From: Gammaproteobacteria bacterium
Lineage (GTDB): Bacteria > Pseudomonadota > Gammaproteobacteria > Poriferisulfidales > GCA-002705445
Direction of reading: 5' to 3'
DNA length: 64,000 bases
NCBI GenBank assembly: GCA_038114285.1
Contig: JAYNQN010000001.1
Span: forward strand, 120,454 to 184,453
Positions 1 through 64,000 of the stretch are shown here, one piece after another (positions within the stretch are counted from its first letter, which is position 1; each line of letters begins with the position of its first letter). The position numbers and the translations under genes were made by a program. The notes under the pieces are model-generated. The model searched no databases, had not been told where the DNA came from, and worked only from the letters and a program-made list of their open reading frames with translations.

Positions 1-205
1 AGACTTCTAGAACCCCAGGAATATTTTTAAGTTCTTTGCTAGCATTTATAATTTTATTTATTCTCATTTCATTTCTGTACGTCTTGAGCCATATTAATAC
101 TACATGATATACCGGCTCTTCATTCTTAAACTCTTCCGCATATGAAAAAGAGCTTATAATTCCAAAAATAAGCAGAGTAACTATATAATTTTTTAGTGTT
201 TTCAT
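1..205 (-). CDS. Partial CDS (5' end only; continues beyond the window start): secreted stress-responsive alpha/beta-barrel (Dabb)-like protein
   Basis: The reverse complement of 1-205 begins ATG AAA ACA CTA and gives MKTLKNYIVTLLIFGIISSFSYAEEFKNEEPVYHVVLIWLK...NIPGVLEV. This has a signal-peptide-like N-terminus and a pattern resembling the Dabb family. It is not in the ORF track because it is truncated by the window edge. Confidence 0.35.
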   Translation of the reverse strand, partial: MKTLKNYIVTLLIFGIISSFSYAEEFKNEEPVYHVVLIWLKTYRNEMRINKIINASKELKNIPGVLEV

Positions 206-278
206 AAATATTTTATAATTTAATTAATACTATTATGCATCATTATTATATAAATGTTATATTAACATTATTTTAAAA

Positions 279-355
<77 letters not shown>

Positions 356-381
356 TTAATTTTATATGATTAGATATTAGA

Positions 382-2280
382 ATGCCAAAAATTACGTTAC
401 CAGATGGGTCTAAAAAAGAAGTACCTAATAACACAACTTTGTATGATATTGCTAAAGATATAAGCAACTCTTTGGTAAAAGTTGCGGTTGCAGGAAAAAT
501 TAATGGACAATTAAAAGATTTATCAGTGACTGTTGAAGATGATTGTAGCGTTGAAATAATTAAAAAAAGTGATGCAGAAGGAATTGAGATAGTTAGACAT
601 TCATTTGCACATCTTATTGGCCATGCTATAAAACAACTTTATCCTGATGCAAAAATGGCAATAGGGCCAGTGATAAAAAATGGTTTTTATTATGATATAG
701 ATTGTGATAAGTCTTTTAATGAAGATGAATTAATTTTAATTGAAAATAAAATTAAAGATCTTATTAAAAAAAATTATGAAGTAATAAAAAAAGTTGTTAC
801 ACGTCAAGAAGCCTTAAAAGTTTTTTCTGATAGAAATGAGCCATATAAACAAGAAATTGTTCAAGAAATTCCTAAGGGAGAGGAAATAGCTTTGTATTTT
901 CATCAGGAATATATAGATATGTGTCGAGGGCCACACGTTCCAAATACAAAATTTTTAAAACACTTTAAACTAACAAAAGTTTCTGGCGCGTACTGGAGAG
1001 GAAACTCAAATAATAAAATGCTTCAAAGAATATATGGTACTGCATGGGACAAAAAAGAAGAGCTAGAAGATTATATACAAAAAATGGAAGATGCTGAAAA
1101 AAGGGATCATAGAAAAATTGGAAAGCAGCAAGATTTATTTCATTTTCAAGAAGAAGCTCCTGGCATGGTCTTTTGGCATCATAAAGGATGGACCATATAT
1201 CAACTATTAAAAAGCTTTATGAGAAAAATTAACTTTGAATCTGGATACAAAGAAATAAATACACCACAGATTTTAGATAGATCACTGTGGGAAAAGTCAG
1301 GCCATTGGGATAAGTTTGGTGATATGATTTTTACTACTCACTCAGAAAAAAGAGATTATGCTGTTAAGCCTATGAGTTGCCCAGGGCATTTACAAGTATT
1401 TAACCAAGGTTTAAAAAGTCATAGAGATTTGCCATTTAAACTATGTGAATTTGGCCTTGTTCACAGAAATGAGCCTTCTGGAACTCTTCATGGCCTGATG
1501 AGAGCTAGACAATTTGTCCAAGATGATGCACATATTTTTTGTACTGAATCACAACTTCATGATGAAATTACAAAATTAATAAAATTAACTTTTAAAGTTT
1601 ACAATAACCTTGGGTTTGAAAATATAAAAGTAGCACTATCAACTAGACCTGATAAAAAAGTTGGAACTGATGATATATGGAATAAATCTGAAAAAATTTT
1701 AGAAAACTCATTAAAAGAAAATGTGCCTAATTACATTACTTTACCTGGTGAAGGAGCTTTTTATGGGCCAAAAATTGAATTCACGTTGACAGACTCCTTG
1801 GGAAGAGAATGGCAATGTGGAACCGTGCAACTAGATTTTTCAATGCCTTCTGCATTATCGGCTTCATATGTTGACGAAAAAGGTGAAAAAACTACTCCAG
1901 TTATGGTTCATAGAGCGATATTAGGTTCAATGGAGCGCTTTATTGGTATTTTAATTGAACATTATGCAGGAAAATTACCATTTTGGCTTTGCCCAGAGCA
2001 AATAATAATTGTCAATATAACTGATAAACATGTAGAATTCGCTGAGAAAATCGAAAAAATTTTAAAAGATAGTGGTTTTCGATGTTCTTCAGACTTGAGA
2101 AACGAAAAGATTGGATATAAGATTCGTGAACATATTATTGCAAAGATTCCATATGTTGTAATAATTGGCGATGAAGAGGTATCATCTAATAAAATTTCAG
2201 TTAGGCAGTATGACGGCACTGAGAATAAATTGATCAGTGTTGATGATTTTATAATTAGATTGAGTAGTAAAAAAACATAA
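382..2280 (+). CDS. thrS: Threonyl-tRNA synthetase
   Basis: 632-aa ORF with an N-terminal TGS-like region, a HxxxH zinc motif region and class II aaRS core motifs. Synteny thrS-infC-rpmI-rplT supports the call. Confidence 0.95.
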
Positions 2281-2308
2281 TAAATTAGTATATAATAGGA
2301 GAGTACAA

Positions 2309-2824
2309 ATTAGTTCAGACAAATATACAAGACTTAATCAGAGTATTAAAACTCCCGAAGTTAGATTAATAGGAGTAGAAGGAGAAAATCTAGGTGTTGT
2401 TAAAATAAATGACGCTTTAGAGATAGCTAAGGAAGCAGATCTTGATTTAGTAGAGGTTACACCTAATGCTAAGCCTCCAGTCTGTAAAGTCATGAATTAT
2501 GGAAAATTTAGATTTGAACAAAATAAAAAGGCACAACAAGCTAAGAAAAAACAGAAGCAGCAGCAAGTAAAAGAAATAAAGTTGAGGCCTGGTACAGAAG
2601 AAAATGATTATCAAACAAAACTTGCAAATTTAAAAAGATTTATAAGTGATGGAGATAAAGCAAAAATTACTATTAGATTTAGAGGTAGAGAACTTGCTCA
2701 TAAAGAACTGGGTATGAAACAAGTTGAGAGAATAGAAAAAGATTTGGAAGATGTTGCTGAAGTTGAGCAAAGAGCAAAATTTGAGGGTAGGCAAATAGTT
2801 ATGGTGATAGCGCCTAAAAAATGA
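2309..2824 (+). CDS. infC: Translation initiation factor IF-3, predicted to start at a non-canonical AUU codon
   Basis: The ORF-track ATG at 2492 (MNYGKFRF...) lies inside the conserved IF3 N-terminal domain. The reading frame is open from 2270 and encodes ...[55 protein letters not shown], which matches IF3. There is no ATG/GTG/TTG in frame upstream of 2492. ATT at 2309 is preceded by AGGAGAG (2297-2303) with a 7-nt spacer. E. coli infC also starts with AUU. Confidence 0.8.
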
Positions 2825-2839
2825 ATTAAGGAAAAGTAA

Positions 2840-3037
2840 ATGCCAAAGTTAAAAACAAATAGAGGTGCAGCAAAAAGATTTAAATCTACCGCATCCGGAA
2901 AATTTAAATGCAAAAGATCGCATTTGAGACATATATTAACTAAAAAAAGCACAAAGCGTAAACGCGCATTAAGATCCGTAGATTTAGTTGAAAAAGTTGA
3001 TACACCAGCAGTAAAAAAACTGTTGCCATATATTTAA
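2840..3037 (+). CDS. rpmI: 50S ribosomal protein L35
   Basis: 65-aa basic protein [15 protein letters not shown]... in the conserved position between infC and rplT. Confidence 0.95.
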
Positions 3038-3050
3038 TTTGGAGTAAGAA

Positions 3051-3410
3051 ATGTCAAGAGTAAAAAGAGGTGTAACTGCACACGCAAGACACAAAAAAGT
3101 TAAAGCAAAAGCTAAAGGATATTATGGAGCTAGAAAAAATGTGTATAGAGTAGCTACTCAGGCAGTTACTAAAGCAGGCCAGTATGCATATAGAGACAGA
3201 AAACAAAAGAAAAGGACCTTTAGATCTCTTTGGATAGTAAGGATAAACGCTGCTGCTAGGATGTATGATTTAAGTTATAGCACTCTAATTAATGGATTAA
3301 ATAAAGCAGATATTGAAATTGATAGAAAAATACTTGCAGATTTAGCAATGAATGATATTGAAACCTTTGCCGCAATAGCAAAAGAAGCGAAGTCCCAACT
3401 TGCAGCATAA
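3051..3410 (+). CDS. rplT: 50S ribosomal protein L20
   Basis: 119 aa, [16 protein letters not shown]... is typical of L20. Its stop overlaps the pheS start (ATAATG). Confidence 0.95.
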
Positions 3411-4429
3411 TGTCTGGCAATTCTTTAAAAAATAATTTAGCAAAAGTTTTAAAGGAAGCAACAGAGTTAATACAGAATACTAGTAATCTTTCTGATTTAG
3501 AAAAGATAAGAGTTCAGTTTCTTGGGAAAAAAAGTTTATTAATTAAACTTATGAAATCTCTTTCAAGCCTAGATCCTTCCGAAAAAGCAGCAGCTGGAAA
3601 AGATCTTAATAAAGCCAAAGTAAAAATTAATTCACTTTTAGCCAATAAAAAATCTTCCTTGGAAAATAATTCTCAAAGTAAAGATGATGACTTTGATTTA
3701 TCCATGCCTGGAAAAGCTTCATCTATTGGTAGTATTCATCCAATTACTAAAATTATGAATCTTGCTATTCAAATATTAGAATCTTTAAAATTTGAGTGTG
3801 TTGAGGGTCCTGAGATAGAAGATGATTACCATAATTTTACAGCTCTAAATATACCAGATACACACCCTGCTAGAGCTATGCATGATACTTTTTATTTGGA
3901 AAAAAGTTTACTGTTAAGAACACATACATCCTCAGTGCAAGTGAGAACAATGGATGAAAATAAGCCGCCTATAAGAATTATTGCACCTGGAAAAGTTTAC
4001 AGAAAGGATTCTGATATTACTCATACTCCAATGTTTCATCAAATAGAAGGCTTGTATGTTGATCAAAATGTTTCTTTTGCAAATTTAAAGTCTATTATAA
4101 ATATATTTTTAAAAAGTTTTTTTGAAAAAGATGATTTAAACATAAGATTTAGACCTTCATATTTTCCTTTCACGGAACCATCTGCTGAAGTTGATATAGA
4201 ATATATAGATAATAAAGGCAACAGAAGCTGGCTAGAAATACTAGGGTGTGGAATGGTCCACCCAAATGTTTTGTCAATGGCAAATATTGATTCATCCATA
4301 TATAGTGGATACGCATTTGGCCTGGGTGTTGAAAGGCTTGCAATGTTAAAATTAGGTATAACTGATCTAAGATTATTTTATGAAAATGATTTGAGATTTT
4401 TAAAACAATTTCAGAGTAGTAAGACATGA
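3410..4429 (+). CDS. pheS: Phenylalanyl-tRNA synthetase alpha subunit
   Basis: 339 aa with class II aaRS motifs (FRPSYFPFTEPS, GLGVERLAML); directly precedes pheT. Confidence 0.95.
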   Translation: MSGNSLKNNLAKVLKEATELIQNTSNLSDLEKIRVQFLGKKSLLIKLMKSLSSLDPSEKAAAGKDLNKAKVKINSLLANKKSSLENNSQSKDDDFDLSMPGKASSIGSIHPITKIMNLAIQILESLKFECVEGPEIEDDYHNFTALNIPDTHPARAMHDTFYLEKSLLLRTHTSSVQVRTMDENKPPIRIIAPGKVYRKDSDITHTPMFHQIEGLYVDQNVSFANLKSIINIFLKSFFEKDDLNIRFRPSYFPFTEPSAEVDIEYIDNKGNRSWLEILGCGMVHPNVLSMANIDSSIYSGYAFGLGVERLAMLKLGITDLRLFYENDLRFLKQFQSSKT

Positions 4430-6390
4430 AATTAACAAGAAGCTGGTTAGAAGACTATATAGAAATACCTTATAGCACTGATGAAATGTGCCATCATCTT
4501 ACAATGGCAGGGCTAGAAGTAGATGATGTTTTTGAATCAGAAAATGATTTTATTATTGATATAGATTTAACTCCAAATAGATCAGACTGCTTATCAGTTT
4601 ACGGAATTGCTAGGGAGCTAAATTGTATTAATAAAAAGTATAAATTTAAAACTAAAAAAAATAATAATAATTCAATAATAGCAAAATCAAAAAACACAGA
4701 TAAAAAATTTGAGGTAGATAAAAAAGATTTTTGCCCAAAATATGGTTATATGTATTTAGAAAATATATCATTATCTAGCAAAACGCCAAATTATATAAAA
4801 CAAAAACTTGATGATATTGGAATAAAAACTATTCACCCAGTAGTAGATATTCTAAATTACATAATGATTGATATTGGCCAGCCAATGCACGCATATGATG
4901 CCGACAAAATTGGAGATAAGATTTCTGTTAAGCACTCAAAAAATAATGAGGCATTTATAGCACTTGATGGCAATGAATATAAATTAGAAAAAAATAATCT
5001 TGTTATAGTAGATCCTGAAAAAATAATTTCCCTCGCTGGAATCATAGGTGCTGAAGATTCTTCAGTGAAAAGCACTACAAGAAATATTATTATAGAAAGC
5101 GCTTTTTTTGTGCCAGAGGGTCTGGCTAATAAAGCTAGAAAACTTAAGCTACAAACCGAGTCATCTCAAAGATATGAACGTGGAGTTGATTATAATTTGC
5201 CAGAAAAAGCTCTAGCTAAATTGCAAAGTATATTATACGAAAACAGTATTTGTGATTTTTCTGATTTTAGTGTTATAGAGGAAAAGAGCTTTATTCCTAA
5301 AAAAAAAGAAGTTGTAATAAATCATGAGATGATTAAAAAAACAATTGGAATAGACATACAAGATGAAAAAATTTCAGAAATTCTTCTATCAATTGGCTGT
5401 GAATATAATCAAAAAACCAATAGTGTTCTAAATCCAAGTTATAGATATGATCTAAATATCCATGCAGACTATGTTGAAGAAGTATCTAGAATTTATGGAT
5501 ATGAAAATATCCCAGTGACTCCTGAGAAAATTGTAGTAAATGCAAAAAAATCTTATTTGCCATACAAAGTTATAAATGAAATCAAACAGTTTCTTTATGC
5601 TAATAGTTACTCAGAATGCATTAATTATTCTTTTGTTAACGATAGTCATATGGAAAATTTAGATTGGAAAAACAAAGAATTTATTGATCATTATAAAATA
5701 CAAAACTATATGAGTTTAGAGCAAAATAAACTTAGAAGTAATCTAGTTTCATCATTGATTAATAATATTGAATACAACAATAATGTAAATTCAGAAAATT
5801 CGTTTCGTTTATACGAAATAAGTACAGTATTTGGTAAAAAAACTGAGCAGGTCCTTACTTCTGTTGTTTGTGGAAATAAAGAAGATGAAAATTGGGCATC
5901 AAAAAAACAGAAGTTTGATAAATATGATATGACAACAATTGCTGAAGAAATAGCAAAATTATTTGGTTTAAATAAGTCGGATCTAGATTATGTAATAAAA
6001 GATATGCAGTATAATAAAAAGAACTATATTACGTTTTCCTTATCAATTAGTGATCTTATTGAAAAAATAAAACATAGTGAAATAGAAATGTTTAAAAATT
6101 ATTCAAAATTACCATATATAAGAAGAGACTTATCTTTTTTAATAGACGTATCTATAACCTATGAAACCATCTTAAAAACAATAGAAAAAATTAATGTACA
6201 TTCTCTAAAAAAAATATTACTCTTTGATTTATATGAGGGAAAAAACATTCCTGAACAGAAAAAAAGTTTAGGCATGGGTTTTGTTTTTCAAGATAAAAAC
6301 AAGACTTTGACGCACGAAGATGCGGATAGATATATAGCTACAATTTTAAAAGGACTTGAAGATAAATTTAAAATTGTATTAAGAAAATAA
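4426..6390 (+). CDS. pheT: Phenylalanyl-tRNA synthetase beta subunit (short form lacking the N-terminal tRNA-binding OB domain)
   Basis: 654 aa. It has the MKLTRSWL...MAGLEVDDV start, a B3/B4 region (GQPMHAYDADKI), a B5 region and a C-terminal FDX-ACB-like region. Compared with E. coli PheT (795 aa), the ~110-aa EMAP/Myf-like tRNA-binding insertion between LEVDGV and TPNRADC is absent; here the sequence reads LEVDDVFESENDFIIDIDLTPNRSDC. Confidence 0.9.
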   Translation: MKLTRSWLEDYIEIPYSTDEMCHHLTMAGLEVDDVFESENDFIIDIDLTPNRSDCLSVYGIARELNCINKKYKFKTKKNNNNSIIAKSKNTDKKFEVDKKDFCPKYGYMYLENISLSSKTPNYIKQKLDDIGIKTIHPVVDILNYIMIDIGQPMHAYDADKIGDKISVKHSKNNEAFIALDGNEYKLEKNNLVIVDPEKIISLAGIIGAEDSSVKSTTRNIIIESAFFVPEGLANKARKLKLQTESSQRYERGVDYNLPEKALAKLQSILYENSICDFSDFSVIEEKSFIPKKKEVVINHEMIKKTIGIDIQDEKISEILLSIGCEYNQKTNSVLNPSYRYDLNIHADYVEEVSRIYGYENIPVTPEKIVVNAKKSYLPYKVINEIKQFLYANSYSECINYSFVNDSHMENLDWKNKEFIDHYKIQNYMSLEQNKLRSNLVSSLINNIEYNNNVNSENSFRLYEISTVFGKKTEQVLTSVVCGNKEDENWASKKQKFDKYDMTTIAEEIAKLFGLNKSDLDYVIKDMQYNKKNYITFSLSISDLIEKIKHSEIEMFKNYSKLPYIRRDLSFLIDVSITYETILKTIEKINVHSLKKILLFDLYEGKNIPEQKKSLGMGFVFQDKNKTLTHEDADRYIATILKGLEDKFKIVLRK

Positions 6391-6407
6391 TATTAAGGAT
6401 GTAAGAA

Positions 6408-6704
6408 ATGGCGCTCACAAAGGCAGAAATTGCTGAACAACTATACGAAGAACTTGGTTTAAATAAAAGAGAAGCAAAAGAATTTGTTGAAGTTTTTTTT
6501 GGAGAGATTTCTGAAATTTTGGTATCTGGTTTTGACGTGAAAATCTCTGGTTTTGGAAATTTTGTTTTAAGAGATAAAAGCGAAAGGCCAGGAAGAAACC
6601 CAAAAACAGGTGAAGATGTGAAAATTAGCCCAAGAAGAGTTGTTACATTTAGAGCTGGTCAAAAGTTAAAGGCAAGGGTAGAAAATAATGCAATTAGTGA
6701 CTGA
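6408..6704 (+). CDS. ihfA: Integration host factor alpha subunit
   Basis: 98 aa, [12 protein letters not shown]...[10 protein letters not shown] is an HU/IHF-family signature; located downstream of pheT. Confidence 0.9.
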
Positions 6705-7047
6705 TGGAAAAATTAGTGAATCAATACCAAGTAAAAAATATTTTACTATTGGAGAAGTTAGTGAATTGTGTGATGTAAAATCTCATGTTTTAAGGTACTG
6801 GGAACAGGAGTTTCCAATGCTTTCACCAGTGAAAAGAAGGGGAAATAGAAGGTACTATCAAAGACACGATGTGCTTATGATTAGACAAATTAGAAGTCTT
6901 TTATATGAGCAAGGATATACAATCGAGGGTGCAAGAAAAAAATTATCAGATGATGATGCAAGCAATGATAACTCTATGTCATCACAGCTTGTCCATCAAT
7001 TATTATCTGAATTAGAAGATGTCTTGAATGTTCTAAAAAAAGATTAA
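6688..7047 (+). CDS. MerR-family transcriptional regulator
   Basis: [24 protein letters not shown] forms a helix-turn-helix of MerR type. A MerR-like gene follows ihfA in many gammaproteobacteria. The ORF overlaps ihfA by 17 nt and the true start is uncertain. Confidence 0.65.
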
Positions 7048-7078
7048 AATACAAATAAAACTAATAGAAGAAATATAA

Positions 7079-7843
7079 ATGAATAGCATAGATTTAGAAT
7101 TTATATTGGTCTTATTAATAATTATTAGTTTTATATTAATTTTAATTTCAAAAAAAAATTTAGGGAAAAAAAGCAGTTTCTTAAAATGGATTTTTTCTCA
7201 AGCAAAATCATTTTTGCCAATACTAATTATAGTTTTATTTTTAAGGTCTTTTTTAGCGGAACCTTTTAGGATACCGTCAGGCTCAATGCTGCCAACATTA
7301 CTTATTGGCGACTATATTTTAGTTAATAAGTACAATTATGGAATACGATTGCCAATTACAAAAACAAAGATAATTAATGTTTCAGATCCAAAAAGGGGTG
7401 ATGTGGTTGTTTTTAGGTATCCAGGCAATGAAAAAATCAATTTTATAAAGAGAGTAATTGGTTTGCCGGGAGATCAAATAAGGTATGAAGATAAAAATTT
7501 ATATGTAAATAACATAAAATACGAAAAAACACTGAAAAATACTCATATGTATGAGAATGAATTTTTAAGGCCAGAACTAGATATTTTTTTGGAGAGCAAT
7601 AGTAAGAATAAATCGTATTATGTATTAAATGACAATATGAGTCCCACAAATGATGACAATTTTATTGTCCCAGAAGGAAAATACTTTGTTATGGGAGATA
7701 ATAGAGATCATAGTAGTGATAGTAGATATTGGGGTTTTGTTCCAGATAAAAATCTTGTTGGAAAAGCATTTTTAATATGGATGAATTTTGATAGCAATAA
7801 ATATAGTTTAAAATATGAAAGAATAGGAAGCTCAATAAAATAA
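7079..7843 (+). CDS. lepB: Signal peptidase I
   Basis: GSMLPTLLIGDYILVNKYNYG and GDNRDHSSDSRYWGFV are S26 peptidase boxes; an N-terminal transmembrane segment is present. Confidence 0.9.
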   Translation: MNSIDLEFILVLLIIISFILILISKKNLGKKSSFLKWIFSQAKSFLPILIIVLFLRSFLAEPFRIPSGSMLPTLLIGDYILVNKYNYGIRLPITKTKIINVSDPKRGDVVVFRYPGNEKINFIKRVIGLPGDQIRYEDKNLYVNNIKYEKTLKNTHMYENEFLRPELDIFLESNSKNKSYYVLNDNMSPTNDDNFIVPEGKYFVMGDNRDHSSDSRYWGFVPDKNLVGKAFLIWMNFDSNKYSLKYERIGSSIK

Positions 7844-7848
7844 TATAT

Positions 7849-8532
7849 ATGATGAATAAATCTGACATAGAAAAATTATTATCACATAGTGTTATAAATT
7901 CAGAAATATATAAAGATGCTTTAACTCATAGAAGTGCAAGCAATAAAAATAATGAAAGGCTAGAATTTTTTGGAGATGCAATATTAGGTTTCATAGTTGC
8001 AGAATATCTTTATGAGAATTTCCCAAATGATGATGAAGGTTCTTTAAGCAGAAAAAGATCATACTTAGTTCGTAAGGAGACATTGAGTAAGATAGCTAAT
8101 TTTTATAATATTGGTAATAAAGTTATACTAGGCCAAGGTGAAAGAAAATCTGGAGGAAATAGAAGAGATTCTATAATCTCAGATACACTTGAAGCATTAA
8201 TAGCAGTAGTCTATATAATAGATGGTCCAAAAGAAGCCAAATTATTTATTCACAAAATATTTGATAAATATATAACAACTCTTCCTAGTAACGATGATCT
8301 TAAAGATTCTAAAACTAAACTTCAAGAATTATTGCAATCACATAATTGTAGTTTACCCCTATATGAAACAGATGAAATAAATGTAAATAAAAAAATTACT
8401 TTTGAAACTTTATGTAAAATAGCTGAACATAACATATGTGAAAACGGGGTAGGTTTAAATAAACGAAAGTCTCAGCAACAAGCAGCGGCAAAGGCATATA
8501 AAAAAGTCCTTGAAATCTATAAAAATGAATAG
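7849..8532 (+). CDS. rnc: Ribonuclease III
   Basis: Carries the ERLEFFGDAILG RNase III signature and a C-terminal dsRBD; lepB-rnc-era synteny. Confidence 0.95.
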   Translation: MMNKSDIEKLLSHSVINSEIYKDALTHRSASNKNNERLEFFGDAILGFIVAEYLYENFPNDDEGSLSRKRSYLVRKETLSKIANFYNIGNKVILGQGERKSGGNRRDSIISDTLEALIAVVYIIDGPKEAKLFIHKIFDKYITTLPSNDDLKDSKTKLQELLQSHNCSLPLYETDEINVNKKITFETLCKIAEHNICENGVGLNKRKSQQQAAAKAYKKVLEIYKNE

Positions 8533-9403
8533 TGGAAATATATCAATCATAGGCAAACCGAACGTTGGAAAATCGACTTTATTTAATCTATTAATTAGTA
8601 AGCATTTAGCAGGCGCAACAAGAAAACCTCAAACAACACGTCACAAAATAGACGGTGTACTTCATGAAAATAATACGGAATATATATTTGTTGACACACC
8701 TGGTATAAATTTTAATATTAGAAAAGATTTTAATAGAATTCTAAATAAAAATGCATTAACAGCAATGCATGAAGCTGATGTAATATTACACATAATTAAT
8801 TATAATAAAATTGACGAAGATGATTATAAAGTTATAGAAAATATTAAGAATATTAGTTCTTCAAAAATCCTTGTATTAAATAAGATTGATTTAGATAAAA
8901 ATAAAAATAAACTCCCAACAATTCTTACAAAAATACCAAATGAAATAGTTGGTATATATGATGAAATAATACCAATAAGTTCAAAAAAATCTGAAAATAT
9001 TACTAAACTAAAAAAAATAATAAAAAAATACTTACCGGATAATAGATCAAAAAAATTTAATGGAATAATAAGTACAAAACCTAGCGAGTTTTTTGTTGCT
9101 GAATATGTTCGTGAGGCATGCATAAAATATTTATCTGTCGAAGTACCTTATTCTTTACATGTTGAAATTAACAAATTTGAGGATGAAGAGAATTTAATTT
9201 CTGTAGCTGCAACTATTTTTTTGAAAAAAAATAGTCATTTAAGTATTGTAATTGGAAAAAATGGGTCTATGTTGGTTAAGATTAGCAAGTTTGCACGAAT
9301 TAATTCCGAAAAATTATTTAATAAAAAAGTTTATTTAAAAATTTTTGTTAAATATGATCCAAGGTGGAAAAATTCAGAAAGTTTTTTAAATTCATACAAA
9401 TAA
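8510..9403 (+). CDS. era: GTPase Era
   Basis: Has the G1 motif GKPNVGKST, DTPG, NKID and a C-terminal KH domain; overlaps rnc by 23 nt. Confidence 0.9.
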   Translation: MKSIKMNSGNISIIGKPNVGKSTLFNLLISKHLAGATRKPQTTRHKIDGVLHENNTEYIFVDTPGINFNIRKDFNRILNKNALTAMHEADVILHIINYNKIDEDDYKVIENIKNISSSKILVLNKIDLDKNKNKLPTILTKIPNEIVGIYDEIIPISSKKSENITKLKKIIKKYLPDNRSKKFNGIISTKPSEFFVAEYVREACIKYLSVEVPYSLHVEINKFEDEENLISVAATIFLKKNSHLSIVIGKNGSMLVKISKFARINSEKLFNKKVYLKIFVKYDPRWKNSESFLNSYK

Positions 9404-9404
9404 T

Positions 9405-10085
9405 ATGGTTACATCAAATATTTATATTTTTAAGGCAACCCCATACAGAGAATCAAGTAGTATGTATCAAGCTGTAGCAAAAGGTCATGGAAAAATTACT
9501 TTAATTCATAAAGGTATAAAAACAAATAATAAAAGAAATCCTTTAGAGCTTTTTACTCCATATAAAGTAAACTGGTCCGGAAGAGGAAATATAAAATTTC
9601 TTAGGGAATCAGAGAGCATAGAAATAATAAATTTGTCTAATAGCCAGAATATTATTGGGATGTATTATAATGAGCTAATGTTTTATCTCACAACAAATGA
9701 TTATCATGTGGAAGGATTGTACGAACATTACGATATTTCCTTGAGGAGACTTGTGAAGTCAAAACAATTATTAAAGGAAATAAATAATTATGAAATCGGT
9801 CTTTTAATTTTGACAGGCCATTATTTAATTTTTGATACAGATAGTAATGATAATGCAATTGATATAAATAAAAAATATTCTTATATACCTGATTTTGGAC
9901 CAAAAATTAGTACTAATTTCGGTGAGTCGTATCATGGAGAAACTTTGCTGGCTATGTCTGGTAATTTACCCTATACAGAGTTAACTTTAAAGGAATCTAG
10001 GGTATTAATGAAAAGATTAATAGATTATTATATACAACCAAAAAATATTAAAACAAGAGAAATTCTTAAGTATATTTCTTTGTAA
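9405..10085 (+). CDS. recO: DNA repair protein RecO
   Basis: 226 aa located immediately after era, as in the conserved era-recO-pdxJ-acpS order, with an N-terminal OB-like region. Sequence similarity alone is weak. Confidence 0.7.
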   Translation: MVTSNIYIFKATPYRESSSMYQAVAKGHGKITLIHKGIKTNNKRNPLELFTPYKVNWSGRGNIKFLRESESIEIINLSNSQNIIGMYYNELMFYLTTNDYHVEGLYEHYDISLRRLVKSKQLLKEINNYEIGLLILTGHYLIFDTDSNDNAIDINKKYSYIPDFGPKISTNFGESYHGETLLAMSGNLPYTELTLKESRVLMKRLIDYYIQPKNIKTREILKYISL

Positions 10086-10100
10086 AAATTAGGCGGAATT

Positions 10101-10817
10101 ATGGTAAAACTTGGTGTGAATTTAGATCATGTAGCTACAATCAGGCAGCAGAGATACACCCCATATCCAGATATGCTTAACGCAATAAAAATTTCTGAAA
10201 GTAGTGGTGCAGATAGTATTACAATGCATTTGAGAGAAGATAGAAGACATATTCAGCTAGAGGATATTAAAGTAGCTAGGAAGCATATAAAAACGAAATT
10301 AAATTTGGAAATGGCACCAACTTTAGAAATGTGTGAGATTGCAAATCAGATTAAACCTGATTTTGTATGTATAGTCCCAGAAAAAAGGCAAGAACTCACG
10401 ACAGAAGGTGGGCTAGATGTTAAAAAAAATTACGATTTGTTAAAAATAGTTATTAAGGAACTAGAAAAATCTAATGCATTAGTTTCTTTGTTTATTGAGC
10501 CAGATATAGAAGTTATTGATGCGGCTAAAGAATTAAATGCAGGTGCGATTGAACTTCATACTGGGAAGTATGCAGAAGCTGATAATAGTGAAAAACAACA
10601 GTATATAAAACAAATTAGTAATGCTTCTGAATATGCAGATAAGTTGTCTCTCATTGTAAATGCTGGACATGGGCTTGATTATACTAATGTTAAAGAAATT
10701 GCTAAAATAAATCATATTAACGAGTTAAACATAGGTCATTCAATAATAGCTGAATCAATATTTCTTGGATTAGCTGAGGCAATTAAGAAAATGAAAAATT
10801 TAATTAAAAGAGCATAG
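10101..10817 (+). CDS. pdxJ: Pyridoxine 5'-phosphate synthase
   Basis: LGVNLDHVATIRQQR and HLREDRRHI are diagnostic PdxJ motifs. Confidence 0.95.
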   Translation: MVKLGVNLDHVATIRQQRYTPYPDMLNAIKISESSGADSITMHLREDRRHIQLEDIKVARKHIKTKLNLEMAPTLEMCEIANQIKPDFVCIVPEKRQELTTEGGLDVKKNYDLLKIVIKELEKSNALVSLFIEPDIEVIDAAKELNAGAIELHTGKYAEADNSEKQQYIKQISNASEYADKLSLIVNAGHGLDYTNVKEIAKINHINELNIGHSIIAESIFLGLAEAIKKMKNLIKRA

Positions 10818-10819
10818 TC

Positions 10820-11197
10820 ATGGATATATTTGGAATTGGAGTTGATATTGTTGATCTTGAAAGAGTAAATAAAATTTACTTAAAGTATGGCGATAAATTT
10901 GCTGAAAAAATATTAAATGAGAAAGAATTAGTTAAATTTAATCAATCAAGAAATAAAACATCTTTTTTAGGAAAAAGATTTGCTGTAAAAGAGGCAGTAG
11001 GAAAAGCTTTGGGAATAGGTATTTTAAATGGTAATTTATTGAAGAATATATTTATTGATCATGATAAATATGGAAAGCCAATAGTAAAATTTAGTAAAAA
11101 AAAGAAATTTAAATTTTATTCAAACAAAATTATTCATGTGTCAATTGCAGATGAAAAAAAATTTGCAATTGCTAATGCACTTATATTAAGTAAATAA
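10820..11197 (+). CDS. acpS: Holo-[acyl-carrier-protein] synthase
   Basis: MDIFGIGVDIVDLERV is the ACPS N-terminal motif; 125 aa; follows pdxJ. Confidence 0.9.
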   Translation: MDIFGIGVDIVDLERVNKIYLKYGDKFAEKILNEKELVKFNQSRNKTSFLGKRFAVKEAVGKALGIGILNGNLLKNIFIDHDKYGKPIVKFSKKKKFKFYSNKIIHVSIADEKKFAIANALILSK

Positions 11198-11199
11198 AT

Positions 11200-12087
11200 A
11201 TGAATATCAAAAGTATAGATACACTAATTGGTAATACTCCGCTAGTAAGTTTAAAGAGATTGAATAAAACAGATAATAATTTATTCGTAAAACTTGAGGG
11301 AGACAATCCAGCAGGTTCAGTGAAAGATAGGGCAGCTATGAACATGATTTCTACTGCTGAACAGAAAGGAATAATTAAAGCCGGTGATACTATCATAGAA
11401 GCTACAAGTGGTAATACAGGAATAGCACTTGCTATGGTTTGCGCTATTAAAAGATATAAGTTAATCCTAATCATGCCAGAAAATATGAGTATTGAGAGGA
11501 GAGCCGCTATGCAAGCATACGGCGCAAAAATAATTCTTGTCACAGAAGCTGATGGAATGGAGGGCGCAAGAGACTTAGCAATAAAAATGCAAAATGAAAA
11601 ACAAGGTTTAGTTTTGGATCAATTTTCGAATGAAGATAATCCTGAAGCGCATGTTAAAACTACAGGACCAGAGATCTGGAAAGATACGGATGGCAAAATA
11701 ACACATTTTGTTGCATCTATGGGAACCACAGGAACAATAGTTGGGACATCAAAGTATCTAAAATCAATGAATCCTAAAATAAAAATTATTGGAGTACAGC
11801 CTGAAGAAAATGCATCAATTCCCGGAATAAGAAAATGGCCAATAGAATATATTCCAAAAATTTACAGTGATAAAAATATTGATGAAATAATATATATTTC
11901 TCAAGAGGATGCAGAAAAGACAACTAGAGATTTAGCAGAAAAAGAAGGAATATTTTCTGGACCATCTTCTGGTGGTACAACTTTTGTTGCTTTAGAAATT
12001 GCCAAAAGAGAAAAAAATGCAGTTATTGTATCTATTATTTGTGATAGAGGTGATAGATATATTTCAACAGGAATTTTTAATAAATGA
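11200..12087 (+). CDS. cysM: Cysteine synthase B (O-acetylserine sulfhydrylase, CysM-type)
   Basis: 295 aa, nearly colinear with E. coli CysM: IGNTPLV, GSVKDRAA, EATSGNTGIALAM, MPENMSIERRAAMQAYGA, ICDRGDRY. Confidence 0.85.
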   Translation: MNIKSIDTLIGNTPLVSLKRLNKTDNNLFVKLEGDNPAGSVKDRAAMNMISTAEQKGIIKAGDTIIEATSGNTGIALAMVCAIKRYKLILIMPENMSIERRAAMQAYGAKIILVTEADGMEGARDLAIKMQNEKQGLVLDQFSNEDNPEAHVKTTGPEIWKDTDGKITHFVASMGTTGTIVGTSKYLKSMNPKIKIIGVQPEENASIPGIRKWPIEYIPKIYSDKNIDEIIYISQEDAEKTTRDLAEKEGIFSGPSSGGTTFVALEIAKREKNAVIVSIICDRGDRYISTGIFNK

Positions 12088-12854
12088 ATATTTTAGTTTT
12101 TGATATAGAGACTGTTCCAGATACACATGGAGGAGCAAAACTTTTAGAATTAAATGGATTAGACAAGAAAGATATAATTAAAGCAATGGAACATACGCAA
12201 TTTCAAAAAAATGGAACAATGTTTCAACCTTTACATCTTCACAAAATTGTTGCTATTTCTGTTTTATATAAAAATAATGAAAAAATATCATTGTTGTCTC
12301 TTGGGGAGATTGATTCACCAGAAAATGATCTTCTCAAGCTATTTTTTTCTGCTATCGATAAATACCAACCTCAGCTCGTTAGCTGGAATGGTAAAGGATT
12401 TGATTCGCCAGTTATTCATTATCGTGCACTTATACATGGAATATCTTCTGTTAAGTATTGGGATAGAGGTGAAGATGATAGAGATTTTAAATGGAATAAT
12501 TATCTAAACAGATATCATGAAAGACATCTAGATTTAATGGATACTCTATCCGGTTTCAAAAAACCGGCTCCATTAACTGATATTGCTCAACTAATAGGAG
12601 CTCCAGGAAAATATGGAATTGATGGCAGTAAAGTTACAGAATATTACTTACAAAATGATATAAAAAAAATAAGAGATTACTGTGAAACGGACGTATTAAA
12701 TACTTATTTAGTATTTATAAGATATTTACTTATATCTAATAATATTTCAAAAATTAAATATGATGAGCTGTTAAAAGAGATATTTGATTATTTAGATATA
12801 TCTGAAAAAGAACATTGGCAAGAGTTTAGTTCTTTATGCAAAAAAGAATTATAG
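12084..12854 (+). CDS. Predicted 3'-5' exonuclease (RNase H-like fold, PolB-exonuclease-related)
   Basis: An N-terminal MNILVFDIETVPD DEDD-type Exo I motif; 256 aa. The family assignment is from motif and length only. Confidence 0.5.
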   Translation: MNILVFDIETVPDTHGGAKLLELNGLDKKDIIKAMEHTQFQKNGTMFQPLHLHKIVAISVLYKNNEKISLLSLGEIDSPENDLLKLFFSAIDKYQPQLVSWNGKGFDSPVIHYRALIHGISSVKYWDRGEDDRDFKWNNYLNRYHERHLDLMDTLSGFKKPAPLTDIAQLIGAPGKYGIDGSKVTEYYLQNDIKKIRDYCETDVLNTYLVFIRYLLISNNISKIKYDELLKEIFDYLDISEKEHWQEFSSLCKKEL

Positions 12855-13985
12855 TAAGATTTTGCATAAAACGTTGTAGTAAATTTTTTCTAAACTGACT
12901 AGATCTTCAAGACTAATATTTTCATTAATTTTATGCGCGGTTTTGTTTAACGGCCCAAATTCTACAGTTTCTTTTACATGTTTTGAAATAAATCTAGCAT
13001 CTGAAGTCCCACCAGTTGTAGATAGAGCAGAATTAATACCAATAGTTTCTTTAATTGTATCTTGAAGGATTTTTGTAAGTTTTCCCTCATTTGTAATAAA
13101 TGGTTCAGCAGAACAATTCCAAGATATTTCATACTCGCAATTTAGATCGTTTAATATGTTTTTGAATTTTTCTTTAATAGTCTCTTGAGTTAATTCGTTT
13201 GAAAATCTCAAATTAAAAATAATATCAACTGATCCAGGTATCATGTTTGAAGCAACGTTGTCTGATTTTATGGAAGAAATTTGAAACGATGTTTTTGGAA
13301 AATATTTATTTCCATTATCCCAATTAAAATTATTTAACTTATTAATTAAGTCGCCAACATAGTGAATTGGATTTTTAGCTAAATCTGGGTAAGCTATATG
13401 TCCTTGCACCCCTAAAACTTTTAGGTTGCCAGTTATTGATCCTCGTCTGCCATTTTTAATAGTGTCACCAAATTTTTCAGCACTTGTTGGTTCTCCAACA
13501 ATACAATAATCTATTTTAATTTTATCTTTTTTAAATTTTTCGATAACTTTTTTTGTGCCATATTTAGCAGGCCCTTCTTCGTCACTAGTTAAAAGAAATC
13601 CTATTGACCCATTATGATTAGGGTTATCTTTTACAAATCTTTGGGAAGCAGAAACCATTGCAGCGATACTTGACTTCATATCAGAAGCACCTCTCCCATA
13701 AAGAATATTATTTTTTATCTCGGGTTTAAAAGGGTCTGTTTTCCACTCTTCAATATTTCCAGGCGGAACTACATCTGTGTGCCCAGCAAAAACAATTAGC
13801 GGCTTGTTCGAACCTTTTTTAATCCAAATATTTTTTACATTTTCTATATTAATATTTTGATGAATAAAATTAAATTTTGATAACTCATTTTTTATATATT
13901 CTTGACAACCATCATCATCAGGAGTCACTGATTTTTTTTCTATCAATTTTTTTACAATTTTTTCAACATTAGTAATATTTGTCAT
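12849..13985 (-). CDS. dapE: Succinyl-diaminopimelate desuccinylase
   Basis: M20 peptidase motifs FAGHTDVVP and GRGASDMK; 378 aa; adjacent to dapD. Confidence 0.9.
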   Translation of the reverse strand: MTNITNVEKIVKKLIEKKSVTPDDDGCQEYIKNELSKFNFIHQNINIENVKNIWIKKGSNKPLIVFAGHTDVVPPGNIEEWKTDPFKPEIKNNILYGRGASDMKSSIAAMVSASQRFVKDNPNHNGSIGFLLTSDEEGPAKYGTKKVIEKFKKDKIKIDYCIVGEPTSAEKFGDTIKNGRRGSITGNLKVLGVQGHIAYPDLAKNPIHYVGDLINKLNNFNWDNGNKYFPKTSFQISSIKSDNVASNMIPGSVDIIFNLRFSNELTQETIKEKFKNILNDLNCEYEISWNCSAEPFITNEGKLTKILQDTIKETIGINSALSTTGGTSDARFISKHVKETVEFGPLNKTAHKINENISLEDLVSLEKIYYNVLCKILL

Positions 13986-14815
13986 TAATCAAGATCCCTT
14001 AATATATTATTTATGCCTACCTTAGAAAGAGTTTTTTCATCCACCTTTTTAACAATTATGGCTGCGTACATACTATATTTCCCGTCTTTAGATGGAAGAT
14101 TTCCAGAAACAACAACTGATCCAGCTGGAATTAAACCATATGTGATTTCTCCAGTAGACCTATCATATATCCTAGTACTTTTTCCAATATAAACTCCCAT
14201 GGATATGACCGAGCCTTTTTCCACTATAACGCCTTCAACAATCTCAGATCTTGCCCCTATAAAACAATTGTCTTCTATAATTGTTGGTGTAGCTTGAAGT
14301 GGTTCCAAGACTCCACCGATGCCAACACCACCAGACAAATGAACATTTTTTCCAATTTGAGCGCACGAACCAACTGTAACCCATGTGTCTACCATAGTAT
14401 ATTGATCAACATATGCACCAATATTGACGTATGATGGCATTAATATTACTCCAGGCGCTTGGTAAGAACCATATCTAGCAGTCGCACTAGGCACAATTCT
14501 TACTTTATTTTCTAAAGCTTCTTTTTCAGACAGATTTTGGTATTTCAAAGGAACTTTATCATAGAAATCGGACTCAGCACCTTTGATAACAGAGTTATTT
14601 GAAAAGCTGAAATACAAAAGAATAGCTTTTTTTATCCAGTCATGAGCAACCCATTTTGAATCTACTTTTTCGGCAACTCTAATTTTTCCTTTATCAAGCT
14701 CATCTATGGTTTTTGTAACCGCTTCAATTAGATTTTTATTTTTTGATATATCAATAGAGTTTGTAAGATCTTCATATCCTGCTTCAATTATTTCTTTTGT
14801 CATTTTTTTCTCCAT
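13985..14815 (-). CDS. dapD: 2,3,4,5-tetrahydropyridine-2,6-dicarboxylate N-succinyltransferase
   Basis: Hexapeptide-repeat C-terminal half ([40 protein letters not shown]); map-glnD-dapD synteny. Confidence 0.9.
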
Positions 14816-17406
14816 TAATTTATATATAATTCTGAAATTTTTTCTCTTATTTTACTTTCAATTTGATTAAAATCGATCTTTATCTTTGGTTTTTCATTAA
14901 TAGGAACCAAGATAAATACATCATTAGCTTCTTCACCCAGAGTAGATATTTTCGCATCTTTTACCATAAGATCGCAACTATCAAAGGATTCACATATTTT
15001 GGATAAAAGACCAGGATGATCTAGAGTGCTAATTTCTAATAATATTTCATTCGATTTTTGCGTTAATTGTACTTTTATAAATTTTTTAAAATTAGCTATG
15101 TTTTCTGTCTGTTTTTTAGTAATTTTTTTTATTTTGCAATCAGGATTTTCAAGAACATTATATATTTTTTCTTTTAAAAAATTCAAAGTATATTTATCTG
15201 TTATAAACTTTCCCTTATTATCAAGAAGTAGATATGTATCTATAGCTTGATCTTTTTTCAAAGTTATTATCCTTGCATCGACAATATTTATATTAAGATT
15301 ATCAATTATATTTGCAATATATGAAAAAATATTTTTTCTAAAATTTTGATAAATAGCAAGTTCTGTACAACCCTTAACTTGATTTTTTTTAAATGAAACT
15401 GCAGATTTATTTAAATTATTTGCGATAAGCTCTATATGCCATGCAACTTCTTTCTCACTATGTCTTCTCAAATAATCTGTGTTCAGATATGACCATATTT
15501 TTTCAAAACCATTTTTACCAATATTTTTTAATAACATTTTTTCTACTGATTTTTTTAAATTTTTAATATATCTATCTGGCTTTTTTATATTAGGTTTATT
15601 TTTTCTAAAATAAGATTTACATGATAAATATAATTCTTTTAATAATGAATCTTTCCAGTCAGTATACAGCTCAGGATTAGTACCTCTTATATCAGCAATT
15701 GTTAAAAGATATAAATAATCTAATCTTTCTTGCGTTTTTACAACAGCAGCAAAATCCTTGATTACATCTATATCACTTATATCTTTTTTTTGTGTTGTTA
15801 ATGACATTAATAAGTGATTTTCAACTAACCAGGAAACCATTTCTGATTGATGCTTATTCATACCATGATTTTCACAAAATTTTAAAGATTCCTTTGAGCC
15901 AATCGCTGAGTGATCTTTATTTTGGCCCTTGCCGATATCATGGAATATGGCGCCTAGATATAGAATTTCAGGGGAAAGTAAATTTTTAAAAATTTCATAC
16001 ACAAAACCATATTTATTTTTACAGTCTTTTGAACTCATATATCTGGTATAAGAAAGAACAGCAAGCGTGTGTTCGTCTACTGTATATATATGAAATAAAT
16101 CAAATTGCATCATCCCTACAATTTTGGAGAACGGTTTTAAATAAGCGGCAAGAATACCATAATCATTCATCTTTCTAAGACATCTTGCAACGCCATTATC
16201 TTGCAAAAAAATGTCCATGAATAATTTTTTATTTTTTGAATTACTTCTAAAATCTTTATTAATCAAATATAAACTTTCTCTAATATCTCTAATTGTGTTA
16301 GCAGAAATGTCATATAATTCATCTTTTTCATTTTTTATTAAAAAAATTTCAAGTAATTTACTAGGGTGCTTGCGGAAAATATTTTTATTCTTTACACTAA
16401 TACTGTTATTTTTTACATAAAAAACATCATTAATAATTTTAGATTTCTGAAAAAATTTCTCCCCTGATGGATTTTCAATAAATTTTACAAGAATTTCATT
16501 TAATTGTTTTATATTAGATATGTGCTTGTAAAAATTTTGCATAAATTTTTCTACACCAATATTAGTTTTGCAATCATAACCAAATAATTCAGCGAGTTTT
16601 TTTTGGTTTGCAAAATACAGTCTTTCTTCTGGTTTATTATGCAAATAATGTAATAAAAATCTTGTCTTTGATAGAAATCTCTCTGACTGCAAAAGTGCTA
16701 AATACTCTTTTTTTGTAATTATTTTATTATTGTATAAATCAAAAAGAGAATCTGTATTAAAATTTCGCTTTGTGACCCAAATTAGCGTTTGAAGGTCTCT
16801 AAATCCACCTGGGCCCTCTTTAATATCTGGCTCAAGGAGATAACCTGTATTTGAATATTTGTTATATCTATTTTTTTGTTCGATTTTTTTAGCACTTAGA
16901 AATTTTTCTTTTGACCACAATGAGTTATTTTTTATATTTTTTAGTAAATTATTATATAAATCTTTGTTTCCAGTTATAAATCTACAGTCAAGAAGATTTG
17001 TATATATAGTTACATCATCTTTTATTGCATAAATACATTCTTTTATAGTTCTAACAGAGTGCCCAACAGGTACTTTAAAATGCCATATTTCAGCTATAAA
17101 ATTTTCAATATTTTTTATAAGATCTTTATTTTCATAATTATTTATTAAGATTAGTATATCTATATCTGAGTAAGGAAATAGCTCTGATCTGCCATAGCCT
17201 CCGACAGCAATTAAGCTTATATCTTTGTTTTCTAGATTATTTTTTGCCCAAGAATTTTTAATAAGTTGATCAATAATAGTTGACTTATTCTTTATTAATT
17301 TTTTTATGCTAATATTCTTCTTATATCTTAAATATATATAATCATTAATAACATTTTTATTATCTTGTGAGAACGAGAAATTATTGATAATGTTTTTCTG
17401 AAGCAT
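14815..17406 (-). CDS. glnD: [Protein-PII] uridylyltransferase / uridylyl-removing enzyme
   Basis: 863 aa with a nucleotidyltransferase domain ([16 protein letters not shown]), an HD domain (HDIGKG) and two C-terminal ACT-like domains. Confidence 0.9.
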
Positions 17407-18164
17407 TATAAGGTTTCTTCTGGTCTTTTAGTTAATACCTCGTAACCATTTTTTGTTACAAGAACAGTATGTTCCCATTGTGCAGATAAACTATGATCTT
17501 TTGTTACAACAGTCCAATTATCTGGTAGGAGTTTAACCTCCTTTTTGCCAAAATTTATCATAGGCTCTATAGTAAAAGTCATTCCTTCTTTTAAAGTGAT
17601 ACCTTCTCCTTTGTTTCCGTAATGTAAAATCTGTGGCTCTTCATGAAATTCTTTTCCAATACCGTGTCCACAATATTCTCTAACAACTGAGCAATGGTTT
17701 TTTTCTGCAAAAGTTTGAATATTATTCCCTATATCACCAGTTGTAGCTCCAGGTTTCACTGTTTTTATACCAATTTTTAAAGCTTCATATGTTAAATCAA
17801 CAAGCCTTTTTGCTTGGATAGAGGGCTTACCTACAAAAAACATTTTACTAGTGTCACCGTGATAACCATCTTTAATTACTGTAATATCAATATTCAAAAT
17901 ATCTTGTTTTTTTAAAATTCTTTTATCTGGTATTCCATGGCAAACTTGATGGTTTAAAGAAGTGCATATAGATTTTGGAAACCCTCTATAGTTTAAGGGT
18001 GCAGGTATACAATTAAGTTCTTCCACTATGAAGTTATGACATATATCATTTAATTCATTTGTTGATATTCCTGGTTTCACATACTGCTCAATCATTAGAA
18101 GAACTTCTGATGCTAAGTTACCAGCTATTCTCATTTTCTCTATTTCTTTAGCGTTTTTTATCAT
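17406..18164 (-). CDS. map: Methionine aminopeptidase (type I)
   Basis: 252 aa with M24 pita-bread motifs (GHGIGKEFHEEP, FTIEPM). Confidence 0.95.
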   Translation of the reverse strand: MIKNAKEIEKMRIAGNLASEVLLMIEQYVKPGISTNELNDICHNFIVEELNCIPAPLNYRGFPKSICTSLNHQVCHGIPDKRILKKQDILNIDITVIKDGYHGDTSKMFFVGKPSIQAKRLVDLTYEALKIGIKTVKPGATTGDIGNNIQTFAEKNHCSVVREYCGHGIGKEFHEEPQILHYGNKGEGITLKEGMTFTIEPMINFGKKEVKLLPDNWTVVTKDHSLSAQWEHTVLVTKNGYEVLTKRPEETL

Positions 18165-18269
18165 TTTATATGGTTAAATTAGATGGATTTAGATATTATT
18201 ATACAGATTGTTCTTAGGCTAAGTCTATGTTATAAAGCCTACGCAATATAAAAAAACTAACCTAAAATT

Positions 18270-18343
18270 TATAGAGTTGTGCTGGGTGTCTCTTGAGAGG
18301 CTGCGCTACTTTTTTAGGTGATAATTAACCCTTAGGAGATAAA
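18270..18343 (+). promoter_or_regulatory. Candidate structured rpsB 5' leader (GC-rich island with a small hairpin) upstream of the rpsB ribosome-binding site
   Basis: The 179-bp map/rpsB divergent intergenic region is unusually long for this genome. GTGCTGGGTGTCTCTTGAGAGGCTGCGCTAC (18278-18309) is a local GC island with a GTCTC/GAGGC stem and a UUGA loop. AGGAG lies 6 nt before the ATG. rpsB-tsf is autoregulated by S2 through its leader in gammaproteobacteria. Confidence 0.2.
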
Positions 18344-19243
18344 ATGACAGATATAACAATACCTGCTTTATTAGAGGCAGGAGTCCATTTTGGACATCAA
18401 ACCAGTTTTTGGAACCCAAAAATGGCGCCATACATATATGGAAATAGAAATCATATCCATATAATTGATATTCAGAAAACAGTTCCCTTGATGAAAGAAG
18501 CGTGTACATATGCAGAAAAAATTGTAGCAAAGGGTGGCAATATCCTATTTGTAGGTACAAAAAGAGCTGCTAGGGACAGTATATCAAATGCTGCTAGTGG
18601 ATGCGGCATGCCTTACGTTAATCATAGATGGCTTGGAGGAATGCTGACAAATTTTAATACAGTTAGACAATCTATTAAGAGATTAAAATTATTAGAAGAA
18701 AATTCTACAAAAGAAAATCAAGAATTAACTAAAAAAGAACAGCTTCTTCAGTCAAGAGAGATAGAGAAGCTTAATAACAGTTTGGGTGGTATAAAAGAAA
18801 TGAAAACTATCCCAGATGCTCTGTTTGTAATAGATGTTGGTTATGAAGATATTGCTGTAAAAGAAGCAATAAAGCTTAATATACCAATTATAGCTGTTGT
18901 TGATACAAATAATTCTTTTGACGATATTGATTATTTTTTTCCTGGGAACGATGATTCGATGAGAGCAATTAATTTATATTGCGATGAACTATCTAAGGCT
19001 GTTAAAAAAGGACAAGAATATCTAAAAACACAAAAACCTGTTATTAGTGAAGAAGAGATTTCTGCAAAATCAGCAAAAAATTCTTCTGATGAAAAAGTTG
19101 TAGTTAAGAAGAAAAAAACAGCTACTAAAAAAGTTGCTACTAAAAAAGTTGCTACTAAAAAAGTTGCTACTAAAAAAGTTGCAACAAAAAAAACAGCTAC
19201 TAAAAAAACTGTAGCAAAAAAAAATGAGAAAGATTCTGATTAA
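18344..19243 (+). CDS. rpsB: 30S ribosomal protein S2 with a Lys/Ala-rich repetitive C-terminal extension
   Basis: The N-terminal ~240 aa are canonical S2 ([20 protein letters not shown]). The ORF then continues about 55 aa through [45 protein letters not shown]. Confidence 0.95.
19121..19225 (+). repeat. Seven tandem copies of a 15-bp unit (consensus GCTACTAAAAAAGTT) encoding (A/V)TKK(V/T) repeats at the 3' end of rpsB
   Basis: Direct reading gives four perfect GCTACTAAAAAAGTT copies at 19121-19180, followed by three degenerate copies (GCAACAAAAAAAACA, GCTACTAAAAAAACT, GTAGCAAAAAAAAAT). Confidence 0.9.
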
Positions 19244-19266
19244 TAATTTTTAAAGAGAGACATAAG

Positions 19267-20142
19267 ATGAGCAACATAACTGCGCAAATGGTAAAAGAAC
19301 TAAGAGATAGAACAGGTGCTGGAATGATGGAGTGTAAGAAAGCGCTTACAGAAGCAGAGGGAAATATGGATTTAGCCGTTGATGCCATGAGAAAAGCAGG
19401 GCAAGCAAAAGCTGATAAAAAATCTTCGAGAATTGCCGCAGAAGGAGTTATTAGTTTATCTATGAATGATAGATGTGCAAACATGGTTGAAGTAAATTGT
19501 GAGACAGATTTTGTTGCTAAAGACGAAAATTTTTTAGAATTTGTAAATATTATATCTAATGCATCACTTGAGTCTTATAGTGGCAAATTAGATGATTTTA
19601 ATAAAAGCTCTCATTCATCTGGAAAAACTATAGAAGAAATTCGTTTAGAATTAGTAAGTAAAGTTGGAGAAAACGTTAAAATTAGAAGAATAAAGTCTTT
19701 TGAGAAGAATAATGCATACATAGGTCATTATATGCACGGAAATAAAATAGGTGTTGTAGTAACCCTAGAAAAAGAAAATGAAAATCTTGCGAAAGATATA
19801 TGTATGCATGTAGCAGCTATGAAACCTGCTGCACTAAATTCTGAAGATATTTCTAATGAAGATCTAGACAAAGAAAGAGAAATATTTATGGCTCAAGCAA
19901 AAGAAAGTGGTAAGCCAGAAGACATTGCTCAAAAAATGGTTGAAGGTAAAATAAAAAAATATATTTCAGAAGTTACATTGCTAAACCAGCCGTTTGTAAA
20001 AGATAACGATATTAAAATTAGTGATCTTCTTGATAAAAACGACAATAAAATCCTATCATTTTATAGGATGGAAGTTGGAGAAGGAATTGAGAAAAAGGAT
20101 GAGAATTTTGCTGACGAAGTGATGTCCCAAATAAAAAATTAA
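19267..20142 (+). CDS. tsf: Elongation factor Ts
   Basis: ITAQMVKELRDRTGAGMMECKKAL is the EF-Ts N-terminal signature; follows rpsB. Confidence 0.95.
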   Translation: MSNITAQMVKELRDRTGAGMMECKKALTEAEGNMDLAVDAMRKAGQAKADKKSSRIAAEGVISLSMNDRCANMVEVNCETDFVAKDENFLEFVNIISNASLESYSGKLDDFNKSSHSSGKTIEEIRLELVSKVGENVKIRRIKSFEKNNAYIGHYMHGNKIGVVVTLEKENENLAKDICMHVAAMKPAALNSEDISNEDLDKEREIFMAQAKESGKPEDIAQKMVEGKIKKYISEVTLLNQPFVKDNDIKISDLLDKNDNKILSFYRMEVGEGIEKKDENFADEVMSQIKN

Positions 20143-20148
20143 TTTTCT

Positions 20149-20847
20149 ATGAAAAGATACTTGCTAAAACTTAGTGGAGAAGCCCTTATAGGCAAGTATG
20201 ATTATGGTATTGATCCAGATATAGTTAGTCAAATTTCATCTAGTATTGTTGAGGTAAATAAAACAAAGAATCAATTAGCAGTTGTTGTTGGGGGCGGTAA
20301 TATTTTCAGAGGAGCTGGTTTAGCAGAAGCTGGATTAGATAGAGTTACTGGCGATAATATTGGGATGCTTGCAACAGTAATAAACTCATTAGCACTTCAA
20401 GATGAAATAGAAAAGACAGGCATTCAATGTAGAGTGATGTCAGCTGTCCGCATAAATCAAATATCCGAAGATTACATTAGAAGAAGAGCAATCAGGCACC
20501 TTGAAAAAAACAGAGTTGTAATTTTTGCCGCGGGCACAGGTAATCCTTTTTTTACTACGGATACTGCAGCTAGTTTAAGAGCAATAGAAATTAATGCTGA
20601 TATGGTATTAAAGGCTACAAAAGTTGATGGTGTTTATGATAAAGATCCAAATAAACATAAGGATGCAAAGTTTTATAAAGAATTAACATATAATCAAGTT
20701 TTAAATGATGAGTTAAAAGTAATGGATACTACAGCAGTGGTATTATGTAAAGAAAATAAAATTCCCTTAAGAGTATTTAATATGTTGAAAAAAGATTCAT
20801 TAATGAGCATTATTAATGGAGAAGATACAGGAACAATAATAAAATAA
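20149..20847 (+). CDS. pyrH: UMP kinase
   Basis: [19 protein letters not shown] and an amino-acid-kinase fold; 232 aa. Confidence 0.95.
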
Positions 20848-21404
20848 TGATAGATAATATTCAAAAAGATTCTGAACAAAAAATGATAAAGTCTATTGAG
20901 TCTCTAAAAACTAATTTGGCTAAAATTAGAACAGGAAGAGCTCATCCATCAATATTAGAGGGAATTAAAGTTGACTATTATGGTAATGATAGTCCCTTGT
21001 CACAGGTTTCAACTATAAAAGTTGAAGATGCTAGAACATTAAATTTAGCAGTCTGGGAAAAAGACATGGTAAGTATTATAGAAAAAGCAATTATAAATTC
21101 TGACCTAGGTTTAAATCCAGCGGTAGCTGGAACAAATATACGTATACCCATGCCGCCACTAACAGAAGAAAGAAGATTAGATTTTTTAAAAATAGTGAAA
21201 AATGAAGTTGAGCAAACTAGAGTGGGAATAAGAAATATTAGAAGAGATGCAAATTCAAAAATAAAAGATTTGCTTAAGAAAAAAGATATTTCAGAAGATG
21301 AGGAAAAGCAGGCAAATGATAAAATTCAAAAGCTAACAGATTTATATATTAATAATGCTGATGAAATTTTGAAAGACAAGGAAGCTGATTTAATGCAAGT
21401 ATAA
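20847..21404 (+). CDS. frr: Ribosome recycling factor
   Basis: 185 aa with typical RRF features (RTGRAHPS..., NIRIPMPPLTEERR). Confidence 0.95.
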   Translation: MIDNIQKDSEQKMIKSIESLKTNLAKIRTGRAHPSILEGIKVDYYGNDSPLSQVSTIKVEDARTLNLAVWEKDMVSIIEKAIINSDLGLNPAVAGTNIRIPMPPLTEERRLDFLKIVKNEVEQTRVGIRNIRRDANSKIKDLLKKKDISEDEEKQANDKIQKLTDLYINNADEILKDKEADLMQV

Positions 21405-21408
21405 AAAA

Positions 21409-22092
21409 ATGAAAATCAATAAAAACAAACCAAATCACATTGCAATAATTATGGATGGAAATGGAACTTGGTCAAAATTAAAAAACCTGGAAAGAAAAGA
21501 AGGTCACAAAAAAGGTGTTGAAACTGCAAAAAAAATAATTGGTTATTCTTTAGAAGAAAAAATAAAAAATATAACTCTTTTCGCATTAAGTAATGAAAAT
21601 CTCACGCGGTCAAAATTAGAATTACAGAATTTGTTCGACATTTTTTTTTATTCATTTTCCGAAGAAAAAAATTTCCTTTTAGAAAATAAAATAAAAATAA
21701 AATTTATTGGTAATCTTGAAAAATTACCTAATAAATTAAAAGAAAATATTCAAAAACTTGAAAATGAAACAAAAAAAAATAAAAATTTAAATTTATTTAT
21801 AGCGTTAAACTATGGTGGTAAACAGGATATTAAGCAGGCATTTAAAAAAGCTATTAGCTCAAAATACGTTATTAAAAATTTTGAGAAATATTTGTATGCT
21901 AAAGATTTGCCTGAAGTTGATTTACTCATAAGAACTGGAGGTTTCAAAAGGTTGAGTAATTTCATATTGTGGCACCTATCTTATGCAGAATTATATTTTA
22001 CTGATACTTTATGGCCAAATTTTGATAAAAGAAATTATTTAAAAGCTATTACATGGTACCAAGGTGTAAATAGAAAATTTGGAAAATCTTAA
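21409..22092 (+). CDS. uppS: Undecaprenyl pyrophosphate synthase
   Basis: HIAIIMDGNGTWSK is the cis-prenyltransferase motif; 227 aa. Confidence 0.9.
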   Translation: MKINKNKPNHIAIIMDGNGTWSKLKNLERKEGHKKGVETAKKIIGYSLEEKIKNITLFALSNENLTRSKLELQNLFDIFFYSFSEEKNFLLENKIKIKFIGNLEKLPNKLKENIQKLENETKKNKNLNLFIALNYGGKQDIKQAFKKAISSKYVIKNFEKYLYAKDLPEVDLLIRTGGFKRLSNFILWHLSYAELYFTDTLWPNFDKRNYLKAITWYQGVNRKFGKS

Positions 22093-22927
22093 AATGCCAA
22101 ATAATTTAATAAAAAGATTTATTACTGCGTTTATAATAATTTCAACTGTAATTTATATAATACTTTTTTCTAATGAAGTTGTTGTAAGATTATTTTTAAA
22201 CTTTATAATATTTTTATCTGCATTTGAAATATCCAAAATGTGCTTTTACAATGAAGGCTCAAAGAGTAATAAAAAATATTATTTATTTATAGTAACCATT
22301 TTTTTGTCAATTTTCATATGTAATTTATTAATAAAAAACGATATATGGCAGTACTTTATAATAGCTTCAATAATTATTTGGGGATTTATATTTAAGTATA
22401 TTTACTCTATAAAAGAAGTGCATAAAATAAATAATTTTTCCAATTTATATTTCTTTGTCTATATACTAGTGCTCTCTGCATTTTATTGCTCTGTTTATGT
22501 TATATATAAACTTTCTCCTTCATCATTAATATTTTTAATCGTATTAATAGCATTGAGCGACACTTCAGCATACTTTATTGGTAAAAGTTATGGTAACAGG
22601 CCTTTTTTCAATCAAATTAGTCCAAATAAAACTTTAGAAGGTTTTTTTGGTTCATTATTTTCATGTTTTGTATTTGTGATTTTATTTTGTTTTTTTAGAG
22701 ATTTTGATTTATATTTTTCTATCAAACTTATAATGTTGTCAACTTTTGCAGTGATAATATCCTCTTTTGGAGATTTATCTGTTAGCTTGATAAAAAGGTT
22801 TTCAGATAAAAAAGATACAGGTAGCATGCTCCCAGGGCATGGCGGGATACTAGATAGAGTTGATAGTATTTTGCCAGCAGCACCAATTTTCTTAATATTT
22901 AGTTATTTTTTATCTGTTATAATTTAA
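22079..22927 (+). CDS. cdsA: Phosphatidate cytidylyltransferase
   Basis: Multi-transmembrane protein with SPNKTLEGFFGS and GHGGILDRVDS signatures. Confidence 0.9.
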   Translation: MENLKMPNNLIKRFITAFIIISTVIYIILFSNEVVVRLFLNFIIFLSAFEISKMCFYNEGSKSNKKYYLFIVTIFLSIFICNLLIKNDIWQYFIIASIIIWGFIFKYIYSIKEVHKINNFSNLYFFVYILVLSAFYCSVYVIYKLSPSSLIFLIVLIALSDTSAYFIGKSYGNRPFFNQISPNKTLEGFFGSLFSCFVFVILFCFFRDFDLYFSIKLIMLSTFAVIISSFGDLSVSLIKRFSDKKDTGSMLPGHGGILDRVDSILPAAPIFLIFSYFLSVII

Positions 22928-22929
22928 TA

Positions 22930-24102
22930 ATGAAAGAAAACATTATTATCTTGGGTTCAACAGGAAGTATTGGGGTTAATACATTAAATGTAATTTCTTT
23001 AAACCCTAATTTATTTAATGTATTTGCACTTGCAGCCAATTCATCAGTCGATAAATTATTCGAACAATGTAAAATTTTCAAACCAAAGTTTGCTCATTTA
23101 AATGAAGAAAATTCTGCAAATAAATTAATTCAATTATTAAAAGATGCGAAATTAGAAGTAGAAGTTCTATTTGGCAAAGACTCATTATGCCAATTAGTTT
23201 CTCATTCGGAAAATGATGTTACTGTCTGCGCTATTTCTGGTTCTTCAGGTCTTGAATCGTCCGTAGCAGCAGTTAAATCAGGAAAAAAAATTCTTTTAGC
23301 AAATAAAGAGTCCTTGGTAATGTGTGGTGAACTTTTTATGAATTTAGCCAAACAATACAAATCAACTATTTTACCAGTAGATAGTGAGCATAATTCATTA
23401 CATCAATGTCTTGCCTCTAACAAAAATAGATCAGTTGAGAAAATAATTATTACAGCATCAGGGGGACCTTTTTTGAACAGTGAGATTGAAAATTTCGAAA
23501 GTTTTACTCCAAAGCAAGCATTAAATCATCCTACATGGTCTATGGGAAAAAAAATTTCAATTGATTCTGCTACAATGATGAATAAAGGCCTGGAGATAAT
23601 AGAGGCAATGCATTTGTTTAATTTAGAAGTTGAGCAAGTAGATGCGCTAATACATCCACAAAGTTTAATACATTCAATGGTTTGTTACTCGGATGGCTCA
23701 ATAATTATGCAGGCAAGTAAGAATGATATGAAAATACCGATTTCATATTGTTTAGGTTGGCCAGAAAGAATAGAATCAGGAGTTGAATTAATTAATTTAG
23801 TTAGTCAAAAATCCTTGAAATTTTTTGATATTTCAAGAGAAAGGTTTCCTTGTTTTTTCCTAGCTAGAGAAGCTGCAAAAGAAGGAGGCTCTTTTCCAAC
23901 AGCTATGAATGCAGCTAATGAAATTGCTGTCAAAGGGTTCTTGGATGAAAATATTAAATTTACTGATATTTATAAAGTTATCTCAGAAGTATTAAATAAA
24001 CATATTAAACAAGAATTAAAAACAGTAGATGATGTTATGCATGTTGATAATAAAGCGAGAACTGAAGCAAAAAATATAATCAAAAAATATATTTCTATAT
24101 GA
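22930..24102 (+). CDS. dxr: 1-deoxy-D-xylulose 5-phosphate reductoisomerase
   Basis: IIILGSTGSIGVNTL and LANKESLV are conserved Dxr blocks; 390 aa. Confidence 0.95.
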   Translation: MKENIIILGSTGSIGVNTLNVISLNPNLFNVFALAANSSVDKLFEQCKIFKPKFAHLNEENSANKLIQLLKDAKLEVEVLFGKDSLCQLVSHSENDVTVCAISGSSGLESSVAAVKSGKKILLANKESLVMCGELFMNLAKQYKSTILPVDSEHNSLHQCLASNKNRSVEKIIITASGGPFLNSEIENFESFTPKQALNHPTWSMGKKISIDSATMMNKGLEIIEAMHLFNLEVEQVDALIHPQSLIHSMVCYSDGSIIMQASKNDMKIPISYCLGWPERIESGVELINLVSQKSLKFFDISRERFPCFFLAREAAKEGGSFPTAMNAANEIAVKGFLDENIKFTDIYKVISEVLNKHIKQELKTVDDVMHVDNKARTEAKNIIKKYISI

Positions 24103-25448
24103 GTATTATTTATACAATATTAATTTTTATATTAACGATAAGTATTATAGTAACTTTTCATGAGTTTGGACACTATATTGCCGCAAGATTATGTGGTGTA
24201 AAAGTTCTAGAGTTTTCAGTTGGGTTTGGCAAAAGATTGTGTGGAAAAAAATTTGGATTTGACAATACAGATTATAAGATATGCGCATTACCTTTAGGTG
24301 GGTATGTTAAAATGCTTGATGAAAGAGAAGGTGTTGTTCATGAGAATGAAAAAGGTAGGGCTTTTAATAATCAGAGTTTACTCAAAAGAACACTAATAGT
24401 TTTTTCTGGACCACTATTTAATTTTATACTTGCTATATTTTTCTACTTATTAATTTTTATTAATGGGTATGATGGTTTTAAACCTGTGATCTATGATGTG
24501 ACGGAAAGAAGTATTGCAGAAGATATAGGGATTATGAATGGCGATAAAATTATTTCAATTAATTCTTCAAAAATTAACACGTGGAAGGATGTCACGCTGC
24601 AAACAATAAAATTTGCTTCTAATAAAAATAATATAAATATAAAAATATTAAGGAACAATAATGAAATTGAATTAGATGTGATTAATTATGAGCAGATAAA
24701 CTTTGACAATAAAAATATTATTGAACAGCTTGGTATTCTAAATTTTACAAATAAATCTACAACATTAGGATATATAGAGAAAAAAAGTCCTGCGTATGAA
24801 TCTGGATTATTAGTAAATGATAAAATTATTTCTATTAACGGAAAATTAGTTAGATCTTGGAATGATATAGTTTGGGTGATTAAAAATAATCCTGAAAAAA
24901 TATTAAATTTAAAAATTGTTCGAGATAATCTAGAAGTAAAATTAAATCTTAAGCCTTTACAAATTTTAAAAGATGGAAAAAAAATTGGAAGAGCAGGAAT
25001 TGGTCCTTATGTGGATAAAGAAGAAATTTTAAAAAATAAAATCCACGTTAAGCACAGTTTTTATCAGAGTATTTTGTTATCTTTTGAGAAAACATATGAC
25101 TTTACACTCCTAACTTGTAATTTTATCTTAAAACTTATAAAGGGTGAGACCTCATCAGATGGCATAGCTGGCCCAGTAGGCATTGCAGGCTATGCTGCAG
25201 ACTCTTTTAATAACGGTTATACTAGTTTTTTAGGATTGCTCGCTATGCTAAGCATTAGTATAGGTATACTAAATTTGCTGCCTATTCCTATGTTAGATGG
25301 GGGGCATTTAATGTATTATTTAATAGAATTTATAATAAGAAGGCCGGTACCAGATAAAATACAAATAGTAGCGCAACAATTAGGAATAACGTTTTTAATA
25401 CTACTTTCTTTTTTTGCACTTTATAACGATATTATGAGAATTATGTAA
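24099..25448 (+). CDS. rseP: Regulated intramembrane protease RseP (site-2 protease)
   Basis: HEFGHYIAARLCGVKV is a HExxH motif within a transmembrane helix; PDZ domains and a C-terminal LDGGH region are present; 449 aa. Confidence 0.9.
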   Translation: MSIIYTILIFILTISIIVTFHEFGHYIAARLCGVKVLEFSVGFGKRLCGKKFGFDNTDYKICALPLGGYVKMLDEREGVVHENEKGRAFNNQSLLKRTLIVFSGPLFNFILAIFFYLLIFINGYDGFKPVIYDVTERSIAEDIGIMNGDKIISINSSKINTWKDVTLQTIKFASNKNNINIKILRNNNEIELDVINYEQINFDNKNIIEQLGILNFTNKSTTLGYIEKKSPAYESGLLVNDKIISINGKLVRSWNDIVWVIKNNPEKILNLKIVRDNLEVKLNLKPLQILKDGKKIGRAGIGPYVDKEEILKNKIHVKHSFYQSILLSFEKTYDFTLLTCNFILKLIKGETSSDGIAGPVGIAGYAADSFNNGYTSFLGLLAMLSISIGILNLLPIPMLDGGHLMYYLIEFIIRRPVPDKIQIVAQQLGITFLILLSFFALYNDIMRIM

Positions 25449-27736
25449 TGGTTATGTTTAAAAAAATATTCTTAGTTTTATTTTTGCTATCAGCATTTAG
25501 TAAATCCTATGCTGATGAATCATTTGTAATTGAAGATATTGTCATTGAGGGGTTACAAAGAGTTGACGTAGGCACAATATATACATATTTGCCTTTTGAA
25601 GTAGGTGATACATTTGATGCATCAATGACACCATTAGTTATTAAAAGTTTGTTTAAATCAAAATTTTTTAACGATATAACACTTAAGAGAAAAAACAATA
25701 CATTAATAATTATATTAGATGAGAGACCAACAATAGTAGATATTGACTTTGAGGGTTTTGATGACATCGAGCCAGAACAATTAGATAAAATTCTTGATGC
25801 GGCAAATATTGCTTCAGGAAGAATATATGATAGTTCTGTACTTGAAAGAATTAAGTCAGAATTAAGAGAACAAAGTTTTGCAAGAGGAATATACTCAGTC
25901 GATATAGATATTCAAGAAACGTTGCTCCCAGAAAATAGAATTTATTTAAAGGTAGTAGTTAAGCAAGGTGTAAGAGCACAAATAAAGCAAGTTAAAATAG
26001 TAGGAAACAAATCATTTTCTGATAAAAAAATTAAACAAGATTTTGAAACAGCATTGCCAGTCTGGTATATGTTTTGGTCAGACAGTGGCGTGTACTCATC
26101 CCCTGTGCTCGGTGCAGACTTAGATAGATTAACAAGTTTTTATCAAGATAAAGGATATATGGATTTTGCAATTGAATCTACCCAAGTATCTTTGAGTAAA
26201 AATAAAGAAGAGGTTTATATAACAATAAGCATAGATGAGGGTGAGCAATATATTGTAAATAAAATAAATGTAGCTGGTAAACTTATTATTCCAATAAAAG
26301 AAATAGCAGAGCTAATTGAAATTACAACAGGAGAATACATCTCGAGAGCAAAGATTCTTCAATCAACAGAAAACATCAAGTCAAGGCTTAGTGAAGAAGG
26401 ATATGCATTTGCAAAAATTAATGCTATGCCAGAAAAAAATAAAGAAAATGACGAGGTTGATATAAGTTTTTATATTGACCCAGGAAATAGAGCTTATGTA
26501 AGAAGAATAAATATAACAGGAAATATAACAACTCAAGATGAAGTATTTAGGAGAGAAATTAGACAAATGGAAGGTGGTTGGTATTCTTCAAATGCAATAA
26601 AGGCTTCAGAGAGCAGACTTAGAAGACTCGCTTATGTGGAAAGCGTAAGAATCAAAGAAGTTAGAGTGCCTGGATCAATCAACAAAATAGATTTATATGT
26701 AAATATAGAAGAAAAATTATCAGGAAATTTTAATATTGGTGCTGGTATTGGCGGCTCAGGCACTGGTTTTAGTTTAACTGCCGGAGTAGAGCAAGACAAT
26801 TTTTTAGGTTTTGGAAGTAAAGTAGCATTTAATATTGCAACAGCAAAAACATCAAGAGAGTATTCGTTTAGTTTTTTTAATCCTTATCATAATCTAGATA
26901 GCGTGAGTAGATCATTTGGATTTAATTTACAAACCACAAAAACAGATAATACCGATACTGTTTCTGATTATGAAGCAGATAGAATTGGGCTTGACTATAG
27001 TTATGGTTTGCCAATGACAGAAAGTAATAGATTCTTTCTTGCTTTAAAATATTTGAAGTGGGATATAAGGTCAACAACAAATAGCCCCGATGAAATTATT
27101 AATTTTATAGCGCAAAATGGTGATAAATTTGATAACTTTTCATTTAATGTGAGTTATGCAATTGATACAAGAGATAGTAGGAGCTTTACAAGATCCGGAT
27201 TTAAGACTTCGCTAGGTACAGAAGTTTTTGTACCAGGTAGTGATTTGGAATACTATAAAGTTACCTTTTTTACAGACTCATATTTTTTAATCAATAAAGA
27301 AAGAGATATTATTTTAAGATTAAAAGGATCCACAAAATATGGCCAAGGTTATGCTGGGCAAAAAGGATTGCCGTTCTATGATAAATTTAGAACTGGTGGA
27401 CCTAAAAGTGTTAGAGGATATAAAAAGAATAGCTTATCGCCATTAGACTCACGCGGAAATTCACTTGGGGGCGACTTTGCAGTTACAGGATCTGCTGAGG
27501 TAATTTTTAAGCCTCCTCTCGATATAAAAAGCTTAAGAACAGCATTTTTTGCAGATTTTGGAAGAGCGTTTAAAGATTATGATTCTTTCGAATTTGGAGA
27601 TTTGAAGGGTTCTGCTGGACTTTCTGTTAAATATTTATCACCATTTGGCGGCATTAGTATAAATATAAGTACCCCACTAAATAGTGAAGCAGAAGATAAA
27701 ACTGAAAGCTTTCAGTTCAACCTTGGAACCAACTAG
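25448..27736 (+). CDS. bamA: Outer membrane protein assembly factor BamA
   Basis: 762 aa with a signal peptide, POTRA repeats and a C-terminal beta-barrel ending in an aromatic-rich terminus (FQFNLGTN); rseP-bamA-skp synteny. Confidence 0.9.
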   Translation: MVMFKKIFLVLFLLSAFSKSYADESFVIEDIVIEGLQRVDVGTIYTYLPFEVGDTFDASMTPLVIKSLFKSKFFNDITLKRKNNTLIIILDERPTIVDIDFEGFDDIEPEQLDKILDAANIASGRIYDSSVLERIKSELREQSFARGIYSVDIDIQETLLPENRIYLKVVVKQGVRAQIKQVKIVGNKSFSDKKIKQDFETALPVWYMFWSDSGVYSSPVLGADLDRLTSFYQDKGYMDFAIESTQVSLSKNKEEVYITISIDEGEQYIVNKINVAGKLIIPIKEIAELIEITTGEYISRAKILQSTENIKSRLSEEGYAFAKINAMPEKNKENDEVDISFYIDPGNRAYVRRINITGNITTQDEVFRREIRQMEGGWYSSNAIKASESRLRRLAYVESVRIKEVRVPGSINKIDLYVNIEEKLSGNFNIGAGIGGSGTGFSLTAGVEQDNFLGFGSKVAFNIATAKTSREYSFSFFNPYHNLDSVSRSFGFNLQTTKTDNTDTVSDYEADRIGLDYSYGLPMTESNRFFLALKYLKWDIRSTTNSPDEIINFIAQNGDKFDNFSFNVSYAIDTRDSRSFTRSGFKTSLGTEVFVPGSDLEYYKVTFFTDSYFLINKERDIILRLKGSTKYGQGYAGQKGLPFYDKFRTGGPKSVRGYKKNSLSPLDSRGNSLGGDFAVTGSAEVIFKPPLDIKSLRTAFFADFGRAFKDYDSFEFGDLKGSAGLSVKYLSPFGGISINISTPLNSEAEDKTESFQFNLGTN

Positions 27737-27774
27737 TTTATAATATAAAAAATAATTTCTGCAGGGGAACGACA

Positions 27775-28290
27775 ATGAAAAAACAATTTAAAAATATATT
27801 TATTATGATCTTGGGTATTTTTTTAACCAATCAAGTTTATGCTGGCGAATATAAAATAGGTTACGTAGATATTGGAAAAATTATAAATGAATCGCCGGCA
27901 GCAAAAGCGGCACAAAAAAAACTTGAGCAAGAATTTACACCGAGAAACAAAAAATTAGAGGCACAAGCAAAAAAAATTAACAAGCAAAAAGAAAAACTTC
28001 AAAAAGAGTCAGATATAATGTCTAAAGATCAGATAGAATCCTTGCAAAGAAAGATAATGAAAGCAGAAAGAGACTTGAAGAGAGATGCTACAGAAGCTCA
28101 AGAAGATTTTAAGCTTAGAAGAAGAGATGAGCTTGGTAAAATAGAAAATAGATTGAAAGAGGTAATACTTGGTATCGCAGAGAGCGGAAAGTATGACATG
28201 ATATTTACTAATGCAGATGTTACGTACGCAAGTGATAATTCAGCTATTAATATAACCTCAAAAGTTTTAAAAAAATTTAATTCAAATTAA
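27775..28290 (+). CDS. skp: Periplasmic chaperone Skp (OmpH)
   Basis: 171 aa with a signal peptide and a coiled-coil rich in K/E/Q; located between bamA and lpxD. Confidence 0.8.
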   Translation: MKKQFKNIFIMILGIFLTNQVYAGEYKIGYVDIGKIINESPAAKAAQKKLEQEFTPRNKKLEAQAKKINKQKEKLQKESDIMSKDQIESLQRKIMKAERDLKRDATEAQEDFKLRRRDELGKIENRLKEVILGIAESGKYDMIFTNADVTYASDNSAINITSKVLKKFNSN

Positions 28291-28295
28291 TATTT

Positions 28296-29300
28296 GTGAA
28301 ATACACTTTAAAAAAAATATCAGAAAAATTTGACGTTGATTTTATTGGTGATGAAGAATATGAAATTAACCAAGTTTCAAGTTTTGAAAATGCATCAAAA
28401 AATAGTGTTGTATTCTTCTCAGATAAGAAGTTTTTAAATTCTTTAAAAGAAACAAAATCTGAGGTTGTAATAACTACAAGAGAACTTTCAAAACTTTGTA
28501 AAAAAAATGTAATTCTTGCTAAAGACCCGCATTTATTATTTGCAAAAATATCTAAGTTATTTAATAAGAGAGAAATTATAAATTATGCAATTCATAACAG
28601 TGTTTATTCTCAAACAGACAATTTAAATAAAAAAATATTATTAGAGCCAAATGTTGTAATTGGTAAAAATGTAATTTTAGGTGATGATGTACATATAGGA
28701 GCTAACTCATATGTTGGTGACAATGTTAAAATTGGTTCAAATGTTTTTATATATCCAAATGTCACTATATATAAAGATATCTTTATTGGTAATAATGTAA
28801 TAATTCACTCAGGAACTGTGATTGGCTCGGATGGTTTTGGTTATGCTAATGAAAATAATATTTGGGTTAAAGTCCCGCAAACTGGAAGCGTTAGAATTGG
28901 TCATGATGTTGAAATAGGATCAAATACTTCTATAGATAGAGGTACCTTGAATGATACTGTTATTGGAAATGGTGTAAAAATAGACAATCAAATACAGATT
29001 GCACATAATGTTCATATTGGCGACAATACAGCAATAGCTGGATGTGTTGGTATTGCGGGAAGTGCGATAATTGGTAAAAATTGTACAATAGGTGGTGGAG
29101 CAGGAATACAAGGGCATATTAAAATTTGCGATAACACGCAGATAACAGGAATGACAAAAGTTTCGTGTGACATTAAAAAGCCTGGGGTATACTCTTCTGG
29201 AACACCTTTAATGCCAAATAATCAATGGCTGAAAAATGCTGTAAGGTTTAAACAATTAAATAAATTGTTTTTAAAAAATAAGAAAAGTAAAACGGAGTAA
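28296..29300 (+). CDS. lpxD: UDP-3-O-(3-hydroxyacyl)glucosamine N-acyltransferase
   Basis: 334 aa; a left-handed beta-helix with hexapeptide repeats; position upstream of fabZ-lpxA. Confidence 0.9.
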
Positions 29301-29304
29301 AGTC

Positions 29305-29763
29305 TTGAATAACAAAGGAGATATTTTGGAGATTATGAATCTCCTGCCACATAGATATCCATTTCTTTTGGTAGATAAAATTTTAGCATTTGAAGAAGGA
29401 AAATCTATAGTGTGCATTAAAAATGTGAGTTTAAATGAACCTTTTTTTAATGGGCATTTTCCAAAATACCCAGTAATGCCAGGAGTATTAATTTTAGAAG
29501 CACTAGCTCAAGCTTCAGGTTTGTTGGTATTTAAAACTTCTGAATTATGCCCACCCAATGAAAGTTTGTATTTATTTGTTGGAATAGATAAAGCAAGATT
29601 TAAAAGACCTGTCGTTCCAGGTGACCAAATTGAGCTTAAAGTTGAAATGTCAAAAAGTAGACAAGGTTTTGCAATATTTGATGCTGTCGCTTCAGTTGAA
29701 AATGAAGTTGTTGCTTCAGCAGAATTAATGTGCGGTTTTAAAGAATTACCAGAAAATATATAG
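29305..29763 (+). CDS. fabZ: 3-hydroxyacyl-ACP dehydratase FabZ
   Basis: [12 protein letters not shown] and [17 protein letters not shown] are hot-dog fold motifs. Confidence 0.95.
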
Positions 29764-29772
29764 GATATTATT

Positions 29773-30564
29773 TTGTCAAAAATCCATCCAACAGCAATTA
29801 TTGATCCCTCATGTGAGATTCATTCAACAGTGGAAATTGGACCATACTCTGTCATAGGAAAAAATGTAACGATTGAGGAAAATACAATTATTGGTCCACA
29901 TGTTGTTATTTCTAGTAATTGTGAAATTGGAAAAAATAATAAAATTTATCAATTTGCATCAATTTCAGAAGTCCCACAAGATAAAAAATATCAGGGAGAA
30001 AATTCAAAGTTAGTTATTGGGTCAGGAAACACAATTAGAGAATACTGCACTATAAACCGAGGTACAAAAGCGGGGGGAAACTCTGTAACTTTAGTAGGAG
30101 ATAATAACTGGATAATGGCTTATGTACATATCGCACATGATTGTTTGATAGGTAATAATAATATTATGTCTAATGCTACATCTTTAGCAGGACATGTAGA
30201 GATTGGAAATAATATAGTATTAGCAGGATATGTTTTGGTGCATCAATTTTGTAGAATTGGAGATTATTCTTTTGCTGGCATGGGAGCTGCATTAAATCAA
30301 GATTTACCCCCATACCTTTTGGCAACCGGAAGTTTTGCGAAAACACATGGTCTAAATAGAGAAGGATTAAGAAGAAATAATTTTGATCAGAAGAAAATCA
30401 ATGCTTTGCATAAAGCTTATAAGTTAATCTTTAGATCAAGTAATAACCCAAAAAATACAAACGAGCTTGAAATTTTGAGTAATGAACATAATGAAGTGAA
30501 AAAATTATTAAACTTTATAGAAAAAAGTGAAAGAGGTGTAATACAGTCATCAAAGCAAGATTAG
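29773..30564 (+). CDS. lpxA: Acyl-ACP:UDP-GlcNAc O-acyltransferase
   Basis: 263 aa with hexapeptide repeats and a C-terminal helical domain; follows fabZ. Confidence 0.9.
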   Translation: MSKIHPTAIIDPSCEIHSTVEIGPYSVIGKNVTIEENTIIGPHVVISSNCEIGKNNKIYQFASISEVPQDKKYQGENSKLVIGSGNTIREYCTINRGTKAGGNSVTLVGDNNWIMAYVHIAHDCLIGNNNIMSNATSLAGHVEIGNNIVLAGYVLVHQFCRIGDYSFAGMGAALNQDLPPYLLATGSFAKTHGLNREGLRRNNFDQKKINALHKAYKLIFRSSNNPKNTNELEILSNEHNEVKKLLNFIEKSERGVIQSSKQD

Positions 30565-31700
30565 TTTTTTTTAAGCAAACGCTCTACTAAATCATAAATG
30601 TTTTCTTTAGATTTATCATCTAATAATTTACCTTCTAACGAGTCGTAGTCATCTAAAATCTTACTTATATAGTTTTTTTTATTTGTTAAATTTTCTATTT
30701 CACTCACCAAGTTATCACATGAAGCATTATATTGAATAAATTCTTTAATAGCATTTTTATTTAATACAATATTAACTAATGATATATATTTTATCTTTAC
30801 AAGAAACCTAGCAATAAAATATGTTAAATTAGATAACTTATAGAAAACGCACATAGGTATCTTTTTTAAAGCAATCTGCAAAGTAATTGTCCCAGAGGCA
30901 GCTACAGCAACTTTACACATATCAATAGTTTCATAAATATTCTTATTTGATATAAATTTAATATAGTTTTTTTCTGGAAAATTTTTTCTAAAAAAATCTT
31001 TATTTATATTACTTGAGCATGATATTAAAAACTTTTCTAAAGGATATTTTTTGTGGTATTTTTCAATAACACTTTTAATTATAGGAATATGTTTTTTAAC
31101 TTCATTTAGTCTACTGCCAGGAAAGAAGCCAATATATTTATAATTATTATGATATTTCTTTTTATATAAATTATTTTCTACAAGCGGATGCCCTACATAG
31201 GTAGCATTTACACCAAGTTTATTGTAATAATTTTTCTCGAATGGAAATATTACAGCCATTTCATCTACTGATTTTTTTATATTTTTAATTCTATTTTCTC
31301 TCCATGCCCAAACTTGAGGACTAATATAAAATAGAACTTTAATACCATTTTTTTTTGCATATCTTGCTAGTTTCATATTAAATTCTTGATAATCTATTAA
31401 TACCAATAAATCTGGTTTGATTGTTGTAATAGAATTTTTCATTTTATTTAGTGCACTTTTTAGTTTTGGGTATATTTTAAAAATTTCAATAAATCCAATC
31501 ACAGAAAGTTCTGATGAATTTACTATTATCTCTGCTTTAGTATCATGCATGTGAGTAGAACCCATGCCGTAAAATTTAATATGATTATATTTTGAAAGAT
31601 TATTAATAATATTTTTAGCATACATGTCTCCTGATTCTTCTCCTGCAACTAATATTATTTTTTTTATTTTTTTCATTTGATATTTTGTATTACTTCGCAA
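30561..31700 (-). CDS. lpxB: Lipid-A-disaccharide synthase
   Basis: 379 aa, GT19-like N-terminus (IILVAGEESGD). Sits on the opposite strand, overlapping the lpxA stop by 4 nt. Confidence 0.8.
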   Translation of the reverse strand: MRSNTKYQMKKIKKIILVAGEESGDMYAKNIINNLSKYNHIKFYGMGSTHMHDTKAEIIVNSSELSVIGFIEIFKIYPKLKSALNKMKNSITTIKPDLLVLIDYQEFNMKLARYAKKNGIKVLFYISPQVWAWRENRIKNIKKSVDEMAVIFPFEKNYYNKLGVNATYVGHPLVENNLYKKKYHNNYKYIGFFPGSRLNEVKKHIPIIKSVIEKYHKKYPLEKFLISCSSNINKDFFRKNFPEKNYIKFISNKNIYETIDMCKVAVAASGTITLQIALKKIPMCVFYKLSNLTYFIARFLVKIKYISLVNIVLNKNAIKEFIQYNASCDNLVSEIENLTNKKNYISKILDDYDSLEGKLLDDKSKENIYDLVERLLKKN

Positions 31701-32770
31701 ACTTTTTTAACTTCATCTTGAGTTAGATTTGGAAACATTGGTAGAGAAAGGCAGGTGTTTGCAATTAGATTTGAATTTTTGTATGCACATGAATCACTGT
31801 ATTTGTTTTTAAAAACTATTTGCTTTTCAAGCGACAAAGGATAATAAATTGCTGATGTAATATCATTTTTTTCTAATTCTTCTTTAATTGTATCTCTGGC
31901 TTCTGATGAAATAGTATATTGATGATAGACATGGAAACTATGATCTTCAGTTCTTGGTAGATTAATATAACTTATATTCTTTAATAAGCTGTTATAAGTC
32001 TTAGCTATATTTACTCTCTTTATGTTATTACTATCAATATACTTTAATTTTATATTTAATATTGCCGCTTGTATTTCATCTAGTCTGCTATTATAACCTA
32101 GTATGTTGTGATAGTATCTTTTGGAGCTACCATGGTTTTTTAATTTTTTGATAATATCATACGTCTCCTCGGAGTTTGTAGTCACCATACCACCATCACC
32201 GTAACAACCTAAATTTTTTGTTGGATAAAAACTAAAGCAGCCAATATCACCAATACTTCCAGTTCTTTGACAATTAATTCCAGCACCAAAACTTTGAGCA
32301 CAATCTTCAATTATTTTAATAGAGTCGTTATTGATTTCTTTTTTAAGTCCATTGATATCAAAAGGATTTCCAAATAGGTGAACTGGTATAATAGCTTTTG
32401 TTTTTTTTGTAATTTTTTTTAATATTTCATTTTTATCAATATTGTACGAATTTTTATCTATATCAGCGAATACTGGTTTAGCTCCAACATACATTATTGC
32501 CTCTAATGTAGATATAAAAGTAAAAGGAGTTGTTATAACTTCGTCATCTTTTTTAAGGCCAAGTGATCTTAATGCAAAATGAAGGGCATCAGTACCTGAA
32601 TTACATGATATTGCATATTTAGTCCCAATATATTTAGCAATATTTTTTTCAATAGATTCTACATTCTTCCCACCAATAAAACTGGTATTAGCAAAAACAT
32701 TCTCTAACTCAGCCTTAACTTCGTCTTTTATTAATGAATATTCTTTTTTTAAATCAAATTGAGGTATCAT
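31673..32770 (-). CDS. DegT/DnrJ/EryC1/StrS-family PLP-dependent sugar aminotransferase, putative UDP-3-keto-GlcNAc aminotransferase (GnnB-like)
   Basis: 365 aa with the sugar-aminotransferase fold (NSGTDALHFALRSLGL..., FSFYPTKNLGCYGDGG). Lies in the lipid A cluster next to lpxB and a Gfo/Idh/MocA oxidoreductase. Confidence 0.65.
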   Translation of the reverse strand: MIPQFDLKKEYSLIKDEVKAELENVFANTSFIGGKNVESIEKNIAKYIGTKYAISCNSGTDALHFALRSLGLKKDDEVITTPFTFISTLEAIMYVGAKPVFADIDKNSYNIDKNEILKKITKKTKAIIPVHLFGNPFDINGLKKEINNDSIKIIEDCAQSFGAGINCQRTGSIGDIGCFSFYPTKNLGCYGDGGMVTTNSEETYDIIKKLKNHGSSKRYYHNILGYNSRLDEIQAAILNIKLKYIDSNNIKRVNIAKTYNSLLKNISYINLPRTEDHSFHVYHQYTISSEARDTIKEELEKNDITSAIYYPLSLEKQIVFKNKYSDSCAYKNSNLIANTCLSLPMFPNLTQDEVKKVCEVIQNIK

Positions 32771-33693
32771 TTTTTTATAATTTTTGATATTTTTAAAGCA
32801 TACTGTAACGCATTAATACCATCATCTGCATTTACAATTGGTTTCTTTTTATTACTTATACAATTTAAAAAACTTTCTATCTCTTCTTTTAGCGAATCAT
32901 TATCAAGAAATTTATCCTGGGTTTTTTCAATATCTAATATACTACCTTTTTTAACTTTTTTATATGAATCTAGGATACAGTTCTGGTAATCAAGTGAATA
33001 ATACTCATTTTTTTGAAATACTCTCATTTTTCTTTCTATCTTATCACTTATTCTGCTTGACGAGAGGTTGCATACGCAGTTATTTTCAAACAGAATTCTT
33101 GCGTGAGCAATATCTATTGAATTTGTTAATACATTTATACCATTAGATTGAATATTTTTTATTTTTGAATTATTTAAGGATATAATAATATCAAGATCAT
33201 GAATCATCAAATCCATTATTACATCAACTTCAGTTCCTCTAATTTTAAAAGGTGATATTCTATTGCATTCTATAAACATTGGTTTTTTTATATGGCTAGA
33301 AAGTTTCGTAAAAGCTTTGTTAAACCTTTCTAAATGGCCAATTTGTAAAATTACGTTATTTTCTTCAGATAGTTTTTTAAGTGCTCTGGCTTCTTTTAAA
33401 TTACTTGCAAAGGGTTTTTCAATAAGAACATGTTTTTTATGTTTTATGAAGTATTTAGCTATTTTGAAATGAAGATTTGTTGGCACAACAATACTTACCG
33501 CGTCAACATAATTTATGATATCTTTAAAATCATGATATATTTTAACATTAAATTTTTTTGATATTTCATTACACCTATTTACATTAGTATCTACTATGCC
33601 TATTAGATCAGCAATTTTACTTTTGTAATATTTCTGTGCGTGAAATTCGCCTAGATACCCAACTCCTATAACAGCAACTTTAGTTTTTCTCAT
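32767..33693 (-). CDS. Gfo/Idh/MocA-family NAD-dependent oxidoreductase, putative UDP-GlcNAc 3-dehydrogenase (GnnA-like)
   Basis: 308 aa with an N-terminal Rossmann motif (KVAVIGVGYLGEFH); operonic with the aminotransferase and lpxB. Confidence 0.6.
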   Translation of the reverse strand: MRKTKVAVIGVGYLGEFHAQKYYKSKIADLIGIVDTNVNRCNEISKKFNVKIYHDFKDIINYVDAVSIVVPTNLHFKIAKYFIKHKKHVLIEKPFASNLKEARALKKLSEENNVILQIGHLERFNKAFTKLSSHIKKPMFIECNRISPFKIRGTEVDVIMDLMIHDLDIIISLNNSKIKNIQSNGINVLTNSIDIAHARILFENNCVCNLSSSRISDKIERKMRVFQKNEYYSLDYQNCILDSYKKVKKGSILDIEKTQDKFLDNDSLKEEIESFLNCISNKKKPIVNADDGINALQYALKISKIIKK

Positions 33694-33759
33694 GTTAAAA
33701 TATATTTTTGTATCTAGGTTACTTATGTACGATAATTGTTATTTATTATAATCTAGTTT

Positions 33760-34326
33760 ATGAAAAAAAAATATACAATTGTTGGTATTGATGAGGCTGG
33801 AAGAGGGCCATTGGCAGGACCTGTTGTCGCTGCTTCTGTTATTATAGATGAAAAAGAGCTTCCAGAAAAAATAAATGACTCAAAGAAGATTAGTGAAAAA
33901 AATAGACAATCATATTATGAAGTTATAATTGATAAAGCATACCAATTTGGTATTGGAATTGTGAGTCCAAGTGAAATTGATACAATTAATATTCATAATG
34001 CTACTTTAAAAGCTATGAAAATTTCTTATGAAAAATTGAATTGTAAAGATCCTAAAATATACATTGATGGTATATATAAGCCAGATATATGCGGGGATTC
34101 ATATGCAATAAAACATGGAGATAGATTAGTGCCTATAATAAGCGCTGCTTCAATACTTGCAAAAGTAACGCGAGATAAAATAATGATGAAAATTGATGAA
34201 GAATTTCCAGTGTATGATTTTAAAAGTCACAAAGGATATCCAACTAAACATCATATAGAAATGATAAAAAAATATGGTACATGTGAATATCATAGAAAAA
34301 CCTTTAAACCAATTAAGTTATTATGA
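33760..34326 (+). CDS. rnhB: Ribonuclease HII
   Basis: IVGIDEAGRGPLAGPVVAA; 188 aa. Confidence 0.95.
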   Translation: MKKKYTIVGIDEAGRGPLAGPVVAASVIIDEKELPEKINDSKKISEKNRQSYYEVIIDKAYQFGIGIVSPSEIDTINIHNATLKAMKISYEKLNCKDPKIYIDGIYKPDICGDSYAIKHGDRLVPIISAASILAKVTRDKIMMKIDEEFPVYDFKSHKGYPTKHHIEMIKKYGTCEYHRKTFKPIKLL

Positions 34327-37300
34327 ATAACAGTTTTGTACATTTACATCTTCACAGTGAATATTCTATATCTGACAGCTTAATTAGAATAAAAGATCTT
34401 TTAAGAAATTCGTCAGAAAAAGAATTTCCAGCAATTGCAATAACTGATGCAAATAATTTATTCTCTTTAGTTAAATTTTATAAAACAGCCATAAAAAATG
34501 GAATAAAACCAATAATAGGTATTGAGGTAGACTTAAAAAATGAAAATAATCACGAAAAAGTTTCAAGGGTAGTTTTATTGTGCAAGAACATGAAGGGATT
34601 TAATAATTTAAGTAATTTAATTACAGATTCATACATTAATCTAAATGAAGATAATAAATTTACAATAACAAGAGAGCAGCTAGCAGAAAGATCTGAAGGC
34701 CTTATAGCTTTATCAGGAGGTATAAACGGTGAATTAGGGAATGCAATAAAGCTTGACAGAAAAGATTTAATTGATGATTCAATTAATTTTTGGAAAAAGA
34801 ACTTCAATAACAGTTTTTATATTGAAATTTCAAGAACCGGAAAAGATTTTGAAGAAGAGTACTTGTCTTATGCAATGGAGCTTGCTGAAAAACATGAGTT
34901 ACCTCTGGTTGCAACTAATGACGTAAGATTTATTAATAAAGAAGATTTTCAGGCACATGAGGTAAGAGTATGTATTAATAATGGAACTTATTTAAAAGAT
35001 GAAAAAAGAAGAAGTGACTACAATGAAAATCAATATTTAAAATCTAGTAAAGAAATGATAGATCTTTTTTCAGATATTCCTTCAGCAATTGAAAATTCTT
35101 TGGAGATAGCAAAAAGATGCAACATACATCTACCATTAGGTGAAATTGCAATGCCTATATTTCCTCTTGATGATGGCCAAGATGAGAATGAATACTTCAA
35201 ATCCTTAGTTAATCAAAGCCTAAATAAAAAATTTTCAGATAAGAATATTCTCAATAAAGAACCTTATTATAATCGTTTAAAGATTGAGCTAGATGTTATT
35301 TTATCAATGGGATACGCAGGTTATTTTTTGATTGTTTCAGATTTTGTTATGTGGGCAAAAAAAAATAATATACCTGTTGGCCCAGGAAGAGGGTCAGGAG
35401 CAGGTTCCCTCGTAGCTTATGTTTTAGATATTACTAACATAGATCCAATAAAATATGATTTATTATTTGAAAGATTTTTGAATCCAGAAAGAGTATCATT
35501 ACCTGATTTTGATATAGATTTTTGTATGGATAAGCGCGACCATGTAATTGACTATGTGGCAAAAAAATATGGCAGAAATAAAGTTAGTCAAATCATTACT
35601 TATGGAACAATGGCAGCAAAAGCTGTTGTTCGTGACGTTGGTAGAGTTTTGCAATACCCTTATGCTTTTGTTGATCAAGTAGCAAAACTTATTCCATTTG
35701 AGATAGGTATTACACTGTCAAAAGCTTTAGAAGATCAAGAGCTAAAAAAATTATATGACTCTGACGATGATGTAAAAGAGATTGTTGATATGGCAAAAAT
35801 TTTGGAAGGCCTGCCAAGAAATGCTGGAACACATGCTGGTGGTATTGTCATTTCCCCAACAGATTTAATAAATTTTACACCATTATATAGAGACAATTCT
35901 TCAAGCTCTATGTTAACCCAACTTGACAAAGACGATGTTGAAGAAATAGGCTTGATAAAATTTGATTTTTTAGGCTTAAGAACTTTAACAGTTATTCAAA
36001 ATACTATTAAAATTATTAATAGAAATAATCATGATAAAGATATTTTTATTTTAGACAATATTCCATTAAATGATGAAGCTACATTTCATCTTTTGAGACA
36101 GCAAAAAACCAATGGTGTTTTTCAATTAGAATCAAGAGGGTTAAAAGACATCATAAAAAGATTAAAGCCTGATAAGTTTGATGACTTAGTTGCCTTGGTT
36201 GCTTTATATAGACCAGGACCTTTGCAATCTGGCATGGTAGACGACTTTATTGATAGAAAGAATGGCGCAAATGTGCAGTATTTGCATCCTCTAATAGAGG
36301 ATGTTTTAAAGCCTACATATGGAGTAATTTTATATCAAGAGCAAGTAATGAAAATAGCTCAAGTATTAGCTGGTTATAGTTTAGGCGCAGCTGATATTTT
36401 AAGAAGAGCTATGGGCAAGAAAAAATTTGAAGAAATGAAACAACAAAGGAGAATATTTGTTGAGGGAGCTATAAAAAATAATGTGGATAAAGCTCAAGCC
36501 GAATATATTTTTGATTTGATGGAAAAATTTGCAGGTTATGGTTTTAATAAGTCGCATTCAGTTGCGTATGCTTTAATAGCATATCAAACAGCTTTTTTAA
36601 AAACACATTATAAAGAACCTTTTATAGCAGCAGTTTTATCAAGTGATATGGATAATACAGATAAGGTGGTAAGATTTGTTAAAGAATGTGAATATATGAG
36701 CATTAATTTGACTCCACCAAATATAAATAAATCTAATTACACATTTACTGTTACGGAAAAAAACGAAATCGTATATGGGCTTGGCGCTATAAAAGGTGTT
36801 GGAAAAGCAATAATTGATATAATATTAAATGAAAGAAGTTTGAATGGTAGTTATAAAAGTTTAGATGATCTTTTAAAAAGGTGTGGCACAAATAAAATCA
36901 ATAAAAGAGTTATTGAGGCGCTAATTAAATCAGGTTCATTTGATACATTTGGCGACACTAGGTCCTCGTTAATGTCAATTTATCCTAAATCTATGAAAAT
37001 GGCTGATCAAAATTCAAAAAATATTCAGCACGGGCAAATAGATATTTTTGGCTTTACAGAGAGTAATGAAAAAAAGAAAGATTTAGAACCAAGTTTTGAG
37101 TGGCCCACAATAAAAAAATTGTCTTATGAAAGAGATGTCTTAGGGTTTTATCTATCTGGACACCCAATAAATGAATATAAAAATGAGCTTAAAAATATAG
37201 TAAGTAATAATTTATATTCTATAAAAAAAAATTATTCTAAAAATGGACCTCAAAAAAATAATATTTATAAAATAGCGGGAGTTATAAATAACATAAGAAT

Positions 37301-37769
37301 TAGAACGACAAGCACAAAAGACAAACTAGCTCAAATTAATCTAGGTGATGATACTGATAATATAGATGTAATAGCGAATAATAATCTTTTAGATAACTCA
37401 ATAAATAGAGATGAAATAGTTATAATTGAGGGAACAATAAGATTTGATGAGTATACTAACAGATTAAGCTTTAGAGCAAAATCTATAGATTCATTAGATC
37501 ACGCAAGAATAAAATATGCTACTGGGTTAAAAATAAAGGTCACAAATGAATCTGATTTATCTGTTTTGACTGAAAAATTAGAAGTTTTTTTTAAAGATAA
37601 TAAGGAATCCGGAAAATGTTTGGTAAGAATTGATTATGTTTCTTCTAATATTGCCAAATCTTTAGTTTTAGGTGAAAAGTATAAAATTTTGCCAACTAAT
37701 GATATAATTACTCAATTAGAAAATTTAGATTGTGTGCAAGATATACAGTTAATATATTCAAAAATGTAA
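34323..37769 (+). CDS. dnaE: DNA polymerase III alpha subunit
   Basis: 1148 aa with an N-terminal PHP domain (FVHLHLHSEYS), polymerase core and OB domain. Confidence 0.95.
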   Translation: MNNSFVHLHLHSEYSISDSLIRIKDLLRNSSEKEFPAIAITDANNLFSLVKFYKTAIKNGIKPIIGIEVDLKNENNHEKVSRVVLLCKNMKGFNNLSNLITDSYINLNEDNKFTITREQLAERSEGLIALSGGINGELGNAIKLDRKDLIDDSINFWKKNFNNSFYIEISRTGKDFEEEYLSYAMELAEKHELPLVATNDVRFINKEDFQAHEVRVCINNGTYLKDEKRRSDYNENQYLKSSKEMIDLFSDIPSAIENSLEIAKRCNIHLPLGEIAMPIFPLDDGQDENEYFKSLVNQSLNKKFSDKNILNKEPYYNRLKIELDVILSMGYAGYFLIVSDFVMWAKKNNIPVGPGRGSGAGSLVAYVLDITNIDPIKYDLLFERFLNPERVSLPDFDIDFCMDKRDHVIDYVAKKYGRNKVSQIITYGTMAAKAVVRDVGRVLQYPYAFVDQVAKLIPFEIGITLSKALEDQELKKLYDSDDDVKEIVDMAKILEGLPRNAGTHAGGIVISPTDLINFTPLYRDNSSSSMLTQLDKDDVEEIGLIKFDFLGLRTLTVIQNTIKIINRNNHDKDIFILDNIPLNDEATFHLLRQQKTNGVFQLESRGLKDIIKRLKPDKFDDLVALVALYRPGPLQSGMVDDFIDRKNGANVQYLHPLIEDVLKPTYGVILYQEQVMKIAQVLAGYSLGAADILRRAMGKKKFEEMKQQRRIFVEGAIKNNVDKAQAEYIFDLMEKFAGYGFNKSHSVAYALIAYQTAFLKTHYKEPFIAAVLSSDMDNTDKVVRFVKECEYMSINLTPPNINKSNYTFTVTEKNEIVYGLGAIKGVGKAIIDIILNERSLNGSYKSLDDLLKRCGTNKINKRVIEALIKSGSFDTFGDTRSSLMSIYPKSMKMADQNSKNIQHGQIDIFGFTESNEKKKDLEPSFEWPTIKKLSYERDVLGFYLSGHPINEYKNELKNIVSNNLYSIKKNYSKNGPQKNNIYKIAGVINNIRIRTTSTKDKLAQINLGDDTDNIDVIANNNLLDNSINRDEIVIIEGTIRFDEYTNRLSFRAKSIDSLDHARIKYATGLKIKVTNESDLSVLTEKLEVFFKDNKESGKCLVRIDYVSSNIAKSLVLGEKYKILPTNDIITQLENLDCVQDIQLIYSKM

Positions 37770-37789
37770 AAAAAATTGCGTGGTAAGTT

Positions 37790-38734
37790 ATGCTTGAATT
37801 TGAGGAGCCTATAAAAAAACTTGAGGATAAGATCGAAGAACTGAGAAATATTGGTTCTGATGGTCAAGTAAATATTGTAGAGGAAATAAACGTTCTTCAA
37901 AAGAAATGTAATGTTTTAATTAAAGACATTTATAGCAATTTAACCCCATGGCAAATAACTCAAATAGCTAGACACCCAAGTAGACCTTATACAATGGACT
38001 ACATAGACTCAATTTTTAAAAATTTTCATGAGCTCCATGGAGATAGAGCCTACGCAGATGATAATGCAATTATTTCTGGAATTGCGCAGTTTCAGGATAT
38101 TTCTGTTGCAGTAATAGGGCATCAAAAAGGCAGAGGAACAAATGATAAGATTAAAAGGAATTTTGGTATGGCTAGGCCTGAAGGATTTAGAAAAGCACTT
38201 AGGGTAATGAAATTAGCAGAAAGATTTAATATGCCAATTATAACTTTTATAGATACTCCTGGAGCTTACCCAGGTATAGATGCCGAAGAGAGAGGACAAA
38301 GTGAAGCTATAGCTACAAATCTTTTAGAAATGTCTGATTTATCTGTGCCTATATTATCTTATGTGATCGGTGAAGGAGGATCAGGTGGTGCATTAGCTAT
38401 CGGAGTTTGTGATCATTTATCAATGTTGGAATATAGTATTTATTCTGTAATATCGCCTGAGGGATGCGCATCTATACTTTGGAAATCCCCAGAAAATGCA
38501 AATTTGGCAGCTGAAGCCATGTGTATTACGGCAGATAACTTACTTAAACTTAAGTTAATAGATGAAGTTATTTCAGAACCTTTAGGAGGAGCTCACAGAA
38601 ATATTTCTCAAGTAACAAAAGATATATCTGCCTCAATTTCAAAAAATTTGAATATTTTTTTTAATATGGATAGTAAAACATTAATTCATAGCAGAAAAGA
38701 TAAATTAAGTTCTATTGGATATTATGTAGAATAA
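37790..38734 (+). CDS. accA: Acetyl-CoA carboxylase carboxyltransferase alpha subunit
   Basis: [23 protein letters not shown] signature; 314 aa. Confidence 0.95.
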
Positions 38735-38735
38735 A

Positions 38736-40004
38736 ATGGAAACATCAGATTTTGACTTTGAGAATCTTTTATCAATTTTCGAAAAATCTATTACAAATAA
38801 TATCGAAATAAAAAATTATAATGAATTCTTGATAGCATATAGTGGTGGTGTTGACTCAACAGCTTTACTATATTTTGCTAATAAAATAGCAAAAAAAAAG
38901 AATATGGCAATCAGGGCAATTCACATAAATCATAATTTAAATAAAGAATCAAAAAACTGGGAATATCATTGTAAAAATTTTTGTAAAAAAAATAATATTA
39001 ATTTTGAGGCTAAAAGTATTAATATCTCTATAAGCTCTGGAGATAGTATTGAGGAAAGAGCAAGAGACGAAAGATATTTTCAAATATATTCATCTATGAA
39101 TGAAGGAAGCATAATGATGACTGCGCATCATTTAGAAGATCAAGCAGAAACATTTTTATACCAGCTATTAAGAGGTTCTGGTTCAAAAGGATTATCCTCA
39201 ATGCCGATTATAAAAAAACTTACAAAAGGAATTCATTTGAGACCTTTTTTGAGTTTAAAAAAAAGCACACTTATAGATATCGTAGAATTTTCTGAATTAA
39301 GTTATGTTAATGATAATTCAAATAGTAATATAAGTTACTCTAGAAATTTTATTCGAAAAAAAGTTATACCTTTAATTGAAAATAGATGGCCAAGTTATGC
39401 CTACACTATATCAAGGTCAGCTAATAATGCAGCAGAATCTATGAAATTAAATAATGACCTAGCTTCAATTGATATCAAAAAATATTTACATGAAGATATG
39501 AATAAGTTAGGCATAGGCGCAAAAGAATTATCTGATTATAGATTTAATAATGTTGTAAGATTTTGGATTCAAAAAAATAAATTTAGAATGCCTACTTCTG
39601 ATCAATTAAAATCTATTTATTTAAATGTTTTTAATGCTGGGGAAGATAAAGCGCCCTTTTTTTTATGCTCTGAATATGAAATCAGAAGAAGTAATAATTA
39701 TATTGAAATTATGAAACCTCTAGAAAAGCATGATCCAGAAAAAATTTATAAATGGAAGTATAAAACTAATTTAGTAATTCCGCATTTGCAAATTGATATT
39801 ACCTGGAAACATCTAGAAGAAAAACTTGGATATCAACTAAGAAAAGATGTTGAGGTAAAATTTAGAAAAAAAGGAGAAAATATAAAATTAAGCCACGACA
39901 AAAGTTTAAAAGATTATATGAGAGAGAATAAAATACCAATATGGAAAAGAGAGAGAACCCCGTTAATTTATGTTGATAAGGAACTCAAAATTATCTTGGA
40001 TTGA
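38736..40004 (+). CDS. tilS: tRNA(Ile)-lysidine synthetase
   Basis: PP-loop SGGVDST; 422 aa; follows accA as in E. coli. Confidence 0.9.
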   Translation: METSDFDFENLLSIFEKSITNNIEIKNYNEFLIAYSGGVDSTALLYFANKIAKKKNMAIRAIHINHNLNKESKNWEYHCKNFCKKNNINFEAKSINISISSGDSIEERARDERYFQIYSSMNEGSIMMTAHHLEDQAETFLYQLLRGSGSKGLSSMPIIKKLTKGIHLRPFLSLKKSTLIDIVEFSELSYVNDNSNSNISYSRNFIRKKVIPLIENRWPSYAYTISRSANNAAESMKLNNDLASIDIKKYLHEDMNKLGIGAKELSDYRFNNVVRFWIQKNKFRMPTSDQLKSIYLNVFNAGEDKAPFFLCSEYEIRRSNNYIEIMKPLEKHDPEKIYKWKYKTNLVIPHLQIDITWKHLEEKLGYQLRKDVEVKFRKKGENIKLSHDKSLKDYMRENKIPIWKRERTPLIYVDKELKIILD

Positions 40005-40012
40005 ACTAAATT

Positions 40013-40204
40013 TTATTTATTTGTATTGATTTTTAATGGCAAGTACAAAGGACACCAACCTAAGATACCTGTTAAAACAGGTACTAAGCCAATAAATCCC
40101 CAAAGCTTTGGTTCTAAAGGAGATAATACTCCCAGATAAAATATTAAAAAACCCGCTAACACCCTTATAAGCCTTTCAAATTTGCCTACATTTATGCAAA
40201 ACAT
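40013..40204 (-). CDS. Small inner-membrane protein of the DUF2892 (YgaP transmembrane-domain-like) family
   Basis: 63 aa with two transmembrane helices and a GWCPLY motif characteristic of DUF2892. Confidence 0.55.
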   Translation of the reverse strand: MFCINVGKFERLIRVLAGFLIFYLGVLSPLEPKLWGFIGLVPVLTGILGWCPLYLPLKINTNK

Positions 40205-40287
40205 TAATGGTTACCTAGTCTATTAAATGAGTATTTATCTTACATGAATATTTTTTTTTTGGAAATTATTAATTTTTTTTTCATAAA

Positions 40288-40316
40288 TTGTAGAATTTAC
40301 TAATATTTGGTAAAAT
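40288..40316 (+). promoter_or_regulatory. Candidate sigma70 promoter for pyrG
   Basis: TTGTAG (40288-40293), a 17-nt spacer, then TAAAAT (40311-40316), about 34 nt upstream of the pyrG GTG start. AT-rich context makes chance matches likely. Confidence 0.25.
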
Positions 40317-40349
40317 ATATTCCCGTCTTGAATAACTTTTTTTATTAGC

Positions 40350-41972
40350 GTGACAAAATACATATTTATAACAGGTGGAGTTGTATCATCTCTAGGAAAG
40401 GGTATTGTGGCAGCATCTTTAGGATCTATTCTTGAATCAAGAAATTTAAGTGTATCTGTTATTAAACTTGATCCTTACATTAATGTGGATCCTGGCACTA
40501 TGAGCCCATCTCAGCATGGAGAGGTTTTTTTTAATTACGATGGAGCTGAGACTGATCTTGATCTAGGTCATTATGAGAGATTTGTGAATTATAAAACTAG
40601 CAAATCAAGTAATTATACAACTGGACAAATTTACGACACAGTTATTAAAAGGGAAAGAAAAGGTGAGTATTTAGGAAGCACTGTTCAGGTGATACCTCAT
40701 ATTACAGATGAAATAATTTTAAATATTAAAAAAGGTTCACTAGATAAAGATGTTTGCATTGTTGAAATAGGAGGGACTGTAGGGGATATAGAATCACTTC
40801 CTTTTATTGAAGCTATTAGACAAATTGGGGTTGAATATGGAAAAGATATTGTTAGTTACATTCATCTCACACTTGTGCCTTATATTAATGCAGCAAATGA
40901 AATAAAAACAAAACCAACTCAGCATTCAGTTAAAGAACTAAGATCTATTGGTATACAACCTGATGTTTTAGTGTGTAGATCAGAAAAAAATATTAGCGAT
41001 CATGAAAAAAAGAAAATTGCTTTATTCACAAATGTCGAAGCTAAGGCTGTGATTAATTCTATTGATGTTGATGATATTTATGAAGTGCCTTTAATACTTC
41101 ATGAACAAGGATTAGACGATATCATAGTAGAAAAATTAAAATTATCTTGTAAATCCGCATCTCTTGATTCGTGGAGAGAATATAAAAATAAAAGAAGTAG
41201 TACAAAAAGAAAAATTAATATAAATATTATTGCGAAGTATGGAAATTATTCAGAGTCATATAAATCTTTAAACGAGGCTATAAAACATGCGGGTGTTCAC
41301 TGTGGGGTTGAAGTGATTATAGAATACATAGATGCTGAAAAATTAAATGAAAGTAGCTATGAGCAATTATTAAAAAATTCTGGAGGTGTAATTGTTCCTG
41401 GTGGTTTTGGAGATAGAGGGATTGAAGGAAAAATAAACGCTATAAAATTTTGCAGAGAAAACAATATTCCTTTTTTAGGAATATGTTTAGGTATGCAAGC
41501 TGCAGTTATCGAATTTTCAAGAAATGTGTGTAATCTTAAAAATTCAAATAGCACTGAGTTTGATAAAAATACAGAGTTTCCTGTTATTGCGCTTATAGAA
41601 GAATGGTTAGATAAAAAAGGTTCGGTTGAGTACCGAGATGTAAATTCAAATATTGGTGGTACAATGAGACTTGGTGAACAAGAATGTATATTAAAACAAG
41701 ATTCAAATGTATATAAAGCTTATAAAACAGATTCTATTCTTGAGAGACATAGACACCGTTACGAATTTAATAATGAATATAAAAATTTATTGGAGAAAAA
41801 TGGATTAATAATATCTGGGTGCTCTTCAGATGGGACTTTAGTTGAAGTAGTAGAGTTAAAGGGCCACCCATGGTTTTTAGGCTGTCAATTTCATCCAGAA
41901 TTTACATCCAAACCAGTAGAAGGACATCCACTATTTATGGCATTTATTAATTCAATTAAGGATATAAAATGA
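40350..41972 (+). CDS. pyrG: CTP synthase
   Basis: [16 protein letters not shown] at the N-terminus and a C-terminal glutamine amidotransferase (GICLGMQ); GTG start. Confidence 0.95.
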
Positions 41973-42781
41973 AAAATAATTTTGATTTTAACTTAAATAG
42001 AAAAAATTGCTTTTTTTTGATAGCAGGACCCTGTGTAATTGAAAATGAACAACTAAATTATGAAACAGCTGAAAAACTTAAAGAGATAACTGATAAACAC
42101 TCGATTCCATTCATTTATAAATCTTCTTTATATAAGGCAAATAGAACATCACATAATTCTTATACAGGAATAGGGTATTCAAAAGGACTAGAAATATTAA
42201 ATAAAATAAAATCAGAGTTAGATTTAATGATACTAACGGATGTGCACGAAGATTCACCTTTAGATGAAATAGCGGATGTTGTTGATATATTTCAGACCCC
42301 AGCGTTCTTATGCAGACAGACAAGTTTTATTCAAAATGTAGTTTCTTATAAAATTCCGGTCAATATAAAAAAGGGTCAGTTCCTGTCACCGTGGGAAATG
42401 TCTAATGTTGTTGAAAAAGCTAAATCAACTGGGAATAATGATATTATGGTTTGCGAAAGGGGATTTAGTTTTGGCTATAATAATTTAGTTTCAGACATGC
42501 GTTCGTTGGTAATTATGCGTGAAACAGGTTGTCCTGTTGTATTTGATGCTACACATTCAACACAGTTACCAGGATCAAATAAAGATAGTTCAAGTGGTCA
42601 AAGTCAATTTATTGAGCATTTAGCTAAAGCAGCAGTTGCGGTAGGGATATCTGGAATATTTATGGAAACACATCCAAATCCAAAAGAGGCATTATGCGAT
42701 GGAATGAATTCATTACCATTGGATTCATTAGAAAAACTTTTAATCACATTAAAAGGTATTGATGAGGCATCTAAAGTATAG
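41969..42781 (+). CDS. kdsA: 2-dehydro-3-deoxyphosphooctonate (KDO-8-P) aldolase
   Basis: 270 aa DAHP-synthase-fold protein (LIAGPCVIE...); follows pyrG. Confidence 0.9.
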
Positions 42782-42824
42782 AAATTTAATTTTAAATCAA
42801 TTATAAACATTTTAAAAAAATATT

Positions 42825-44370
<1,546 letters not shown>

Positions 44371-44376
44371 CAATTT

Positions 44377-45174
44377 ATGATAAATAGAGAGAACAATAAT
44401 GCAAAGCTTTTTTGTATCATGCCGGCAGCTGGAAAAAGCTCTAGGTATAAAAAAGGAAATAAACTTTATGATTACACTCTAGAAAATGGTAATTCAACGG
44501 TAATTATGAATACTATATCGTCTTTTCTTTCTGTAGGTATAGTTGAAAAAATTTTTGTCGGTTATGATAATGCAAATAGAAAAAGTAGAACTTTCAAAGA
44601 CGATTTTATAGAACTATCAGCTCATCCTGAAAATTCAGATTTTTCAAAAGTTAAATTTATAGAAGGTGGCGACGCGCGACAAGAAACTGTATTCAATATT
44701 TTAACATTTATTAGTGATAAATATAGTGATACAGACAAGATTTGGGTTTTAGTGCATGATGCTGCAAGACCTTGTTTAAATGGTTATGAAATCTTATCAT
44801 TTATTAATAAAACTTTAGAGAATAATAAATCTAGCATAATGGCAATACCAGTTTCAGATACAATTAAAAAAGTAGATAAAAATTTAATTATTTCAGAAAC
44901 TGTATCAAGGGAAAATATTTGGGTTGCACAAACACCGCAAATGTTTAAATTTGATGTTTTATTTCAATCTTTAAAATATTGTATTGATATGAATATTAAC
45001 GTTACAGATGAAAGTCAGGCACTTGAAATTCTGGGGCATGAATGCAGTGTTTTAAAAGGTTATTCTCACAATATTAAAATAACTCATGACAGTGATATTA
45101 TCCATGGAAATTGTATTGTAAATCACATATCAAACTATTATTTTAATAACGAATCAGAGGAAAATAATGATTAA
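44377..45174 (+). CDS. ispD: 2-C-methyl-D-erythritol 4-phosphate cytidylyltransferase
   Basis: P-loop-like IMPAAGKSSR and VHDAARP; immediately upstream of ispF. Confidence 0.8.
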   Translation: MINRENNNAKLFCIMPAAGKSSRYKKGNKLYDYTLENGNSTVIMNTISSFLSVGIVEKIFVGYDNANRKSRTFKDDFIELSAHPENSDFSKVKFIEGGDARQETVFNILTFISDKYSDTDKIWVLVHDAARPCLNGYEILSFINKTLENNKSSIMAIPVSDTIKKVDKNLIISETVSRENIWVAQTPQMFKFDVLFQSLKYCIDMNINVTDESQALEILGHECSVLKGYSHNIKITHDSDIIHGNCIVNHISNYYFNNESEENND

Positions 45175-45640
45175 AATCGGACATGGGTATGACTCTCATA
45201 GATACAAAAATGGAAGCCACATAATCATTGGAGGAGTAAATATTTCTTCTAAGAGGTCTATTGTTGCACATTCAGATGGGGATATTTTAATACATGCAAT
45301 ATGCGATGCATTATTAGGGGCAGCAGGTAAAGGAGATTTAGGTTTATATTTTGATGATTCTGCGGAGTACGAAAACATGGATAGCAGTATATTTCTAAAA
45401 CAAATTATGACAATAATTAAAAAGGACGGCTTTTCTGTTGTTAATATAGACGCAACAATAGTCGCAGAAGAACCTAGAATATCAAAACATGCTACTAAAA
45501 TTGAAAAATCACTTTCTAAAATAATGCAACTTAATATTGATCAAATAAATGTAAAGTCTAAATCTAATGATAAACTTGGTTATATAGGTAGAAACGAGGG
45601 AATTGAGAGTTACGTAACTCTATTAATTGAAAAAATATGA
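45167..45640 (+). CDS. ispF: 2-C-methyl-D-erythritol 2,4-cyclodiphosphate synthase
   Basis: IGHGYDSHRY...AHSDGDILIHAICDALLGA is strongly conserved in IspF. Confidence 0.95.
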   Translation: MIKIGHGYDSHRYKNGSHIIIGGVNISSKRSIVAHSDGDILIHAICDALLGAAGKGDLGLYFDDSAEYENMDSSIFLKQIMTIIKKDGFSVVNIDATIVAEEPRISKHATKIEKSLSKIMQLNIDQINVKSKSNDKLGYIGRNEGIESYVTLLIEKI

Positions 45641-46305
45641 TTTTATTTTTAGATACGGCTATTGGTGCAACGACTATTGCGATCAAAAAAGATAATAAAA
45701 TTTTTAAGAAAGTTATAAATGACAATATAAATATTTCACAGCATTTAGTATCTTATGTAAATGATATTCTAAAAAGTGCAAACTCAAAAAAAACAGATAT
45801 TAAATTATTATGTTTTAATAAAGGACCGGGAAATTTTACAAGTCTTAGAGTTTCTTTAGCATTTATAAAAGCAATTGCTTATTATTTAAATGTGCCAGTT
45901 TTGGAACTTAACTCTTTTCAGGTATTGGCAATTTCAACATTAGAAATTAACTATAATTCACCATTTGTTGTTGCTGTCGATGCAAAAATGAATGAGGTGT
46001 ATTTTTCAGAATATAAAAATTATAATGAGTTACTATTGAAAGACAATAGTTTTGATTTATTGTCAAATCAAGATTTTTTAAAAAAATGCAACGATCAAAA
46101 ATACTCAAACCTTAAATTAGTTATGAGTAGCTCTGATATTATTAATGATGAAAGAAAGCAAATAATAATTAATGAAGTAAAAGAGATTAAGGTTGAAAAT
46201 ATTTTTAAAGTTATTGAAAATAATAATTTGTTAAAAAAATCTAATATTAACGATGTTAGAATTCTATATCTAAGAAATAAAGTTGCTAAGAAAAAAAATG
46301 AATAA
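45637..46305 (+). CDS. tsaB: tRNA threonylcarbamoyladenosine biosynthesis protein TsaB (YeaZ)
   Basis: MILFLDTAIGATTIAI N-terminus and GPGNFTSLRVSLAFIKAIA, matching the YeaZ/Kae1 fold without the metal site. Confidence 0.75.
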   Translation: MILFLDTAIGATTIAIKKDNKIFKKVINDNINISQHLVSYVNDILKSANSKKTDIKLLCFNKGPGNFTSLRVSLAFIKAIAYYLNVPVLELNSFQVLAISTLEINYNSPFVVAVDAKMNEVYFSEYKNYNELLLKDNSFDLLSNQDFLKKCNDQKYSNLKLVMSSSDIINDERKQIIINEVKEIKVENIFKVIENNNLLKKSNINDVRILYLRNKVAKKKNE

Positions 46306-47218
46306 AGTGATTTCTTTGCTAGGCCCTACAGCATCTGGTAAAACAGAATTTGCAATTTTTTTAAAAAAAAATTTTGATTTAGAAATTATTAGCATTGATT
46401 CCGTAATGATTTATAAGTATTTTAATATTGGCACTGCAAAACCAAATGAGTCAATTCTTAAAAAAATTCCGCACAAGATGGTAAACATAATTGAGCCTTT
46501 TGAAAAATTTTCTGTTGCTAAATTTTATAGTAATTTATTAGATTGCATCAATGAAGCTCATTCAAAAGGTAAAGTTCCTATTTTAGTTGGCGGATCTATG
46601 ATGTATTTCAAAACTTTTTTTTCTGGCGGTTTATCTGATCTAGAAAATGTTTCCGAGTCTACAAAAAAAAAGGTACAAGAAATATTTGCAAGTAAAGACC
46701 TAGAAAATATTTATGACTTTTTAAAAAAATTAGATCCTTTGATTGCTAAAAATATTCACCCAAATGATAAATATAGAATTGCTAGAATGTTAGAAATTTA
46801 TTTTTCAAACAATGAAATACCAAGTATTGCTTTAAGCAGATATTCAAGAAATGTTCAATGTTTTAATAATTTAAACTTGTCTATAATACCAAATGACAGA
46901 ACTCTATTGCATAATAACATTGAAAAAAGAACGAATAGTATGATTGATATGGGCCTGATAGACGAGGTTTTAGATTTAAGAAATAAATACCCAAAACAAT
47001 TTTTGCCAGCAATGTCTTCAATTGGCTATAAGCAAGTAAATCAATACCTGCTTAATGATATAGATCTTTTAAGCATGAAAAGTAAAATTATGGCAGCAAC
47101 AAGACAATTAGCAAAGAGGCAAATAACGTGGCTAAGGCATCTAGATGCAACCACAGTGTATACTTCAATAGATTATGATAATATTGAGAGTAGAGTAAGA
47201 GATTTTTTAAAATCATAA
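46283..47218 (+). CDS. miaA: tRNA dimethylallyltransferase
   Basis: P-loop LLGPTASGKT and IISIDSVMIYKYFNIGTAKP; miaA-hfq-hflX synteny. Confidence 0.9.
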   Translation: MLRKKMNKVISLLGPTASGKTEFAIFLKKNFDLEIISIDSVMIYKYFNIGTAKPNESILKKIPHKMVNIIEPFEKFSVAKFYSNLLDCINEAHSKGKVPILVGGSMMYFKTFFSGGLSDLENVSESTKKKVQEIFASKDLENIYDFLKKLDPLIAKNIHPNDKYRIARMLEIYFSNNEIPSIALSRYSRNVQCFNNLNLSIIPNDRTLLHNNIEKRTNSMIDMGLIDEVLDLRNKYPKQFLPAMSSIGYKQVNQYLLNDIDLLSMKSKIMAATRQLAKRQITWLRHLDATTVYTSIDYDNIESRVRDFLKS

Positions 47219-47242
47219 TATTAAACAGGTGAGGATAAAACA

Positions 47243-47467
47243 ATGACAAAAAGCCAAATACTTCAAGAGCCATTTTTAAATGCTCTTAGAAAAGATAAAA
47301 TACCTGTCTCTATCTATTTAGTTAATGGTATTAAATTACAAGGACAAGTTGATTCATTTGATCAATACGTCATAATTTTAAAAAATACTGTTAATCAGAT
47401 GGTATATAAACATGCTATTTCAACAATAGTTCCAGCTAAAGCAGTGAAATTTCAAACTGAAAACTAA
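47243..47467 (+). CDS. hfq: RNA chaperone Hfq
   Basis: The Sm1/Sm2 core [42 protein letters not shown]...[10 protein letters not shown]. Confidence 0.95.
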
Positions 47468-47489
47468 CTAAGCCTAAGGAATATGTAAT

Positions 47490-48803
47490 TTGTCAGATAT
47501 AAATAATTTTTCTAATGAAGCCCTACTAGTTCATATTGATAAGTTTCCAATAGAAGTTAATAATTCTAAAGAAGAATTTAAAGATTTGGTTAGATCTGCA
47601 AATATAGAATGTGTTGATACTATATATTTGACTCAAAAAAATAAAAATATAGGAATTAAATACTTCATTGGAAAAGGCGACGCTGAAACTATAGAGCGTG
47701 AAGTGAAAAAGAATAATATTAAGTTGGTAATTTTTAATGTAGATTTAAGTCCAAGCCAAGAGAGAAATCTTGAGTTGCTATTATCAGCAAGAGTTTTAGA
47801 CAGAACTGGTTTAATTTTAGATATTTTTTCACAAAGAGCTTTTTCGCACGAAGGAAAACTACAAGTGGAGCTTGCTCAATTAAATTATCTATCTACAAGG
47901 TTAGTTAGAGGATGGAGTCATCTCGAGAGACAAAAAGGTGGTATTGGCTTGAGAGGACCTGGTGAAACACAACTTGAAACAGATAGAAGACTGTTAAGAG
48001 CAAGAATAAAGACTATACAAAAAAGACTTACAAAAGTTGGCAACCAGAGACAGTTAAGTAGAAACCTAAGACTTAAGCATAGTATTCCAAGAATTAGCAT
48101 AGTAGGCTATACAAATGCTGGCAAATCTACCTTATTTAATTTTCTCACAGAAATGCAAACACTTTCAGAAAATAAGCTTTTTGCAACTCTTGATCCAATA
48201 CATAGAAAATTTGATTTGAAATACAAAAAAAATGCTGTGATAAGTGACACTGTAGGGTTCATAAGAGAGTTGCCTCATCACTTGATTGAATCTTTTAAAT
48301 CAACTTTATCAGAAGTGGCAGAGAGTAATTTGTTAATACATGTTATAGATCTTAGCGACGACAATTTTTCATCATATATTAAAGAAGTTAATAATGTTTT
48401 AGAGAGCATTGGAGCCAAAAACATACCCAAAATTCTTGTATTTAATAAAATTGATCAAAATTATAATCCAGAGAACTTTACACATTTAGAAAAAGATTCT
48501 TTTTGTTATATTTCAGCGAAAACAGGGTACGGTATTGAAAGTTTAAGAAATATGATATCGGATAAATTATTTGAAAATTATACATTATTAAGCATAAAAC
48601 TAAAATTAAACGACGGAGAAGCTAGGTCGTCCATTTATGAAAATTGTAATGTTATTGATGAAACTTTTACAAAATCAGGACACAGTTTGATTAAATTTTC
48701 AGCTTCTAAAAGTTATATAAAATATTTGTCTAAAAAGGGCTTAATAGAAAGAAAAAACATCAAAACTTTAAAAAATTTAGAAGAAATTTATAAAACAGGA
48801 TAA
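47490..48803 (+). CDS. hflX: GTPase HflX
   Basis: An HflX N-domain and a G-domain (GYTNAGKSTLFN, DTVGF, NKID); TTG start per the track. Confidence 0.9.
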   Translation: MSDINNFSNEALLVHIDKFPIEVNNSKEEFKDLVRSANIECVDTIYLTQKNKNIGIKYFIGKGDAETIEREVKKNNIKLVIFNVDLSPSQERNLELLLSARVLDRTGLILDIFSQRAFSHEGKLQVELAQLNYLSTRLVRGWSHLERQKGGIGLRGPGETQLETDRRLLRARIKTIQKRLTKVGNQRQLSRNLRLKHSIPRISIVGYTNAGKSTLFNFLTEMQTLSENKLFATLDPIHRKFDLKYKKNAVISDTVGFIRELPHHLIESFKSTLSEVAESNLLIHVIDLSDDNFSSYIKEVNNVLESIGAKNIPKILVFNKIDQNYNPENFTHLEKDSFCYISAKTGYGIESLRNMISDKLFENYTLLSIKLKLNDGEARSSIYENCNVIDETFTKSGHSLIKFSASKSYIKYLSKKGLIERKNIKTLKNLEEIYKTG

Positions 48804-48872
48804 TTATTATATAAAACATTGGTATAATAATAATATATAATTTTAGGTAAATTTGAATATGGAGATAAGATA

Positions 48873-50018
48873 ATGCCTTGGAATCAATCAAATAACGGAA
48901 AAGACCCTTGGGAAAGAGATAAAAGACAATCACCACCTGATTTAGATGCAGTCATTAATAAGTTTCTGTCATCATTTGGAGGCATATTAGGATCCAAAAA
49001 TACCAATAATGGCAATAGCGGCGGCGGAAAAAAAGGAACATCAATTTTTTCATTGCTTATCATTGCGTCTTTAATATGGGCTGCAACTGGTTTTTATATC
49101 GTAAGTGAAAACGAGAGGGCAGTTATTTTACGTTTCGGCGAATACCAAAGAACAGCAATGCCGGGCCCAGGATGGCATCTTCCTAGACCAATTGAAACTC
49201 ACGAAACTGTAAACTTTACGGGAATCAGAAGTGTTGAAAAAAGAACAACTATGCTGACTCAAGACGAAAATATTGTTGAGTTAGCATTTTCTGTTCAATA
49301 TAGAATTAAAAATGCCGAAGATTATTTGTTTAATGTAGAAAATCCAGATATTGAAGGTGACAGAACATGTAGATTTGGAAGTAGAAGTACTATATGTGGT
49401 GTGCTGGATTCAGCTATAAGAGATGTTGTCGGTAAAAATAAAATGGACTATATATTAAGAGAAGGTCGTACTGAGATTTCAAATAGAACTGAAGAATTAA
49501 TGCAAGTGGTACTTGATAGTTATCAAGCTGGCATTCAGGTTACATCTGTAAACTTGCAAGACTCTCAACCACCAGACGCAGTACAAGATGCATTCCAGGA
49601 TGCAACAAAGGCAAGAGAAGATATGGAGCGTTACAAAAATGAAGCTCAAGCATATGCAAACGAAATAGTTCCAAGAGCAAGAGGGGAGGCAGCAAGAATG
49701 ATTCAAGATGCCCTAGCTTACAAAGAGAGGGTTATAGCAAATGCTGAGGGAGATGCTGACCGTTTTTTAAAGTTACTAAAGGAATATAAAAGAGCTCCTG
49801 AGGTAACAAGAAAAAGATTGTACATGGATTCTTTAGAATCAGTTTTATCAAACAGCTCAAAATTGATGATTGATATTAAAGAGGGTAACAATTTAATGTT
49901 ATTACCGCTGGATAAGATAATAAATTCTAGTGAAGTGAGTGATGAAGAAAATTCTGATGAAACTATTGAAGATTTTAGCAGCAATGAATCAAAACAGAAT
50001 AATAGGGAGGGAAGATAA
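48873..50018 (+). CDS. hflK: Protease modulator HflK
   Basis: 381-aa SPFH/band-7 protein with a transmembrane segment; precedes hflC. Confidence 0.9.
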   Translation: MPWNQSNNGKDPWERDKRQSPPDLDAVINKFLSSFGGILGSKNTNNGNSGGGKKGTSIFSLLIIASLIWAATGFYIVSENERAVILRFGEYQRTAMPGPGWHLPRPIETHETVNFTGIRSVEKRTTMLTQDENIVELAFSVQYRIKNAEDYLFNVENPDIEGDRTCRFGSRSTICGVLDSAIRDVVGKNKMDYILREGRTEISNRTEELMQVVLDSYQAGIQVTSVNLQDSQPPDAVQDAFQDATKAREDMERYKNEAQAYANEIVPRARGEAARMIQDALAYKERVIANAEGDADRFLKLLKEYKRAPEVTRKRLYMDSLESVLSNSSKLMIDIKEGNNLMLLPLDKIINSSEVSDEENSDETIEDFSSNESKQNNREGR

Positions 50019-50020
50019 TT

Positions 50021-50872
50021 ATGAATAAATTATTATTTTTTATAGTAGGTGTATTTTTAATTTTCAGCTCCACTATATTCTTTGTTAAAGAAACACAAAG
50101 AGCAATGGTTTTTCAATTAGGAGAAATTAAAAGAGACGATTTGAAACCTGGCCTACATTTTAAGCTACCATTGGTGAACAACGTAAGAAAATTTGATGCA
50201 AGAATACTTACAATGGATGCAAAACCTGAATTATTTTTAACAAGCGAAAAGAAAAATATGTCAGTTGATTTTTTCGTTAAATGGAGAATTGCTAATGTAA
50301 AATCATATTACAAATCTACATTAGGTGATAGGGCGCGTGCAGAAGGAAGAATTACACAAATTGTTAAAGATGAATTAAAAAACCAATTTGGTATAAGAAC
50401 AATTCAAGAAGCTATCTCTGGAGAAAGGGAAGAAATCATGGAGGAACTCGAAACCAAAGCGCAACTCGTAGCCTCTGAACTTGGAATAGAGTTAGTAGAT
50501 GTTAGGATTAGTAGAATAGAGCTCCCTGGCGATGTTAGTGAATCTGTTTATCAGAGAATGAGAGCAGAAAGAAGTCGTACAGCAAAAGATTTTCGTGCAA
50601 GAGGAAAAGAAACTGCCGAAAATATTAAAGCTCAAGCTGACAAAAAAAGAACCGTGATAATTGCGGAAGCATATAGGGCGGCAGAACAGGAAAGAGGTTT
50701 AGGGGATGCTAAATCTACGGCTATTTATGCAAATGCTTATGGCAAAGATCCTGAATTTTATGCATTCACAAGAAGTTTGAAGGCATATATAAATTCATTT
50801 AAAAATAAAGCTGACATGCTGGTTATAGATCCAGATTCAGAATTTTTTAAATACTTTAAAGATATAAAGTAG
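50021..50872 (+). CDS. hflC: Protease modulator HflC
   Basis: 283-aa SPFH/band-7 protein with an N-terminal transmembrane segment. Confidence 0.9.
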   Translation: MNKLLFFIVGVFLIFSSTIFFVKETQRAMVFQLGEIKRDDLKPGLHFKLPLVNNVRKFDARILTMDAKPELFLTSEKKNMSVDFFVKWRIANVKSYYKSTLGDRARAEGRITQIVKDELKNQFGIRTIQEAISGEREEIMEELETKAQLVASELGIELVDVRISRIELPGDVSESVYQRMRAERSRTAKDFRARGKETAENIKAQADKKRTVIIAEAYRAAEQERGLGDAKSTAIYANAYGKDPEFYAFTRSLKAYINSFKNKADMLVIDPDSEFFKYFKDIK

Positions 50873-50906
50873 ATTAATATAAAAATACAAAAAATATAAA
50901 TATAAA

Positions 50907-53167
<2,261 letters not shown>

Positions 53168-53182
53168 TGACAGCAGAATAAA

Positions 53183-54406
53183 ATGCTCTTAATTATAAAT
53201 AAATTAAAAAATGCAGATGTATATTTGTTACCAATAGCAATTTTTTTTATATTAATATCATCTGCAGGTACAAATATATTTATTTTATTAGCAGTATTAT
53301 TTTCATTGGTACACTGCATATACAAAAAAAATTACCAAATTCTATTTGAGAAAAATTTCCTTAAGATTTGCTTTTTAATATATTTTCTATTTTTAATATC
53401 GTCTTTATATAGTATTAGTAATTTTGAAGAAATAATTAGCTCTTTAAAAAAATATATTAAATTTCTATATATTCCTTTTATATATTACATTGTCAAAATA
53501 CATAAAAATGAAAAATTAATAATTAATTTTTTTATATTTGGCTCAACAATTATTTTGGCTTTGTCATATTTAAAATACTTTAATATATTCAATTTTGATA
53601 GTTTCTATGAATTTTTAAAAAATACTAATATTGCAAACCCTAAAGATAAAATAATTATTAATAAAACTTCCGTTTTTCAGAATTATATTGTGCATGGTGT
53701 TGTTTTTTCTTTTTATTCATTTCTTTGTTTTTATCTTGCAAAAAAAAATAATATCTTACAATATTATTCATTATCCTTAATGTCTTTATTAAACGTGTTA
53801 TTATTAAATGATTCACGCAAAGGATATATAATTATTTTAATTTTATCTGTTTTTACTTTTTTTCAATTAATTTCTAGCAATAAAATACGCTTATCAATAT
53901 TATTAATTTTTGGCTCAATATTTTTTACGCATTTTTCTGATAATTTATTAAATAGAGTAAATGTCTTAAGTAGTGATTTGTATTTTATAGATAAAAATAA
54001 TTATAATACATCGTTAGGTTATAGGTATATATGGACTAAAGTAGGAGTTGATAATCTTGCAAAGAAGCCTTTATTTGGTTTTGGTGCGGGGTCATACGAA
54101 AAAACGTCTGTAAGATATTATAAGGATAATAATGTAAATGATTATGATAGTTACATTACGAATAACCCACACAATGAATTTATAAGTATTTCAACCCAAT
54201 TGGGTTTAGTTGGTTTATCTTTATTTTTTATTTTTTTATATAATTTGTTTAAAGATTCAAATTACCAAACCGTTCCAATTGGTATAGTTATAACTGTTTT
54301 TGTTTCATCATTATTTAACAGCGCTTTTTATGATAATATGCTAGGATTATTTCTAATAATTATAATTAGTCTTTTATATCAAAATAATTTTAAAATTAAA
54401 AATTAA
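53183..54406 (+). CDS. waaL: O-antigen ligase (WaaL / Wzy_C-domain) family polytopic membrane protein
   Basis: About 10 predicted transmembrane helices and a periplasmic loop with GFGAGSYE...NNPHNEFISISTQLGLVGL, matching the Wzy_C/O-antigen-ligase signature. Confidence 0.6.
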   Translation: MLLIINKLKNADVYLLPIAIFFILISSAGTNIFILLAVLFSLVHCIYKKNYQILFEKNFLKICFLIYFLFLISSLYSISNFEEIISSLKKYIKFLYIPFIYYIVKIHKNEKLIINFFIFGSTIILALSYLKYFNIFNFDSFYEFLKNTNIANPKDKIIINKTSVFQNYIVHGVVFSFYSFLCFYLAKKNNILQYYSLSLMSLLNVLLLNDSRKGYIIILILSVFTFFQLISSNKIRLSILLIFGSIFFTHFSDNLLNRVNVLSSDLYFIDKNNYNTSLGYRYIWTKVGVDNLAKKPLFGFGAGSYEKTSVRYYKDNNVNDYDSYITNNPHNEFISISTQLGLVGLSLFFIFLYNLFKDSNYQTVPIGIVITVFVSSLFNSAFYDNMLGLFLIIIISLLYQNNFKIKN

Positions 54407-54412
54407 TAGAAA

Positions 54413-55213
54413 ATGAAATTTTTGCAAAATAATCTAGCAGTTAAAGATATTATTTTTTCTTTTAAAAATTTTTATTCTTGGTCATATTTATCTTATTTTG
54501 ACCTAAAATTAAAATATCGAAGAACATTTCTTGGGCCTTGGTGGGTTGTACTAGGAATTGCTATTTCCGCAACTGCGATGTGTTTCTTATGGAGTACAAT
54601 TTTTAATTTAGACTGGAAATCATATTTAACATATTTGTTTTCTGGTTTTATTATATGGATGTGGATAAGTCAACTTGTAATTGATGCGCCTGATATATTC
54701 TGTGGTAGCGCGTCAAAATATATTAAAGCTTACCCCAATCCTCCTATTTTTTATGTCTTTAGAAAATGTTTTTTAAGTTTTTTACTTTTTTTACACCATA
54801 TACCTCTTATAATTTTAGTAACAATCTTAGTAAATCAAAAAATTAATATAATTGTTATATATACACTACCTATAGGTTTATTTTTAATTTTTATAAATTC
54901 TATATTATTTACTACTATTATTGGAATGGTTTCTGCAAGGTATCGAGATATTGATCCTTTAGTGAAATCATTAATGCCGCCTATGCTCTTATTAACACCA
55001 GTATTATGGAAACCTGAAATGCTAGGCGAATATCATTCATACGTTTATTTAAATCCATTTACACATTTTGTAGGCATAGTTAGAAATGATTTAATTGGTT
55101 TGGAGTTTGATTTAAAAATATGGATTGGCGCTATTCTGATAACAATTTTTCAATTAATAATATTTTTTTTACTTTACTCAAAAAAGAGTAAAAGAATTGT
55201 ATTTTGGGTTTAA
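54413..55213 (+). CDS. wzm: ABC-2 type polysaccharide export permease (Wzm/KpsM-like)
   Basis: 266 aa, six transmembrane helices, an ABC-2 fold; overlaps the next ATPase gene. Confidence 0.75.
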   Translation: MKFLQNNLAVKDIIFSFKNFYSWSYLSYFDLKLKYRRTFLGPWWVVLGIAISATAMCFLWSTIFNLDWKSYLTYLFSGFIIWMWISQLVIDAPDIFCGSASKYIKAYPNPPIFYVFRKCFLSFLLFLHHIPLIILVTILVNQKINIIVIYTLPIGLFLIFINSILFTTIIGMVSARYRDIDPLVKSLMPPMLLLTPVLWKPEMLGEYHSYVYLNPFTHFVGIVRNDLIGLEFDLKIWIGAILITIFQLIIFFLLYSKKSKRIVFWV

Positions 55214-55974
55214 TTATGAGGTCAGAAATTATATTAAAAAATGTAAATTTAGATTTTCCGATATATGATGTTGAGTCATTATCTATAAGGAACAAAATAA
55301 GTAATTTTGGAAAAGTTATAGTTAATAAAACTTCTACAAATAAGTCTGGCTCTAGAATTGTTAAAGGCCTAAAAAATATTAATTTTAATATGAATCATGG
55401 AGATAGAATCGCTCTTCTTGGCCCCAACGGATCTGGTAAAACAACATTATTAAAACTTCTTGCTGGAATATATTCGCCAACATCGGGCACCCTAAGTAAA
55501 ATTGGTGATATAAGTTGTATGTTAGATATTGGATTTGGATTTGAACAAGACGCTACTGGATATGAAAATATAATATTATCAAATATTACACGAGGCCTGT
55601 CTAAAGATGATATTGAAAAAATATTACCAGATATTGCTGAATTTAGTGGCTTAGGGGAATTTTTAGATATGCCTTTCAGAACATATTCCAGTGGAATGCA
55701 AGCGAGACTTGCTTTTTCTTCAGCTATAGCAAATACCCCAGATATATTGTTAATAGATGAATTTTTTTCTACAGGCGATATTGATTTTTCAGAAAAAAGT
55801 AAAAAAAAGGTTTTGAAGATGATGGATAACTCATCAATATTAGTATTTGCATCACACGATCTAGAATTACTAGACTCAATATGCAATAAAGCTATATGTA
55901 TGCATAGTGGAGAAATAATTTTCTCAGGCAGTACGAAGGAAGCAATTGCACAATATAAATCAATTTATGAATAA
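55204..55974 (+). CDS. wzt: ABC polysaccharide export ATP-binding protein (Wzt/KpsT-like, no C-terminal carbohydrate-binding domain)
   Basis: Walker A GPNGSGKTT, signature YSSGMQARL, Walker B LLIDEF; 256 aa. Confidence 0.8.
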   Translation: MGLIMRSEIILKNVNLDFPIYDVESLSIRNKISNFGKVIVNKTSTNKSGSRIVKGLKNINFNMNHGDRIALLGPNGSGKTTLLKLLAGIYSPTSGTLSKIGDISCMLDIGFGFEQDATGYENIILSNITRGLSKDDIEKILPDIAEFSGLGEFLDMPFRTYSSGMQARLAFSSAIANTPDILLIDEFFSTGDIDFSEKSKKKVLKMMDNSSILVFASHDLELLDSICNKAICMHSGEIIFSGSTKEAIAQYKSIYE

Positions 55975-57418
55975 AAAATATAACTTAGATTATAAAGTAG
56001 ACCCATCATTTCAATGCACAAAATATGTAAAAGCTCATAATGAGAATAATTTTACTAAGCATAGTTACAAAGACCATATCGTTAGAGCAGATCTTTGTAG
56101 CTCTTTAATCTCGATACTTTTTAACACAAACAATATTGATACCTCCCTTTATTCAATAAAAAAATTTATAGATAAATCTGATGACCCAGCAAAATTACAA
56201 TTTTGTATAAAGATTGATAATGAATCTAATGTTACAGAAGAATTTTTAAAAAAAATATCTAAATATAAAAGTAATTTTGTAATCATCTCATCTCCAAAAG
56301 GCAGAGGTTACTTGGATCTTTGGCAATGGATTAATTTTTTATACAAAATTTCATCTAGAAAATCAAAATTTGTGATGAATATATCTGACGAAATGTATGT
56401 AAATGAAGATAAATGGGATAAGTTGTTAGAAAAATATTTAAATTTGACAGACGATAGAATTTTTCGTTTAAGAACATCTGTATATAAAAATAGAAATTAT
56501 AGCACTTTATTTGAATGCGGATATGCTCCAGACACAACTGCAATATATTCAAGAAAATATATTGAACTGCAAGGCGATTTTTCACCTTGTTTCGGACCTG
56601 ATAACGGTCAGCAATTTGTCGCATACTATTTAGCAACAATTAACTACCCAAGACATTATCAATTTTTAAGAGATTTTGTAATAGAAACAATTAGTTTTAA
56701 AGGCCAAGGAACAAATAAAGGTTTAGAAGGAGAATCAAGAAATCAAAGACTAGTGGATAATTATTTACTTTGGATAAATATGTTCAAATTTAAATTTCAA
56801 AGTATTTATTTGAAAAGAGCAAGAAAAATTCAAGTGGAAATTTTAAAATTTAATTTTCCAGATATTAATATAGTAGACAATATTTTTAAGCAAAGATTTG
56901 AACTAAGGTATACAGATGAAAATAATAGAAAAAATATAGTTTTAAAATTGTCATACAAAATATCAAAAATTAAACATTTGTGGCACAACATTAGTAAAAT
57001 AAATTTTTTTAAATGGCATACAGGTTATGATAGACCTTTAATATATGGAGTATTGACACATATATGCGTAAAATTTTTAAAAAAATTTCCAAAATTAAAA
57101 TCAGCAAAAAAAACATCTAATCCTATACTTATAAGAGTAATAGATAATTTTAGTGATAAGAGTTTAAAAATAAATAAGTCAATTAATTCAAGAATAAGAG
57201 TTTTAGAAAAATTTAAAATAATGGAATTCACAATATTTATTATTGCAATAATTTTATTAATTGTAATCTTTGTAGCAACATTTCCTAGTTTTAAAACTAA
57301 TTTATTAATACTTAATCAAAGATTTAAAATAATTAAAATTTATTCAAGAAAAAATTCATTTATTATCTCAAATAATAAAATAGATCAATCAAAAACAGTT
57401 GTTATAAGAGGCGATTAA
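55946..57418 (+). CDS. Hypothetical 490-aa protein with a single C-terminal transmembrane anchor; no recognisable family
   Basis: Lys/Asn-rich soluble region followed by a hydrophobic helix MEFTIFIIAIILLIVIFVATF near the C-terminus. Embedded in the glycan cluster between wzt and the nucleotidyltransferase. Confidence 0.4.
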   Translation: MHNINQFMNKKYNLDYKVDPSFQCTKYVKAHNENNFTKHSYKDHIVRADLCSSLISILFNTNNIDTSLYSIKKFIDKSDDPAKLQFCIKIDNESNVTEEFLKKISKYKSNFVIISSPKGRGYLDLWQWINFLYKISSRKSKFVMNISDEMYVNEDKWDKLLEKYLNLTDDRIFRLRTSVYKNRNYSTLFECGYAPDTTAIYSRKYIELQGDFSPCFGPDNGQQFVAYYLATINYPRHYQFLRDFVIETISFKGQGTNKGLEGESRNQRLVDNYLLWINMFKFKFQSIYLKRARKIQVEILKFNFPDINIVDNIFKQRFELRYTDENNRKNIVLKLSYKISKIKHLWHNISKINFFKWHTGYDRPLIYGVLTHICVKFLKKFPKLKSAKKTSNPILIRVIDNFSDKSLKINKSINSRIRVLEKFKIMEFTIFIIAIILLIVIFVATFPSFKTNLLILNQRFKIIKIYSRKNSFIISNNKIDQSKTVVIRGD

Positions 57419-57421
57419 TTT

Positions 57422-58612
57422 ATGAAGCAATGTGTAATTCTAGTTGGTGGAAAAGGAACTAGGCTAGGTGAGTTAACTAAAAATACACCAAAGCCAATGT
57501 TAGAGATAAATAATAAGCCTTTTTTACTTTACATAATTGAAACTATCGTTAGATATGGATTTACAGAAATAATACTATTAGCATCACATGCAAATAAAGT
57601 TCTAATAGATTACTTTAAAAAGAATAGCTATAAAAATTGCAAGATTAAGATTATTGTTGAGGAGGAACCGCTAGGGACAGGTGGTGCTTTAGTAAATGCA
57701 TTTGAGCATTTAAATGACAGTTTTTTTTGCTTAAATGGAGATTCTATAATTGAAGGTAATTGGTTATCTTTAGTTGAAAATTTTGATACTAATGCAGATG
57801 TTGTTATTGGACTTACCGAAACGAATGATTCATCTCGCTACGGGTCAATTGAAATACAAAATAAAAAAATTATTTCTTTTAATGAGAAGAATGAAAGTTC
57901 AAAATCTAAATTAATAAATGGAGGTATTTATTTACTGCGAAAATCTATATTTAAAAATCTTAAAAAAAATTTTATATCATTGGAAAATGATATATTTCCC
58001 AATATAGTTAATTCAGGAAAAGCTAATGGATTAAAAATAAAAGGTTTTTTTATAGACATTGGAACAGTTAAATCTTTAGAGTATGCAAGAAAAAGAGATT
58101 GGCAGAAAGATAAAAAAGCCGTGGTCTTTGATAGAGATGGTACACTAAATCATGATGAAGGATACACATATAAGATAGAAGACTTGTCATGGACTGACGG
58201 CGCTATAGATTTAATAAAATATCTAAATAACAATAATTATTTAGTTTTTGTTGCAACCAATCAAGCTGGTATAGCAAAAGGTAAATTCCTAGAAAGTGAT
58301 ATGTTTAAATTTCATGAAAATATGCAAGAGCAATTAAGAAAAGTAGGGGCACATATAGATAAATTTTATTATTGCCCATTCCATATTGAAGGGGTAGTTG
58401 ATAAATATAAAATTGATAGTAATGACAGAAAGCCTAATGTTGGGATGTTGCAAAGTATCTATCAAGAATGGAATTTACAAAAAAGCAAAATGATTATGAT
58501 AGGAGATAGAGACACTGACATAGAGTGCGCAGAAAAATTTAAAATACAGGGTTATAAATACAATATTAAAGATGATATAATGGAATTTTTTAAAAATAAA
58601 ATTAATTTTTAA
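57422..58612 (+). CDS. Bifunctional sugar-1-phosphate nucleotidyltransferase (HddC-like) / D-glycero-D-manno-heptose 1,7-bisphosphate phosphatase (GmhB)
   Basis: N-terminus VILVGGKGTRLGELTKNTPKPML is the NTP_transferase G-x-G-T-R-L motif. The C-terminal ~180 aa are colinear with E. coli GmhB: VFDRDGTLN...GY, VATNQAGIAKGKF, YYCPFH, RKPNVGML, MIGDRDTDIECA. Confidence 0.8.
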   Translation: MKQCVILVGGKGTRLGELTKNTPKPMLEINNKPFLLYIIETIVRYGFTEIILLASHANKVLIDYFKKNSYKNCKIKIIVEEEPLGTGGALVNAFEHLNDSFFCLNGDSIIEGNWLSLVENFDTNADVVIGLTETNDSSRYGSIEIQNKKIISFNEKNESSKSKLINGGIYLLRKSIFKNLKKNFISLENDIFPNIVNSGKANGLKIKGFFIDIGTVKSLEYARKRDWQKDKKAVVFDRDGTLNHDEGYTYKIEDLSWTDGAIDLIKYLNNNNYLVFVATNQAGIAKGKFLESDMFKFHENMQEQLRKVGAHIDKFYYCPFHIEGVVDKYKIDSNDRKPNVGMLQSIYQEWNLQKSKMIMIGDRDTDIECAEKFKIQGYKYNIKDDIMEFFKNKINF

Positions 58613-58617
58613 ATACA

Positions 58618-59313
58618 ATGAATTATGAAAATTTTATAAATGAGTTCAATAAAAAAGGGTATTTTATTCTTTCTGGAGTTTTTGAATCAAAAGATTGCGA
58701 AAAAATTATATCCGAAGCAAATAAAATTAAAGAAAAAGACAATAATTATCTTCCCTTAATGAATCCACATAAAAATTCTAAATCCATAATGGAAGCTATG
58801 GGAAATAAAACAATAATAAGATTTATAGAGTCTTATTTTAAAAATGAGGTTTATGGTTTACAAACAGAGTTTTTTTTTATGCCTCCACATACAAAAGGTT
58901 TTACGCCTCATCAAGATAATACATACGTGCAGGCTGATGAAAATTCATTTGTATCGGCTTGGGTTGCCCTTACAGATGTAAATGAAAAAAATGGTGGTTT
59001 GATAATTTGGCCAATGTCACATAAAGAAAAAAAACTGCAATCTTTGGAAAATATAGAAGAAAAATCATTTAATCAAGACCCTAACGCCAGAAGTAGAATA
59101 ACTATACTCCCGGATAGCTATAAAAAGATTACGCCATCTATAAAAAAAGGTGATGTTATTATGATTCATAGTTGGTTAGTTCATGCTTCAAATGATAACA
59201 AGTCTAAAGCAAATAGAAATGCCTTGTTATGCACTTATTTGAAAAAAGACGCAAATTTTAGGCCTGGAAATACTGCGAAAAGAAAACCTTTCAAATTAAT
59301 ATCTAATTTATGA
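58618..59313 (+). CDS. Phytanoyl-CoA dioxygenase (PhyH) family Fe(II)/2-oxoglutarate-dependent oxygenase
   Basis: 231 aa; HQD facial-triad motif (FTPHQDNTY) and a distal His in IHSWLVHAS; PhyH-like length and spacing. Confidence 0.6.
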   Translation: MNYENFINEFNKKGYFILSGVFESKDCEKIISEANKIKEKDNNYLPLMNPHKNSKSIMEAMGNKTIIRFIESYFKNEVYGLQTEFFFMPPHTKGFTPHQDNTYVQADENSFVSAWVALTDVNEKNGGLIIWPMSHKEKKLQSLENIEEKSFNQDPNARSRITILPDSYKKITPSIKKGDVIMIHSWLVHASNDNKSKANRNALLCTYLKKDANFRPGNTAKRKPFKLISNL

Positions 59314-60200
59314 ATAAAATAAACAAAGGACACATGGGATCTACAATAAAATTTTCTTCTAAAGAAGATGTAAAACTATTTTTAAAAGATTTCAATAGCC
59401 CCAGTAAAATAGTAGAACTCTTTTCTTCTTGGAAGTATCTGAACCAATATGATTTAAGTAAAATTAAGTTTAAAGAAGTTATAATTGATGAATTAATTAA
59501 AAAGAAATTGGTTGATGATTTAGTTTTTAGTAAAAATGAATATAAACTTGAGAAATTACATTTGTGTTTAAATTCAAAATATAAAACACTTGATGAGTCA
59601 GAGCAAAATAAAATATCTATTAGTTTTTATGAAACATCTAAAATATTAAATGATCTTTATGTGGAATTTATAAAAAATGTAATATCAAAAGATTTTAATG
59701 AGAAAATTTATTATCAGAAAGTTCCGACTTTTAGATTTCATTTTCCTAATCAGGAGGGTTACAACTGGAATGACAGGTACCATACAGATATCATGCTGGG
59801 CCATCCTCCCTATGAAAATAACATTTGGGTACCTTTTACAAATGCTTTTGGTAGCAATAGTATGAGACTGATGCCTTTGCAAGACAGTATTGACTTATTA
59901 AATGAGTGTAACAATGATTTTGAGGTTTTTGCAGAAAAAACTCAATACAATGAAGACTTTATGGATAATTTGAAAAAATGTTCAGATCCTTTGGAAATGC
60001 GCTATGGAGAATATATTATATTTGATTCAAGATGTTTGCATTGCACCCAGTACAATGATACAAAAGACACAAGAATAAGCATGGATATAAGAGTAATACA
60101 AGAAAGTGAGATAAAAAAATATTCACGTTCGTATACGACAACAGGTAGAAAAAAAATGCCTTTCTTGCCAGGTTATTACTTTTCCAAAGAAGCTTTATAA
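59310..60200 (+). CDS. Hypothetical protein, possibly a second divergent Fe(II)/2OG oxygenase-like enzyme
   Basis: 296 aa; a candidate HxD...H triad (RYHTDIM ... FDSRCLHCT). This is motif-level inference only. Confidence 0.35.
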   Translation: MNKINKGHMGSTIKFSSKEDVKLFLKDFNSPSKIVELFSSWKYLNQYDLSKIKFKEVIIDELIKKKLVDDLVFSKNEYKLEKLHLCLNSKYKTLDESEQNKISISFYETSKILNDLYVEFIKNVISKDFNEKIYYQKVPTFRFHFPNQEGYNWNDRYHTDIMLGHPPYENNIWVPFTNAFGSNSMRLMPLQDSIDLLNECNNDFEVFAEKTQYNEDFMDNLKKCSDPLEMRYGEYIIFDSRCLHCTQYNDTKDTRISMDIRVIQESEIKKYSRSYTTTGRKKMPFLPGYYFSKEAL

Positions 60201-60205
60201 AAAAT

Positions 60206-61153
60206 ATGAAAAATAAATTTAACAATGAAAAAGCATATTATCTATATTTACTTATAAGAAAAAGTGAAGAAAAAATTATAGATTTATATAGCACAGATAA
60301 AATAAAAAGCCCCGTACATTTATCAATTGGTCAAGAAGCAATTGCTGTAGGAGTAAGTTTGGCGTTAAAAGACGAAGACATAATTTTTAGTAATTACAGG
60401 GGACATGCTCATTATATAGCGCGAGAAGCAAACCTTGATAAAATGTGGGCTGAGCTTTATGGAAAAAGTAGAGGTACTGCGCGTGGTAAAGGTGGTTCTA
60501 TGCATTTAAATGATTGGGGTAAAAAATTTATGCCGACGTCAGCCATTGTATCGACTGCTATCCCTCAAGCTGTCGGTTATGCGTTCGCTCTCAAATATAA
60601 AAAACAAAATGGTATTGTAATTTGTTATCATGGTGATGGTGCTACAGAGGAGGGTGTCTTTTGGGAGTCTCTGAACTTTGCTAGTTTGCATGAACTTCCT
60701 ATTATATTTATTTGTGAAAACAATAAATATGCAATATACACACATCAAGATAAAAGAGTAAAAAATGATCCTATTATAGAGAGAGCAAATTCGTTTGGAG
60801 TAAAATCAAAAAAGATAAAGTTTGGATCTACTGAAGATTACTATAATGTAACATCAGAATGTATAAATAATATTAATAATAAAAGTGAACCATATTTGAT
60901 TGAGTGTGTAACTACAAGATGGAAAGATCACGTAGGAACTGGAGATGCATCTGATCTGAATTACCGTGATATGAGAGAAATTGATTTTGCAATTGAACAT
61001 GATGATTTAATTAATTTAGAAAAACAATTATCATCAGATGTAATTAAAAAAATTAAGTTACAAGTAGATAGAGAATTAGAAAATGCAGTAAATTTTGCTG
61101 AAGCAAGTAATTTTCCAAATAAAGAAGAACTTTATGATAACGTCTATGGATAA
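60206..61153 (+). CDS. Thiamine-diphosphate-dependent dehydrogenase E1 component, alpha subunit (pyruvate/acetoin dehydrogenase E1-alpha-like)
   Basis: 315 aa; the TPP-binding block GDGATEEGVFWESLNFASLHELPIIFICENNKYAI is the GDG...N motif of the E1-alpha family. Confidence 0.8.
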   Translation: MKNKFNNEKAYYLYLLIRKSEEKIIDLYSTDKIKSPVHLSIGQEAIAVGVSLALKDEDIIFSNYRGHAHYIAREANLDKMWAELYGKSRGTARGKGGSMHLNDWGKKFMPTSAIVSTAIPQAVGYAFALKYKKQNGIVICYHGDGATEEGVFWESLNFASLHELPIIFICENNKYAIYTHQDKRVKNDPIIERANSFGVKSKKIKFGSTEDYYNVTSECINNINNKSEPYLIECVTTRWKDHVGTGDASDLNYRDMREIDFAIEHDDLINLEKQLSSDVIKKIKLQVDRELENAVNFAEASNFPNKEELYDNVYG

Positions 61154-61158
61154 TAATA

Positions 61159-62208
61159 ATGAATTCAATTGTTGATAAAAAACTAATAAATTATGGTGAA
61201 GCTATTTACGAAGCTTGTTATCAAGAGATGGAAATTGATAAAAATGTTTTTGTGTACGGGCTCGGTGTTGACGATCCCAAAGGCCATTATGGAACTTCCA
61301 AAGATCTTCATAAAGTTTACGGTAAAAATAGAAGCTTTGATGTCCCCCTGTCAGAAGATGGTTTAACTGGCATAGGTATCGGTGCTGCGTTAGCTGGCTT
61401 AAGACCAATTTATGTTCATCAGCGAATGGATTTTCTTTTGTTATGTATGAATCAATTAGTGAACATGGCAGCTAAGATTAGATATATTTCTTCTGGCGAA
61501 CACTCGGTTCCAATCGTTATAAGGGCTGCAGTTGGAAGAAGCTGGGGACAAGGAGCTCAGCATAGTCAATCACTCCAATCATTTTTTATGCATGTTCCAG
61601 GTATAAAAGTTATTGCACCAACAACACCACATGACGCCAAAGGGGCGTTAATAGCAAGCATAAGAGACAATAATCCTGTTGTATTTATAGAGCATAGAAT
61701 GTTATACAATAACGCAGGATATGTGCCATCAAGTTTATATGAGGTACCTTTTGGTAAAGGAAGAATTTTAAAAGAAGGTAATGATATTACAATCGTAGGA
61801 GTAAGTTACACGGTAGAGGATTCGTTAAGAGCTTCAGAGTTACTGAAAGGCGTTGGTGTAAATGCCGAAATAATTGACCCAATAAGTTTATCACCAATAG
61901 ATTATGAGTTGATAAGAAAGTCAGTTTCTAAAACAGGAAAACTATTGGTTGTAGATAATGGATGGACAACATGTGGATTTTCATCAGAAATTATTACAGA
62001 TGTTGCAATAAATTGTAATAATGTAAGTTGTGAAAGAATTGGATTTTCAGAAACACCTTGCCCAACTACACCCAGTTTAGAAAATATATTTTATCCTACT
62101 CCACAGTCAATAGCAGTAAAAGCAAACGAAATGTGCGGTGGAGATTCAAAGTGGAGTCCTCCTGAGCAACCTGCAAAAGAAATTACTTCATTTAAGGGTC
62201 CATTTTAA
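61159..62208 (+). CDS. Thiamine-diphosphate-dependent dehydrogenase E1 component, beta subunit (transketolase-like)
   Basis: 349 aa with a transketolase pyrimidine-binding domain plus a C-terminal domain; paired with the upstream alpha subunit. No E2/E3 genes are adjacent. Confidence 0.8.
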   Translation: MNSIVDKKLINYGEAIYEACYQEMEIDKNVFVYGLGVDDPKGHYGTSKDLHKVYGKNRSFDVPLSEDGLTGIGIGAALAGLRPIYVHQRMDFLLLCMNQLVNMAAKIRYISSGEHSVPIVIRAAVGRSWGQGAQHSQSLQSFFMHVPGIKVIAPTTPHDAKGALIASIRDNNPVVFIEHRMLYNNAGYVPSSLYEVPFGKGRILKEGNDITIVGVSYTVEDSLRASELLKGVGVNAEIIDPISLSPIDYELIRKSVSKTGKLLVVDNGWTTCGFSSEIITDVAINCNNVSCERIGFSETPCPTTPSLENIFYPTPQSIAVKANEMCGGDSKWSPPEQPAKEITSFKGPF

Positions 62209-62291
62209 AATTTTTATTTTTTTTATTTGGTCAATAATTTGATATTATAAAAATAATGTTATTTTATAAATATTATAAACAAGGAATTTAA

Positions 62292-63302
62292 GTGAAAGCA
62301 TTAATAACTGGAATAACTGGAATGGTAGGCTCACATCTTGCAGATTATCTTCTGGAAAATACTGATTGGGAAATTCATGGCTTAATTAGATGGAGAAGTC
62401 CTTTGGATAATATTGAGGGATTAATAAAAAATATAAATAACAAAGAAAGAGTATTTTTACATTATGGTGACTTGCGAGATCCTCAGTCTTTAAATAAAGT
62501 TGTATCTGAAATAATTCCAGATTATGTATTTCACTTAGCAGCACAAAGCTATCCAAAAACAAGTTTTGATGCTCCAATAGATACTTATGATACAAATATT
62601 TCTGGAACATCAAATCTTTTAGAAGCTTTAAAAGTTTATGCGCAAGATTCGTGTATACACGTATGTGCATCATCAGAAGTTTTCGGAAGGGTTTCAAAAG
62701 ATAAACTACCGATAAATGAAGAGTGTTCATTTCATCCTGCTTCTCCATATGCAATTTCAAAAGTTGGAACGGATCTAGTAGGAAGATTCTATGCGGAAGC
62801 TTATGGAATGAAAATAATGACTACAAGAATGTTTACTCATACAGGACCTAGAAGAGGGGATGTTTTTGCAGAATCAACTTTTGCAAAACAAATTGCATTA
62901 GCAGAAGCAGGAAAAATTGATCCAATTATAAAAGTTGGAAACTTAAAATCTATGAGAACTATAGCTGATGTTCGAGATGCTGTAAGAGCTTATTATATGC
63001 TAGTTACAATAAACCCAACATCTGGTGAGTACTATAATATTGGAGGGAGTCATACGTGCACAATAGAGAAAATACTAAATGACTTGATCAATATATCTAC
63101 AATCAAAGATAAGCTTAAGATTGTTCAAGATAAAGACAGAATAAGACCAATTGACGCAGATTTGCAAGTTCCAGACACATCAAAATTTAAGAAGCATACT
63201 GGATGGGAGCCCAAAATACCATATGAAAAAACTATATCAGATTTATTAGATTTTTGGAGAGTGCAAGTTTCTAAAAATAATGGAAATTATTTAACAAGAT
63301 AA
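62292..63302 (+). CDS. Extended-SDR NDP-sugar 4,6-dehydratase (GDP-mannose/GDP-heptose 4,6-dehydratase Gmd/DmhA-like; Rmd-like reductase not excluded)
   Basis: GTG start; ITGITGMVGSHLADYLL Rossmann motif, a YxxxK region (SPYAISK) and HTGPRRG...F, colinear with the Gmd HESPRRGETF block. Confidence 0.6.
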   Translation: MKALITGITGMVGSHLADYLLENTDWEIHGLIRWRSPLDNIEGLIKNINNKERVFLHYGDLRDPQSLNKVVSEIIPDYVFHLAAQSYPKTSFDAPIDTYDTNISGTSNLLEALKVYAQDSCIHVCASSEVFGRVSKDKLPINEECSFHPASPYAISKVGTDLVGRFYAEAYGMKIMTTRMFTHTGPRRGDVFAESTFAKQIALAEAGKIDPIIKVGNLKSMRTIADVRDAVRAYYMLVTINPTSGEYYNIGGSHTCTIEKILNDLINISTIKDKLKIVQDKDRIRPIDADLQVPDTSKFKKHTGWEPKIPYEKTISDLLDFWRVQVSKNNGNYLTR

Positions 63303-63309
63303 TGATTAT

Positions 63310-64000
63310 ATGAATGACATAAATTTTATAAAATCATTAAATAAAGCAGAGCCTTTTTTAGATCATAAAAATGCAGTTTTAAGTGCGCCAATTAGGCATT
63401 TGTTTATGATTGGGGTTATCTGGTACTTAAATAAAAATAAAAAAATTACTAATATTTTAGAAATAGGATCATGGTTTGGAGCATCAACTTTATCATGGGC
63501 TCAAGGTTTATTAAAATACGCAAAATTAAATAGCTCTATCACATGTATAGATGCGTGGGAGCCTTTTTTTGATATGAATGTTCACGCAGATCATAATTAT
63601 GCTAACGAAATGGAACAACTGCTTGAGTCAGAATTTGCATACAATATCTTTTTGCACAATATGAGAACAATTAAGAAGGAATTAAAAACTCAGCACTTTA
63701 GAGGTAAAAGTGAAAATATATTATGCCAATTGAAAAATGAAATTTATGATGTTGTTTTTATAGATGCAGATCATACTTATAAATCTGTAAGCAAAGATAT
63801 TAAAAATTCATTGAGGCTAGTAAAAGATGGTGGAATAATTTGCGGAGACGATTTAAATTTGCAATTATGTGAAATTGATAAAGACTATGCAAATAAGAAT
63901 AAAGACAAAGACTTCATAAAAGATCCACTAACAAATAAAAATTATCATCCTGGGGTTACGCTTGCAGTTTTTGAAGAATTTGGCGAGGTTTCATCATGGG
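63310..64000 (+). CDS. Class I SAM-dependent methyltransferase of the TylF/MycF/CmcI family (3' end outside the window)
   Basis: ILEIGSWFGASTLSWAQ (SAM-binding motif I) and FIDADHTYKSV, matching the D-x-D-H-x-Y block of TylF/CmcI-type methyltransferases. Confidence 0.55.
   Translation, partial: MNDINFIKSLNKAEPFLDHKNAVLSAPIRHLFMIGVIWYLNKNKKITNILEIGSWFGASTLSWAQGLLKYAKLNSSITCIDAWEPFFDMNVHADHNYANEMEQLLESEFAYNIFLHNMRTIKKELKTQHFRGKSENILCQLKNEIYDVVFIDADHTYKSVSKDIKNSLRLVKDGGIICGDDLNLQLCEIDKDYANKNKDKDFIKDPLTNKNYHPGVTLAVFEEFGEVSSW

Follow-up and report, generated by a model that had tools for sequence, protein, structure and literature searches.

A GnnA/GnnB-type gene pair overlapping lpxB predicts 2,3-diamino-glucose in the lipid A of an uncultured marine gammaproteobacterium

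The closest described counterpart of the locus considered here belongs to Acidithiobacillus ferrooxidans, the GnnA and GnnB enzymes of which were reportedly described by Sweet, Ribeiro and Raetz in 2004. In the Acidithiobacillus locus used for comparison (L085), genes follow each other as rseP-bamA-skp-lpxD-fabZ-lpxA-gnnA-gnnB-lpxB-rnhB-dnaE, all on one strand, while the E. coli locus has the same gene backbone without gnnA and gnnB. Protein structures 7BVJ and 7BVK are those that we take to represent GnnA of A. ferrooxidans; the first can be traced to Acidithiobacillus by its 97-99% sequence identity with proteins of this genus. That GnnA and GnnB serve the production of lipid A with 2,3-diamino-2,3-dideoxyglucose (GlcN3N) is documented (PMC8036547; PMC3342949; PMC7663294), and this sugar is contained in lipid A of both Acidithiobacillus and Legionella pneumophila (PMC8036547). 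The same chemistry at C3, oxidation followed by PLP-dependent transamination, is carried out in Pseudomonas aeruginosa and Bordetella by WbpB/WbpE (WlbA/WlbC). These two enzymes, a dehydrogenase acting on C3 of UDP-GlcNAcA and its partner aminotransferase, belong to the ManNAc3NAcA pathway, which additionally needs WbpA, WbpD, and WbpI (PMC10622841).

The DNA analyzed (64 kb, hereafter the window) comes from an uncultured, streamlined marine gammaproteobacterium, which differs from Acidithiobacillus in habitat and GC content (~29%) and is found in Tara Oceans samples; the 64 kb contain no rRNA gene. SAR86 was considered as the possible lineage, but the 29% GC of the window lies under the range of 31-40% reported for that order. 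Two minus-strand ORFs, and no others, fill positions 31673-33693 exactly. These are gnnA (32767-33693, 308 aa), encoding a predicted NAD-dependent UDP-GlcNAc 3-dehydrogenase of the Gfo/Idh/MocA family, and gnnB (31673-32770, 365 aa), encoding a predicted PLP-dependent UDP-3-keto-GlcNAc aminotransferase of the DegT family, so that the pair of families named for this interval in the earlier note is confirmed by the ORFs and their Pfam matches. The stop codon of gnnA overlaps the start of gnnB as ATGA at 32767-32770, and the stop codon of gnnB overlaps in the same form the ATG (31676) of lpxB (30561-31676, minus strand), the gene for lipid A disaccharide synthase which closes the unit (TIGR00215, 251.6 bits at a cutoff of 190; Pfam LpxB, 301.5 bits). 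The mechanically delimited ORF of lpxB (30561-31700) begins at TTG 31700, but ATG 31676 is its likely start, and gene calls made for four nearly identical contigs of Tara/ENA origin (L001-L004) settle on the corresponding 371-aa product. The uninterrupted chain of ATGA overlaps from gnnA to gnnB and from gnnB to lpxB supports the proposal that the three genes are co-transcribed.

On the plus strand, lpxD (28296-29300; NF002060, 409 bits), fabZ (29305-29763; recognized by its translation and by the FabA-family Pfam match of the identical gene in L001), and lpxA (29773-30564; NF003657, 350 bits at a cutoff of 226) run toward the three-gene unit. The product of lpxA is read as an acyl-ACP UDP-GlcNAc/UDP-GlcNAc3N acyltransferase, the enzyme predicted to take up UDP-GlcNAc3N. 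Pfam annotation of ORFs of at least 100 aa shows a single further hexapeptide-repeat protein in the window, a DapD-type succinyltransferase. The gnnA-gnnB-lpxB unit lies on the opposite strand and converges on lpxA, whose stop codon overlaps that of lpxB at 30561-30564. The adjacency to lpxD-fabZ-lpxA described in the earlier note holds, with the strands opposite; the likeness to the A. ferrooxidans arrangement extends to the genes and their neighbors, but not to their orientation. The chromosomal order, lpxA followed by lpxB-gnnB-gnnA and then by rnhB, is that of Acidithiobacillus with the three-gene block turned around, and the window differs from Acidithiobacillus in no other respect of gene content or order. 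Spacing differs as well, since 4-bp overlaps in the window correspond to gaps of 69 bp and 4 bp in Acidithiobacillus. The 66 bp separating the divergent gnnA and rnhB (33694-33759) contain TATAAT, and the promoter of the unit is presumed to reside there, as no other non-coding DNA lies upstream of the three genes. The promoter scan over 29700-34000 gave 27 promoter-like sites against 30.5 expected, i.e., no better than chance, and the terminator scan of the same segment found none.

The 308-aa product combines the Pfam domain GFO_IDH_MocA (PF01408, 102.6 bits) with the C-terminal domain of this family (PF02894), and has an N-terminal Rossmann NAD site along with the EKP motif. Its top PDB match is Acidithiobacillus GnnA, 7BVJ (193 bits, E 5.6e-56), followed at a large distance by the second one (66 bits, E 2.8e-17), and among the 60 best PDB matches (down to E 4.4e-4) no entry is named WbpB or WlbA. 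Of the characterized proteins, GnnA of A. ferrooxidans is thus closer than WbpB/WlbA or the inositol and glucose-fructose oxidoreductases. BLASTP against the Acidithiobacillus GnnA of L085 gave 36% identity (E 7e-66), and the window protein has three motifs in common with 7BVJ without any change: VIGVGYLG, LIEKPF, and DVIMDLMIHDLD. The best NCBIfam model is that of archaeal UDP-GlcNAc 3-dehydrogenase (NF040723), for which UDP-GlcNAc is the substrate according to the model name; the alignment spans the full length of the protein (residues 5-302 of 308), but its 205 bits are below the equivalog cutoff of 450, so that the protein is a non-member of this family, from which it also differs by bacterial host and lipid A context. 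Together with the position of the gene beside gnnB in the lpxA/lpxB neighborhood, these matches clearly point to an oxidoreductase of GnnA type.

Sequence gives moderate evidence for the assignment of the 365-aa product. This protein belongs to the DegT/DnrJ/EryC1/StrS aminotransferases (Pfam DegT_DnrJ_EryC1, PF01041, 384.6 bits, E 6.4e-115), and its Lys185 (FSFYPTKNLG) aligns ungapped with residue 185 of WbpE (TSFFPSKPLG), which Larkin et al. reportedly identified in 2010 as the PLP-binding lysine. BLASTP comparison with Acidithiobacillus GnnB yielded 324 bits at 42.5% identity, while WbpE gave 271 bits (37.6%), QdtB 261 bits, and 7N63 259 bits; the protein is closer to the characterized GnnB than to the other three by a moderate margin. 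The best PDB match, 7B0D (345 bits), is also the best one for Acidithiobacillus GnnB; a literature search for the identity and substrate of this entry gave nothing usable. In a simple neighbor-joining tree with only four outgroups, the protein falls together with aminotransferases encoded next to gnnA at 20 other loci, and WbpE stays outside this clade, which has the modest bootstrap support of 71/100. Its gene is located between gnnA and lpxB both in the window and in Acidithiobacillus, which makes it a positional orthologue of gnnB. The same two families, the same succession of gnnA, gnnB, and lpxB, and the shared motifs thus bring the pair close to that of A. ferrooxidans, though at an identity of only 36 and 42% for GnnA and GnnB, respectively.

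The range of such arrangements was traced in 80 genomes with hits most similar to the window GnnA protein. An lpx gene lies in the examined flank of the gnnA homologue in 39 of these genomes, and in 34 lpxB directly follows gnnA or gnnA-gnnB; in the relatives, both ORFs are intact and full-length at 62-98% identity. The inverted gnnA-gnnB-lpxB block is common to other Gammaproteobacteria, including MAGs of Chromatiales and Thiohalomonadaceae and, without gnnB, Legionellaceae, while the collinear order lpxA-gnnA-gnnB-lpxB occurs in Acidithiobacillus and in deltaproteobacterial and Nitrospirota MAGs. Among the lpx-linked loci are those of Legionella and Fluoribacter species, where rnhB diverges from gnnA and lpxB as it does in the window and where GnnA identity (46-50%) is above that of Acidithiobacillus; the difference is that lpxB comes straight after gnnA, gnnB and lpxA being absent from the examined flanks. 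Recent horizontal acquisition of the block was also considered and found unsupported: gnnA, gnnB, and lpxB have a GC content (0.23-0.28) not far below the window mean (0.289), and the inversion is common to distant relatives. For 37 of the 80 gnnA homologues, none of the probed genes adjoins, so membership in the family alone does not guarantee a role in lipid A synthesis.

Taken together, family membership, nearest characterized homologues, conserved gene order, and start/stop overlaps lead us to infer, with a probability of roughly 0.85, that the ORF pair is orthologous to GnnA and GnnB and that its product, UDP-GlcNAc3N, feeds lipid A, giving amide-linked chains at position 3. According to this scheme, GnnA with NAD+ would oxidize the 3-OH of UDP-GlcNAc to a 3-keto sugar, and GnnB with PLP would transaminate the ketone yielding UDP-GlcNAc3N (UDP-2-acetamido-3-amino-2,3-dideoxyglucose), after which LpxA would N-acylate the new 3-amine and LpxC, LpxD, an LpxH-type enzyme, and LpxB would perform the usual onward steps. 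The expected outcome is a backbone with 2,3-diamino-2,3-dideoxyglucose carrying amide rather than ester primary chains at 3 and/or 3', and translational coupling of gnnA, gnnB, and lpxB would tie the supply of the amino sugar to lipid A assembly. The synthesis of UDP-GlcNAc3N for GlcN3N lipid A, suggested in the earlier note, is thereby supported by the GnnA-type and GnnB-type matches and by gene position.

The same genes might be read otherwise. If the pair were of WbpB/WbpE type, it would convert UDP-GlcNAcA on the way to 2,3-diacetamido-2,3-dideoxy-uronic acids of O-antigen or capsule, and its adjacency to lpxB would be incidental. Such an assignment could appeal to the JGI label "UDP-2-acetamido-2-deoxy-ribo-hexuluronate aminotransferase", i.e., the WbpE reaction, given to a member of the 90%-identity cluster of the aminotransferase, to WbpE as a still strong match from the same DegT subgroup, and to a polysaccharide cluster at 53-63 kb of the window. 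However, the comparison with WbpB/WbpE, which the earlier note had put forward as a check, went in favor of GnnA (193 bits, the runner-up having 66) and of GnnB (324 bits against 271 for WbpE), the dehydrogenase being not WbpB-like and the context being that of lipid A, not of O-antigen. Pfam annotation of ORFs of at least 100 aa in the 64-kb window found no UDP-sugar 6-dehydrogenase (WbpA), WbpD-type acetyltransferase, or UDP-GlcNAc 2-epimerase (WbpI), and the pair is translationally coupled to lpxB; the Wbp-type assignment is accordingly considered highly improbable. It is also improbable, if to a lesser degree, that most of the UDP-GlcNAc3N goes into some other glycan instead of lipid A, for instance, as archaeal-type UDP-GlcNAc3NAc and its uronic acid in surface polysaccharide or glycoprotein, with lipid A staying GlcN-based. 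The archaeal identity of the best NCBIfam model and the 37 of 80 homologues lacking lpx neighbors are compatible with that, but the cluster has neither N-acetyltransferase nor glycosyltransferase, gnnA and gnnB overlap with lpxB in a single unit within the lpxD-fabZ-lpxA...rnhB segment of a streamlined genome, and the same linkage is observed in Acidithiobacillus and Legionella, known as producers of GlcN3N lipid A (PMC8036547).

What remains to be weighed concerns the composition of the backbone, and here the properties of LpxA come to the fore. Its best PDB matches are the enzymes of Burkholderia, Pseudomonas, and E. coli, all of GlcN type (258-228 bits), ahead of that of L. interrogans (226 bits), and in the segment of the sugar site its similarity is lowest to the selective enzyme of Leptospira (65.9 bits, compared with 90-105). 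The HIAHDC motif with the equivalent of E. coli His125 is conserved, and Met stands where E. coli has G173. Judged by its sequence, it is an ordinary gammaproteobacterial LpxA with no special likeness to the UDP-GlcNAc3N-selective enzyme of Leptospira. The inspection of LpxA for residues discriminating UDP-GlcNAc3N, advised in the earlier note, disclosed none. The sole candidate was PQD, with Pro before the equivalent of E. coli Q73, present in 27 of 28 gnnA-linked LpxA proteins as opposed to NQD in E. coli, but it failed the controls and was rejected as a marker, being found also in LpxA of H. pylori (1J2Z) and Moraxella (5JXX), bacteria that make GlcN lipid A. As Robins et al. reportedly concluded in 2009, the selectivity of Leptospira LpxA comes from the orientation of a backbone carbonyl, a feature unreadable from sequence. 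Even E. coli LpxA reportedly accepts UDP-GlcNAc3N (Sweet et al. in 2004), so this sugar nucleotide, once made, would be expected in lipid A.

Within the preferred explanation, therefore, the backbone may be a hybrid or mixed GlcN3N-GlcN one of the kind made by Campylobacter jejuni and Capnocytophaga canimorsus, a refinement that we retain as a serious, if tentative, option. The resemblance of the window LpxA to GlcN-type enzymes is in line with it, as is the example of C. canimorsus, which has gnnA and gnnB and makes >95% hybrid GlcN3N'-GlcN lipid A (PMC3342949). Nevertheless, C. canimorsus uses two lpxA paralogues (PMC3342949), while the window cluster has only one lpxA within 64 kb, a second copy beside gnnA being encountered at loci L065, L070, and L078; moreover, Legionella gnnA is among the closest outside the window clade, and the Legionella backbone contains GlcN3N. 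Since no substrate-discriminating residue was found in LpxA, pure GlcN3N and hybrid backbones look alike from this DNA, and either agrees with an endotoxin backbone that very probably contains 2,3-diamino-glucose.

The pathway is known since 2004 and is widespread, so the present case extends its distribution and offers no new mechanism. In C. jejuni, bacteria with amide-linked chains activate TLR4 less and resist cationic peptides better (PMC8036547), and the C. jejuni mutant data quoted in this source are the basis for the remark of the earlier note on weak recognition by TLR4, which is of little direct relevance for a free-living marine bacterium. In a broader view, proposed here as a doubtful conjecture, GlcN3N lipid A would be ancestral in much of Proteobacteria and lost in enterics and pseudomonads, the inverted and coupled gnnA-gnnB-lpxB unit would be an old feature of all the lineages that share it, and this widespread ocean bacterium would have all-amide lipid A with four N-linked chains, the primary ones being probably short (C10) because of Met at the ruler position of LpxA. 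If true, this would mean altered chemical stability and altered immune and assay reactivity for a share of marine endotoxin. As public labels of the two proteins are generic ("Gfo/Idh/MocA family oxidoreductase" for NCBI MEL0102028 and "DegT family aminotransferase" for MEL0102027), their re-reading as GnnA and GnnB provides a testable prediction for the outer membrane of this marine bacterium, which is uncultured and has a streamlined genome.

The region 31673-33693 is occupied exactly by two minus-strand ORFs, encoding an oxidoreductase of 308 aa (32767-33693; Pfam GFO_IDH_MocA, 102.6 bits, plus a match to the C-terminal domain of this family) and an aminotransferase of 365 aa (31673-32770; Pfam DegT_DnrJ_EryC1, 384.6 bits), so that the gene pair proposed in the earlier note is indeed present. 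In the densely coding window (~29% GC) they follow the plus-strand genes cdsA, dxr, rseP, bamA, skp, lpxD, fabZ and lpxA, form a minus-strand block together with lpxB and precede plus-strand rnhB, dnaE and accA. The start of the aminotransferase gene overlaps the oxidoreductase stop codon (ATGA, 32767-32770) and its own stop overlaps the lpxB ATG at 31676; coupling of gnnA, gnnB and lpxB is shown by these overlapping codons. The same layout is found on four near-identical Tara/ENA contigs, where lpxB is called from the ATG at 31676. Thus the suggested linkage of the pair to lpxB beside lpxD-fabZ-lpxA is retained, but with the correction that the three-gene block lies on the strand opposite to lpxD-fabZ-lpxA. 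At the convergent end the stop codons of lpxA (TAG, plus strand) and lpxB (TAA, minus strand) overlap within TTAG at 30561-30564, and no terminator-like hairpin was found upon scanning window positions 29700-34000, implying that transcription from either side must enter the opposite gene.

In the search against all PDB sequences, the best match of the oxidoreductase over residues 5-302 was 7BVJ/7BVK (E 5.6e-56, 193 bits), of which 7BVJ is GnnA of A. ferrooxidans; as a check of this origin, its sequence was used as query and retrieved Acidithiobacillus proteins with 97-99% identity. The second match, a Thermotoga-type dehydrogenase, scored 2.8e-17 and was followed by inositol dehydrogenases, and no entry named WbpB or WlbA appeared among the best 60 matches (E-value limit 10). 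Using BLASTP, 36% identity (E 7e-66) to the Acidithiobacillus orthologue was obtained, and the window protein has in common with 7BVJ the nucleotide-binding GxGxxG, the EKP motif and the twelve-residue block DVIMDLMIHDLD. The best NCBIfam model is archaeal UDP-GlcNAc 3-dehydrogenase, and its 205 bits, far below the equivalog cutoff of 450 bits, indicate resemblance to this family and not membership. In A. ferrooxidans, the GnnA oxidoreductase and the GnnB transaminase convert UDP-GlcNAc on the way to lipid A containing 2,3-diamino-2,3-dideoxyglucose (GlcN3N) (PMC8036547, PMC3342949, PMC7663294).

The reference GnnB was taken from the Acidithiobacillus locus L085, retrieved via the GnnA homologue P0123; with this protein the aminotransferase of the window shares 42% identity (BLASTP, 320-324 bits). 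When all references were compared in a uniform BLASTP run, 7B0D scored 345 bits, Acidithiobacillus GnnB 324, WbpE 271, QdtB 261 and 7N63 259, and the PDB profile of Acidithiobacillus GnnB itself is similar, with 7B0D on top (351 bits), DesV-type 2OGA second and WbpE at ~275 bits. In a neighbour-joining tree, gnnA-adjacent aminotransferases including the window group and Acidithiobacillus constitute one clade with WbpE outside (bootstrap 71/100). Lys185 aligns without gaps with residue 185 of WbpE, reported to be the PLP lysine of that enzyme. Sequence evidence taken alone gives moderate support to the assignment of this protein as GnnB, which becomes strong when combined with positional orthology, the gene being placed between gnnA and lpxB both in the window and in Acidithiobacillus.

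The comparison of GnnA/GnnB with WbpB/WbpE proposed earlier thus favours the former, although public annotation partly suggests otherwise. The window proteins are identical to NCBI MEL0102025-MEL0102031 from a gammaproteobacterial MAG, where the pair carries family names only (the product of 31673-32770 being a generic DegT family aminotransferase), and JGI labels one member of the 90%-identity cluster of the aminotransferase as UDP-2-acetamido-2-deoxy-ribo-hexuluronate aminotransferase, that is, with the WbpE reaction of O-antigen amino-sugar synthesis. This label is not supported by the evidence collected here. The Wbp route also requires the WbpA 6-dehydrogenase, the WbpD N-acetyltransferase and the WbpI 2-epimerase (PMC10622841), none of which types was detected by Pfam annotation of ORFs of at least 100 aa over the 64 kb; neither a Gfo/Idh/MocA nor a DegT gene occurs in the polysaccharide cluster at 53-63 kb, and the dehydrogenase is not WbpB-like. 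Taken together, these observations make it very unlikely that the pair belongs to a Wbp-type O-antigen pathway. The polysaccharide cluster itself (53183-63302) encodes a Wzy_C/WaaL-type ligase, an exporter made of ABC-2 permease and ATPase, an NTP_transferase-HAD fusion, a PhyH-family dioxygenase, a TPP-dependent E1 alpha/beta pair, a dTDP-glucose 4,6-dehydratase-like enzyme and two proteins of 490 and 296 aa without Pfam match; for an O-antigen locus, finding PhyH together with a TPP E1 pair is unusual.

Homologues of gnnA were surveyed by pattern scan with one genome per species, and the best 80 of 584 relatives were kept. Among these best 80, an lpx gene falls within the examined flank in 39 cases, and lpxB directly follows gnnA or gnnA-gnnB in 34, while in 37, chiefly Steroidobacteraceae, all of the probed genes are missing beside the homologue, so that membership in the gnnA family by itself is no proof of a role in lipid A synthesis. 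The exact layout of the window, with rnhB diverging from gnnA-gnnB-lpxB and the latter converging on lpxA-fabZ-lpxD, recurs in marine relatives (L005-L008, 62-78% identity) as well as in Chromatiales, Thiohalomonadaceae and other gammaproteobacterial MAGs (L012, L025, L034, L042, L054), and inversion of the block is therefore old and not peculiar to the window. The GC content of its three genes is 0.23-0.28 versus 0.289 for the window, only slightly low, giving no indication of recent transfer. In Acidithiobacillus (L085) all genes follow on one strand as rseP-bamA-skp-lpxD-fabZ-lpxA-gnnA-gnnB-lpxB-rnhB-dnaE; hence, compared with the A. ferrooxidans-type arrangement assumed in the earlier note, the window has the gnnA-gnnB-lpxB block inverted. 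A collinear Acidithiobacillus-like lpxA-gnnA-(gnnB)-lpxB order occurs in deltaproteobacterial MAGs, one Nitrospirota MAG and one MAG labelled Pedobacter, whereas E. coli has the same gene backbone without gnn genes, lpxA abutting lpxB. In Legionella/Fluoribacter (L013, L015, L017, L041, L057, about 6300-9100 each) rnhB diverges from gnnA-lpxB with no gnnB in between, meaning that these organisms must carry the gene for the partner aminotransferase at another site, and lpxA is absent from the examined flanks of these loci. L. pneumophila is among the species with GlcN3N-containing lipid A (PMC8036547).

LpxA of the window (29773-30564) is a standard enzyme whose closest matches are from Burkholderia, Pseudomonas and E. 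coli (258-228 bits); the Leptospira enzyme scores 226 bits. Inspection for residues discriminating UDP-GlcNAc3N, the 3-amino analogue of UDP-GlcNAc, gave a sole candidate, Pro before the Q73-equivalent residue (27 of 28 gnnA-linked LpxA sequences; Asn in E. coli), and it was rejected as a marker since LpxA of H. pylori and Moraxella have Pro at the same position. Over the sugar-site segment, the enzyme of Leptospira, which is selective for UDP-GlcNAc3N, scores lowest among the LpxA matches (65.9 vs 90-105 bits). Robins et al. 2009 reportedly attributed this selectivity to the orientation of a backbone carbonyl, whereas LpxA of E. coli reportedly takes both UDP-GlcNAc and UDP-GlcNAc3N. At the hydrocarbon ruler position, aligned with E. 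coli G173, the window enzyme has Met; M169 reportedly sets the C10 selectivity of P. aeruginosa LpxA (Wyckoff et al. 1998), which suggests that the 3-hydroxyacyl chains at positions 3 and 3' are short, about C10. C. canimorsus possesses gnnA, gnnB and two lpxA genes (lpxA and lpxA'), yet its backbone is a GlcN3N-GlcN hybrid (PMC3342949). The window cluster contains one lpxA within 64 kb, but the genome could carry another copy outside this stretch. Three gammaproteobacterial MAGs, from Ectothiorhodospiraceae, Spiribacter and one other (L065 6234-9071, L070 6228-9057, L078 3-2477), carry besides canonical lpxA a divergent paralogue directly next to gnnA, whose product may serve specifically to acylate UDP-GlcNAc3N; in two of them (Ectothiorhodospiraceae/Spiribacter) the lpxA'-gnnA-gnnB module sits between rnhB and dnaE.

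Close relatives of the window come from Tara Oceans samples; it contains no rRNA gene, and its 29% GC is lower than the 31-40% reported for SAR86. Separately, the enolase gene (42825-44108) is broken by an in-frame TAA (43128-43130) into Enolase_N (42825-43130) and Enolase_C (43158-44108) ORFs. E. coli enolase has Glu at this position, so one substitution, GAA>TAA, would account for the stop; possible causes are an error of sequencing or assembly, strain variation or decay to a pseudogene.

Both the initial observation and its GnnA/GnnB interpretation hold. In the best-supported route, with catalytic steps predicted from orthology, GnnA would oxidise UDP-GlcNAc at C3, GnnB would transaminate the ketone to UDP-GlcNAc3N, LpxA would N-acylate the amine, and the remaining Raetz pathway including co-translated LpxB would yield a GlcN3N-containing disaccharide. 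The pair is a further instance of a well-characterised pathway, here in an uncultured marine lineage, and existing database labels for it are either generic or indicate the wrong pathway; its re-reading as GnnA/GnnB, though unsurprising to a lipid A specialist, provides a useful prediction open to test.

Follow-up and report, generated by a model that had tools for sequence, protein, structure and literature searches.

A glycan gene cluster beside purA in an uncultured marine gammaproteobacterium, with predicted functions in the synthesis and tailoring of a GDP-heptose

In the small genome of an uncultured marine gammaproteobacterium, a glycan gene cluster lies immediately 3' of purA. The window, the whole stretch of 64,000 nucleotides that was analysed, carries 11 reading frames of this cluster at 53183-64000, all on the + strand, co-directional and tightly packed (Table 1): they are spaced by -29 to +83 nt, and the first starts 15 nt past the purA stop codon. 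No terminator-like sites were found between the genes of this block, and promoter-like matches are no commoner in it than in shuffled sequence. The part checked upstream (34-53.2 kb) consists of housekeeping genes: dnaE, accA, tilS, pyrG, kdsA, eno, ispD, ispF, tsaB, miaA, hflX, hflK, hflC, hisZ and purA. A previous sequence-only reading had drawn the border between housekeeping and glycan genes at 53.2 kb, and this is borne out for the upstream genes checked and for the glycan frames, all of which are present and co-directional, with the domains it had named.

Table 1. Reading frames of the glycan gene cluster within the window
Feature	Position	Strand	Match or size
WaaL-like membrane protein, O-antigen ligase / Wzy_C domain	53183..54406	+	PF04932 68.9 bits, cutoff 31.7
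Wzm-type ABC-2 permease, glycan export	54413..55213	+	NF050109 galactan Wzm/RfbD 161 bits, below 380 cutoff; PF01061 23 bits
Wzt-type ABC ATPase, short form	55204..55974	+	NF050108 Wzt/RfbE 220 bits; PF00005 80 bits
Glycosyltransferase, unmodelled GT-A family, predicted C-terminal membrane helix	55946..57418	+	490 aa
HddC-like sugar-1-phosphate nucleotidyltransferase fused to GmhB-like HAD-IIIA heptose-bisphosphate phosphatase	57422..58612	+	NTP_transferase + HAD-IIIA
PhyH-family Fe(II)/2-oxoglutarate oxygenase	58618..59313	+	PF05721 95.7 bits
Second Fe(II)/2-oxoglutarate oxygenase, distant relative of TIGR04324	59310..60200	+	TIGR04324 81 bits, cutoff 150
Thiamine-diphosphate enzyme, E1 alpha-type subunit, proposed carboligase subunit	60206..61153	+	E1_dh PF00676 200 bits
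E1 beta-type subunit, partner of E1 alpha	61159..62208	+	Transket_pyr PF02779 111 bits; Transketolase_C PF02780 95 bits
DmhA-like dehydratase, GDP_Man_Dehyd domain	62292..63302	+	362 bits to 7US5, full length
Class I SAM methyltransferase, Methyltransf_24 / TylF-like, cut by window end	63310..64000	+	PF13578 69 bits; PF05711 TylF 17.6 bits

The locus is operon-like and conserved, with ∼25 genes in ∼24 kb, of which the window shows the first half. As had been anticipated, the locus continues past the window edge: near-identical and related contigs add ∼14 kb, which brings it to about twice its visible length. This part holds a second E1 pair, further reductases and oxygenases, and further GT-A copies (three to four with the 490-aa protein of the window); the locus has four or five Fe/2OG oxygenases in all. 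Six conspecific contigs carry the cluster in collinear form, and synteny extends to several related species; a G+C content of 0.278 at 53183-64000, against 0.291 upstream, means that there is no compositional island. The label 'accessory', if it is to mean an island, is therefore dropped.

The sugar nucleotide can be approached through the fusion protein, in which the nucleotidyltransferase occupies residues 1-225 and the phosphatase, with its readable DRDGT and RKP motifs, residues 230-380. NCBIfam searches give HddC (NF049965, 152 bits) and GmhB (NF006506, 125 bits), and the general HAD-IIIA model TIGR01662 is matched over its cutoff (100 bits). The closest solved structures are Yersinia HddC (5XHW/6JQ8, 121 bits) and E. 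coli GmhB (2GMW, 93 bits), in keeping with the NDP-heptose that had been claimed; the nucleotide handled by the HddC-like domain is probably GDP. The remaining supply genes, hddA and gmhA, had been predicted to lie downstream, and counterparts of both were found there. Contigs that share 97-98% identity with the window encode an HddA-like GHMP kinase 3.9 kb beyond the point where the window ends; the solved structures closest to this kinase, 3K85, 4N3O and 4USK, are heptose-7-phosphate kinases from C. jejuni, Burkholderia and Bacteroides. In all the related species seen (L007-L009, L034, L036, L044, L046, L054), the last gene of the locus is GmhA-like (175 bits to C. jejuni GmhA); it was observed in these species and not on the window's own genome.

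The dehydratase points the same way. It keeps SSE and YxxxK, and its full-length alignment to the Campylobacter GDP-heptose 4,6-dehydratase 7US5 scores 362 bits, as against ∼140 for GDP-mannose dehydratases, which upholds the proposed heptose 4,6-dehydration; by homology the product would be GDP-6-deoxy-4-keto-D-lyxo-heptose. PGAP nevertheless labels the protein 'GDP-mannose 4,6-dehydratase', and the activated sugar could in principle be a hexose (GDP-mannose to GDP-6-deoxyhexose), the locus then being a fucose/rhamnose-type cluster with extras. This is very improbable, even though the HddC, GmhB and HddA scores all fall under the NCBIfam equivalog cutoffs and relatives carry a true Fcl-like gene (369 bits) and a NUDIX gene past gmhA: the dehydratase reaches just 182 bits on the Gmd model TIGR01472 (cutoff 415), the closest solved relatives of kinase, phosphatase, nucleotidyltransferase and isomerase are all heptose-pathway enzymes, and ManB and ManC genes are absent from the locus. 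No mannose/rhamnose cluster follows downstream; the genes for the E1 pair and the oxygenases belong to the glycan operon and are not of the housekeeping kind.

The GDP-6-deoxy-heptose pathways of Campylobacter jejuni capsules, Burkholderia pseudomallei CPS-I and Yersinia pseudotuberculosis O:2a use the same families (GmhA, HddA/WcbL, GmhB, HddC, DmhA/WcbK and a C4 reductase), and the DmhA orthologue aligns end to end with the C. jejuni enzyme. Unlike those pathways, the present locus has HddC and GmhB in one fused protein, and two E1-type pairs, four or five Fe/2OG oxygenases and a methyltransferase are added. The characterised heptose-tailoring repertoire comprises a dehydrogenase, dehydratases, epimerases, reductases and mutases, without the E1-type, Fe/2OG and methyltransferase classes (PMC10680097); the enzyme classes assigned here to branch, hydroxyl and methyl groups are new to known heptose pathways. 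The overall scheme, which is considered reasonably likely, is that GDP-heptose is made, its 6-hydroxyl removed, a branch, hydroxyl and methyl groups probably added, and the glycan exported by an ABC-transporter-dependent route.

Both subunits of the E1 pair are under the curated cutoffs for pyruvate dehydrogenase (PDH) E1 (alpha, TIGR03182, 282 bits vs 394; beta, NF006667, 290 bits vs 321). The alpha subunit keeps the thiamine-diphosphate motif GDG-X26-NN and has human PDH E1 alpha as its top solved match (130 bits, with identity at about a third of the aligned positions); it also retains the His aligned with that beside the phosphorylated Ser of the human protein, so that the fold alone cannot tell a carboligase from a dehydrogenase component. 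Genomic context supports a role in sugar modification. Neither the window nor the next 10 kb contains E2, E3 or lipoyl-domain genes, and E2 and E3 genes are lacking in ∼35 kb of locus, so the description of the pair as free of E2/E3 stands. The pair adjoins a 4-keto-sugar-forming enzyme, an adjacency kept in L001-L006, L008 and L054, the last with both a C3-dehydratase and DmhA beside it. Two other glycan loci carry E1 pairs (37-53% identity): L055, which also has a DmhA orthologue (68%), and L051 (G+C 0.59), which also has an ArnA-type UDP-4-keto-pentose synthase. From this context and from precedent we infer that the pair is a sugar C-branching enzyme. It would act without E2/E3 as a thiamine-dependent carboligase, decarboxylating pyruvate or another 2-oxo acid and passing the acyl-anion equivalent to the C4 keto group, to give a deoxyheptose with a 4-C-acyl branch, whose branch and ring ketones would be reduced by short-chain and extended SDR reductases. 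A second E1 pair, more divergent, lies downstream and suggests a further branching or acyl-forming step.

For two-carbon sugar branches, two routes have been described (PMC4425429): one relies on YerE, the other on AviB1/AviB2 together with the non-haem iron enzyme AviO2. The branching role given here to the E1 pair is that of YerE in yersiniose synthesis, and it has been proposed for AviB1/AviB2 in that of avilamycin. In published work, E1-type branching has been attributed to Gram-positive producers of antibiotics, and branching by the YerE route to Gram-negative LPS (PMC4753412). In gene content, the locus resembles the clusters of AviB1/AviB2 (avilamycin) and Pau11/Pau12 (paulomycin), where a PDH-E1-like pair without E2/E3 sits in a sugar-tailoring cluster (PMC4425429, PMC4753412), adjoined by Fe-dependent oxygenases and ketoreductases. 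Here, in contrast, the host is Gram-negative and the predicted product a surface polysaccharide. The actinomycete enzymes are proposed to work after glycosyl transfer. In yersiniose logic, an NDP-4-keto-(3,)6-deoxy sugar receives a thiamine-dependent C4 acyl branch followed by NAD(P)H reduction, and acetyl branches are modified further by reductases, transaminases or oxygenases (PMC9306805). The logic of the yersiniose A pathway (4,6-dehydratase, RfbH-type C3-dehydrase, YerE thiamine/flavin carboligase, YerF reductase; ErwE/MyGE relatives) matches that proposed here. Related loci (L054, L009, L044, L052, L053) encode a ColD/RfbH-type C3-dehydratase, with the Schiff-base Lys replaced by His, and so have this logic complete, on GDP-heptose; readable parts of the window's own species show no C3-dehydratase. 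L053 has a 564-aa ALS/YerE-type thiamine enzyme and no E1 pair, together with HddA-like, GmhA-like, SDR and TIGR04324-like genes. The differences from yersiniose A are the scaffold, GDP-heptose here and CDP-hexose there, and the thiamine enzyme of the window, a two-subunit E1 type and not a single-chain ALS-like flavoprotein.

The two-carbon extension in the sequence-only reading would take another form, in which the E1 pairs work like DXS/transketolase and place a ketol or acetyl unit on a sugar (phosphate) aldehyde, giving a linear octose or nonose without a C4 branch. Secondary DXS and transketolase model matches of both subunits speak for it. They are weak (28-60 bits vs 200-290 for E1), the sugar-modifying E1 pairs and YerE-type enzymes described so far all take a ring ketone as substrate (PMC4425429, PMC9306805), and 4-keto-forming dehydratases are close by in L054, L055 and L051; linear extension is accordingly quite doubtful.

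A second alternative, unlikely though less so, is that the polymer is of the ordinary 6-deoxyheptan type known from B. pseudomallei CPS-I or Y. pseudotuberculosis O:2a; six of the six core enzymes of that route are present (GmhA, HddA, GmhB, HddC, DmhA and an Fcl-like reductase). The E1 pairs would then make no part of the sugar skeleton but a non-carbohydrate substituent or precursor; the group attached later to the glycan might, with the same low likelihood, be an aldehyde, acyloin, acetyl or hydroxyalkyl group. The second E1 pair stands among DJ-1/PfpI, cupin and small HAD-like genes, which have a small-molecule-metabolism look. Yet no acyltransferase, E2 or CoA-ligase genes for group transfer were seen in the locus, the first pair adjoins the 4-keto-sugar-forming enzyme (in L054, C3-dehydratase and DmhA), and L053 has the YerE-type sugar carboligase homologue where the E1 pair is missing. 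The alternative also draws on oxygenase and methyltransferase genes found elsewhere without E1 pairs: L049, L050 and L052 have the oxygenase pair, methyltransferase and GT-A genes and no E1 pair in the stretch seen, so the oxygenases are not obligately tied to it.

Under the C4-branching scheme, the two Fe/2OG oxygenases of the window would supply hydroxyl groups. The PhyH-family protein is closest to human PhyH and SnoK among solved structures, and its gene is paired with that of the second oxygenase also in distant loci (L049, L050, L054). The second oxygenase is unmatched in Pfam; its sole specific model is TIGR04324, 'sporadic carbohydrate cluster 2OG-Fe(II) oxygenase', a term that JGI uses for its close relatives, and its score makes it a distant relative, not a member. 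Members of that family, uncharacterised in NCBIfam/TIGRFAMs and without a paper in our literature search, also occur in polysaccharide loci adjoining a methyltransferase. H158-x-D160, H244 and R255 are invariant among 42 homologues, and the structure model (pLDDT 94) predicts a PhyH-type fold like that of CurA Hal, SyrB2, SptF and SnoK. O-methylation would fall to the Methyltransf_24 enzyme, 279 aa in full on related contigs (L001-L006). The proposed two-carbon extension by the E1 pair, hydroxylation and methylation are all consistent with the gene content.

Polymer assembly would take place at the membrane's inner face, on a lipid carrier, and would involve one GT2 glycosyltransferase and three to four of the GT-A type. 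The GT-A set includes the 490-aa protein, which has zero matches in Pfam and NCBIfam and had been called an orphan; it is one of the three to four locus copies of an unmodelled GT-A family. Wzm/Wzt and Wzy_C matches sustain the claimed ABC export and WaaL-like protein, and domain searches recognised no Wzx- or Wzy-type flippase or polymerase in the locus. B. pseudomallei CPS-I is likewise exported by an ABC transporter. Closest in type are the galactan-type O-polysaccharide systems of Klebsiella pneumoniae O2a: galactan Wzm/RfbD and Wzt/RfbE are the top NCBIfam models of the two subunits, Wzt lacks the C-terminal glycan-binding domain, and a WaaL-like gene is present. The scores are, however, far under the equivalog cutoffs (161 vs 380; 220 vs 400), and the glycosyltransferases here are mostly of the unmodelled GT-A family. 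After export through Wzm/Wzt, the WaaL-like protein would transfer the polymer to lipid A-core, or possibly to protein or a lipid anchor; it matches no NCBIfam equivalog and is a candidate ligase, O-oligosaccharyltransferase or polymerase, roles that sequence does not distinguish. Wzt is 256 aa as read, without a C-terminal carbohydrate-binding module; its true start is probably the ATG at 55216, and on related contigs it is called at 252 aa.

Eleven reading frames, all on the + strand, occupy the stretch from purA to the window end (53183-64000), as the sequence-only reading had described, and the housekeeping character that it assigned to the DNA upstream holds for the genes checked, which run from position 34 kb up to purA. 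The first frame of the glycan locus begins 15 nt past the purA stop codon, and the spacers between frames range from -29 to +83 nt; a scan of the intergenic spaces detected no terminator-like hairpin between the genes, and promoter-like matches did not exceed their frequency in shuffled sequence. Pfam and NCBIfam bear out most of the domains named earlier: Wzy_C (WaaL-like), Wzm-like and Wzt-like subunits, a nucleotidyltransferase and HAD-IIIA fusion, a PhyH oxygenase, E1 alpha and E1 beta, a GDP_Man_Dehyd-type SDR, and a Methyltransf_24 protein cut by the window end. Two frames have no Pfam match.

The window lies within a 199,796-bp metagenome-assembled contig at NCBI (proteins MEL0102043-56), and contigs with 97-98% nucleotide identity to it come from many marine metagenomes, several of them being ∼1.1 Mb long. 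On conspecific contigs the block continues co-directionally past the window end, in the order: methyltransferase remainder, a 344-aa protein, GT2, an HddA-like GHMP kinase, an Fcl-like SDR, DJ-1/PfpI, a PMI-like cupin, a small HAD-like protein, a second E1 alpha/beta pair, an SDR, a short-chain dehydrogenase and a 2OG-FeII_Oxy_3 oxygenase. Related species (L007-L009, L034, L036, L044, L046; 50-90% amino-acid identity) keep this order and carry it further, adding a paralogue of the 344-aa protein, one more PhyH oxygenase and sometimes another paralogue, and there the locus ends at a GmhA-like gene in convergent orientation. The whole locus comprises about 25 genes in about 24 kb. Its far end is known from related species only, because a metagenome scan gave only relatives at ≤82% nucleotide identity. 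Scanning a genome collection with the downstream short-chain dehydrogenase returned three syntenic relatives (L007-L009) and 24 distant matches (L010-L033), the latter in unrelated loci.

The block had been called accessory. Its G+C content is 0.278 against 0.291 for the genome and it is collinear in six conspecific contigs (L001-L006), so that ‘accessory island’ is the wrong description; recent acquisition is rejected on this G+C content together with synteny in the relatives. Within the locus, the GT-A gene and the fusion gene show ∼95% nucleotide identity to the six conspecific contigs, and the genes flanking them reach 97-99.7% identity in five of these contigs and 95.7-98.6% in L002. The two genes thus seem to form a small divergent allele block, possibly a recombination tract. 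In the long-read, Pilon-polished contigs L001, L004 and L006, the genes for WaaL, Wzt, the fusion, E1 alpha, E1 beta and the kinase are each called as two fragments; they are intact in short-read contigs of the same species, and the splits are most likely homopolymer errors, not pseudogenes.

Coordinates of the features discussed (window positions unless a comparative locus is named)
Feature	Sequence	Position	Remark
tRNA-Val (GAC)	window	279-355	
Enolase gene	window	42825-44108	in-frame TAA at 43131-43133
490-aa protein	window	55946-57418	GT-A glycosyltransferase
HddC-like/GmhB-like fusion	window	57422-58612	
GT-A gene plus fusion gene	window	55946-58612	possible recombination tract
PhyH oxygenase	window	58618-59313	
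296-aa protein	window	59310-60200	TIGR04324-like
E1 alpha	window	60206-61153	
E1 beta	window	61159-62208	
DmhA-like dehydratase	window	62292-63302	
Methyltransf_24	window	63310-64000	cut by window end
Second module	L002 (conspecific)	15936-20899	4.9-9.9 kb past window end
ColD/RfbH-type C3-dehydratase	L054 (related)	11984-13255	
ColD/RfbH-type C3-dehydratase	L009 (related)	16272-17477	
ColD/RfbH-type C3-dehydratase	L052 (distant)	4196-5476	
ColD/RfbH-type C3-dehydratase	L053 (related)	3-1238	
ALS/YerE-type thiamine enzyme	L053 (related)	7214-8908	
E1-pair locus	L051 (unrelated)	16214-18266 and 4428-5513	GCA_964620765.1
Genes beyond gmhA	L009 (related)	17467-19910	- strand

The central prediction of the sequence-only reading was a heptose precursor, with hddA and gmhA to be found downstream. 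That prediction is borne out: the contigs with 97-98% identity to the window have the kinase gene 3.9 kb past its end, and a GmhA-like gene is present in related species. The kinase has NF049969 as its best model (162 bits against a cutoff of 600), and each of its four best-scoring solved relatives is a heptose kinase (117-136 bits; top matches include 3K85, 4N3O and 4USK). The GmhA-like gene, found at the locus end in the related species listed and in L054, encodes a 190-aa SIS_2 protein that scores 175 bits to Campylobacter jejuni GmhA (1TK9) and, in related species only, qualifies as a GmhA. In the fusion, the transferase half is best matched by NF049965 (HddC; 152 bits against a cutoff of 300) and, among solved structures, by Yersinia HddC (5XHW/6JQ8; 121 bits). 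Its phosphatase half passes HAD-IIIA models (TIGR01662, 100 against 44.6; TIGR01656, 104 against 84) and has GmhB-specific models as its best functional matches, below cutoff (125 against 178; 112 against 150), and Escherichia coli GmhB as its closest solved relative. HddC, GmhB and HddA all fall below NCBIfam equivalog cutoffs; they are divergent members of their families, and their heptose specificity is predicted from these matches. The dehydratase is closer to a characterised heptose enzyme than to its GDP-mannose counterparts: it scores 362 bits to the C. jejuni GDP-heptose 4,6-dehydratase 7US5 over residues 3-328, its whole length, against 199 bits to the next match and ∼140 to GDP-mannose dehydratases (Gmd), and the catalytic SSE and YAISK motifs align with those of 7US5, as in DmhA/WcbK. 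Against the Gmd model TIGR01472 it reaches 182, with a cutoff of 415.

Two routes have been described for adding a two-carbon branch to a sugar (PMC4425429, PMC4753412): (i) in actinomycete antibiotics, a PDH-E1-like pair, either AviB1/AviB2 alongside the non-haem iron enzyme AviO2 or Pau11/Pau12, (ii) in Gram-negative LPS, the single-chain flavoprotein YerE. Acetyl branches are later modified by reductases, transaminases or oxygenases (PMC9306805). Both subunits of the window's E1 pair are clear E1-family proteins. The curated PDH cutoffs are failed by both (E1 alpha, TIGR03182, 282 against 394; E1 beta, NF006667, 290 against 321), and no E2, E3 or lipoyl-domain gene occurs in the window part of the locus or in the ∼25 kb downstream in relatives, so that neither the scores nor the accompanying genes are those of a PDH or 2-oxoacid dehydrogenase E1. 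A phosphonate pathway with a phosphonopyruvate decarboxylase is also rejected: the pair is of the E1_dh type and there is no PEP mutase gene. E1 alpha carries the GDG-X26-NN thiamine-diphosphate motif and E1 beta both transketolase-like domains; as with AviB1/AviB2, an E1 pair with an intact thiamine-diphosphate site sits in a sugar-tailoring cluster making an NDP-4-keto sugar. In every relative read over this stretch, the pair adjoins DmhA. A homologue search with E1 alpha stayed within the window's own marine lineage, giving only relatives of 65-99% identity.

From this gene content and the antibiotic analogy, we infer that the E1 pair probably acts in branching at C4. The strongest support for this role is a swap between related loci: the TARA scaffold L053 (G+C 0.23) encodes a 564-aa ALS/YerE-type thiamine enzyme and no E1 pair, alongside HddA-like, GmhA-like, ColD-type C3-dehydratase, SDR and TIGR04324-like genes. 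We read the E1 pair and the ALS/YerE-type enzyme as probable non-orthologous replacements within one kind of pathway. E1 pairs 37-53% identical to the window's also occur in two unrelated glycan loci. One (L055) has a DmhA orthologue beside the pair; the other (L051; G+C 0.59; 44-53% identity) has an ArnA-type UDP-4-keto-pentose synthase (530 bits), a formyltransferase and a true DegT aminotransferase. A precursor of this UDP-4-keto-pentose type has been put forward for the eurekanate branch of orthosomycins (PMC10338323). The comparative context of the window fits the branching scheme of the AviB1/AviB2 and YerE routes.

The shorter related locus L054, whose E1 alpha is 64% identical to the window's, has a DegT-family gene between E1 beta and DmhA. 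The family name suggests an aminotransferase; the models that fit the protein best are those of RfbH and ColD (373 bits; 282 bits, where aminotransferases reach 164), and histidine stands in the place of the Schiff-base lysine. The same type of gene is present in L009, L044, L052 and L053, and the DegT-family genes of related loci share the motif SFY[YF]SHHITTLEGG, with His instead of Lys. The models and this substitution favour a ColD/RfbH C3-dehydratase over an aminotransferase, a label that automatic annotation would wrongly apply. Because their loci carry this gene, some relatives would be expected to make GDP-3,6-dideoxy-4-keto-heptose, the heptose counterpart of the YerE substrate.

The second module of the locus comprises the DJ-1/PfpI, PMI-like cupin and small HAD-like genes, an E1 pair, the SDR and the short-chain dehydrogenase. 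Its E1 pair is more divergent: the alpha subunit (276 aa) has GDS replacing GDG and keeps the paired Asn, and beta has 305 aa. Across related species the module shows 80-92% amino-acid identity, against 50-75% for the surrounding transferase and kinase genes, and it is missing from L054.

Of the two oxygenases proposed in the window, the 296-aa protein scores 81 bits to TIGR04324 against a cutoff of 150 and is thus a distant relative, outside that family as defined. It is nevertheless a second oxygenase, because an H-x-D...H...R site is invariant across 42 homologues and a confident model of the protein (pLDDT 94) shows an Fe/2OG fold of the PhyH type. The top fold matches, CurA Hal and SyrB2, would suggest a halogenase; this is rejected, as the carboxylate ligand of H-x-D is invariant. 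The PhyH oxygenase, the TIGR04324-like oxygenase and Methyltransf_24 co-occur with the GT-A family in the distant loci L049, L050 and L052, where no E1 pair occurs in the stretch seen. Because the trio travels with the GT-A family in such loci, the two oxygenases and the methyltransferase form a separate tailoring module, plausibly for hydroxylation followed by O-methylation.

The 490-aa protein, an orphan at first reading, has a Rossmann-like GT-A fold with a DXD-type acidic motif and is GT2-like; downstream proteins of 344, 339 and 437 aa are its paralogues. Run against 1.84 billion representatives, a profile of the family collects 617 clusters (50% identity), many of them multidomain proteins with GT2, FkbM methyltransferase or carbohydrate-binding modules as fusion partners. 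The family core has no Pfam model. For export, both the Wzm permease and the Wzt ATPase are present, the latter short and without a glycan-binding domain. No gene of L001-L009 has a polysaccharide flippase (Wzx-type) domain, and their sole Wzy_C protein is the WaaL-like one, a gene content that denotes ABC-transporter-dependent assembly.

Each enzyme family in the locus is already known; the combination is undescribed. It brings together, in the surface-glycan locus of a Gram-negative bacterium, a heptose scaffold, two pairs of E1-type thiamine enzymes, several Fe/2OG oxygenases and a GT-A family that lacks a model. Characterised tailoring of GDP-heptose involves a C4-dehydrogenase, a 4,6-dehydratase, a C3-dehydratase, epimerases, reductases and mutases, and the review describing it mentions neither thiamine nor branching (PMC10680097). 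A literature search found no paper joining GDP-heptose with a thiamine-dependent branch, and none on TIGR04324. The most far-reaching reading, though one with the balance tilted towards doubt, is a widespread undescribed marine pathway to a 4-C-acyl-branched, (3,)6-deoxy, hydroxylated, O-methylated heptose (‘hepto-yersiniose’, with at least nine carbons). In such a pathway, a two-subunit enzyme of the PDH-E1 type, so far tied only to actinomycete antibiotics, would form a C-C bond on a GDP-sugar for a Gram-negative surface polysaccharide, the E1 pair would be interchangeable with a YerE-type enzyme, and the new GT-A family would assemble the polymer.

Were the branching step real, C-branched sugar pathways would gain their first example based on heptose, and Gram-negative cell-surface glycans the first E1-type thiamine carboligase assigned to them. 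The YerE route of LPS and the AviB1/AviB2 route of antibiotics, until now regarded as separate, would be joined. The host is a member of an abundant marine lineage, uncultured and with streamlined genomes of ∼1.1 Mb, yet ∼2% of the genome is kept for this locus; the surface glycans of such bacteria affect interactions with phages and grazers. Enzymology and the biocatalytic synthesis of tertiary-alcohol sugars have compact, expressible targets in the E1 pair, the two oxygenases and the GT-A family.

Beyond gmhA, on the opposite strand, L009 carries a true Fcl-like GDP-fucose-synthase homologue (369 bits), a NUDIX hydrolase, an LPG_synthase_TM membrane protein and large proteins of 620-680 aa without Pfam domains. 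The set is found likewise in L034, L036 and L044, NUDIX and SDR pairs recur in L050, L052, L053 and L055, and the set may be a second glycan-modifying system. Elsewhere in the window, an in-frame TAA breaks the enolase gene at a position where enolases normally read DGTENK. A single GAA-to-TAA change would explain the stop; the genome may truly carry a nonsense allele here, or the assembly or sequencing may be at fault. The tRNA-Val is the sole RNA family match in the 64 kb.

Follow-up and report, generated by a model that had tools for sequence, protein, structure and literature searches.

Described systems closest to the locus

The PhyH family of Fe(II)/2-oxoglutarate (Fe/2OG) oxygenases (PF05721), which includes phytanoyl-CoA 2-hydroxylase, PHYHD1, EctD, SnoK/SnoN and GriE, is known from lipid, osmolyte and polyketide metabolism. 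In contrast, the two genes considered here, ORF1 and ORF2, belong to a surface-glycan cluster in a 64,000-nucleotide stretch of gammaproteobacterial DNA (hereafter the window). Both encoded proteins share with the family the fold, the HxD...H triad and, about 11 residues past the distal histidine, the arginine that binds the C5-carboxylate of 2-oxoglutarate (2OG).

That the superfamily can tailor carbohydrates has precedents in KdoO, the Kdo 3-hydroxylase, and in EvdO, AviO and HygX of the orthosomycin pathways, all Fe(II)/2OG enzymes oxidising a sugar carbon of a glycoconjugate. Their substrates (Kdo2-lipid A for KdoO, antibiotic oligosaccharides for the others) differ from the one proposed below, and none of these enzymes is among the 50 best Foldseek matches listed for either model. 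A precedent for the genomic setting is the curated family TIGR04324, "sporadic carbohydrate cluster 2OG-Fe(II) oxygenase". ORF2 gives a good match to no other curated family, and the context of this one, a 2OG oxygenase within a carbohydrate biosynthesis cluster, is also that of ORF2. The original prediction held such oxygenases to be uncommon in glycan loci; this agrees with a yield of 2288 matches (E<=1e-3) from 1.84 billion representatives, but the existence of a family named for exactly this context means that they are not unprecedented. None of the neighbours of ORF1 and ORF2 that were tested matched the other families that accompany TIGR04324, of which, to our knowledge, no member has been characterised.

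The sugar genes around the pair recall the pathways of two-carbon branched deoxysugars, namely yersiniose (YerE/YerF), eurekanate (AviB1/AviB2) and paulomycose (Plm8/Plm9), with which the cluster shares an NDP-sugar 4,6-dehydratase, a stand-alone thiamine-diphosphate (ThDP) enzyme and a reductase. As in this cluster, the ThDP enzyme of AviB1/B2 and Plm8/9 is an E1 alpha/beta pair, and both systems put a pyruvate-derived two-carbon chain on C4 of NDP-4-keto-deoxysugars (PMC4802897). The RfbH-like 3-dehydrase of these pathways is paralleled in sister lineages of this cluster. The pathways operate on dTDP- or CDP-hexoses for antibiotics or the Yersinia O-antigen, whereas GDP-heptose-type activation genes are found here, and Fe/2OG oxygenases have not been described as part of them, whereas here two belong to a conserved cassette.

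GDP-heptose tailoring has been worked out for the capsule of C. jejuni, where 4,6-dehydration and C3-dehydration of GDP-heptose have been demonstrated (PMC10440746). The 20 enzymes characterised by the Raushel laboratory comprise neither an Fe/2OG dioxygenase nor a ThDP enzyme, and the word "dioxygenase" is absent from the survey of that laboratory; since this characterised toolbox is devoid of dioxygenases, an enzymological precedent is missing. Literature searches combining PhyH with heptose and capsule, virenose with phytanoyl or GDP-heptose with dioxygenase, or using "sporadic carbohydrate cluster", returned nothing, while SAR86 with heptose gave irrelevant papers only and PhyH with O-antigen incidental mentions only. 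A connection with the virenose/DHHS cluster for the O-antigen of Coxiella was considered and dropped, the terms phytanoyl, oxygenase, "dehydrogenase E1" and transketolase being absent from the Coxiella LPS paper. Thus, the oxygenase superfamily and a curated family flagging oxygenases of carbohydrate clusters are already known; a conserved cassette joining oxygenases with heptose and E1 alpha/beta genes is undescribed.

Organization of the glycan cluster

The cluster (Table 1) opens immediately 3' of purA with the Wzy_C gene, which occupies the same place in related loci. The Wzm-like permease retains 63-79% identity among these loci, and the 490-aa protein, which has no match in Pfam or NCBIfam, has homologues at the same position with 39-62% identity over at least 50% of the query; our guess is that it is a glycosyltransferase or a polymerase.

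Table 1. Genes of the glycan cluster and active-site codons of the two oxygenases (positions in the window).
Feature	Position	Strand	Basis
O-antigen ligase/polymerase-like membrane protein (Wzy_C domain)	53183..54406	+	Pfam PF04932, 68.9 bits
ABC-2 type permease, Wzm-like, putative glycan exporter	54413..55213	+	Pfam PF01061, E 5.5e-5, slightly under gathering score
ABC transporter ATPase, Wzt-like	55204..55974	+	Pfam PF00005, 80.3 bits
490-aa protein, cluster-specific, family unknown	55946..57418	+	Positional homologues in related loci
HddC-like sugar-1-phosphate nucleotidyltransferase fused to GmhB-like HAD-IIIA phosphatase	57422..58612	+	Pfam/NCBIfam scores
ORF1, predicted PhyH-family Fe(II)/2OG oxygenase, 231 aa	58618..59313	+	Pfam PhyH, 95.7 bits
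ORF1 metal ligands	H98 58909-58911; D100 58915-58917; H189 59182-59184	+	Codons verified in window
ORF1 2OG-binding Arg	R200 59215-59217	+	Codon verified in window
ORF2, predicted divergent PhyH-like Fe(II)/2OG oxygenase, 296 aa	59310..60200	+	Conserved residues, AlphaFold2, Foldseek, hhalign
ORF2 metal ligands	H158 59781-59783; D160 59787-59789; H244 60039-60041	+	Codons verified in window
ORF2 2OG-binding residues	R255 60072-60074; S257 60078-60080	+	Codons verified in window
ThDP-dependent E1 alpha, stand-alone	60206..61153	+	Pfam E1_dh, 200.5 bits
E1 beta (transketolase-like pyrimidine-binding and C-terminal domains)	61159..62208	+	PF02779, 110.8 bits; PF02780, 94.6 bits
GDP-sugar 4,6-dehydratase-like short-chain dehydrogenase	62292..63302	+	Pfam GDP_Man_Dehyd, 251.7 bits
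Methyltransf_24-type methyltransferase, first 230 codons, truncated by window end	63310..64000	+	Open frame

Activation of GDP-heptose is defined by four enzymes, the GmhA isomerase, the HddA kinase, the GmhB phosphatase and the HddC guanylyltransferase. Candidates for three of them were detected, namely HddC-like and GmhB-like domains and an HddA-like kinase, each scoring under its equivalog cut-off (152 of 300 bits for HddC, 125 of 178 for GmhB PRK08942 and 165 of 600 for HddA); the fused protein also matches Pfam NTP_transferase with 126 bits and passes the cut-off of TIGR01656 (103.9 bits against 84). An approximate E. coli GmhA query revealed no isomerase in the window or in the fetched loci, which is a weak negative. 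The fusion probably marks a GDP-heptose-type activation pathway, but the sub-threshold scores and the lack of a GmhA nearby speak for caution over the NDP-heptose label that the original prediction gave to the module beside the pair.

On the other side of the pair, the E1 alpha protein scores 282 bits against NCBIfam PDH E1 alpha, under the cut-off of 394, and no E2 or E3 gene lies in the glycan cluster. The stand-alone E1 alpha/beta genes adjoin the NDP-sugar 4,6-dehydratase-like gene, which is the gene arrangement expected for two-carbon branching. The dehydratase-like protein is a non-canonical Gmd (181.8 bits with NCBIfam gmd, whose cut-off is 415) and shows 67-87% identity to counterparts in loci of several classes. 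A 97.8%-identical contig (L029) extends the cluster beyond the end of the window, with a complete methyltransferase (279 aa, PF13578) and, downstream, a GHMP kinase gene.

Two distantly related oxygenases with intact sites

The original prediction of two adjacent PhyH-type oxygenases is exact as to coordinates, and the clear HQD...H triad that it read in ORF1 is borne out. ORF1 is a clear PhyH member by its Pfam score, far above the gathering cut-off of 22 and covering profile positions 1-213 of 213, and 30 homologues sharing 37-79% identity with it all retain H98, Q99, D100, H189 and R200. In an alignment with human PHYH (2a1x), H98-Q-D100 falls on the HQD motif, H189 on the histidine of LIHGS and R200 on the arginine of FRKAISC. 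The AlphaFold2 model (pLDDT 93.3) retrieves SnoN, the proline hydroxylase H11, GriE and PHYHD1 with TM-scores of 0.72-0.82; identity to the solved PhyH members among the Foldseek matches listed is 14-18%.

ORF2 departs further from the family: it has no Pfam match at E<=0.01 and thus fails the PF05721 gathering threshold, a PDB sequence search gave no meaningful match, identity to solved PhyH members is 8-17%, and its helical N-terminal part, of about 130 residues, is longer. Its AlphaFold2 model is a confidently predicted jelly-roll (pLDDT 95.5, pTM 0.92), whose Foldseek PDB matches are all PhyH-like Fe/2OG enzymes (CurA Hal, SyrB2, SptF, PtlH and SnoN, probability 1.00), with weak superposition (TM-scores of only 0.34-0.47). 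The motif, which had been described as a weaker HTD...H pattern, takes the form H158-T-D160, H244 and R255-x-S257, and all five named residues are invariant in 35 homologues (31-74% identity to ORF2). Further invariant basic residues of ORF2 are R142, H165, R261 and R280. When the profiles of the two families are aligned with each other (hhalign), H158, H244 and R255 fall in register with H98, H189 and R200 of ORF1, and both triads are also in register with PHYH and PtlH. The invariance of these residues, their register with ORF1, the verified codons and the purifying selection reported below argue that HTD...H is a real conserved metal/2OG site and not a chance motif. ORF2 is therefore "PhyH-type" at the level of fold and superfamily only, since it fails the thresholds of both Pfam PhyH and TIGR04324.

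With the latter, ORF2 reaches 81 bits (E 9e-23) where the curated cut-off is 150, and its distant homologues reach 52-66 bits. None of the 35 family members tested comes up to the cut-off (E<=1e-41, roughly 150 bits), so that genuine membership was dismissed. The homologue of Azospirillum oleiclasticum passes PF05721 (28.2 bits) over its C-terminal 50 residues, and a precomputed PF05721 assignment is carried by 27 of 100 proteins among the matches listed, 26 of them ORF2 homologues. Homologues bear the name "ectoine hydroxylase-related dioxygenase" in one source, and JGI labels two of them "sporadic carbohydrate cluster 2OG-Fe(II) oxygenase". No ORF2 homologue was found in the plasmid collection. 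Phosphonate tailoring (PhnY*-like), to which a single 19-bit NCBIfam match pointed, was rejected; a PEP mutase domain is absent from the scanned cluster genes.

Fe/2OG halogenases carry Ala or Gly in place of the carboxylate ligand (HxA/G), which gives the halide site. D100 and D160 are invariant in their respective families, so neither protein is a halogenase, and this identity is ruled out for ORF2 in spite of its top structural matches, CurA Hal and SyrB2.

In summary of their sites, sequence and model together confirm ORF1 and ORF2 as distantly related predicted Fe(II)/2OG oxygenases: the double-stranded beta-helix is predicted with high confidence for both, the top Foldseek PDB matches of both are Fe/2OG enzymes with probability 1.00, the HxD...H triad is invariant in both families, and an invariant basic residue for the C5-carboxylate, sought about 10-11 residues past the distal histidine, is supplied by R200 in ORF1 and by R255 (with S257) in ORF2. 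The two genes share four bases, ATGA, between the stop of ORF1 and the start of ORF2 (59310-59313). Both are under purifying selection, with dN/dS values, computed with per-gene coordinates against contig L029, of 0.05 for ORF1 and 0.06 for ORF2. A recent tandem duplication is ruled out as their origin by the profile-profile E-value of 0.011 and 19% identity.

Linkage of the pair to sugar genes

The ORF2 family counts 1062 representatives at E<=1e-10. Neighbourhoods were counted in 24 genome loci collected with the ORF2 profile. Of these, 18 carry an ORF1 homologue, which lies directly beside the ORF2 homologue in 16. The paired loci span Gamma- and Alphaproteobacteria, Acidobacteriota and Marinimicrobia, and include gammaproteobacterial SAGs and MAGs, a Rickettsiales-labelled SAG, Azospirillum oleiclasticum, Ca. 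Sulfotelmatobacter and Marinimicrobia. The usual company consists of GDP-heptose-type activation genes (HddC/GmhB-like genes in 13/24 loci, GHMP kinase in 14/24), the 4,6-dehydratase-like gene (at least 67% identity, 13/24), an Fcl-like reductase, E1 alpha and beta (14/24) and methyltransferases. ORF2 homologues of greater divergence (28-38% identity) occur without a partner, as does an ORF1 homologue in L031 (43%); pairing is thus not obligatory in the wider families. With orthologues in glycan clusters and no lipid or amino-acid catabolic gene beside the pair in any locus examined, and with the fold and metal site described above, none of the three findings that would have spoken against the original prediction was encountered, and its overall reading is supported.

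Proposed role and alternative targets

The paired linkage with sugar-building genes across several phyla suggests that the pair oxidises a sugar, probably a heptose. We lean, if only slightly, towards a co-expressed, catalytically competent pair of tailoring oxygenases acting on a nucleotide-linked, GDP-heptose-derived sugar of an ABC-exported glycan, as sequence and predicted structure would have it. A heptose-type sugar would be activated by the GHMP kinase and then by the GmhB-like phosphatase fused to the HddC-like nucleotidyltransferase, and remodelled by the 4,6-dehydratase-like enzyme, the Fcl-like epimerase/reductase and the methyltransferase; by analogy, E1 alpha/beta may add a two-carbon branch from pyruvate onto the 4-keto sugar. 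With O2 and 2OG, each of the two oxygenases, presumably co-expressed through translational coupling, would oxidise one unactivated C-H bond of the heptose derivative in its nucleotide-linked form; in the simplest case, this would give two hydroxylations or one CH2 -> CHOH -> C=O series. Polymerisation of the glycan would take place in the cytoplasm, after which the Wzm/Wzt-like transporter would export it and the Wzy_C protein would ligate it. In this scheme we infer the substrate (a heptose nucleotide), the carbon attacked, the type of oxidation (hydroxylation) and the order of the steps.

The same pathway could also be served by oxidation of a substituent, be it the two-carbon branch derived from pyruvate or a methyl group on O or C, instead of ring or side-chain carbons; a methyl group might be converted to hydroxymethyl or formyl, or be lost by oxidative demethylation. 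An FkbM-family methyltransferase gene lies immediately 3' of ORF2 in L017 (Azospirillum), L022 (Marinimicrobia), L018, L023 and L028, and a second methyltransferase (316-322 aa) just 5' of ORF1 in L017 and L022, so that in distant loci the pair is flanked by two methyltransferases and could act on methyl groups; the Methyltransf_24 gene of the window and the one-strand order E1a-E1b-ORF1-methyltransferase in L016 point the same way. However, the methyltransferase families vary by lineage (Methyltransf_24 here, FkbM and Methyltransf_25 elsewhere) while the oxygenases stay orthologous, and the pair is retained where E1 alpha/beta is missing, in L018, L022, L023 and L033, the last of which keeps the order HddC/GmhB-ORF1-ORF2 and also lacks the dehydratase-like gene. 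This ties the pair to the sugar-activation step and not to the two-carbon branch, which cannot be the universal substrate, and a substituent as the target appears unlikely. The protein designated unk342 has no similarity to the FkbM methyltransferase.

A heptose nucleotide as substrate would also be compatible with other ferryl chemistry in one or both enzymes, such as radical epimerisation (SnoN), C-C bond formation or cyclisation (SnoK), or desaturation of the sugar. SnoN and SnoK are PhyH-like enzymes that epimerise or cyclise the sugar moiety of nogalamycin, and they are the best structural matches of ORF1 (SnoN with E 3e-15 and TM 0.73; SnoK is also its second-best sequence match); the retention of two different oxygenases likewise suggests two different transformations. 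The ranking is nevertheless indiscriminate, with H11, GriE and PHYHD1 within one order of magnitude at 16-18% identity, hydroxylation is the usual, default outcome in the superfamily, and halogenation is out for the reason given above, which leaves such chemistry quite unlikely. That both genes are passengers oxidising lipids, amino acids or osmolytes, in the cluster by chance, is very improbable: the annotated NCBIfam relatives that would suggest it (ectoine hydroxylase, chlorinating enzymes and pentalenate hydroxylase, E ~1e-6), like the ectoine-related naming of homologues, are outweighed by scores far beneath the family cut-offs, by the occurrence of the pair in sugar-gene clusters of at least four phylum-level lineages, tightly packed and with the 4-base overlap, and by the lack of flanking lipid or amino-acid catabolic genes in the loci examined.

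A candidate new surface sugar

In some sister lineages of the cluster, the gene of an RfbH-like C3-dehydrase (375 bits) separates E1 beta from the dehydratase-like gene, which by analogy is a yersiniose-type logic. Going beyond the reading of the pair as tailoring oxygenases, the whole cassette (heptose-type activation, 4,6-dehydratase, E1 alpha/beta, two oxygenases and, in some lineages, the 3-dehydrase) might make an undescribed surface sugar of marine bacterioplankton, with the oxygenases attacking C-H bonds directly on the nucleotide-linked heptose; this is a long shot, and we know of no characterised example of such an oxidation. In the boldest form of this reading, C6 would be oxidised to a ketone once C4 carries the acetyl branch; this would permit an intramolecular aldol reaction, yielding a carbocyclic C9 sugar similar to caryose, which is a 4,8-cyclo-3,9-dideoxy-nonose.

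Should the pair merely hydroxylate a methyl group or side chain, it would represent an ordinary tailoring step. If it oxidises a nucleotide-heptose, Fe/2OG C-H oxidation would be a new reaction class in heptose tailoring, whose toolbox at present consists of dehydrogenases, dehydratases, epimerases, reductases and mutases only, and an undescribed modified, possibly branched heptose would be present on abundant low-GC marine Gammaproteobacteria and in several other phyla. The surface glycans of uncultured plankton govern recognition by phages and grazers, and their chemistry is almost unknown. Azospirillum oleiclasticum RWY-5-1-1 is a cultured carrier of the pair, which makes the hypothesis testable.

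The Oxygenase Pair

ORF1 (231 aa) and ORF2 (296 aa), whose coordinates together make up exactly the interval of the original prediction, are referred to here as the pair. The HQD...H triad of PhyH type ascribed to ORF1 is borne out by the Pfam PhyH profile, which is matched over its whole length (95.7 bits, cut-off 22), and by the best PDB sequence match, human phytanoyl-CoA hydroxylase 2a1x (E 5e-9), on which H98-Q-D100 aligns with HQD, H189 with the LIHGS histidine and R200 with the FRKAISC arginine. None of H98, Q99, D100, H189 and R200 varies across 30 aligned ORF1 homologues (37-79% identity), and the AlphaFold2 model (pLDDT 93.3) superposes on SnoN, proline hydroxylase H11, SnoK, GriE, PHYHD1 and PHYH with TM-scores of 0.69-0.82.

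ORF2 is a divergent PhyH-like protein, for which Pfam gave no match and a PDB sequence search no useful one, while its family profile reached AndA and PtlH in the PDB only at E 0.1-0.3, with the expected motifs aligned. Specific similarity is confined to NCBIfam TIGR04324, "sporadic carbohydrate cluster 2OG-Fe(II) oxygenase" (E 9e-23), a curated family that already documents 2OG oxygenases within carbohydrate clusters. True membership is rejected, since ORF2 scores 81 bits, under the 150-bit cut-off, and none of 35 family members reaches it, which on profile scores places ORF2 in a sister subfamily. This subfamily is small: among 1.84 billion representatives, 120 are found at E<=1e-30, 1062 at E<=1e-10 and 2288 at E<=1e-3. 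The weaker HTD...H pattern proposed for ORF2 is nevertheless real, as H158, D160 and H244, together with R255 and S257, are invariant in 35 homologues (31-74% identity). In Foldseek, every match of the predicted model (pLDDT 95.5, pTM 0.92) is a PhyH-like Fe/2OG enzyme at probability 1.00 (CurA halogenase, SyrB2, SptF, AndA, PtlH, SnoN); the TM-scores are low (0.34-0.47), as the N-terminal part is long and helical and the loops diverge.

With confident models, Fe/2OG-enzyme structural matches and an invariant facial triad and 2OG-binding arginine in both families, ORF1 and ORF2 are predicted to be active Fe(II)/2OG oxygenases, ordinary members of the superfamily in fold and active site. Halogenase chemistry is ruled out because the Asp ligand is invariant. 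Aligned profile to profile, the two families show weak similarity (E 0.011, 19% identity) but are in register (H158/H98, H244/H189, R255/R200), so that the two are best described, from their profiles, as distant paralogues and a recent duplication is rejected. The metagenomic contig L029 runs collinear with window 52514-64000 (97.8% nucleotide identity). Compared with it, ORF1 differs by 25 synonymous and 6 non-synonymous changes (dN/dS 0.05) and ORF2 by 10 and 3 (dN/dS 0.06), values that resemble those of neighbouring genes.

Organization of the Glycan Cluster

The window has a G+C content of about 29%, and from 48.9 kb onward all its genes are closely packed on one strand. The ORF1 stop and ORF2 start form an ATGA overlap, and the region shows no excess of promoter-like or terminator-like matches over shuffled sequence. 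Packing, shared strand, overlap and the lack of such an excess are consistent with one operon.

Features of the surface-glycan cluster and its surroundings in the window
Feature	Position	Strand	Remark
tRNA-Val (GAC)	279-355		sole tRNA gene of the window
hflK, hflC, hisZ-like, purA	upstream of Wzy_C gene, in that order	+	
Wzy_C membrane protein	53183-54406	+	
ABC-2 permease and ABC ATPase	54413-55974	+	
490-aa protein	55946-57418	+	TTG start; overlaps end of ABC ATPase gene
HddC-like nucleotidyltransferase/GmhB-like HAD phosphatase fusion	57422-58612	+	
ORF1	58618-59313	+	
ORF2	59310-60200	+	
E1 alpha	60206-61153	+	
E1 beta	61159-62208	+	
GDP-mannose-dehydratase-like SDR (dehydratase-like gene)	62292-63302	+	
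Methyltransf_24 methyltransferase	first 230 codons; continues past window end	+	

The 490-aa protein, without a family match in Pfam or NCBIfam, has same-position relatives in related clusters (39-62% identity, matches covering at least 50% of the query) and a distant one in the 569-aa ORF of locus L010; it is possibly a glycosyltransferase or polymerase of a kind not yet recognised. L029 reveals the genes that the end of the window cuts off: the methyltransferase that follows the dehydratase-like gene is succeeded there by a 344-aa protein of no recognised family, a GT2 glycosyltransferase, a GHMP kinase and then an SDR. In a related locus the kinase and the SDR best match HddA and GDP-L-fucose synthase, both below the equivalog cut-off.

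G+C falls to 0.25-0.28 at window 52001-60000, the first half of the cluster, against 0.30-0.33 on either side, a dip typical of surface-glycan islands.

Comparative Context

The gene order, including the hflKC-hisZ-purA flank, recurs in marine contigs at about 65% protein identity and in marine gammaproteobacterial SAGs and MAGs, labelled by NCBI "uncultured Thiothrix sp." or "Gammaproteobacteria bacterium", which we infer to be a SAR86-like lineage. One genome per species was scanned, and neighbours were scored by BLASTP. Of the 24 loci with a relative of ORF2, an ORF1 homologue is present in 18 and immediately beside ORF2 in 16, E1 alpha plus beta in 14, a GHMP kinase in 14, and the dehydratase-like gene (67-87% identity) and HddC/GmhB-like genes in 13 each. 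The six ORF1-less loci are those whose ORF2 relatives diverge most (28-38% identity). Conversely, L031 has a 43%-identical ORF1 homologue, with no ORF2, between FkbM methyltransferases of another polysaccharide locus. Carriers of the adjacent pair include a Rickettsiales-labelled SAG, Azospirillum oleiclasticum (where the pair is divergently transcribed), Ca. Sulfotelmatobacter, a Marinimicrobia MAG and further Alphaproteobacteria; a GDP-L-fucose-synthase-like SDR is common in such loci.

Several sister lineages (L007, L010, L011, L013, L014, L015; e.g., L010:12856-14130) carry between E1 beta and the dehydratase-like gene an RfbH-like PLP/PMP sugar 3-dehydrase (422-424 aa; 344-375 bits, cut-off 423), where the window has only a spacer of 84 bases (62209-62291). 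The same glycan may thus be polymorphic among lineages, 3-deoxy in some and 3-hydroxy in others.

The dehydratase-like protein is 67-72% identical between the window and Alphaproteobacteria (L014-L017, L023, L028), whereas ORF1 and ORF2 of these loci are merely 31-46% identical to those of the window, pointing to either unusually strong constraint or a separate transfer history.

Proposed Function

The pair had been placed between an NDP-heptose module and an E1/dehydratase/methyltransferase module; the position stands, while the scores behind the heptose label are all sub-threshold (HddC 152/300, GmhB 125/178, HddA 165/600 bits). GmhA was not found near any locus, a weak negative given that the query was an approximate E. 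coli sequence. GDP-6-deoxy-4-keto-heptose is the product of a Gmd-like enzyme and is used by C3-dehydratases and C4-reductases (PMC10440746, PMC10680097). The stand-alone E1 alpha/beta proteins Plm8/9 and AviB1/B2 extend C4 of a 4-keto sugar with a two-carbon chain derived from pyruvate, YerE being the single-chain analogue of such deoxysugar pairs (PMC4802897). By analogy with these precedents, the cluster looks like a factory for a single heavily modified, possibly C4-branched, heptose, which would leave via the ABC transporter. The characterised GDP-heptose toolbox holds neither a dioxygenase nor a ThDP enzyme.

Within the cassette of sugar-activation and remodelling genes, the pair has the tightest linkage and is kept where E1 alpha/beta are lost (L033, L018, L022, L023), which points to the heptose nucleotide itself, not the two-carbon branch, as its putative substrate. 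On it the pair would carry out two C-H oxidations, as two hydroxylations or as CH2 to CHOH to C=O. A real alternative, suggested by the methyltransferases that flank the pair in distant loci, is that methyl groups are oxidised: Azospirillum (L017:8139-11963) and Marinimicrobia (L022:6793-11915) share the order methyltransferase (316-322 aa), ORF1, ORF2, FkbM methyltransferase; and the last (about 348 aa) also immediately follows ORF2 in L018, L023 and L028. Radical epimerisation or cyclisation of SnoN or SnoK type is likewise a real alternative to such oxidations, and the synteny makes a function outside the glycan pathway unlikely.

Targeted literature searches returned no description of the ORF2 subfamily, its conserved pairing with a PhyH enzyme, or a cassette with heptose-type and E1 alpha/beta genes. 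The pair is potentially informative on the surface chemistry of uncultured marine bacteria; its mechanism would be unsurprising unless the speculative scenario of a branched or carbocyclic sugar is true.

Variation Among Related Loci

L033 (2024-4795), from a related SAG, keeps a 54%-identical ORF1 homologue in the order HddC/GmhB-ORF1-ORF2 and represents a modular exchange of the cluster's downstream half: the E1 alpha/beta, dehydratase-like and Methyltransf_24 genes are swapped for a protein faintly resembling GMC oxidoreductases, a GT2, and a different SDR and methyltransferase. The 624-aa protein of L010 may be a fusion of a 306-aa protein of no known function and the FkbM methyltransferase, the sole basis being matching lengths and a 35% BLASTP match beside the 306-aa-type gene of L028. 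L030 (ENA ERZ28548063 contig, 81 kb) repeats the region almost exactly, with a 99% identical ORF2 fragment, and is broken throughout into many short ORFs, which looks like a frameshift-rich long-read assembly and not like real pseudogenes. A second E1_dh-type gene lies at L001:20591-20888, about 1.7 kb downstream of the last sugar gene of that cluster, preceded by a DJ-1/PfpI gene and two small genes without known family.

Follow-up and report, generated by a model that had tools for sequence, protein, structure and literature searches.

The two adjacent genes for E1 alpha- and beta-like subunits in the stretch of gammaproteobacterial DNA analysed here (the window, 64,000 nucleotides in all) probably encode a heteromeric (alpha/beta) ThDP carboligase that needs no E2 and belongs to the alphaKADH2 class; it would attach a two-carbon (C2) branch to a GDP-heptose-derived keto-sugar of the surface glycan of an uncultured marine bacterium. 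The class, as set out in a recent review, includes AviB1/AviB2, Pau11/Pau12, Plm8/9 and KbDH-alpha/beta (PMC12247030). Such E1-type enzymes equip keto-sugars with a C2 branch derived from pyruvate, as indicated by genetic work on avilamycin and aldgamycin and by in vitro work on KbDH (PMC4802897, PMC12247030). Beyond the window, the chances appear evenly balanced that pairs with an F-[KR]-G-P-F tail constitute a large lineage of E2-independent carboligases, one that we have not found described, operating in GDP-heptose pathways for the surface glycans of more than ten phyla, including abundant streamlined marine bacteria, and leading to C-branched (acetyl- or hydroxyethyl-) or chain-extended heptoses. 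No report of such nine-carbon C-branched or chain-extended heptoses was found in the literature searched.

The initial annotation had recognised a heterotetramer-type E1 alpha/beta pair, and the two reading frames are present at exactly 60206-61153 and 61159-62208, with PF00676 in alpha and both PF02779 and PF02780 in beta. The ThDP motif of alpha is intact (G143-D-G145 ... N172-N173), as is the Glu of PLSEDG (63-68) in beta, and both catalytic histidines are retained, with His242 of alpha aligned with human alpha-His263 and His135 of beta (in AQHSQ) with human beta-His128. Alpha also carries the family motifs SPVHLSIGQEA and RWKDHVG, and both subunits are about 35-40% identical to human PDH E1. 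The architecture is E1_dh plus Transket_pyr and not the single-chain arrangement of TPP_enzyme_N/M/C, with TPP_enzyme_C giving a weak and partial match. The combination of E1_dh and Transket_pyr/Transketolase_C with GDG...NN and the activating Glu is not discriminating, because it is common to all E1-type enzymes, and since the canonical histidines of lipoyl reduction are kept they provide no argument against lipoyl chemistry.

With Pau11/Pau12 and a Kibdelosporangium pair as class references, standing in for AviB1/AviB2, AlmDI/DII and EvdU5/S3, the window pair is placed beside Pau11/Pau12 of paulomycin biosynthesis, the named homologues of AviB1/AviB2 (PMC4753412), and apart from the E1s of PDH, acetoin dehydrogenase and BCKDH; this agrees with the parallel to AviB1/AviB2 that had been drawn at the outset. 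The trees are neighbour-joining trees with bootstrap, built on distances from a numpy routine, and their support is moderate. Beta groups with Pau12, which was recognised by its name in UniRef and by the paulomycin-type surroundings of its locus (L102), at a bootstrap of 84.5% (91% when the tail columns are omitted), and alpha groups with Pau11 at 76%. The E2/E3-linked E1s of the three dehydrogenases fall outside both the Pau12 (beta) and the Pau11 (alpha) clades. End to end the window beta is 41% identical to Pau12, and alpha is 35% identical to Pau11, with which it shares the motifs SPVH(L/F)SIGQEA and RW(K/R)(D/E)HVG. At least one actinobacterial member of the clade, on S. griseofuscus pSGRIFU1, adjoins NRPS/PKS genes, with sugar genes not annotated nearby, and clade membership alone is therefore no proof of a sugar acceptor.

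The C-terminus of beta carries a further mark of the lineage, an F-x-G-P-[FY] signature that was derived in the present analysis and is not an established criterion. Almost every full-length beta subunit in the approximately 80 loci aligned has an F-x-G-P-F tail; the window protein ends in FKGPF, Pau12 in FQGPF and the Kibdelosporangium protein in FVGPY, with other actinobacterial members ending in F-x-GPY. The F-x-G-P-F extension is absent from all five canonical E1 beta subunits with complete C-termini, and human PDHB stops short of the tail region in the PDB alignment.

Table 1 Genes and features of the glycan operon in the 64-kb window.
Feature	Coordinates	Strand	Evidence
Wzy_C / O-antigen-ligase-like membrane protein	53183..54406	+	PF04932 E 5.2e-19
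ABC-2 type permease (Wzm-like), polysaccharide exporter	54413..55213	+	PF01061 E 5.5e-5, below gathering score
ABC transporter ATPase (Wzt-like)	55204..55974	+	PF00005 E 2.6e-22
490-aa protein without family match	55946..57418	+	
HddC-like sugar-1-phosphate nucleotidyltransferase and GmhB-like heptose-bisphosphate phosphatase fusion	57422..58612	+	PF00483 E 2e-36 and HAD domains
PhyH-family Fe(II)/2-oxoglutarate oxygenase	58618..59313	+	PF05721 E 6.4e-27; HxD motif H98-Q-D
Divergent Fe/2OG oxygenase, 'sporadic carbohydrate cluster' type	59310..60200	+	TIGR04324 E 9.4e-23, 81 bits, below cut-off 150; HxD motif H158-T-D
E1 alpha-like ThDP-binding subunit, 315 aa	60206..61153	+	PF00676 E1_dh E 4e-59
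E1 beta-like subunit, 349 aa (pyrimidine-binding and C-terminal domains)	61159..62208	+	PF02779 7.7e-32, PF02780 5.5e-27
F-K-G-P-F, last five codons of E1 beta	62191..62205	+	C-terminal lineage signature
GDP-D-glycero-D-manno-heptose 4,6-dehydratase	62292..63302	+	PDB 7US5 E 3.4e-107
Class I SAM methyltransferase (Methyltransf_24), runs past window end	63310..64000	+	PF13578 E 5.8e-19

The genes around the pair form a tightly packed operon (Table 1), in which neighbouring genes from 57422 on are spaced -4 to +83 bp apart, the 83-bp gap being that between E1 beta and the 4,6-dehydratase. The first gene of this glycan operon, directly 3' of purA, is the O-antigen-ligase-like gene, whose position is kept in two relatives (L007 and L009), and the ABC-2 permease is 63-79% identical to the relatives' copies. 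The 490-aa protein found no match in Pfam and NCBIfam searches; paralogues about 30% identical to it lie downstream in the relatives' clusters (L001-L018), and it may, as a guess, be a glycosyltransferase or polymerase. The HddC-GmhB fusion is assigned to GDP-heptose activation; its NCBIfam scores are 152 bits for HddC and 125 bits for GmhB, both below the equivalog cut-offs, and an HddA-like GHMP kinase and GmhA (SIS) are found in the relatives' clusters. The dehydratase scores 362 bits against 7US5 as opposed to about 143 bits against GDP-mannose dehydratases, and shares 51-71% identity with the copies found in other phyla.

A 4,6-dehydratase and a methyltransferase had been described as flanking the pair, which is correct for the downstream side; upstream, the neighbours are instead two Fe/2OG oxygenases. 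The PhyH-family enzyme has PhyH and SnoK as its PDB relatives and is presumed to be a tailoring enzyme, and a PDB sequence search returned no relative of the divergent one. Both oxygenase genes are kept 5' of E1 alpha in loci of marine Gamma- and Alphaproteobacteria. The methyltransferase is about 280 aa long in relatives, being full-length in L001, L003 and L009. No reductase, such as a dedicated Pau7- or YerF-like side-chain ketoreductase, lies within the window; an Fcl-like SDR is located 5' of the pair in other phyla, and SDR candidates lie downstream in the relatives' clusters.

Homologues 45-53% identical to the E1 pair are present in more than ten phyla, and GDP-heptose or deoxysugar genes are located within 10 kb of the pair in 67 of 72 distant loci. 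The occurrence of orthologues outside glycan loci, which the initial annotation had named as a counter-indication, is not borne out by this distribution. In most of the distant loci, and in the close relatives L003, L007 and L014, a ColD-type 3-dehydratase gene adjoins the pair, with 41 of the 64 ColD-like genes standing directly 3' of E1 beta. These DegT-family neighbours match ColD at 4e-88, and in the alignment His replaces the catalytic Lys in every one of the 64, which therefore identifies them as ColD-type 3-dehydratases. An aminotransferase that aminates the branch was also considered for this neighbour and was ruled out on the same two grounds. Together, the 4,6-dehydratase and the ColD-type 3-dehydratase would give a 3,6-dideoxy-4-keto sugar, the acceptor type of YerE (PMC9306805), and GDP-3,6-dideoxy-4-keto-heptose is a proven GDP-heptose intermediate (PMC10440746). 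A ColD-like 3-dehydratase is not present in the window, and its acceptor would therefore differ from the family norm.

Cultured carriers of the pair include Azospirillum lipoferum 4B, Solidesulfovibrio magneticus RS-1, Skermanella aerolata and Pseudokordiimonas caeni. A homologue search from the alpha subunit of a Legionella MAG returned only unnamed environmental proteins, and papers on heptose, capsule or O-antigen clusters were searched for ThDP enzymes, with nothing relevant found. In the O-antigen region of Coxiella, CBU_0692/0693 are described as 'pyruvate dehydrogenases' (PMC5423948, PMC13552124).

Genomic context and homology suggest a donor, an acceptor, a position of attack and an order of steps for the window pathway. 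The adjacent 4,6-dehydratase would generate GDP-6-deoxy-4-keto-D-lyxo-heptose, and the acceptor scaffold is likely to be this heptose rather than a hexose. The E1 pair would decarboxylate pyruvate to form hydroxyethylidene-ThDP, and this acyl-anion equivalent would then add to the C4 carbonyl, resulting in a 4-C-acetyl tertiary alcohol. The branch or the ring may subsequently be tailored by a reductase, the two Fe/2OG oxygenases and the methyltransferase, prior to incorporation of the finished sugar into the polysaccharide and its export by the ABC transporter. The two-carbon branching put forward in the initial annotation thus finds support in the phylogeny, the absence of E2/E3 and the linkage to glycan loci, with its keto-sugar acceptor, a 4-keto-6-deoxy NDP-sugar in that annotation, refined to a probable heptose rather than a hexose.

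Enzymes of the same class could also perform other chemistry, such as attack at C3 after keto-isomerisation, addition to a C7 aldehyde to give a nonose, or use of another 2-oxo acid donor (hydroxypyruvate or a longer functionalised keto acid), an outcome that we consider unlikely. AlphaKADH2 enzymes do branch at C3 or C4, although with respect to the donor they appear specialised for pyruvate C2 units (PMC12247030), and in the making of erwiniose and caryophyllose YerE-like enzymes accept C4-C8 keto acids (PMC9306805). Additional SDRs and a second, divergent pair of E1-like genes occur in the relatives' clusters. In many loci an Fcl/ColC-like 4-reductase is a neighbour of the pair; it would be a competitor for the 4-keto group, and its presence may suggest that C4 is reduced and not branched. 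Set against this, C4 is the sole carbonyl demonstrably made by the conserved neighbours.

One might also ask whether the pair is a genuine pyruvate or acetoin dehydrogenase E1 that borrows E2/E3 encoded elsewhere, with acetyl-CoA used for instance in glycan O-acetylation, or a metabolic gene that has simply landed in the locus. PDH E1 subunits are the best PDB and NCBIfam matches, the catalytic histidines are those noted above, and the putative Coxiella homologues have been read in this way (PMC5423948). However, neither subunit reaches the equivalog thresholds for PDH E1: alpha scores 282 bits against a cut-off of 393.85 for TIGR03182 and 182 against 411 for TIGR03181, and beta 290 against 321 for PRK09212 and 262 against 454 for PRK11892. 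The pair had been called an orphan, and no E2 or E3 is visible among all the window ORFs of at least 150 aa, nor was a linked lipoyl E2 detected in the relatives when motifs were scanned across the window and the approximately 90 loci. The scan covered 6522 ORFs of the window and 90 loci; neither the lipoyl motif nor the E3 redox motif occurred at all, and DHRxxDG occurred in a single ORF, in locus L041; by comparison, the canonical E1 reference loci have an adjacent E2 in all five cases and E3 as well in four. With E2/E3 lacking in the window and the 90 loci save for that one motif match, the complex-type E1 was therefore rejected as a candidate. The position outside the clade of E2/E3-linked E1s, the strict linkage to heptose and deoxysugar genes across phyla and the lack of the C-terminal extension in canonical E1 beta likewise count against a dehydrogenase, which is thus very improbable.

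Equally doubtful is a transketolase- or DXS-like role ahead of the nucleotide sugar, in making or remodelling a sugar-phosphate precursor such as sedoheptulose 7-phosphate or a 1-deoxy-ketose phosphate. The fold is common to E1, transketolase and DXS, weak DXS and transketolase matches are seen, and a transketolase product is the start of the heptose pathway. The family match, however, is to E1_dh and not Transketolase_N, the pair adjoins nucleotide-sugar 4,6- and 3-dehydratases rather than GmhA or the kinase, and its tree neighbours Pau11/12 have NDP-sugars as substrates. A decarboxylase or C-C lyase that shortens the sugar, without branching, and whose substrate is a 2-oxo acid or acyloin carried on the sugar (e.g. 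an oxygenase-oxidised heptose side chain) would fit the two oxygenases immediately 5' in the marine variants and the acetoin-cleaving Ao:DCPIP oxidoreductase of the same superfamily (PMC12247030), but it is just as improbable, given that most family members keep the pair without oxygenases (PhyH-like genes occur in 4 of 72 loci) and that no enzyme generating a sugar 2-oxo acid is conserved with it.

If the carboligase assignment is right, the labels 'acetoin/pyruvate dehydrogenase' and 'transketolase C-terminal domain protein' are systematically wrong for these genes, which would instead encode glycan-tailoring enzymes; the mislabelling would extend to species-level genomes in the hundreds and metagenomic proteins in the thousands. 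Marine and soil bacteria would then carry a new family of branched heptoses on their surfaces, with a bearing on recognition by phage and grazers and on antigenicity. The pairs would also give biocatalysis, where such an activity is sought, a collection of ThDP carboligases that accept ketones and yield tertiary alcohols (PMC12247030). In the literature, LPS branching belongs to YerE-like enzymes and the E1-type enzymes to secondary metabolites (PMC12247030, PMC4753412), and the wider lineage, if real, would overturn the view that branching of Gram-negative LPS is exclusively of the YerE type and would lead to the reassignment of genes such as the 'pyruvate dehydrogenases' of the Coxiella O-antigen region. 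The cultured carriers (A. lipoferum 4B, S. magneticus RS-1, S. aerolata and P. caeni) make the reading testable.

How, then, does the pair compare with known systems? With the heterotetrameric E1s of PDH, acetoin dehydrogenase and BCKDH it shares the fold, the ThDP motifs and the catalytic His, but it differs from them in having no E2/E3 partner, in scoring below the equivalog cut-offs, in its separate clade and in the extra tail of beta. The GDP-6-deoxy- and GDP-3,6-dideoxy-heptose pathways of Campylobacter jejuni employ an orthologous 4,6-dehydratase (7US5) and the same 4-keto intermediates (PMC10440746), and their C3-dehydratase is matched in relatives though not in the window. That four-enzyme pathway has no ThDP enzyme, the 4-keto group being epimerised and reduced (PMC10440746), whereas here the E1 pair sits between the pathway genes.

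The proposed sequence of nucleotidyltransferase, 4,6-dehydratase, PMP/PLP 3-dehydratase (in relatives), ThDP carboligation at the 4-keto group and side-chain reduction resembles that of YerE/ErwE in the yersiniose and erwiniose LPS (PMC9306805, PMC4753412), and both systems serve LPS or a surface glycan. YerE, however, is a single-chain flavoprotein of the acetolactate synthase/decarboxylase type, from an unrelated ThDP fold family, and uses a CDP-hexose, in contrast to the two-subunit E1 type and the GDP-heptose of the window pair. The pair may therefore work like YerE without being a member of its family.

The pair also has a parallel in Pau11/Pau12 (Plm8/Plm9) and AviB1/AviB2, which attach a pyruvate-derived C2 branch at C4 of an NDP-4-keto-deoxysugar and whose class also contains AlmDI/DII and EvdU5/EvdS3. 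These systems are associated with actinomycete antibiotics and with dTDP- or UDP-hexose or pentose scaffolds, whereas the window pair is associated with the surface polysaccharide of a Gram-negative marine bacterium, and its kin with many other phyla, on what would be a GDP-heptose. The companions differ as well, being two Fe/2OG oxygenases in the window and mostly a ColD-type 3-dehydratase in relatives. Common to the window pair, Pau11/12 and AviB1/B2 are separate alpha and beta subunits, the lack of E2/E3, a place in a sugar cluster and an adjacent 4,6-dehydratase.

The gene pair considered here encodes the alpha and beta subunits of a pyruvate dehydrogenase E1-like enzyme, and both reading frames were found with family matches far beyond chance. 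The ThDP motif of the alpha subunit is intact (G143-D-G145 ... N172-N173), as is the activating Glu of the beta subunit within PLSEDG, and two His of the pair align with human alpha-His263 and beta-His128 in PDB alignments. The initial annotation had placed a 4,6-dehydratase and a methyltransferase beside the pair and had seen no linked E2 or E3. Both statements stand: an SDR matching PDB entry 7US5 and a Methyltransf_24 protein follow downstream, and a search of the rest of the 64-kb window for E2 or E3 resemblance found none.

The window has a G+C content of about 29% and housekeeping synteny typical of Gammaproteobacteria (rpsB-tsf-pyrH-frr-uppS-cdsA-dxr-rseP-bamA-skp-lpxD-fabZ-lpxA; hflK-hflC-hisZ-purA). 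The pair lies in a same-strand gene run immediately 3' of purA, with intergenic gaps of -4 to +83 bp from 57422 on. Central to its interpretation is the SDR, which matches 7US5, a 'GDP-D-glycero-D-manno-heptose 4,6-dehydratase', with 362 bits (E 3.4e-107) against at most about 143 bits for GDP-mannose dehydratases, so that the predicted sugar scaffold is GDP-heptose. Thus the earlier proposal that the adjacent dehydratase supplies a 4-keto-6-deoxy NDP-sugar holds for the type of dehydratase, with the scaffold now read as GDP-heptose.

Features of the window and of relatives' loci (L numbers)
Feature	Position	Strand	Remarks
Same-strand gene run	53183 to window end		
Operon gene 1			Wzy_C/O-antigen-ligase-like protein
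Operon genes 2-3			ABC-2 permease, then ABC ATPase
Operon gene 4			490-aa protein, no family match
Operon gene 5			HddC-like nucleotidyltransferase + GmhB-like phosphatase fusion
Operon gene 6			PhyH-family Fe/2OG oxygenase
Operon gene 7			second oxygenase; weak TIGR04324 match ('sporadic carbohydrate cluster 2OG-Fe(II) oxygenase')
Operon gene 8, E1 alpha	60206-61153	+	315 aa; PF00676 E1_dh, E 4e-59
Operon gene 9, E1 beta	61159-62208	+	349 aa; PF02779 7.7e-32, PF02780 5.5e-27
Operon gene 10			SDR, directly after E1 beta
Operon gene 11			Methyltransf_24 methyltransferase, incomplete at window end
E1 beta/dehydratase junction	62209-62291		no ColD-like gene
ColD-like gene at that junction	L007:12117-13397; L003:11984-13255		
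Second E1-like pair	L009:19707-20951; L010:16848-18092; L001:19631-20945		also in L012, L013
Matchless paralogues	55946-57418; L009:14014-15042; L003:2771-4642, 4650-7061, 19720-20706		no Pfam/NCBIfam match
Alpha-beta fusion	L096:10924-13029		Streptomyces albogriseolus plasmid
More distant pair	L095:9037-11086		Azospirillum oryzae plasmid; beta C-terminus FRGPF
Pau12-clade pair	L092:13986-16032		Streptomyces griseofuscus pSGRIFU1; 73% identical to Pau12
DegT/oxidoreductase pair	31673-33693	-	between lpxB and rnhB
Enolase gene	42825-44108		single in-frame TAA at 43131-43133

The matchless paralogues, about 30% identical and present in two or three copies per cluster, may be glycosyltransferases or polymerases of a novel kind; one L003 copy has a weak methyltransferase-like region. 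Elsewhere in the window, the in-frame TAA splits enolase into two ORFs that share one frame, of 101 and 316 aa, at the position of the Glu in the conserved DGT-E-NKS motif of enolases such as that of E. coli; because the gene is essential, this probably reflects an error in sequencing or assembly, or else a rare variant. The minus-strand DegT-type aminotransferase (catalytic Lys kept) and its Gfo/Idh/MocA oxidoreductase partner presumably resemble GnnA/GnnB, makers of UDP-GlcNAc3N for the diamino-sugar lipid A backbone.

To which class of E1 does the pair belong? Both subunits score below the NCBI curated cut-offs for PDH E1 (alpha 282 against 394, beta 290 against 321). A Streptomyces plasmid homologue used as search seed led to P0298, named Pau12 in UniRef, in a paulomycin-type locus (aldo-keto reductase, glycosyltransferase, hexose 2,3-dehydratase and chorismate-binding enzyme) with the Pau11 alpha subunit upstream. 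Pau11/Pau12, which are homologues of AviB1/AviB2, have been proposed to install the acetyl group at C4 of paulomycose (PMC4753412, PMC4802897). Over 346 residues the beta subunit of the window shares 41% identity with Pau12, and the alpha subunit shares 35% with Pau11. In distance-based NJ trees (200 bootstraps) the glycan-locus beta sequences form a clade with six Pau12-type sequences, of which one is from a Rokubacteria MAG and the others are actinobacterial, Kibdelosporangium among them. This clade contains no canonical E1 and has 84.5% support, rising to 91% once the tail columns are removed; the corresponding alpha clade has 76%. The canonical references were Bacillus velezensis PDH, the acetoin dehydrogenases of Enterococcus faecium and Acinetobacter, Rhizobium leguminosarum BCKDH and a Sinorhizobium complex, all with visible E2 linkage and all but the BCKDH locus with E3 also, together with human PDH E1 from PDB alignments. 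The separation from canonical E1s anticipated in the initial annotation was recovered, and these distance-based trees give moderate support to a placement with the AviB1/AviB2 homologues Pau11/Pau12.

The beta C-terminus is about 20 residues longer than in canonical E1 beta and ends F-[KR]-G-P-F both here and in almost all full-length family members across phyla, Solidesulfovibrio being the chief exception besides a few contig-cut or garbled-looking sequences. Pau12 ends FQGPF, and the remaining Pau12-type sequences, mostly actinobacterial, F-x-G-P-Y. The five canonical beta subunits whose C-termini are complete all lack the extension, and in the PDB alignment human PDHB stops short of it. The motifs SPVH(L/F)SIGQEA and RW(K/R)(D/E)HVG are common to the family's alpha subunits and Pau11. 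To judge from the Geobacillus E1-PSBD structure, the canonical beta C-terminus probably lies near the beta-dimer axis, the docking site of the E2 binding domain; a conserved extension at that site would at least fit an existence without E2. A self-contained enzyme is suggested, too, by fusions of alpha to beta, about 690-700 aa long, in cyanobacteria and others (L058, L081, L088, L072, L025) and on a Streptomyces plasmid.

Scanning one genome per species gave 378 relatives, and among the best 80 retained are 72 distant ones whose alpha subunits share 45-53% identity with that of the window. Represented are Alphaproteobacteria (with the cultured Pseudokordiimonas caeni and Skermanella aerolata), Planctomycetota (with Brocadia), Omnitrophota, Nitrospirota, Chloroflexota, Cyanobacteria, Verrucomicrobiota, Cloacimonadota, Acidobacteriota and one Legionella MAG; plasmid records add cultured Azospirillum lipoferum 4B, A. 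ramasamyi, A. thermophilum, A. oryzae and Solidesulfovibrio magneticus RS-1. In 67 of the 72 distant loci the pair has GDP-heptose or deoxysugar genes no more than 10 kb away, in line with orthologues confined to glycan loci, and three of the other five are contigs of only 2.4-7.3 kb. The neighbours include a DegT-family protein (55/72), an HddA-like kinase (51), an Fcl-like SDR (46), HddC/GmhB (38), an orthologous dehydratase, mostly 51-71% identical (36), and GmhA (15). A motif scan of 6522 ORFs from the window and 90 loci found no lipoyl-attachment or E3 redox motif, and DHRxxDG in a single ORF, in L041.

Two plasmid loci differ in setting. The A. oryzae pair shares its locus with two DegT-family genes and with PfkB-type kinase, SIS, radical-SAM and NUDIX genes; here the same enzyme class seems to have been recruited to another pathway of heptose type. 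The S. griseofuscus pair adjoins a gene for a condensation-domain protein; ACP and ketosynthase genes follow at a greater distance, and no sugar genes are annotated within 15 kb, so the actinobacterial branch may act on non-sugar acceptors as well.

In relatives, the gene immediately 3' of E1 beta matches ColD, a PLP-type 3-dehydratase (2GMS, 3GR9; E ~1e-87), and also CDP-sugar 3-dehydrase. With the window's own unrelated, Lys-retaining DegT gene as reference, His replaces the Schiff-base Lys of aminotransferases in all 64 ColD-like copies, 41 of them directly after E1 beta, whereas Lys is kept in five more distant DegT proteins of the same loci, none adjoining E1 beta. On these grounds the neighbour is a predicted 3-dehydratase, and the family-level core comprises GDP-heptose synthesis, 4,6-dehydratase, 3-dehydratase and E1 pair. 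The first three functions are predicted to yield GDP-3,6-dideoxy-4-keto-heptose, a proven intermediate in Campylobacter jejuni (PMC10440746) and the GDP-heptose equivalent of CDP-4-keto-3,6-dideoxyglucose, the substrate to which YerE, the single-chain ThDP enzyme, adds the two-carbon branch of yersiniose (PMC9306805). The 3-dehydratase is present in relatives L003-L008, L014, L015 and L018 and absent from the window, L001, L009, L010, L012, L013 and L016; the window's acceptor would therefore be GDP-6-deoxy-4-keto-heptose, its 3-OH kept. Such presence and absence between closely related genomes is cassette-type variation, which would give some strains a 3-hydroxy and others a 3-deoxy sugar.

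Close alpha homologues, 62-99% identical (58% in a single MAG, L017), are found in marine metagenomes and in MAGs/SAGs labelled Gammaproteobacteria, some on contigs of ~1.06-1.12 Mb, with the post-purA position and gene order unchanged. Their clusters run past the window's end point with an uncharacterised protein, a GT2 glycosyltransferase, a GHMP kinase (HddA-like) and an SDR, followed in one set by DJ-1/PfpI, two small proteins and a second divergent E1-like pair, and in another by a short-chain dehydrogenase and a SIS (GmhA-like) gene. The second pair, in relatives without the 3-dehydratase and by synteny ~7 kb past the window's end, is much more divergent (276 + ~304 aa, ~30% identical to the first), and its alpha is a long branch within the same non-canonical clade of the NJ tree. 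Upstream of it lie the DJ-1/PfpI protein, a weak cupin and a small HAD-like protein, and it may carry out a further C-C bond-forming step.

How, then, might the pair act? E1-type pairs put a pyruvate-derived C2 unit on keto-sugars in aldgamycin (knock-out and feeding) and avilamycin (genetics), KbDH-alpha/beta performs C2 addition in vitro with pyruvate and cyclic ketones, and the acetyl branch is later reduced, oxidised, methylated or transaminated (PMC12247030, PMC4802897). At the window locus, the pair would decarboxylate pyruvate on ThDP, the resulting enamine would attack C4 of GDP-6-deoxy-4-keto-D-lyxo-heptose, and the 4-C-acetyl heptose would be tailored by a reductase, the two oxygenases and the methyltransferase before the sugar is polymerised and then exported via the ABC transporter, a course we consider rather probable. 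The main alternative, rather unlikely, keeps the enzyme class and changes the position of attack or the donor: Fcl-like 4-reductases adjoin many pairs, relatives carry the second E1-like pair, and for erwiniose and caryophyllose YerE-like enzymes employ keto acids of greater length (PMC9306805). Roles as a dehydrogenase-complex subunit, in precursor supply, or as a lyase or decarboxylase have little support.

C4 branching would make the pair similar in working to YerE, to which it does not belong, being of a different fold family. It is instead a predicted AviB/Pau-type member of alphaKADH2, the E2-independent E1-type class, with which it shares the stand-alone pair in a sugar cluster, the affinity to Pau11/Pau12, an adjacent dehydratase that would make the keto-sugar acceptor, and the beta C-terminal tail. 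As to a dedicated side-chain ketoreductase, the window contains no reductase; SDR candidates occur downstream in relatives, and an Fcl-like SDR upstream of the pair in other phyla. Branching of LPS in Gram-negatives has been assigned to the single-chain YerE type, and the E1 type to secondary metabolites (PMC4753412, PMC12247030). In Coxiella burnetii, three horizontally acquired 'pyruvate dehydrogenase' genes (CBU_0686, CBU_0692, CBU_0693) were read as boosting acetyl-CoA (PMC5423948), within an interpretation as fatty-acid and energy metabolism (PMC5423948, PMC13552124); they are located in the O-antigen region, cbu0664-cbu0704, which includes a heptose-1-phosphate nucleotidyltransferase required for phase I LPS (PMC13552124). 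The three genes may encode glycan enzymes of the present kind. About 120 clusters with alphaKADH2 are reportedly known from in-silico work, so part of the present finding has possibly been seen already. The known members make antibiotics on other scaffolds in actinomycetes, whereas the present lineage, hosted by Gram-negatives and many other phyla, would act on GDP-heptose, with a surface polysaccharide as the predicted product.
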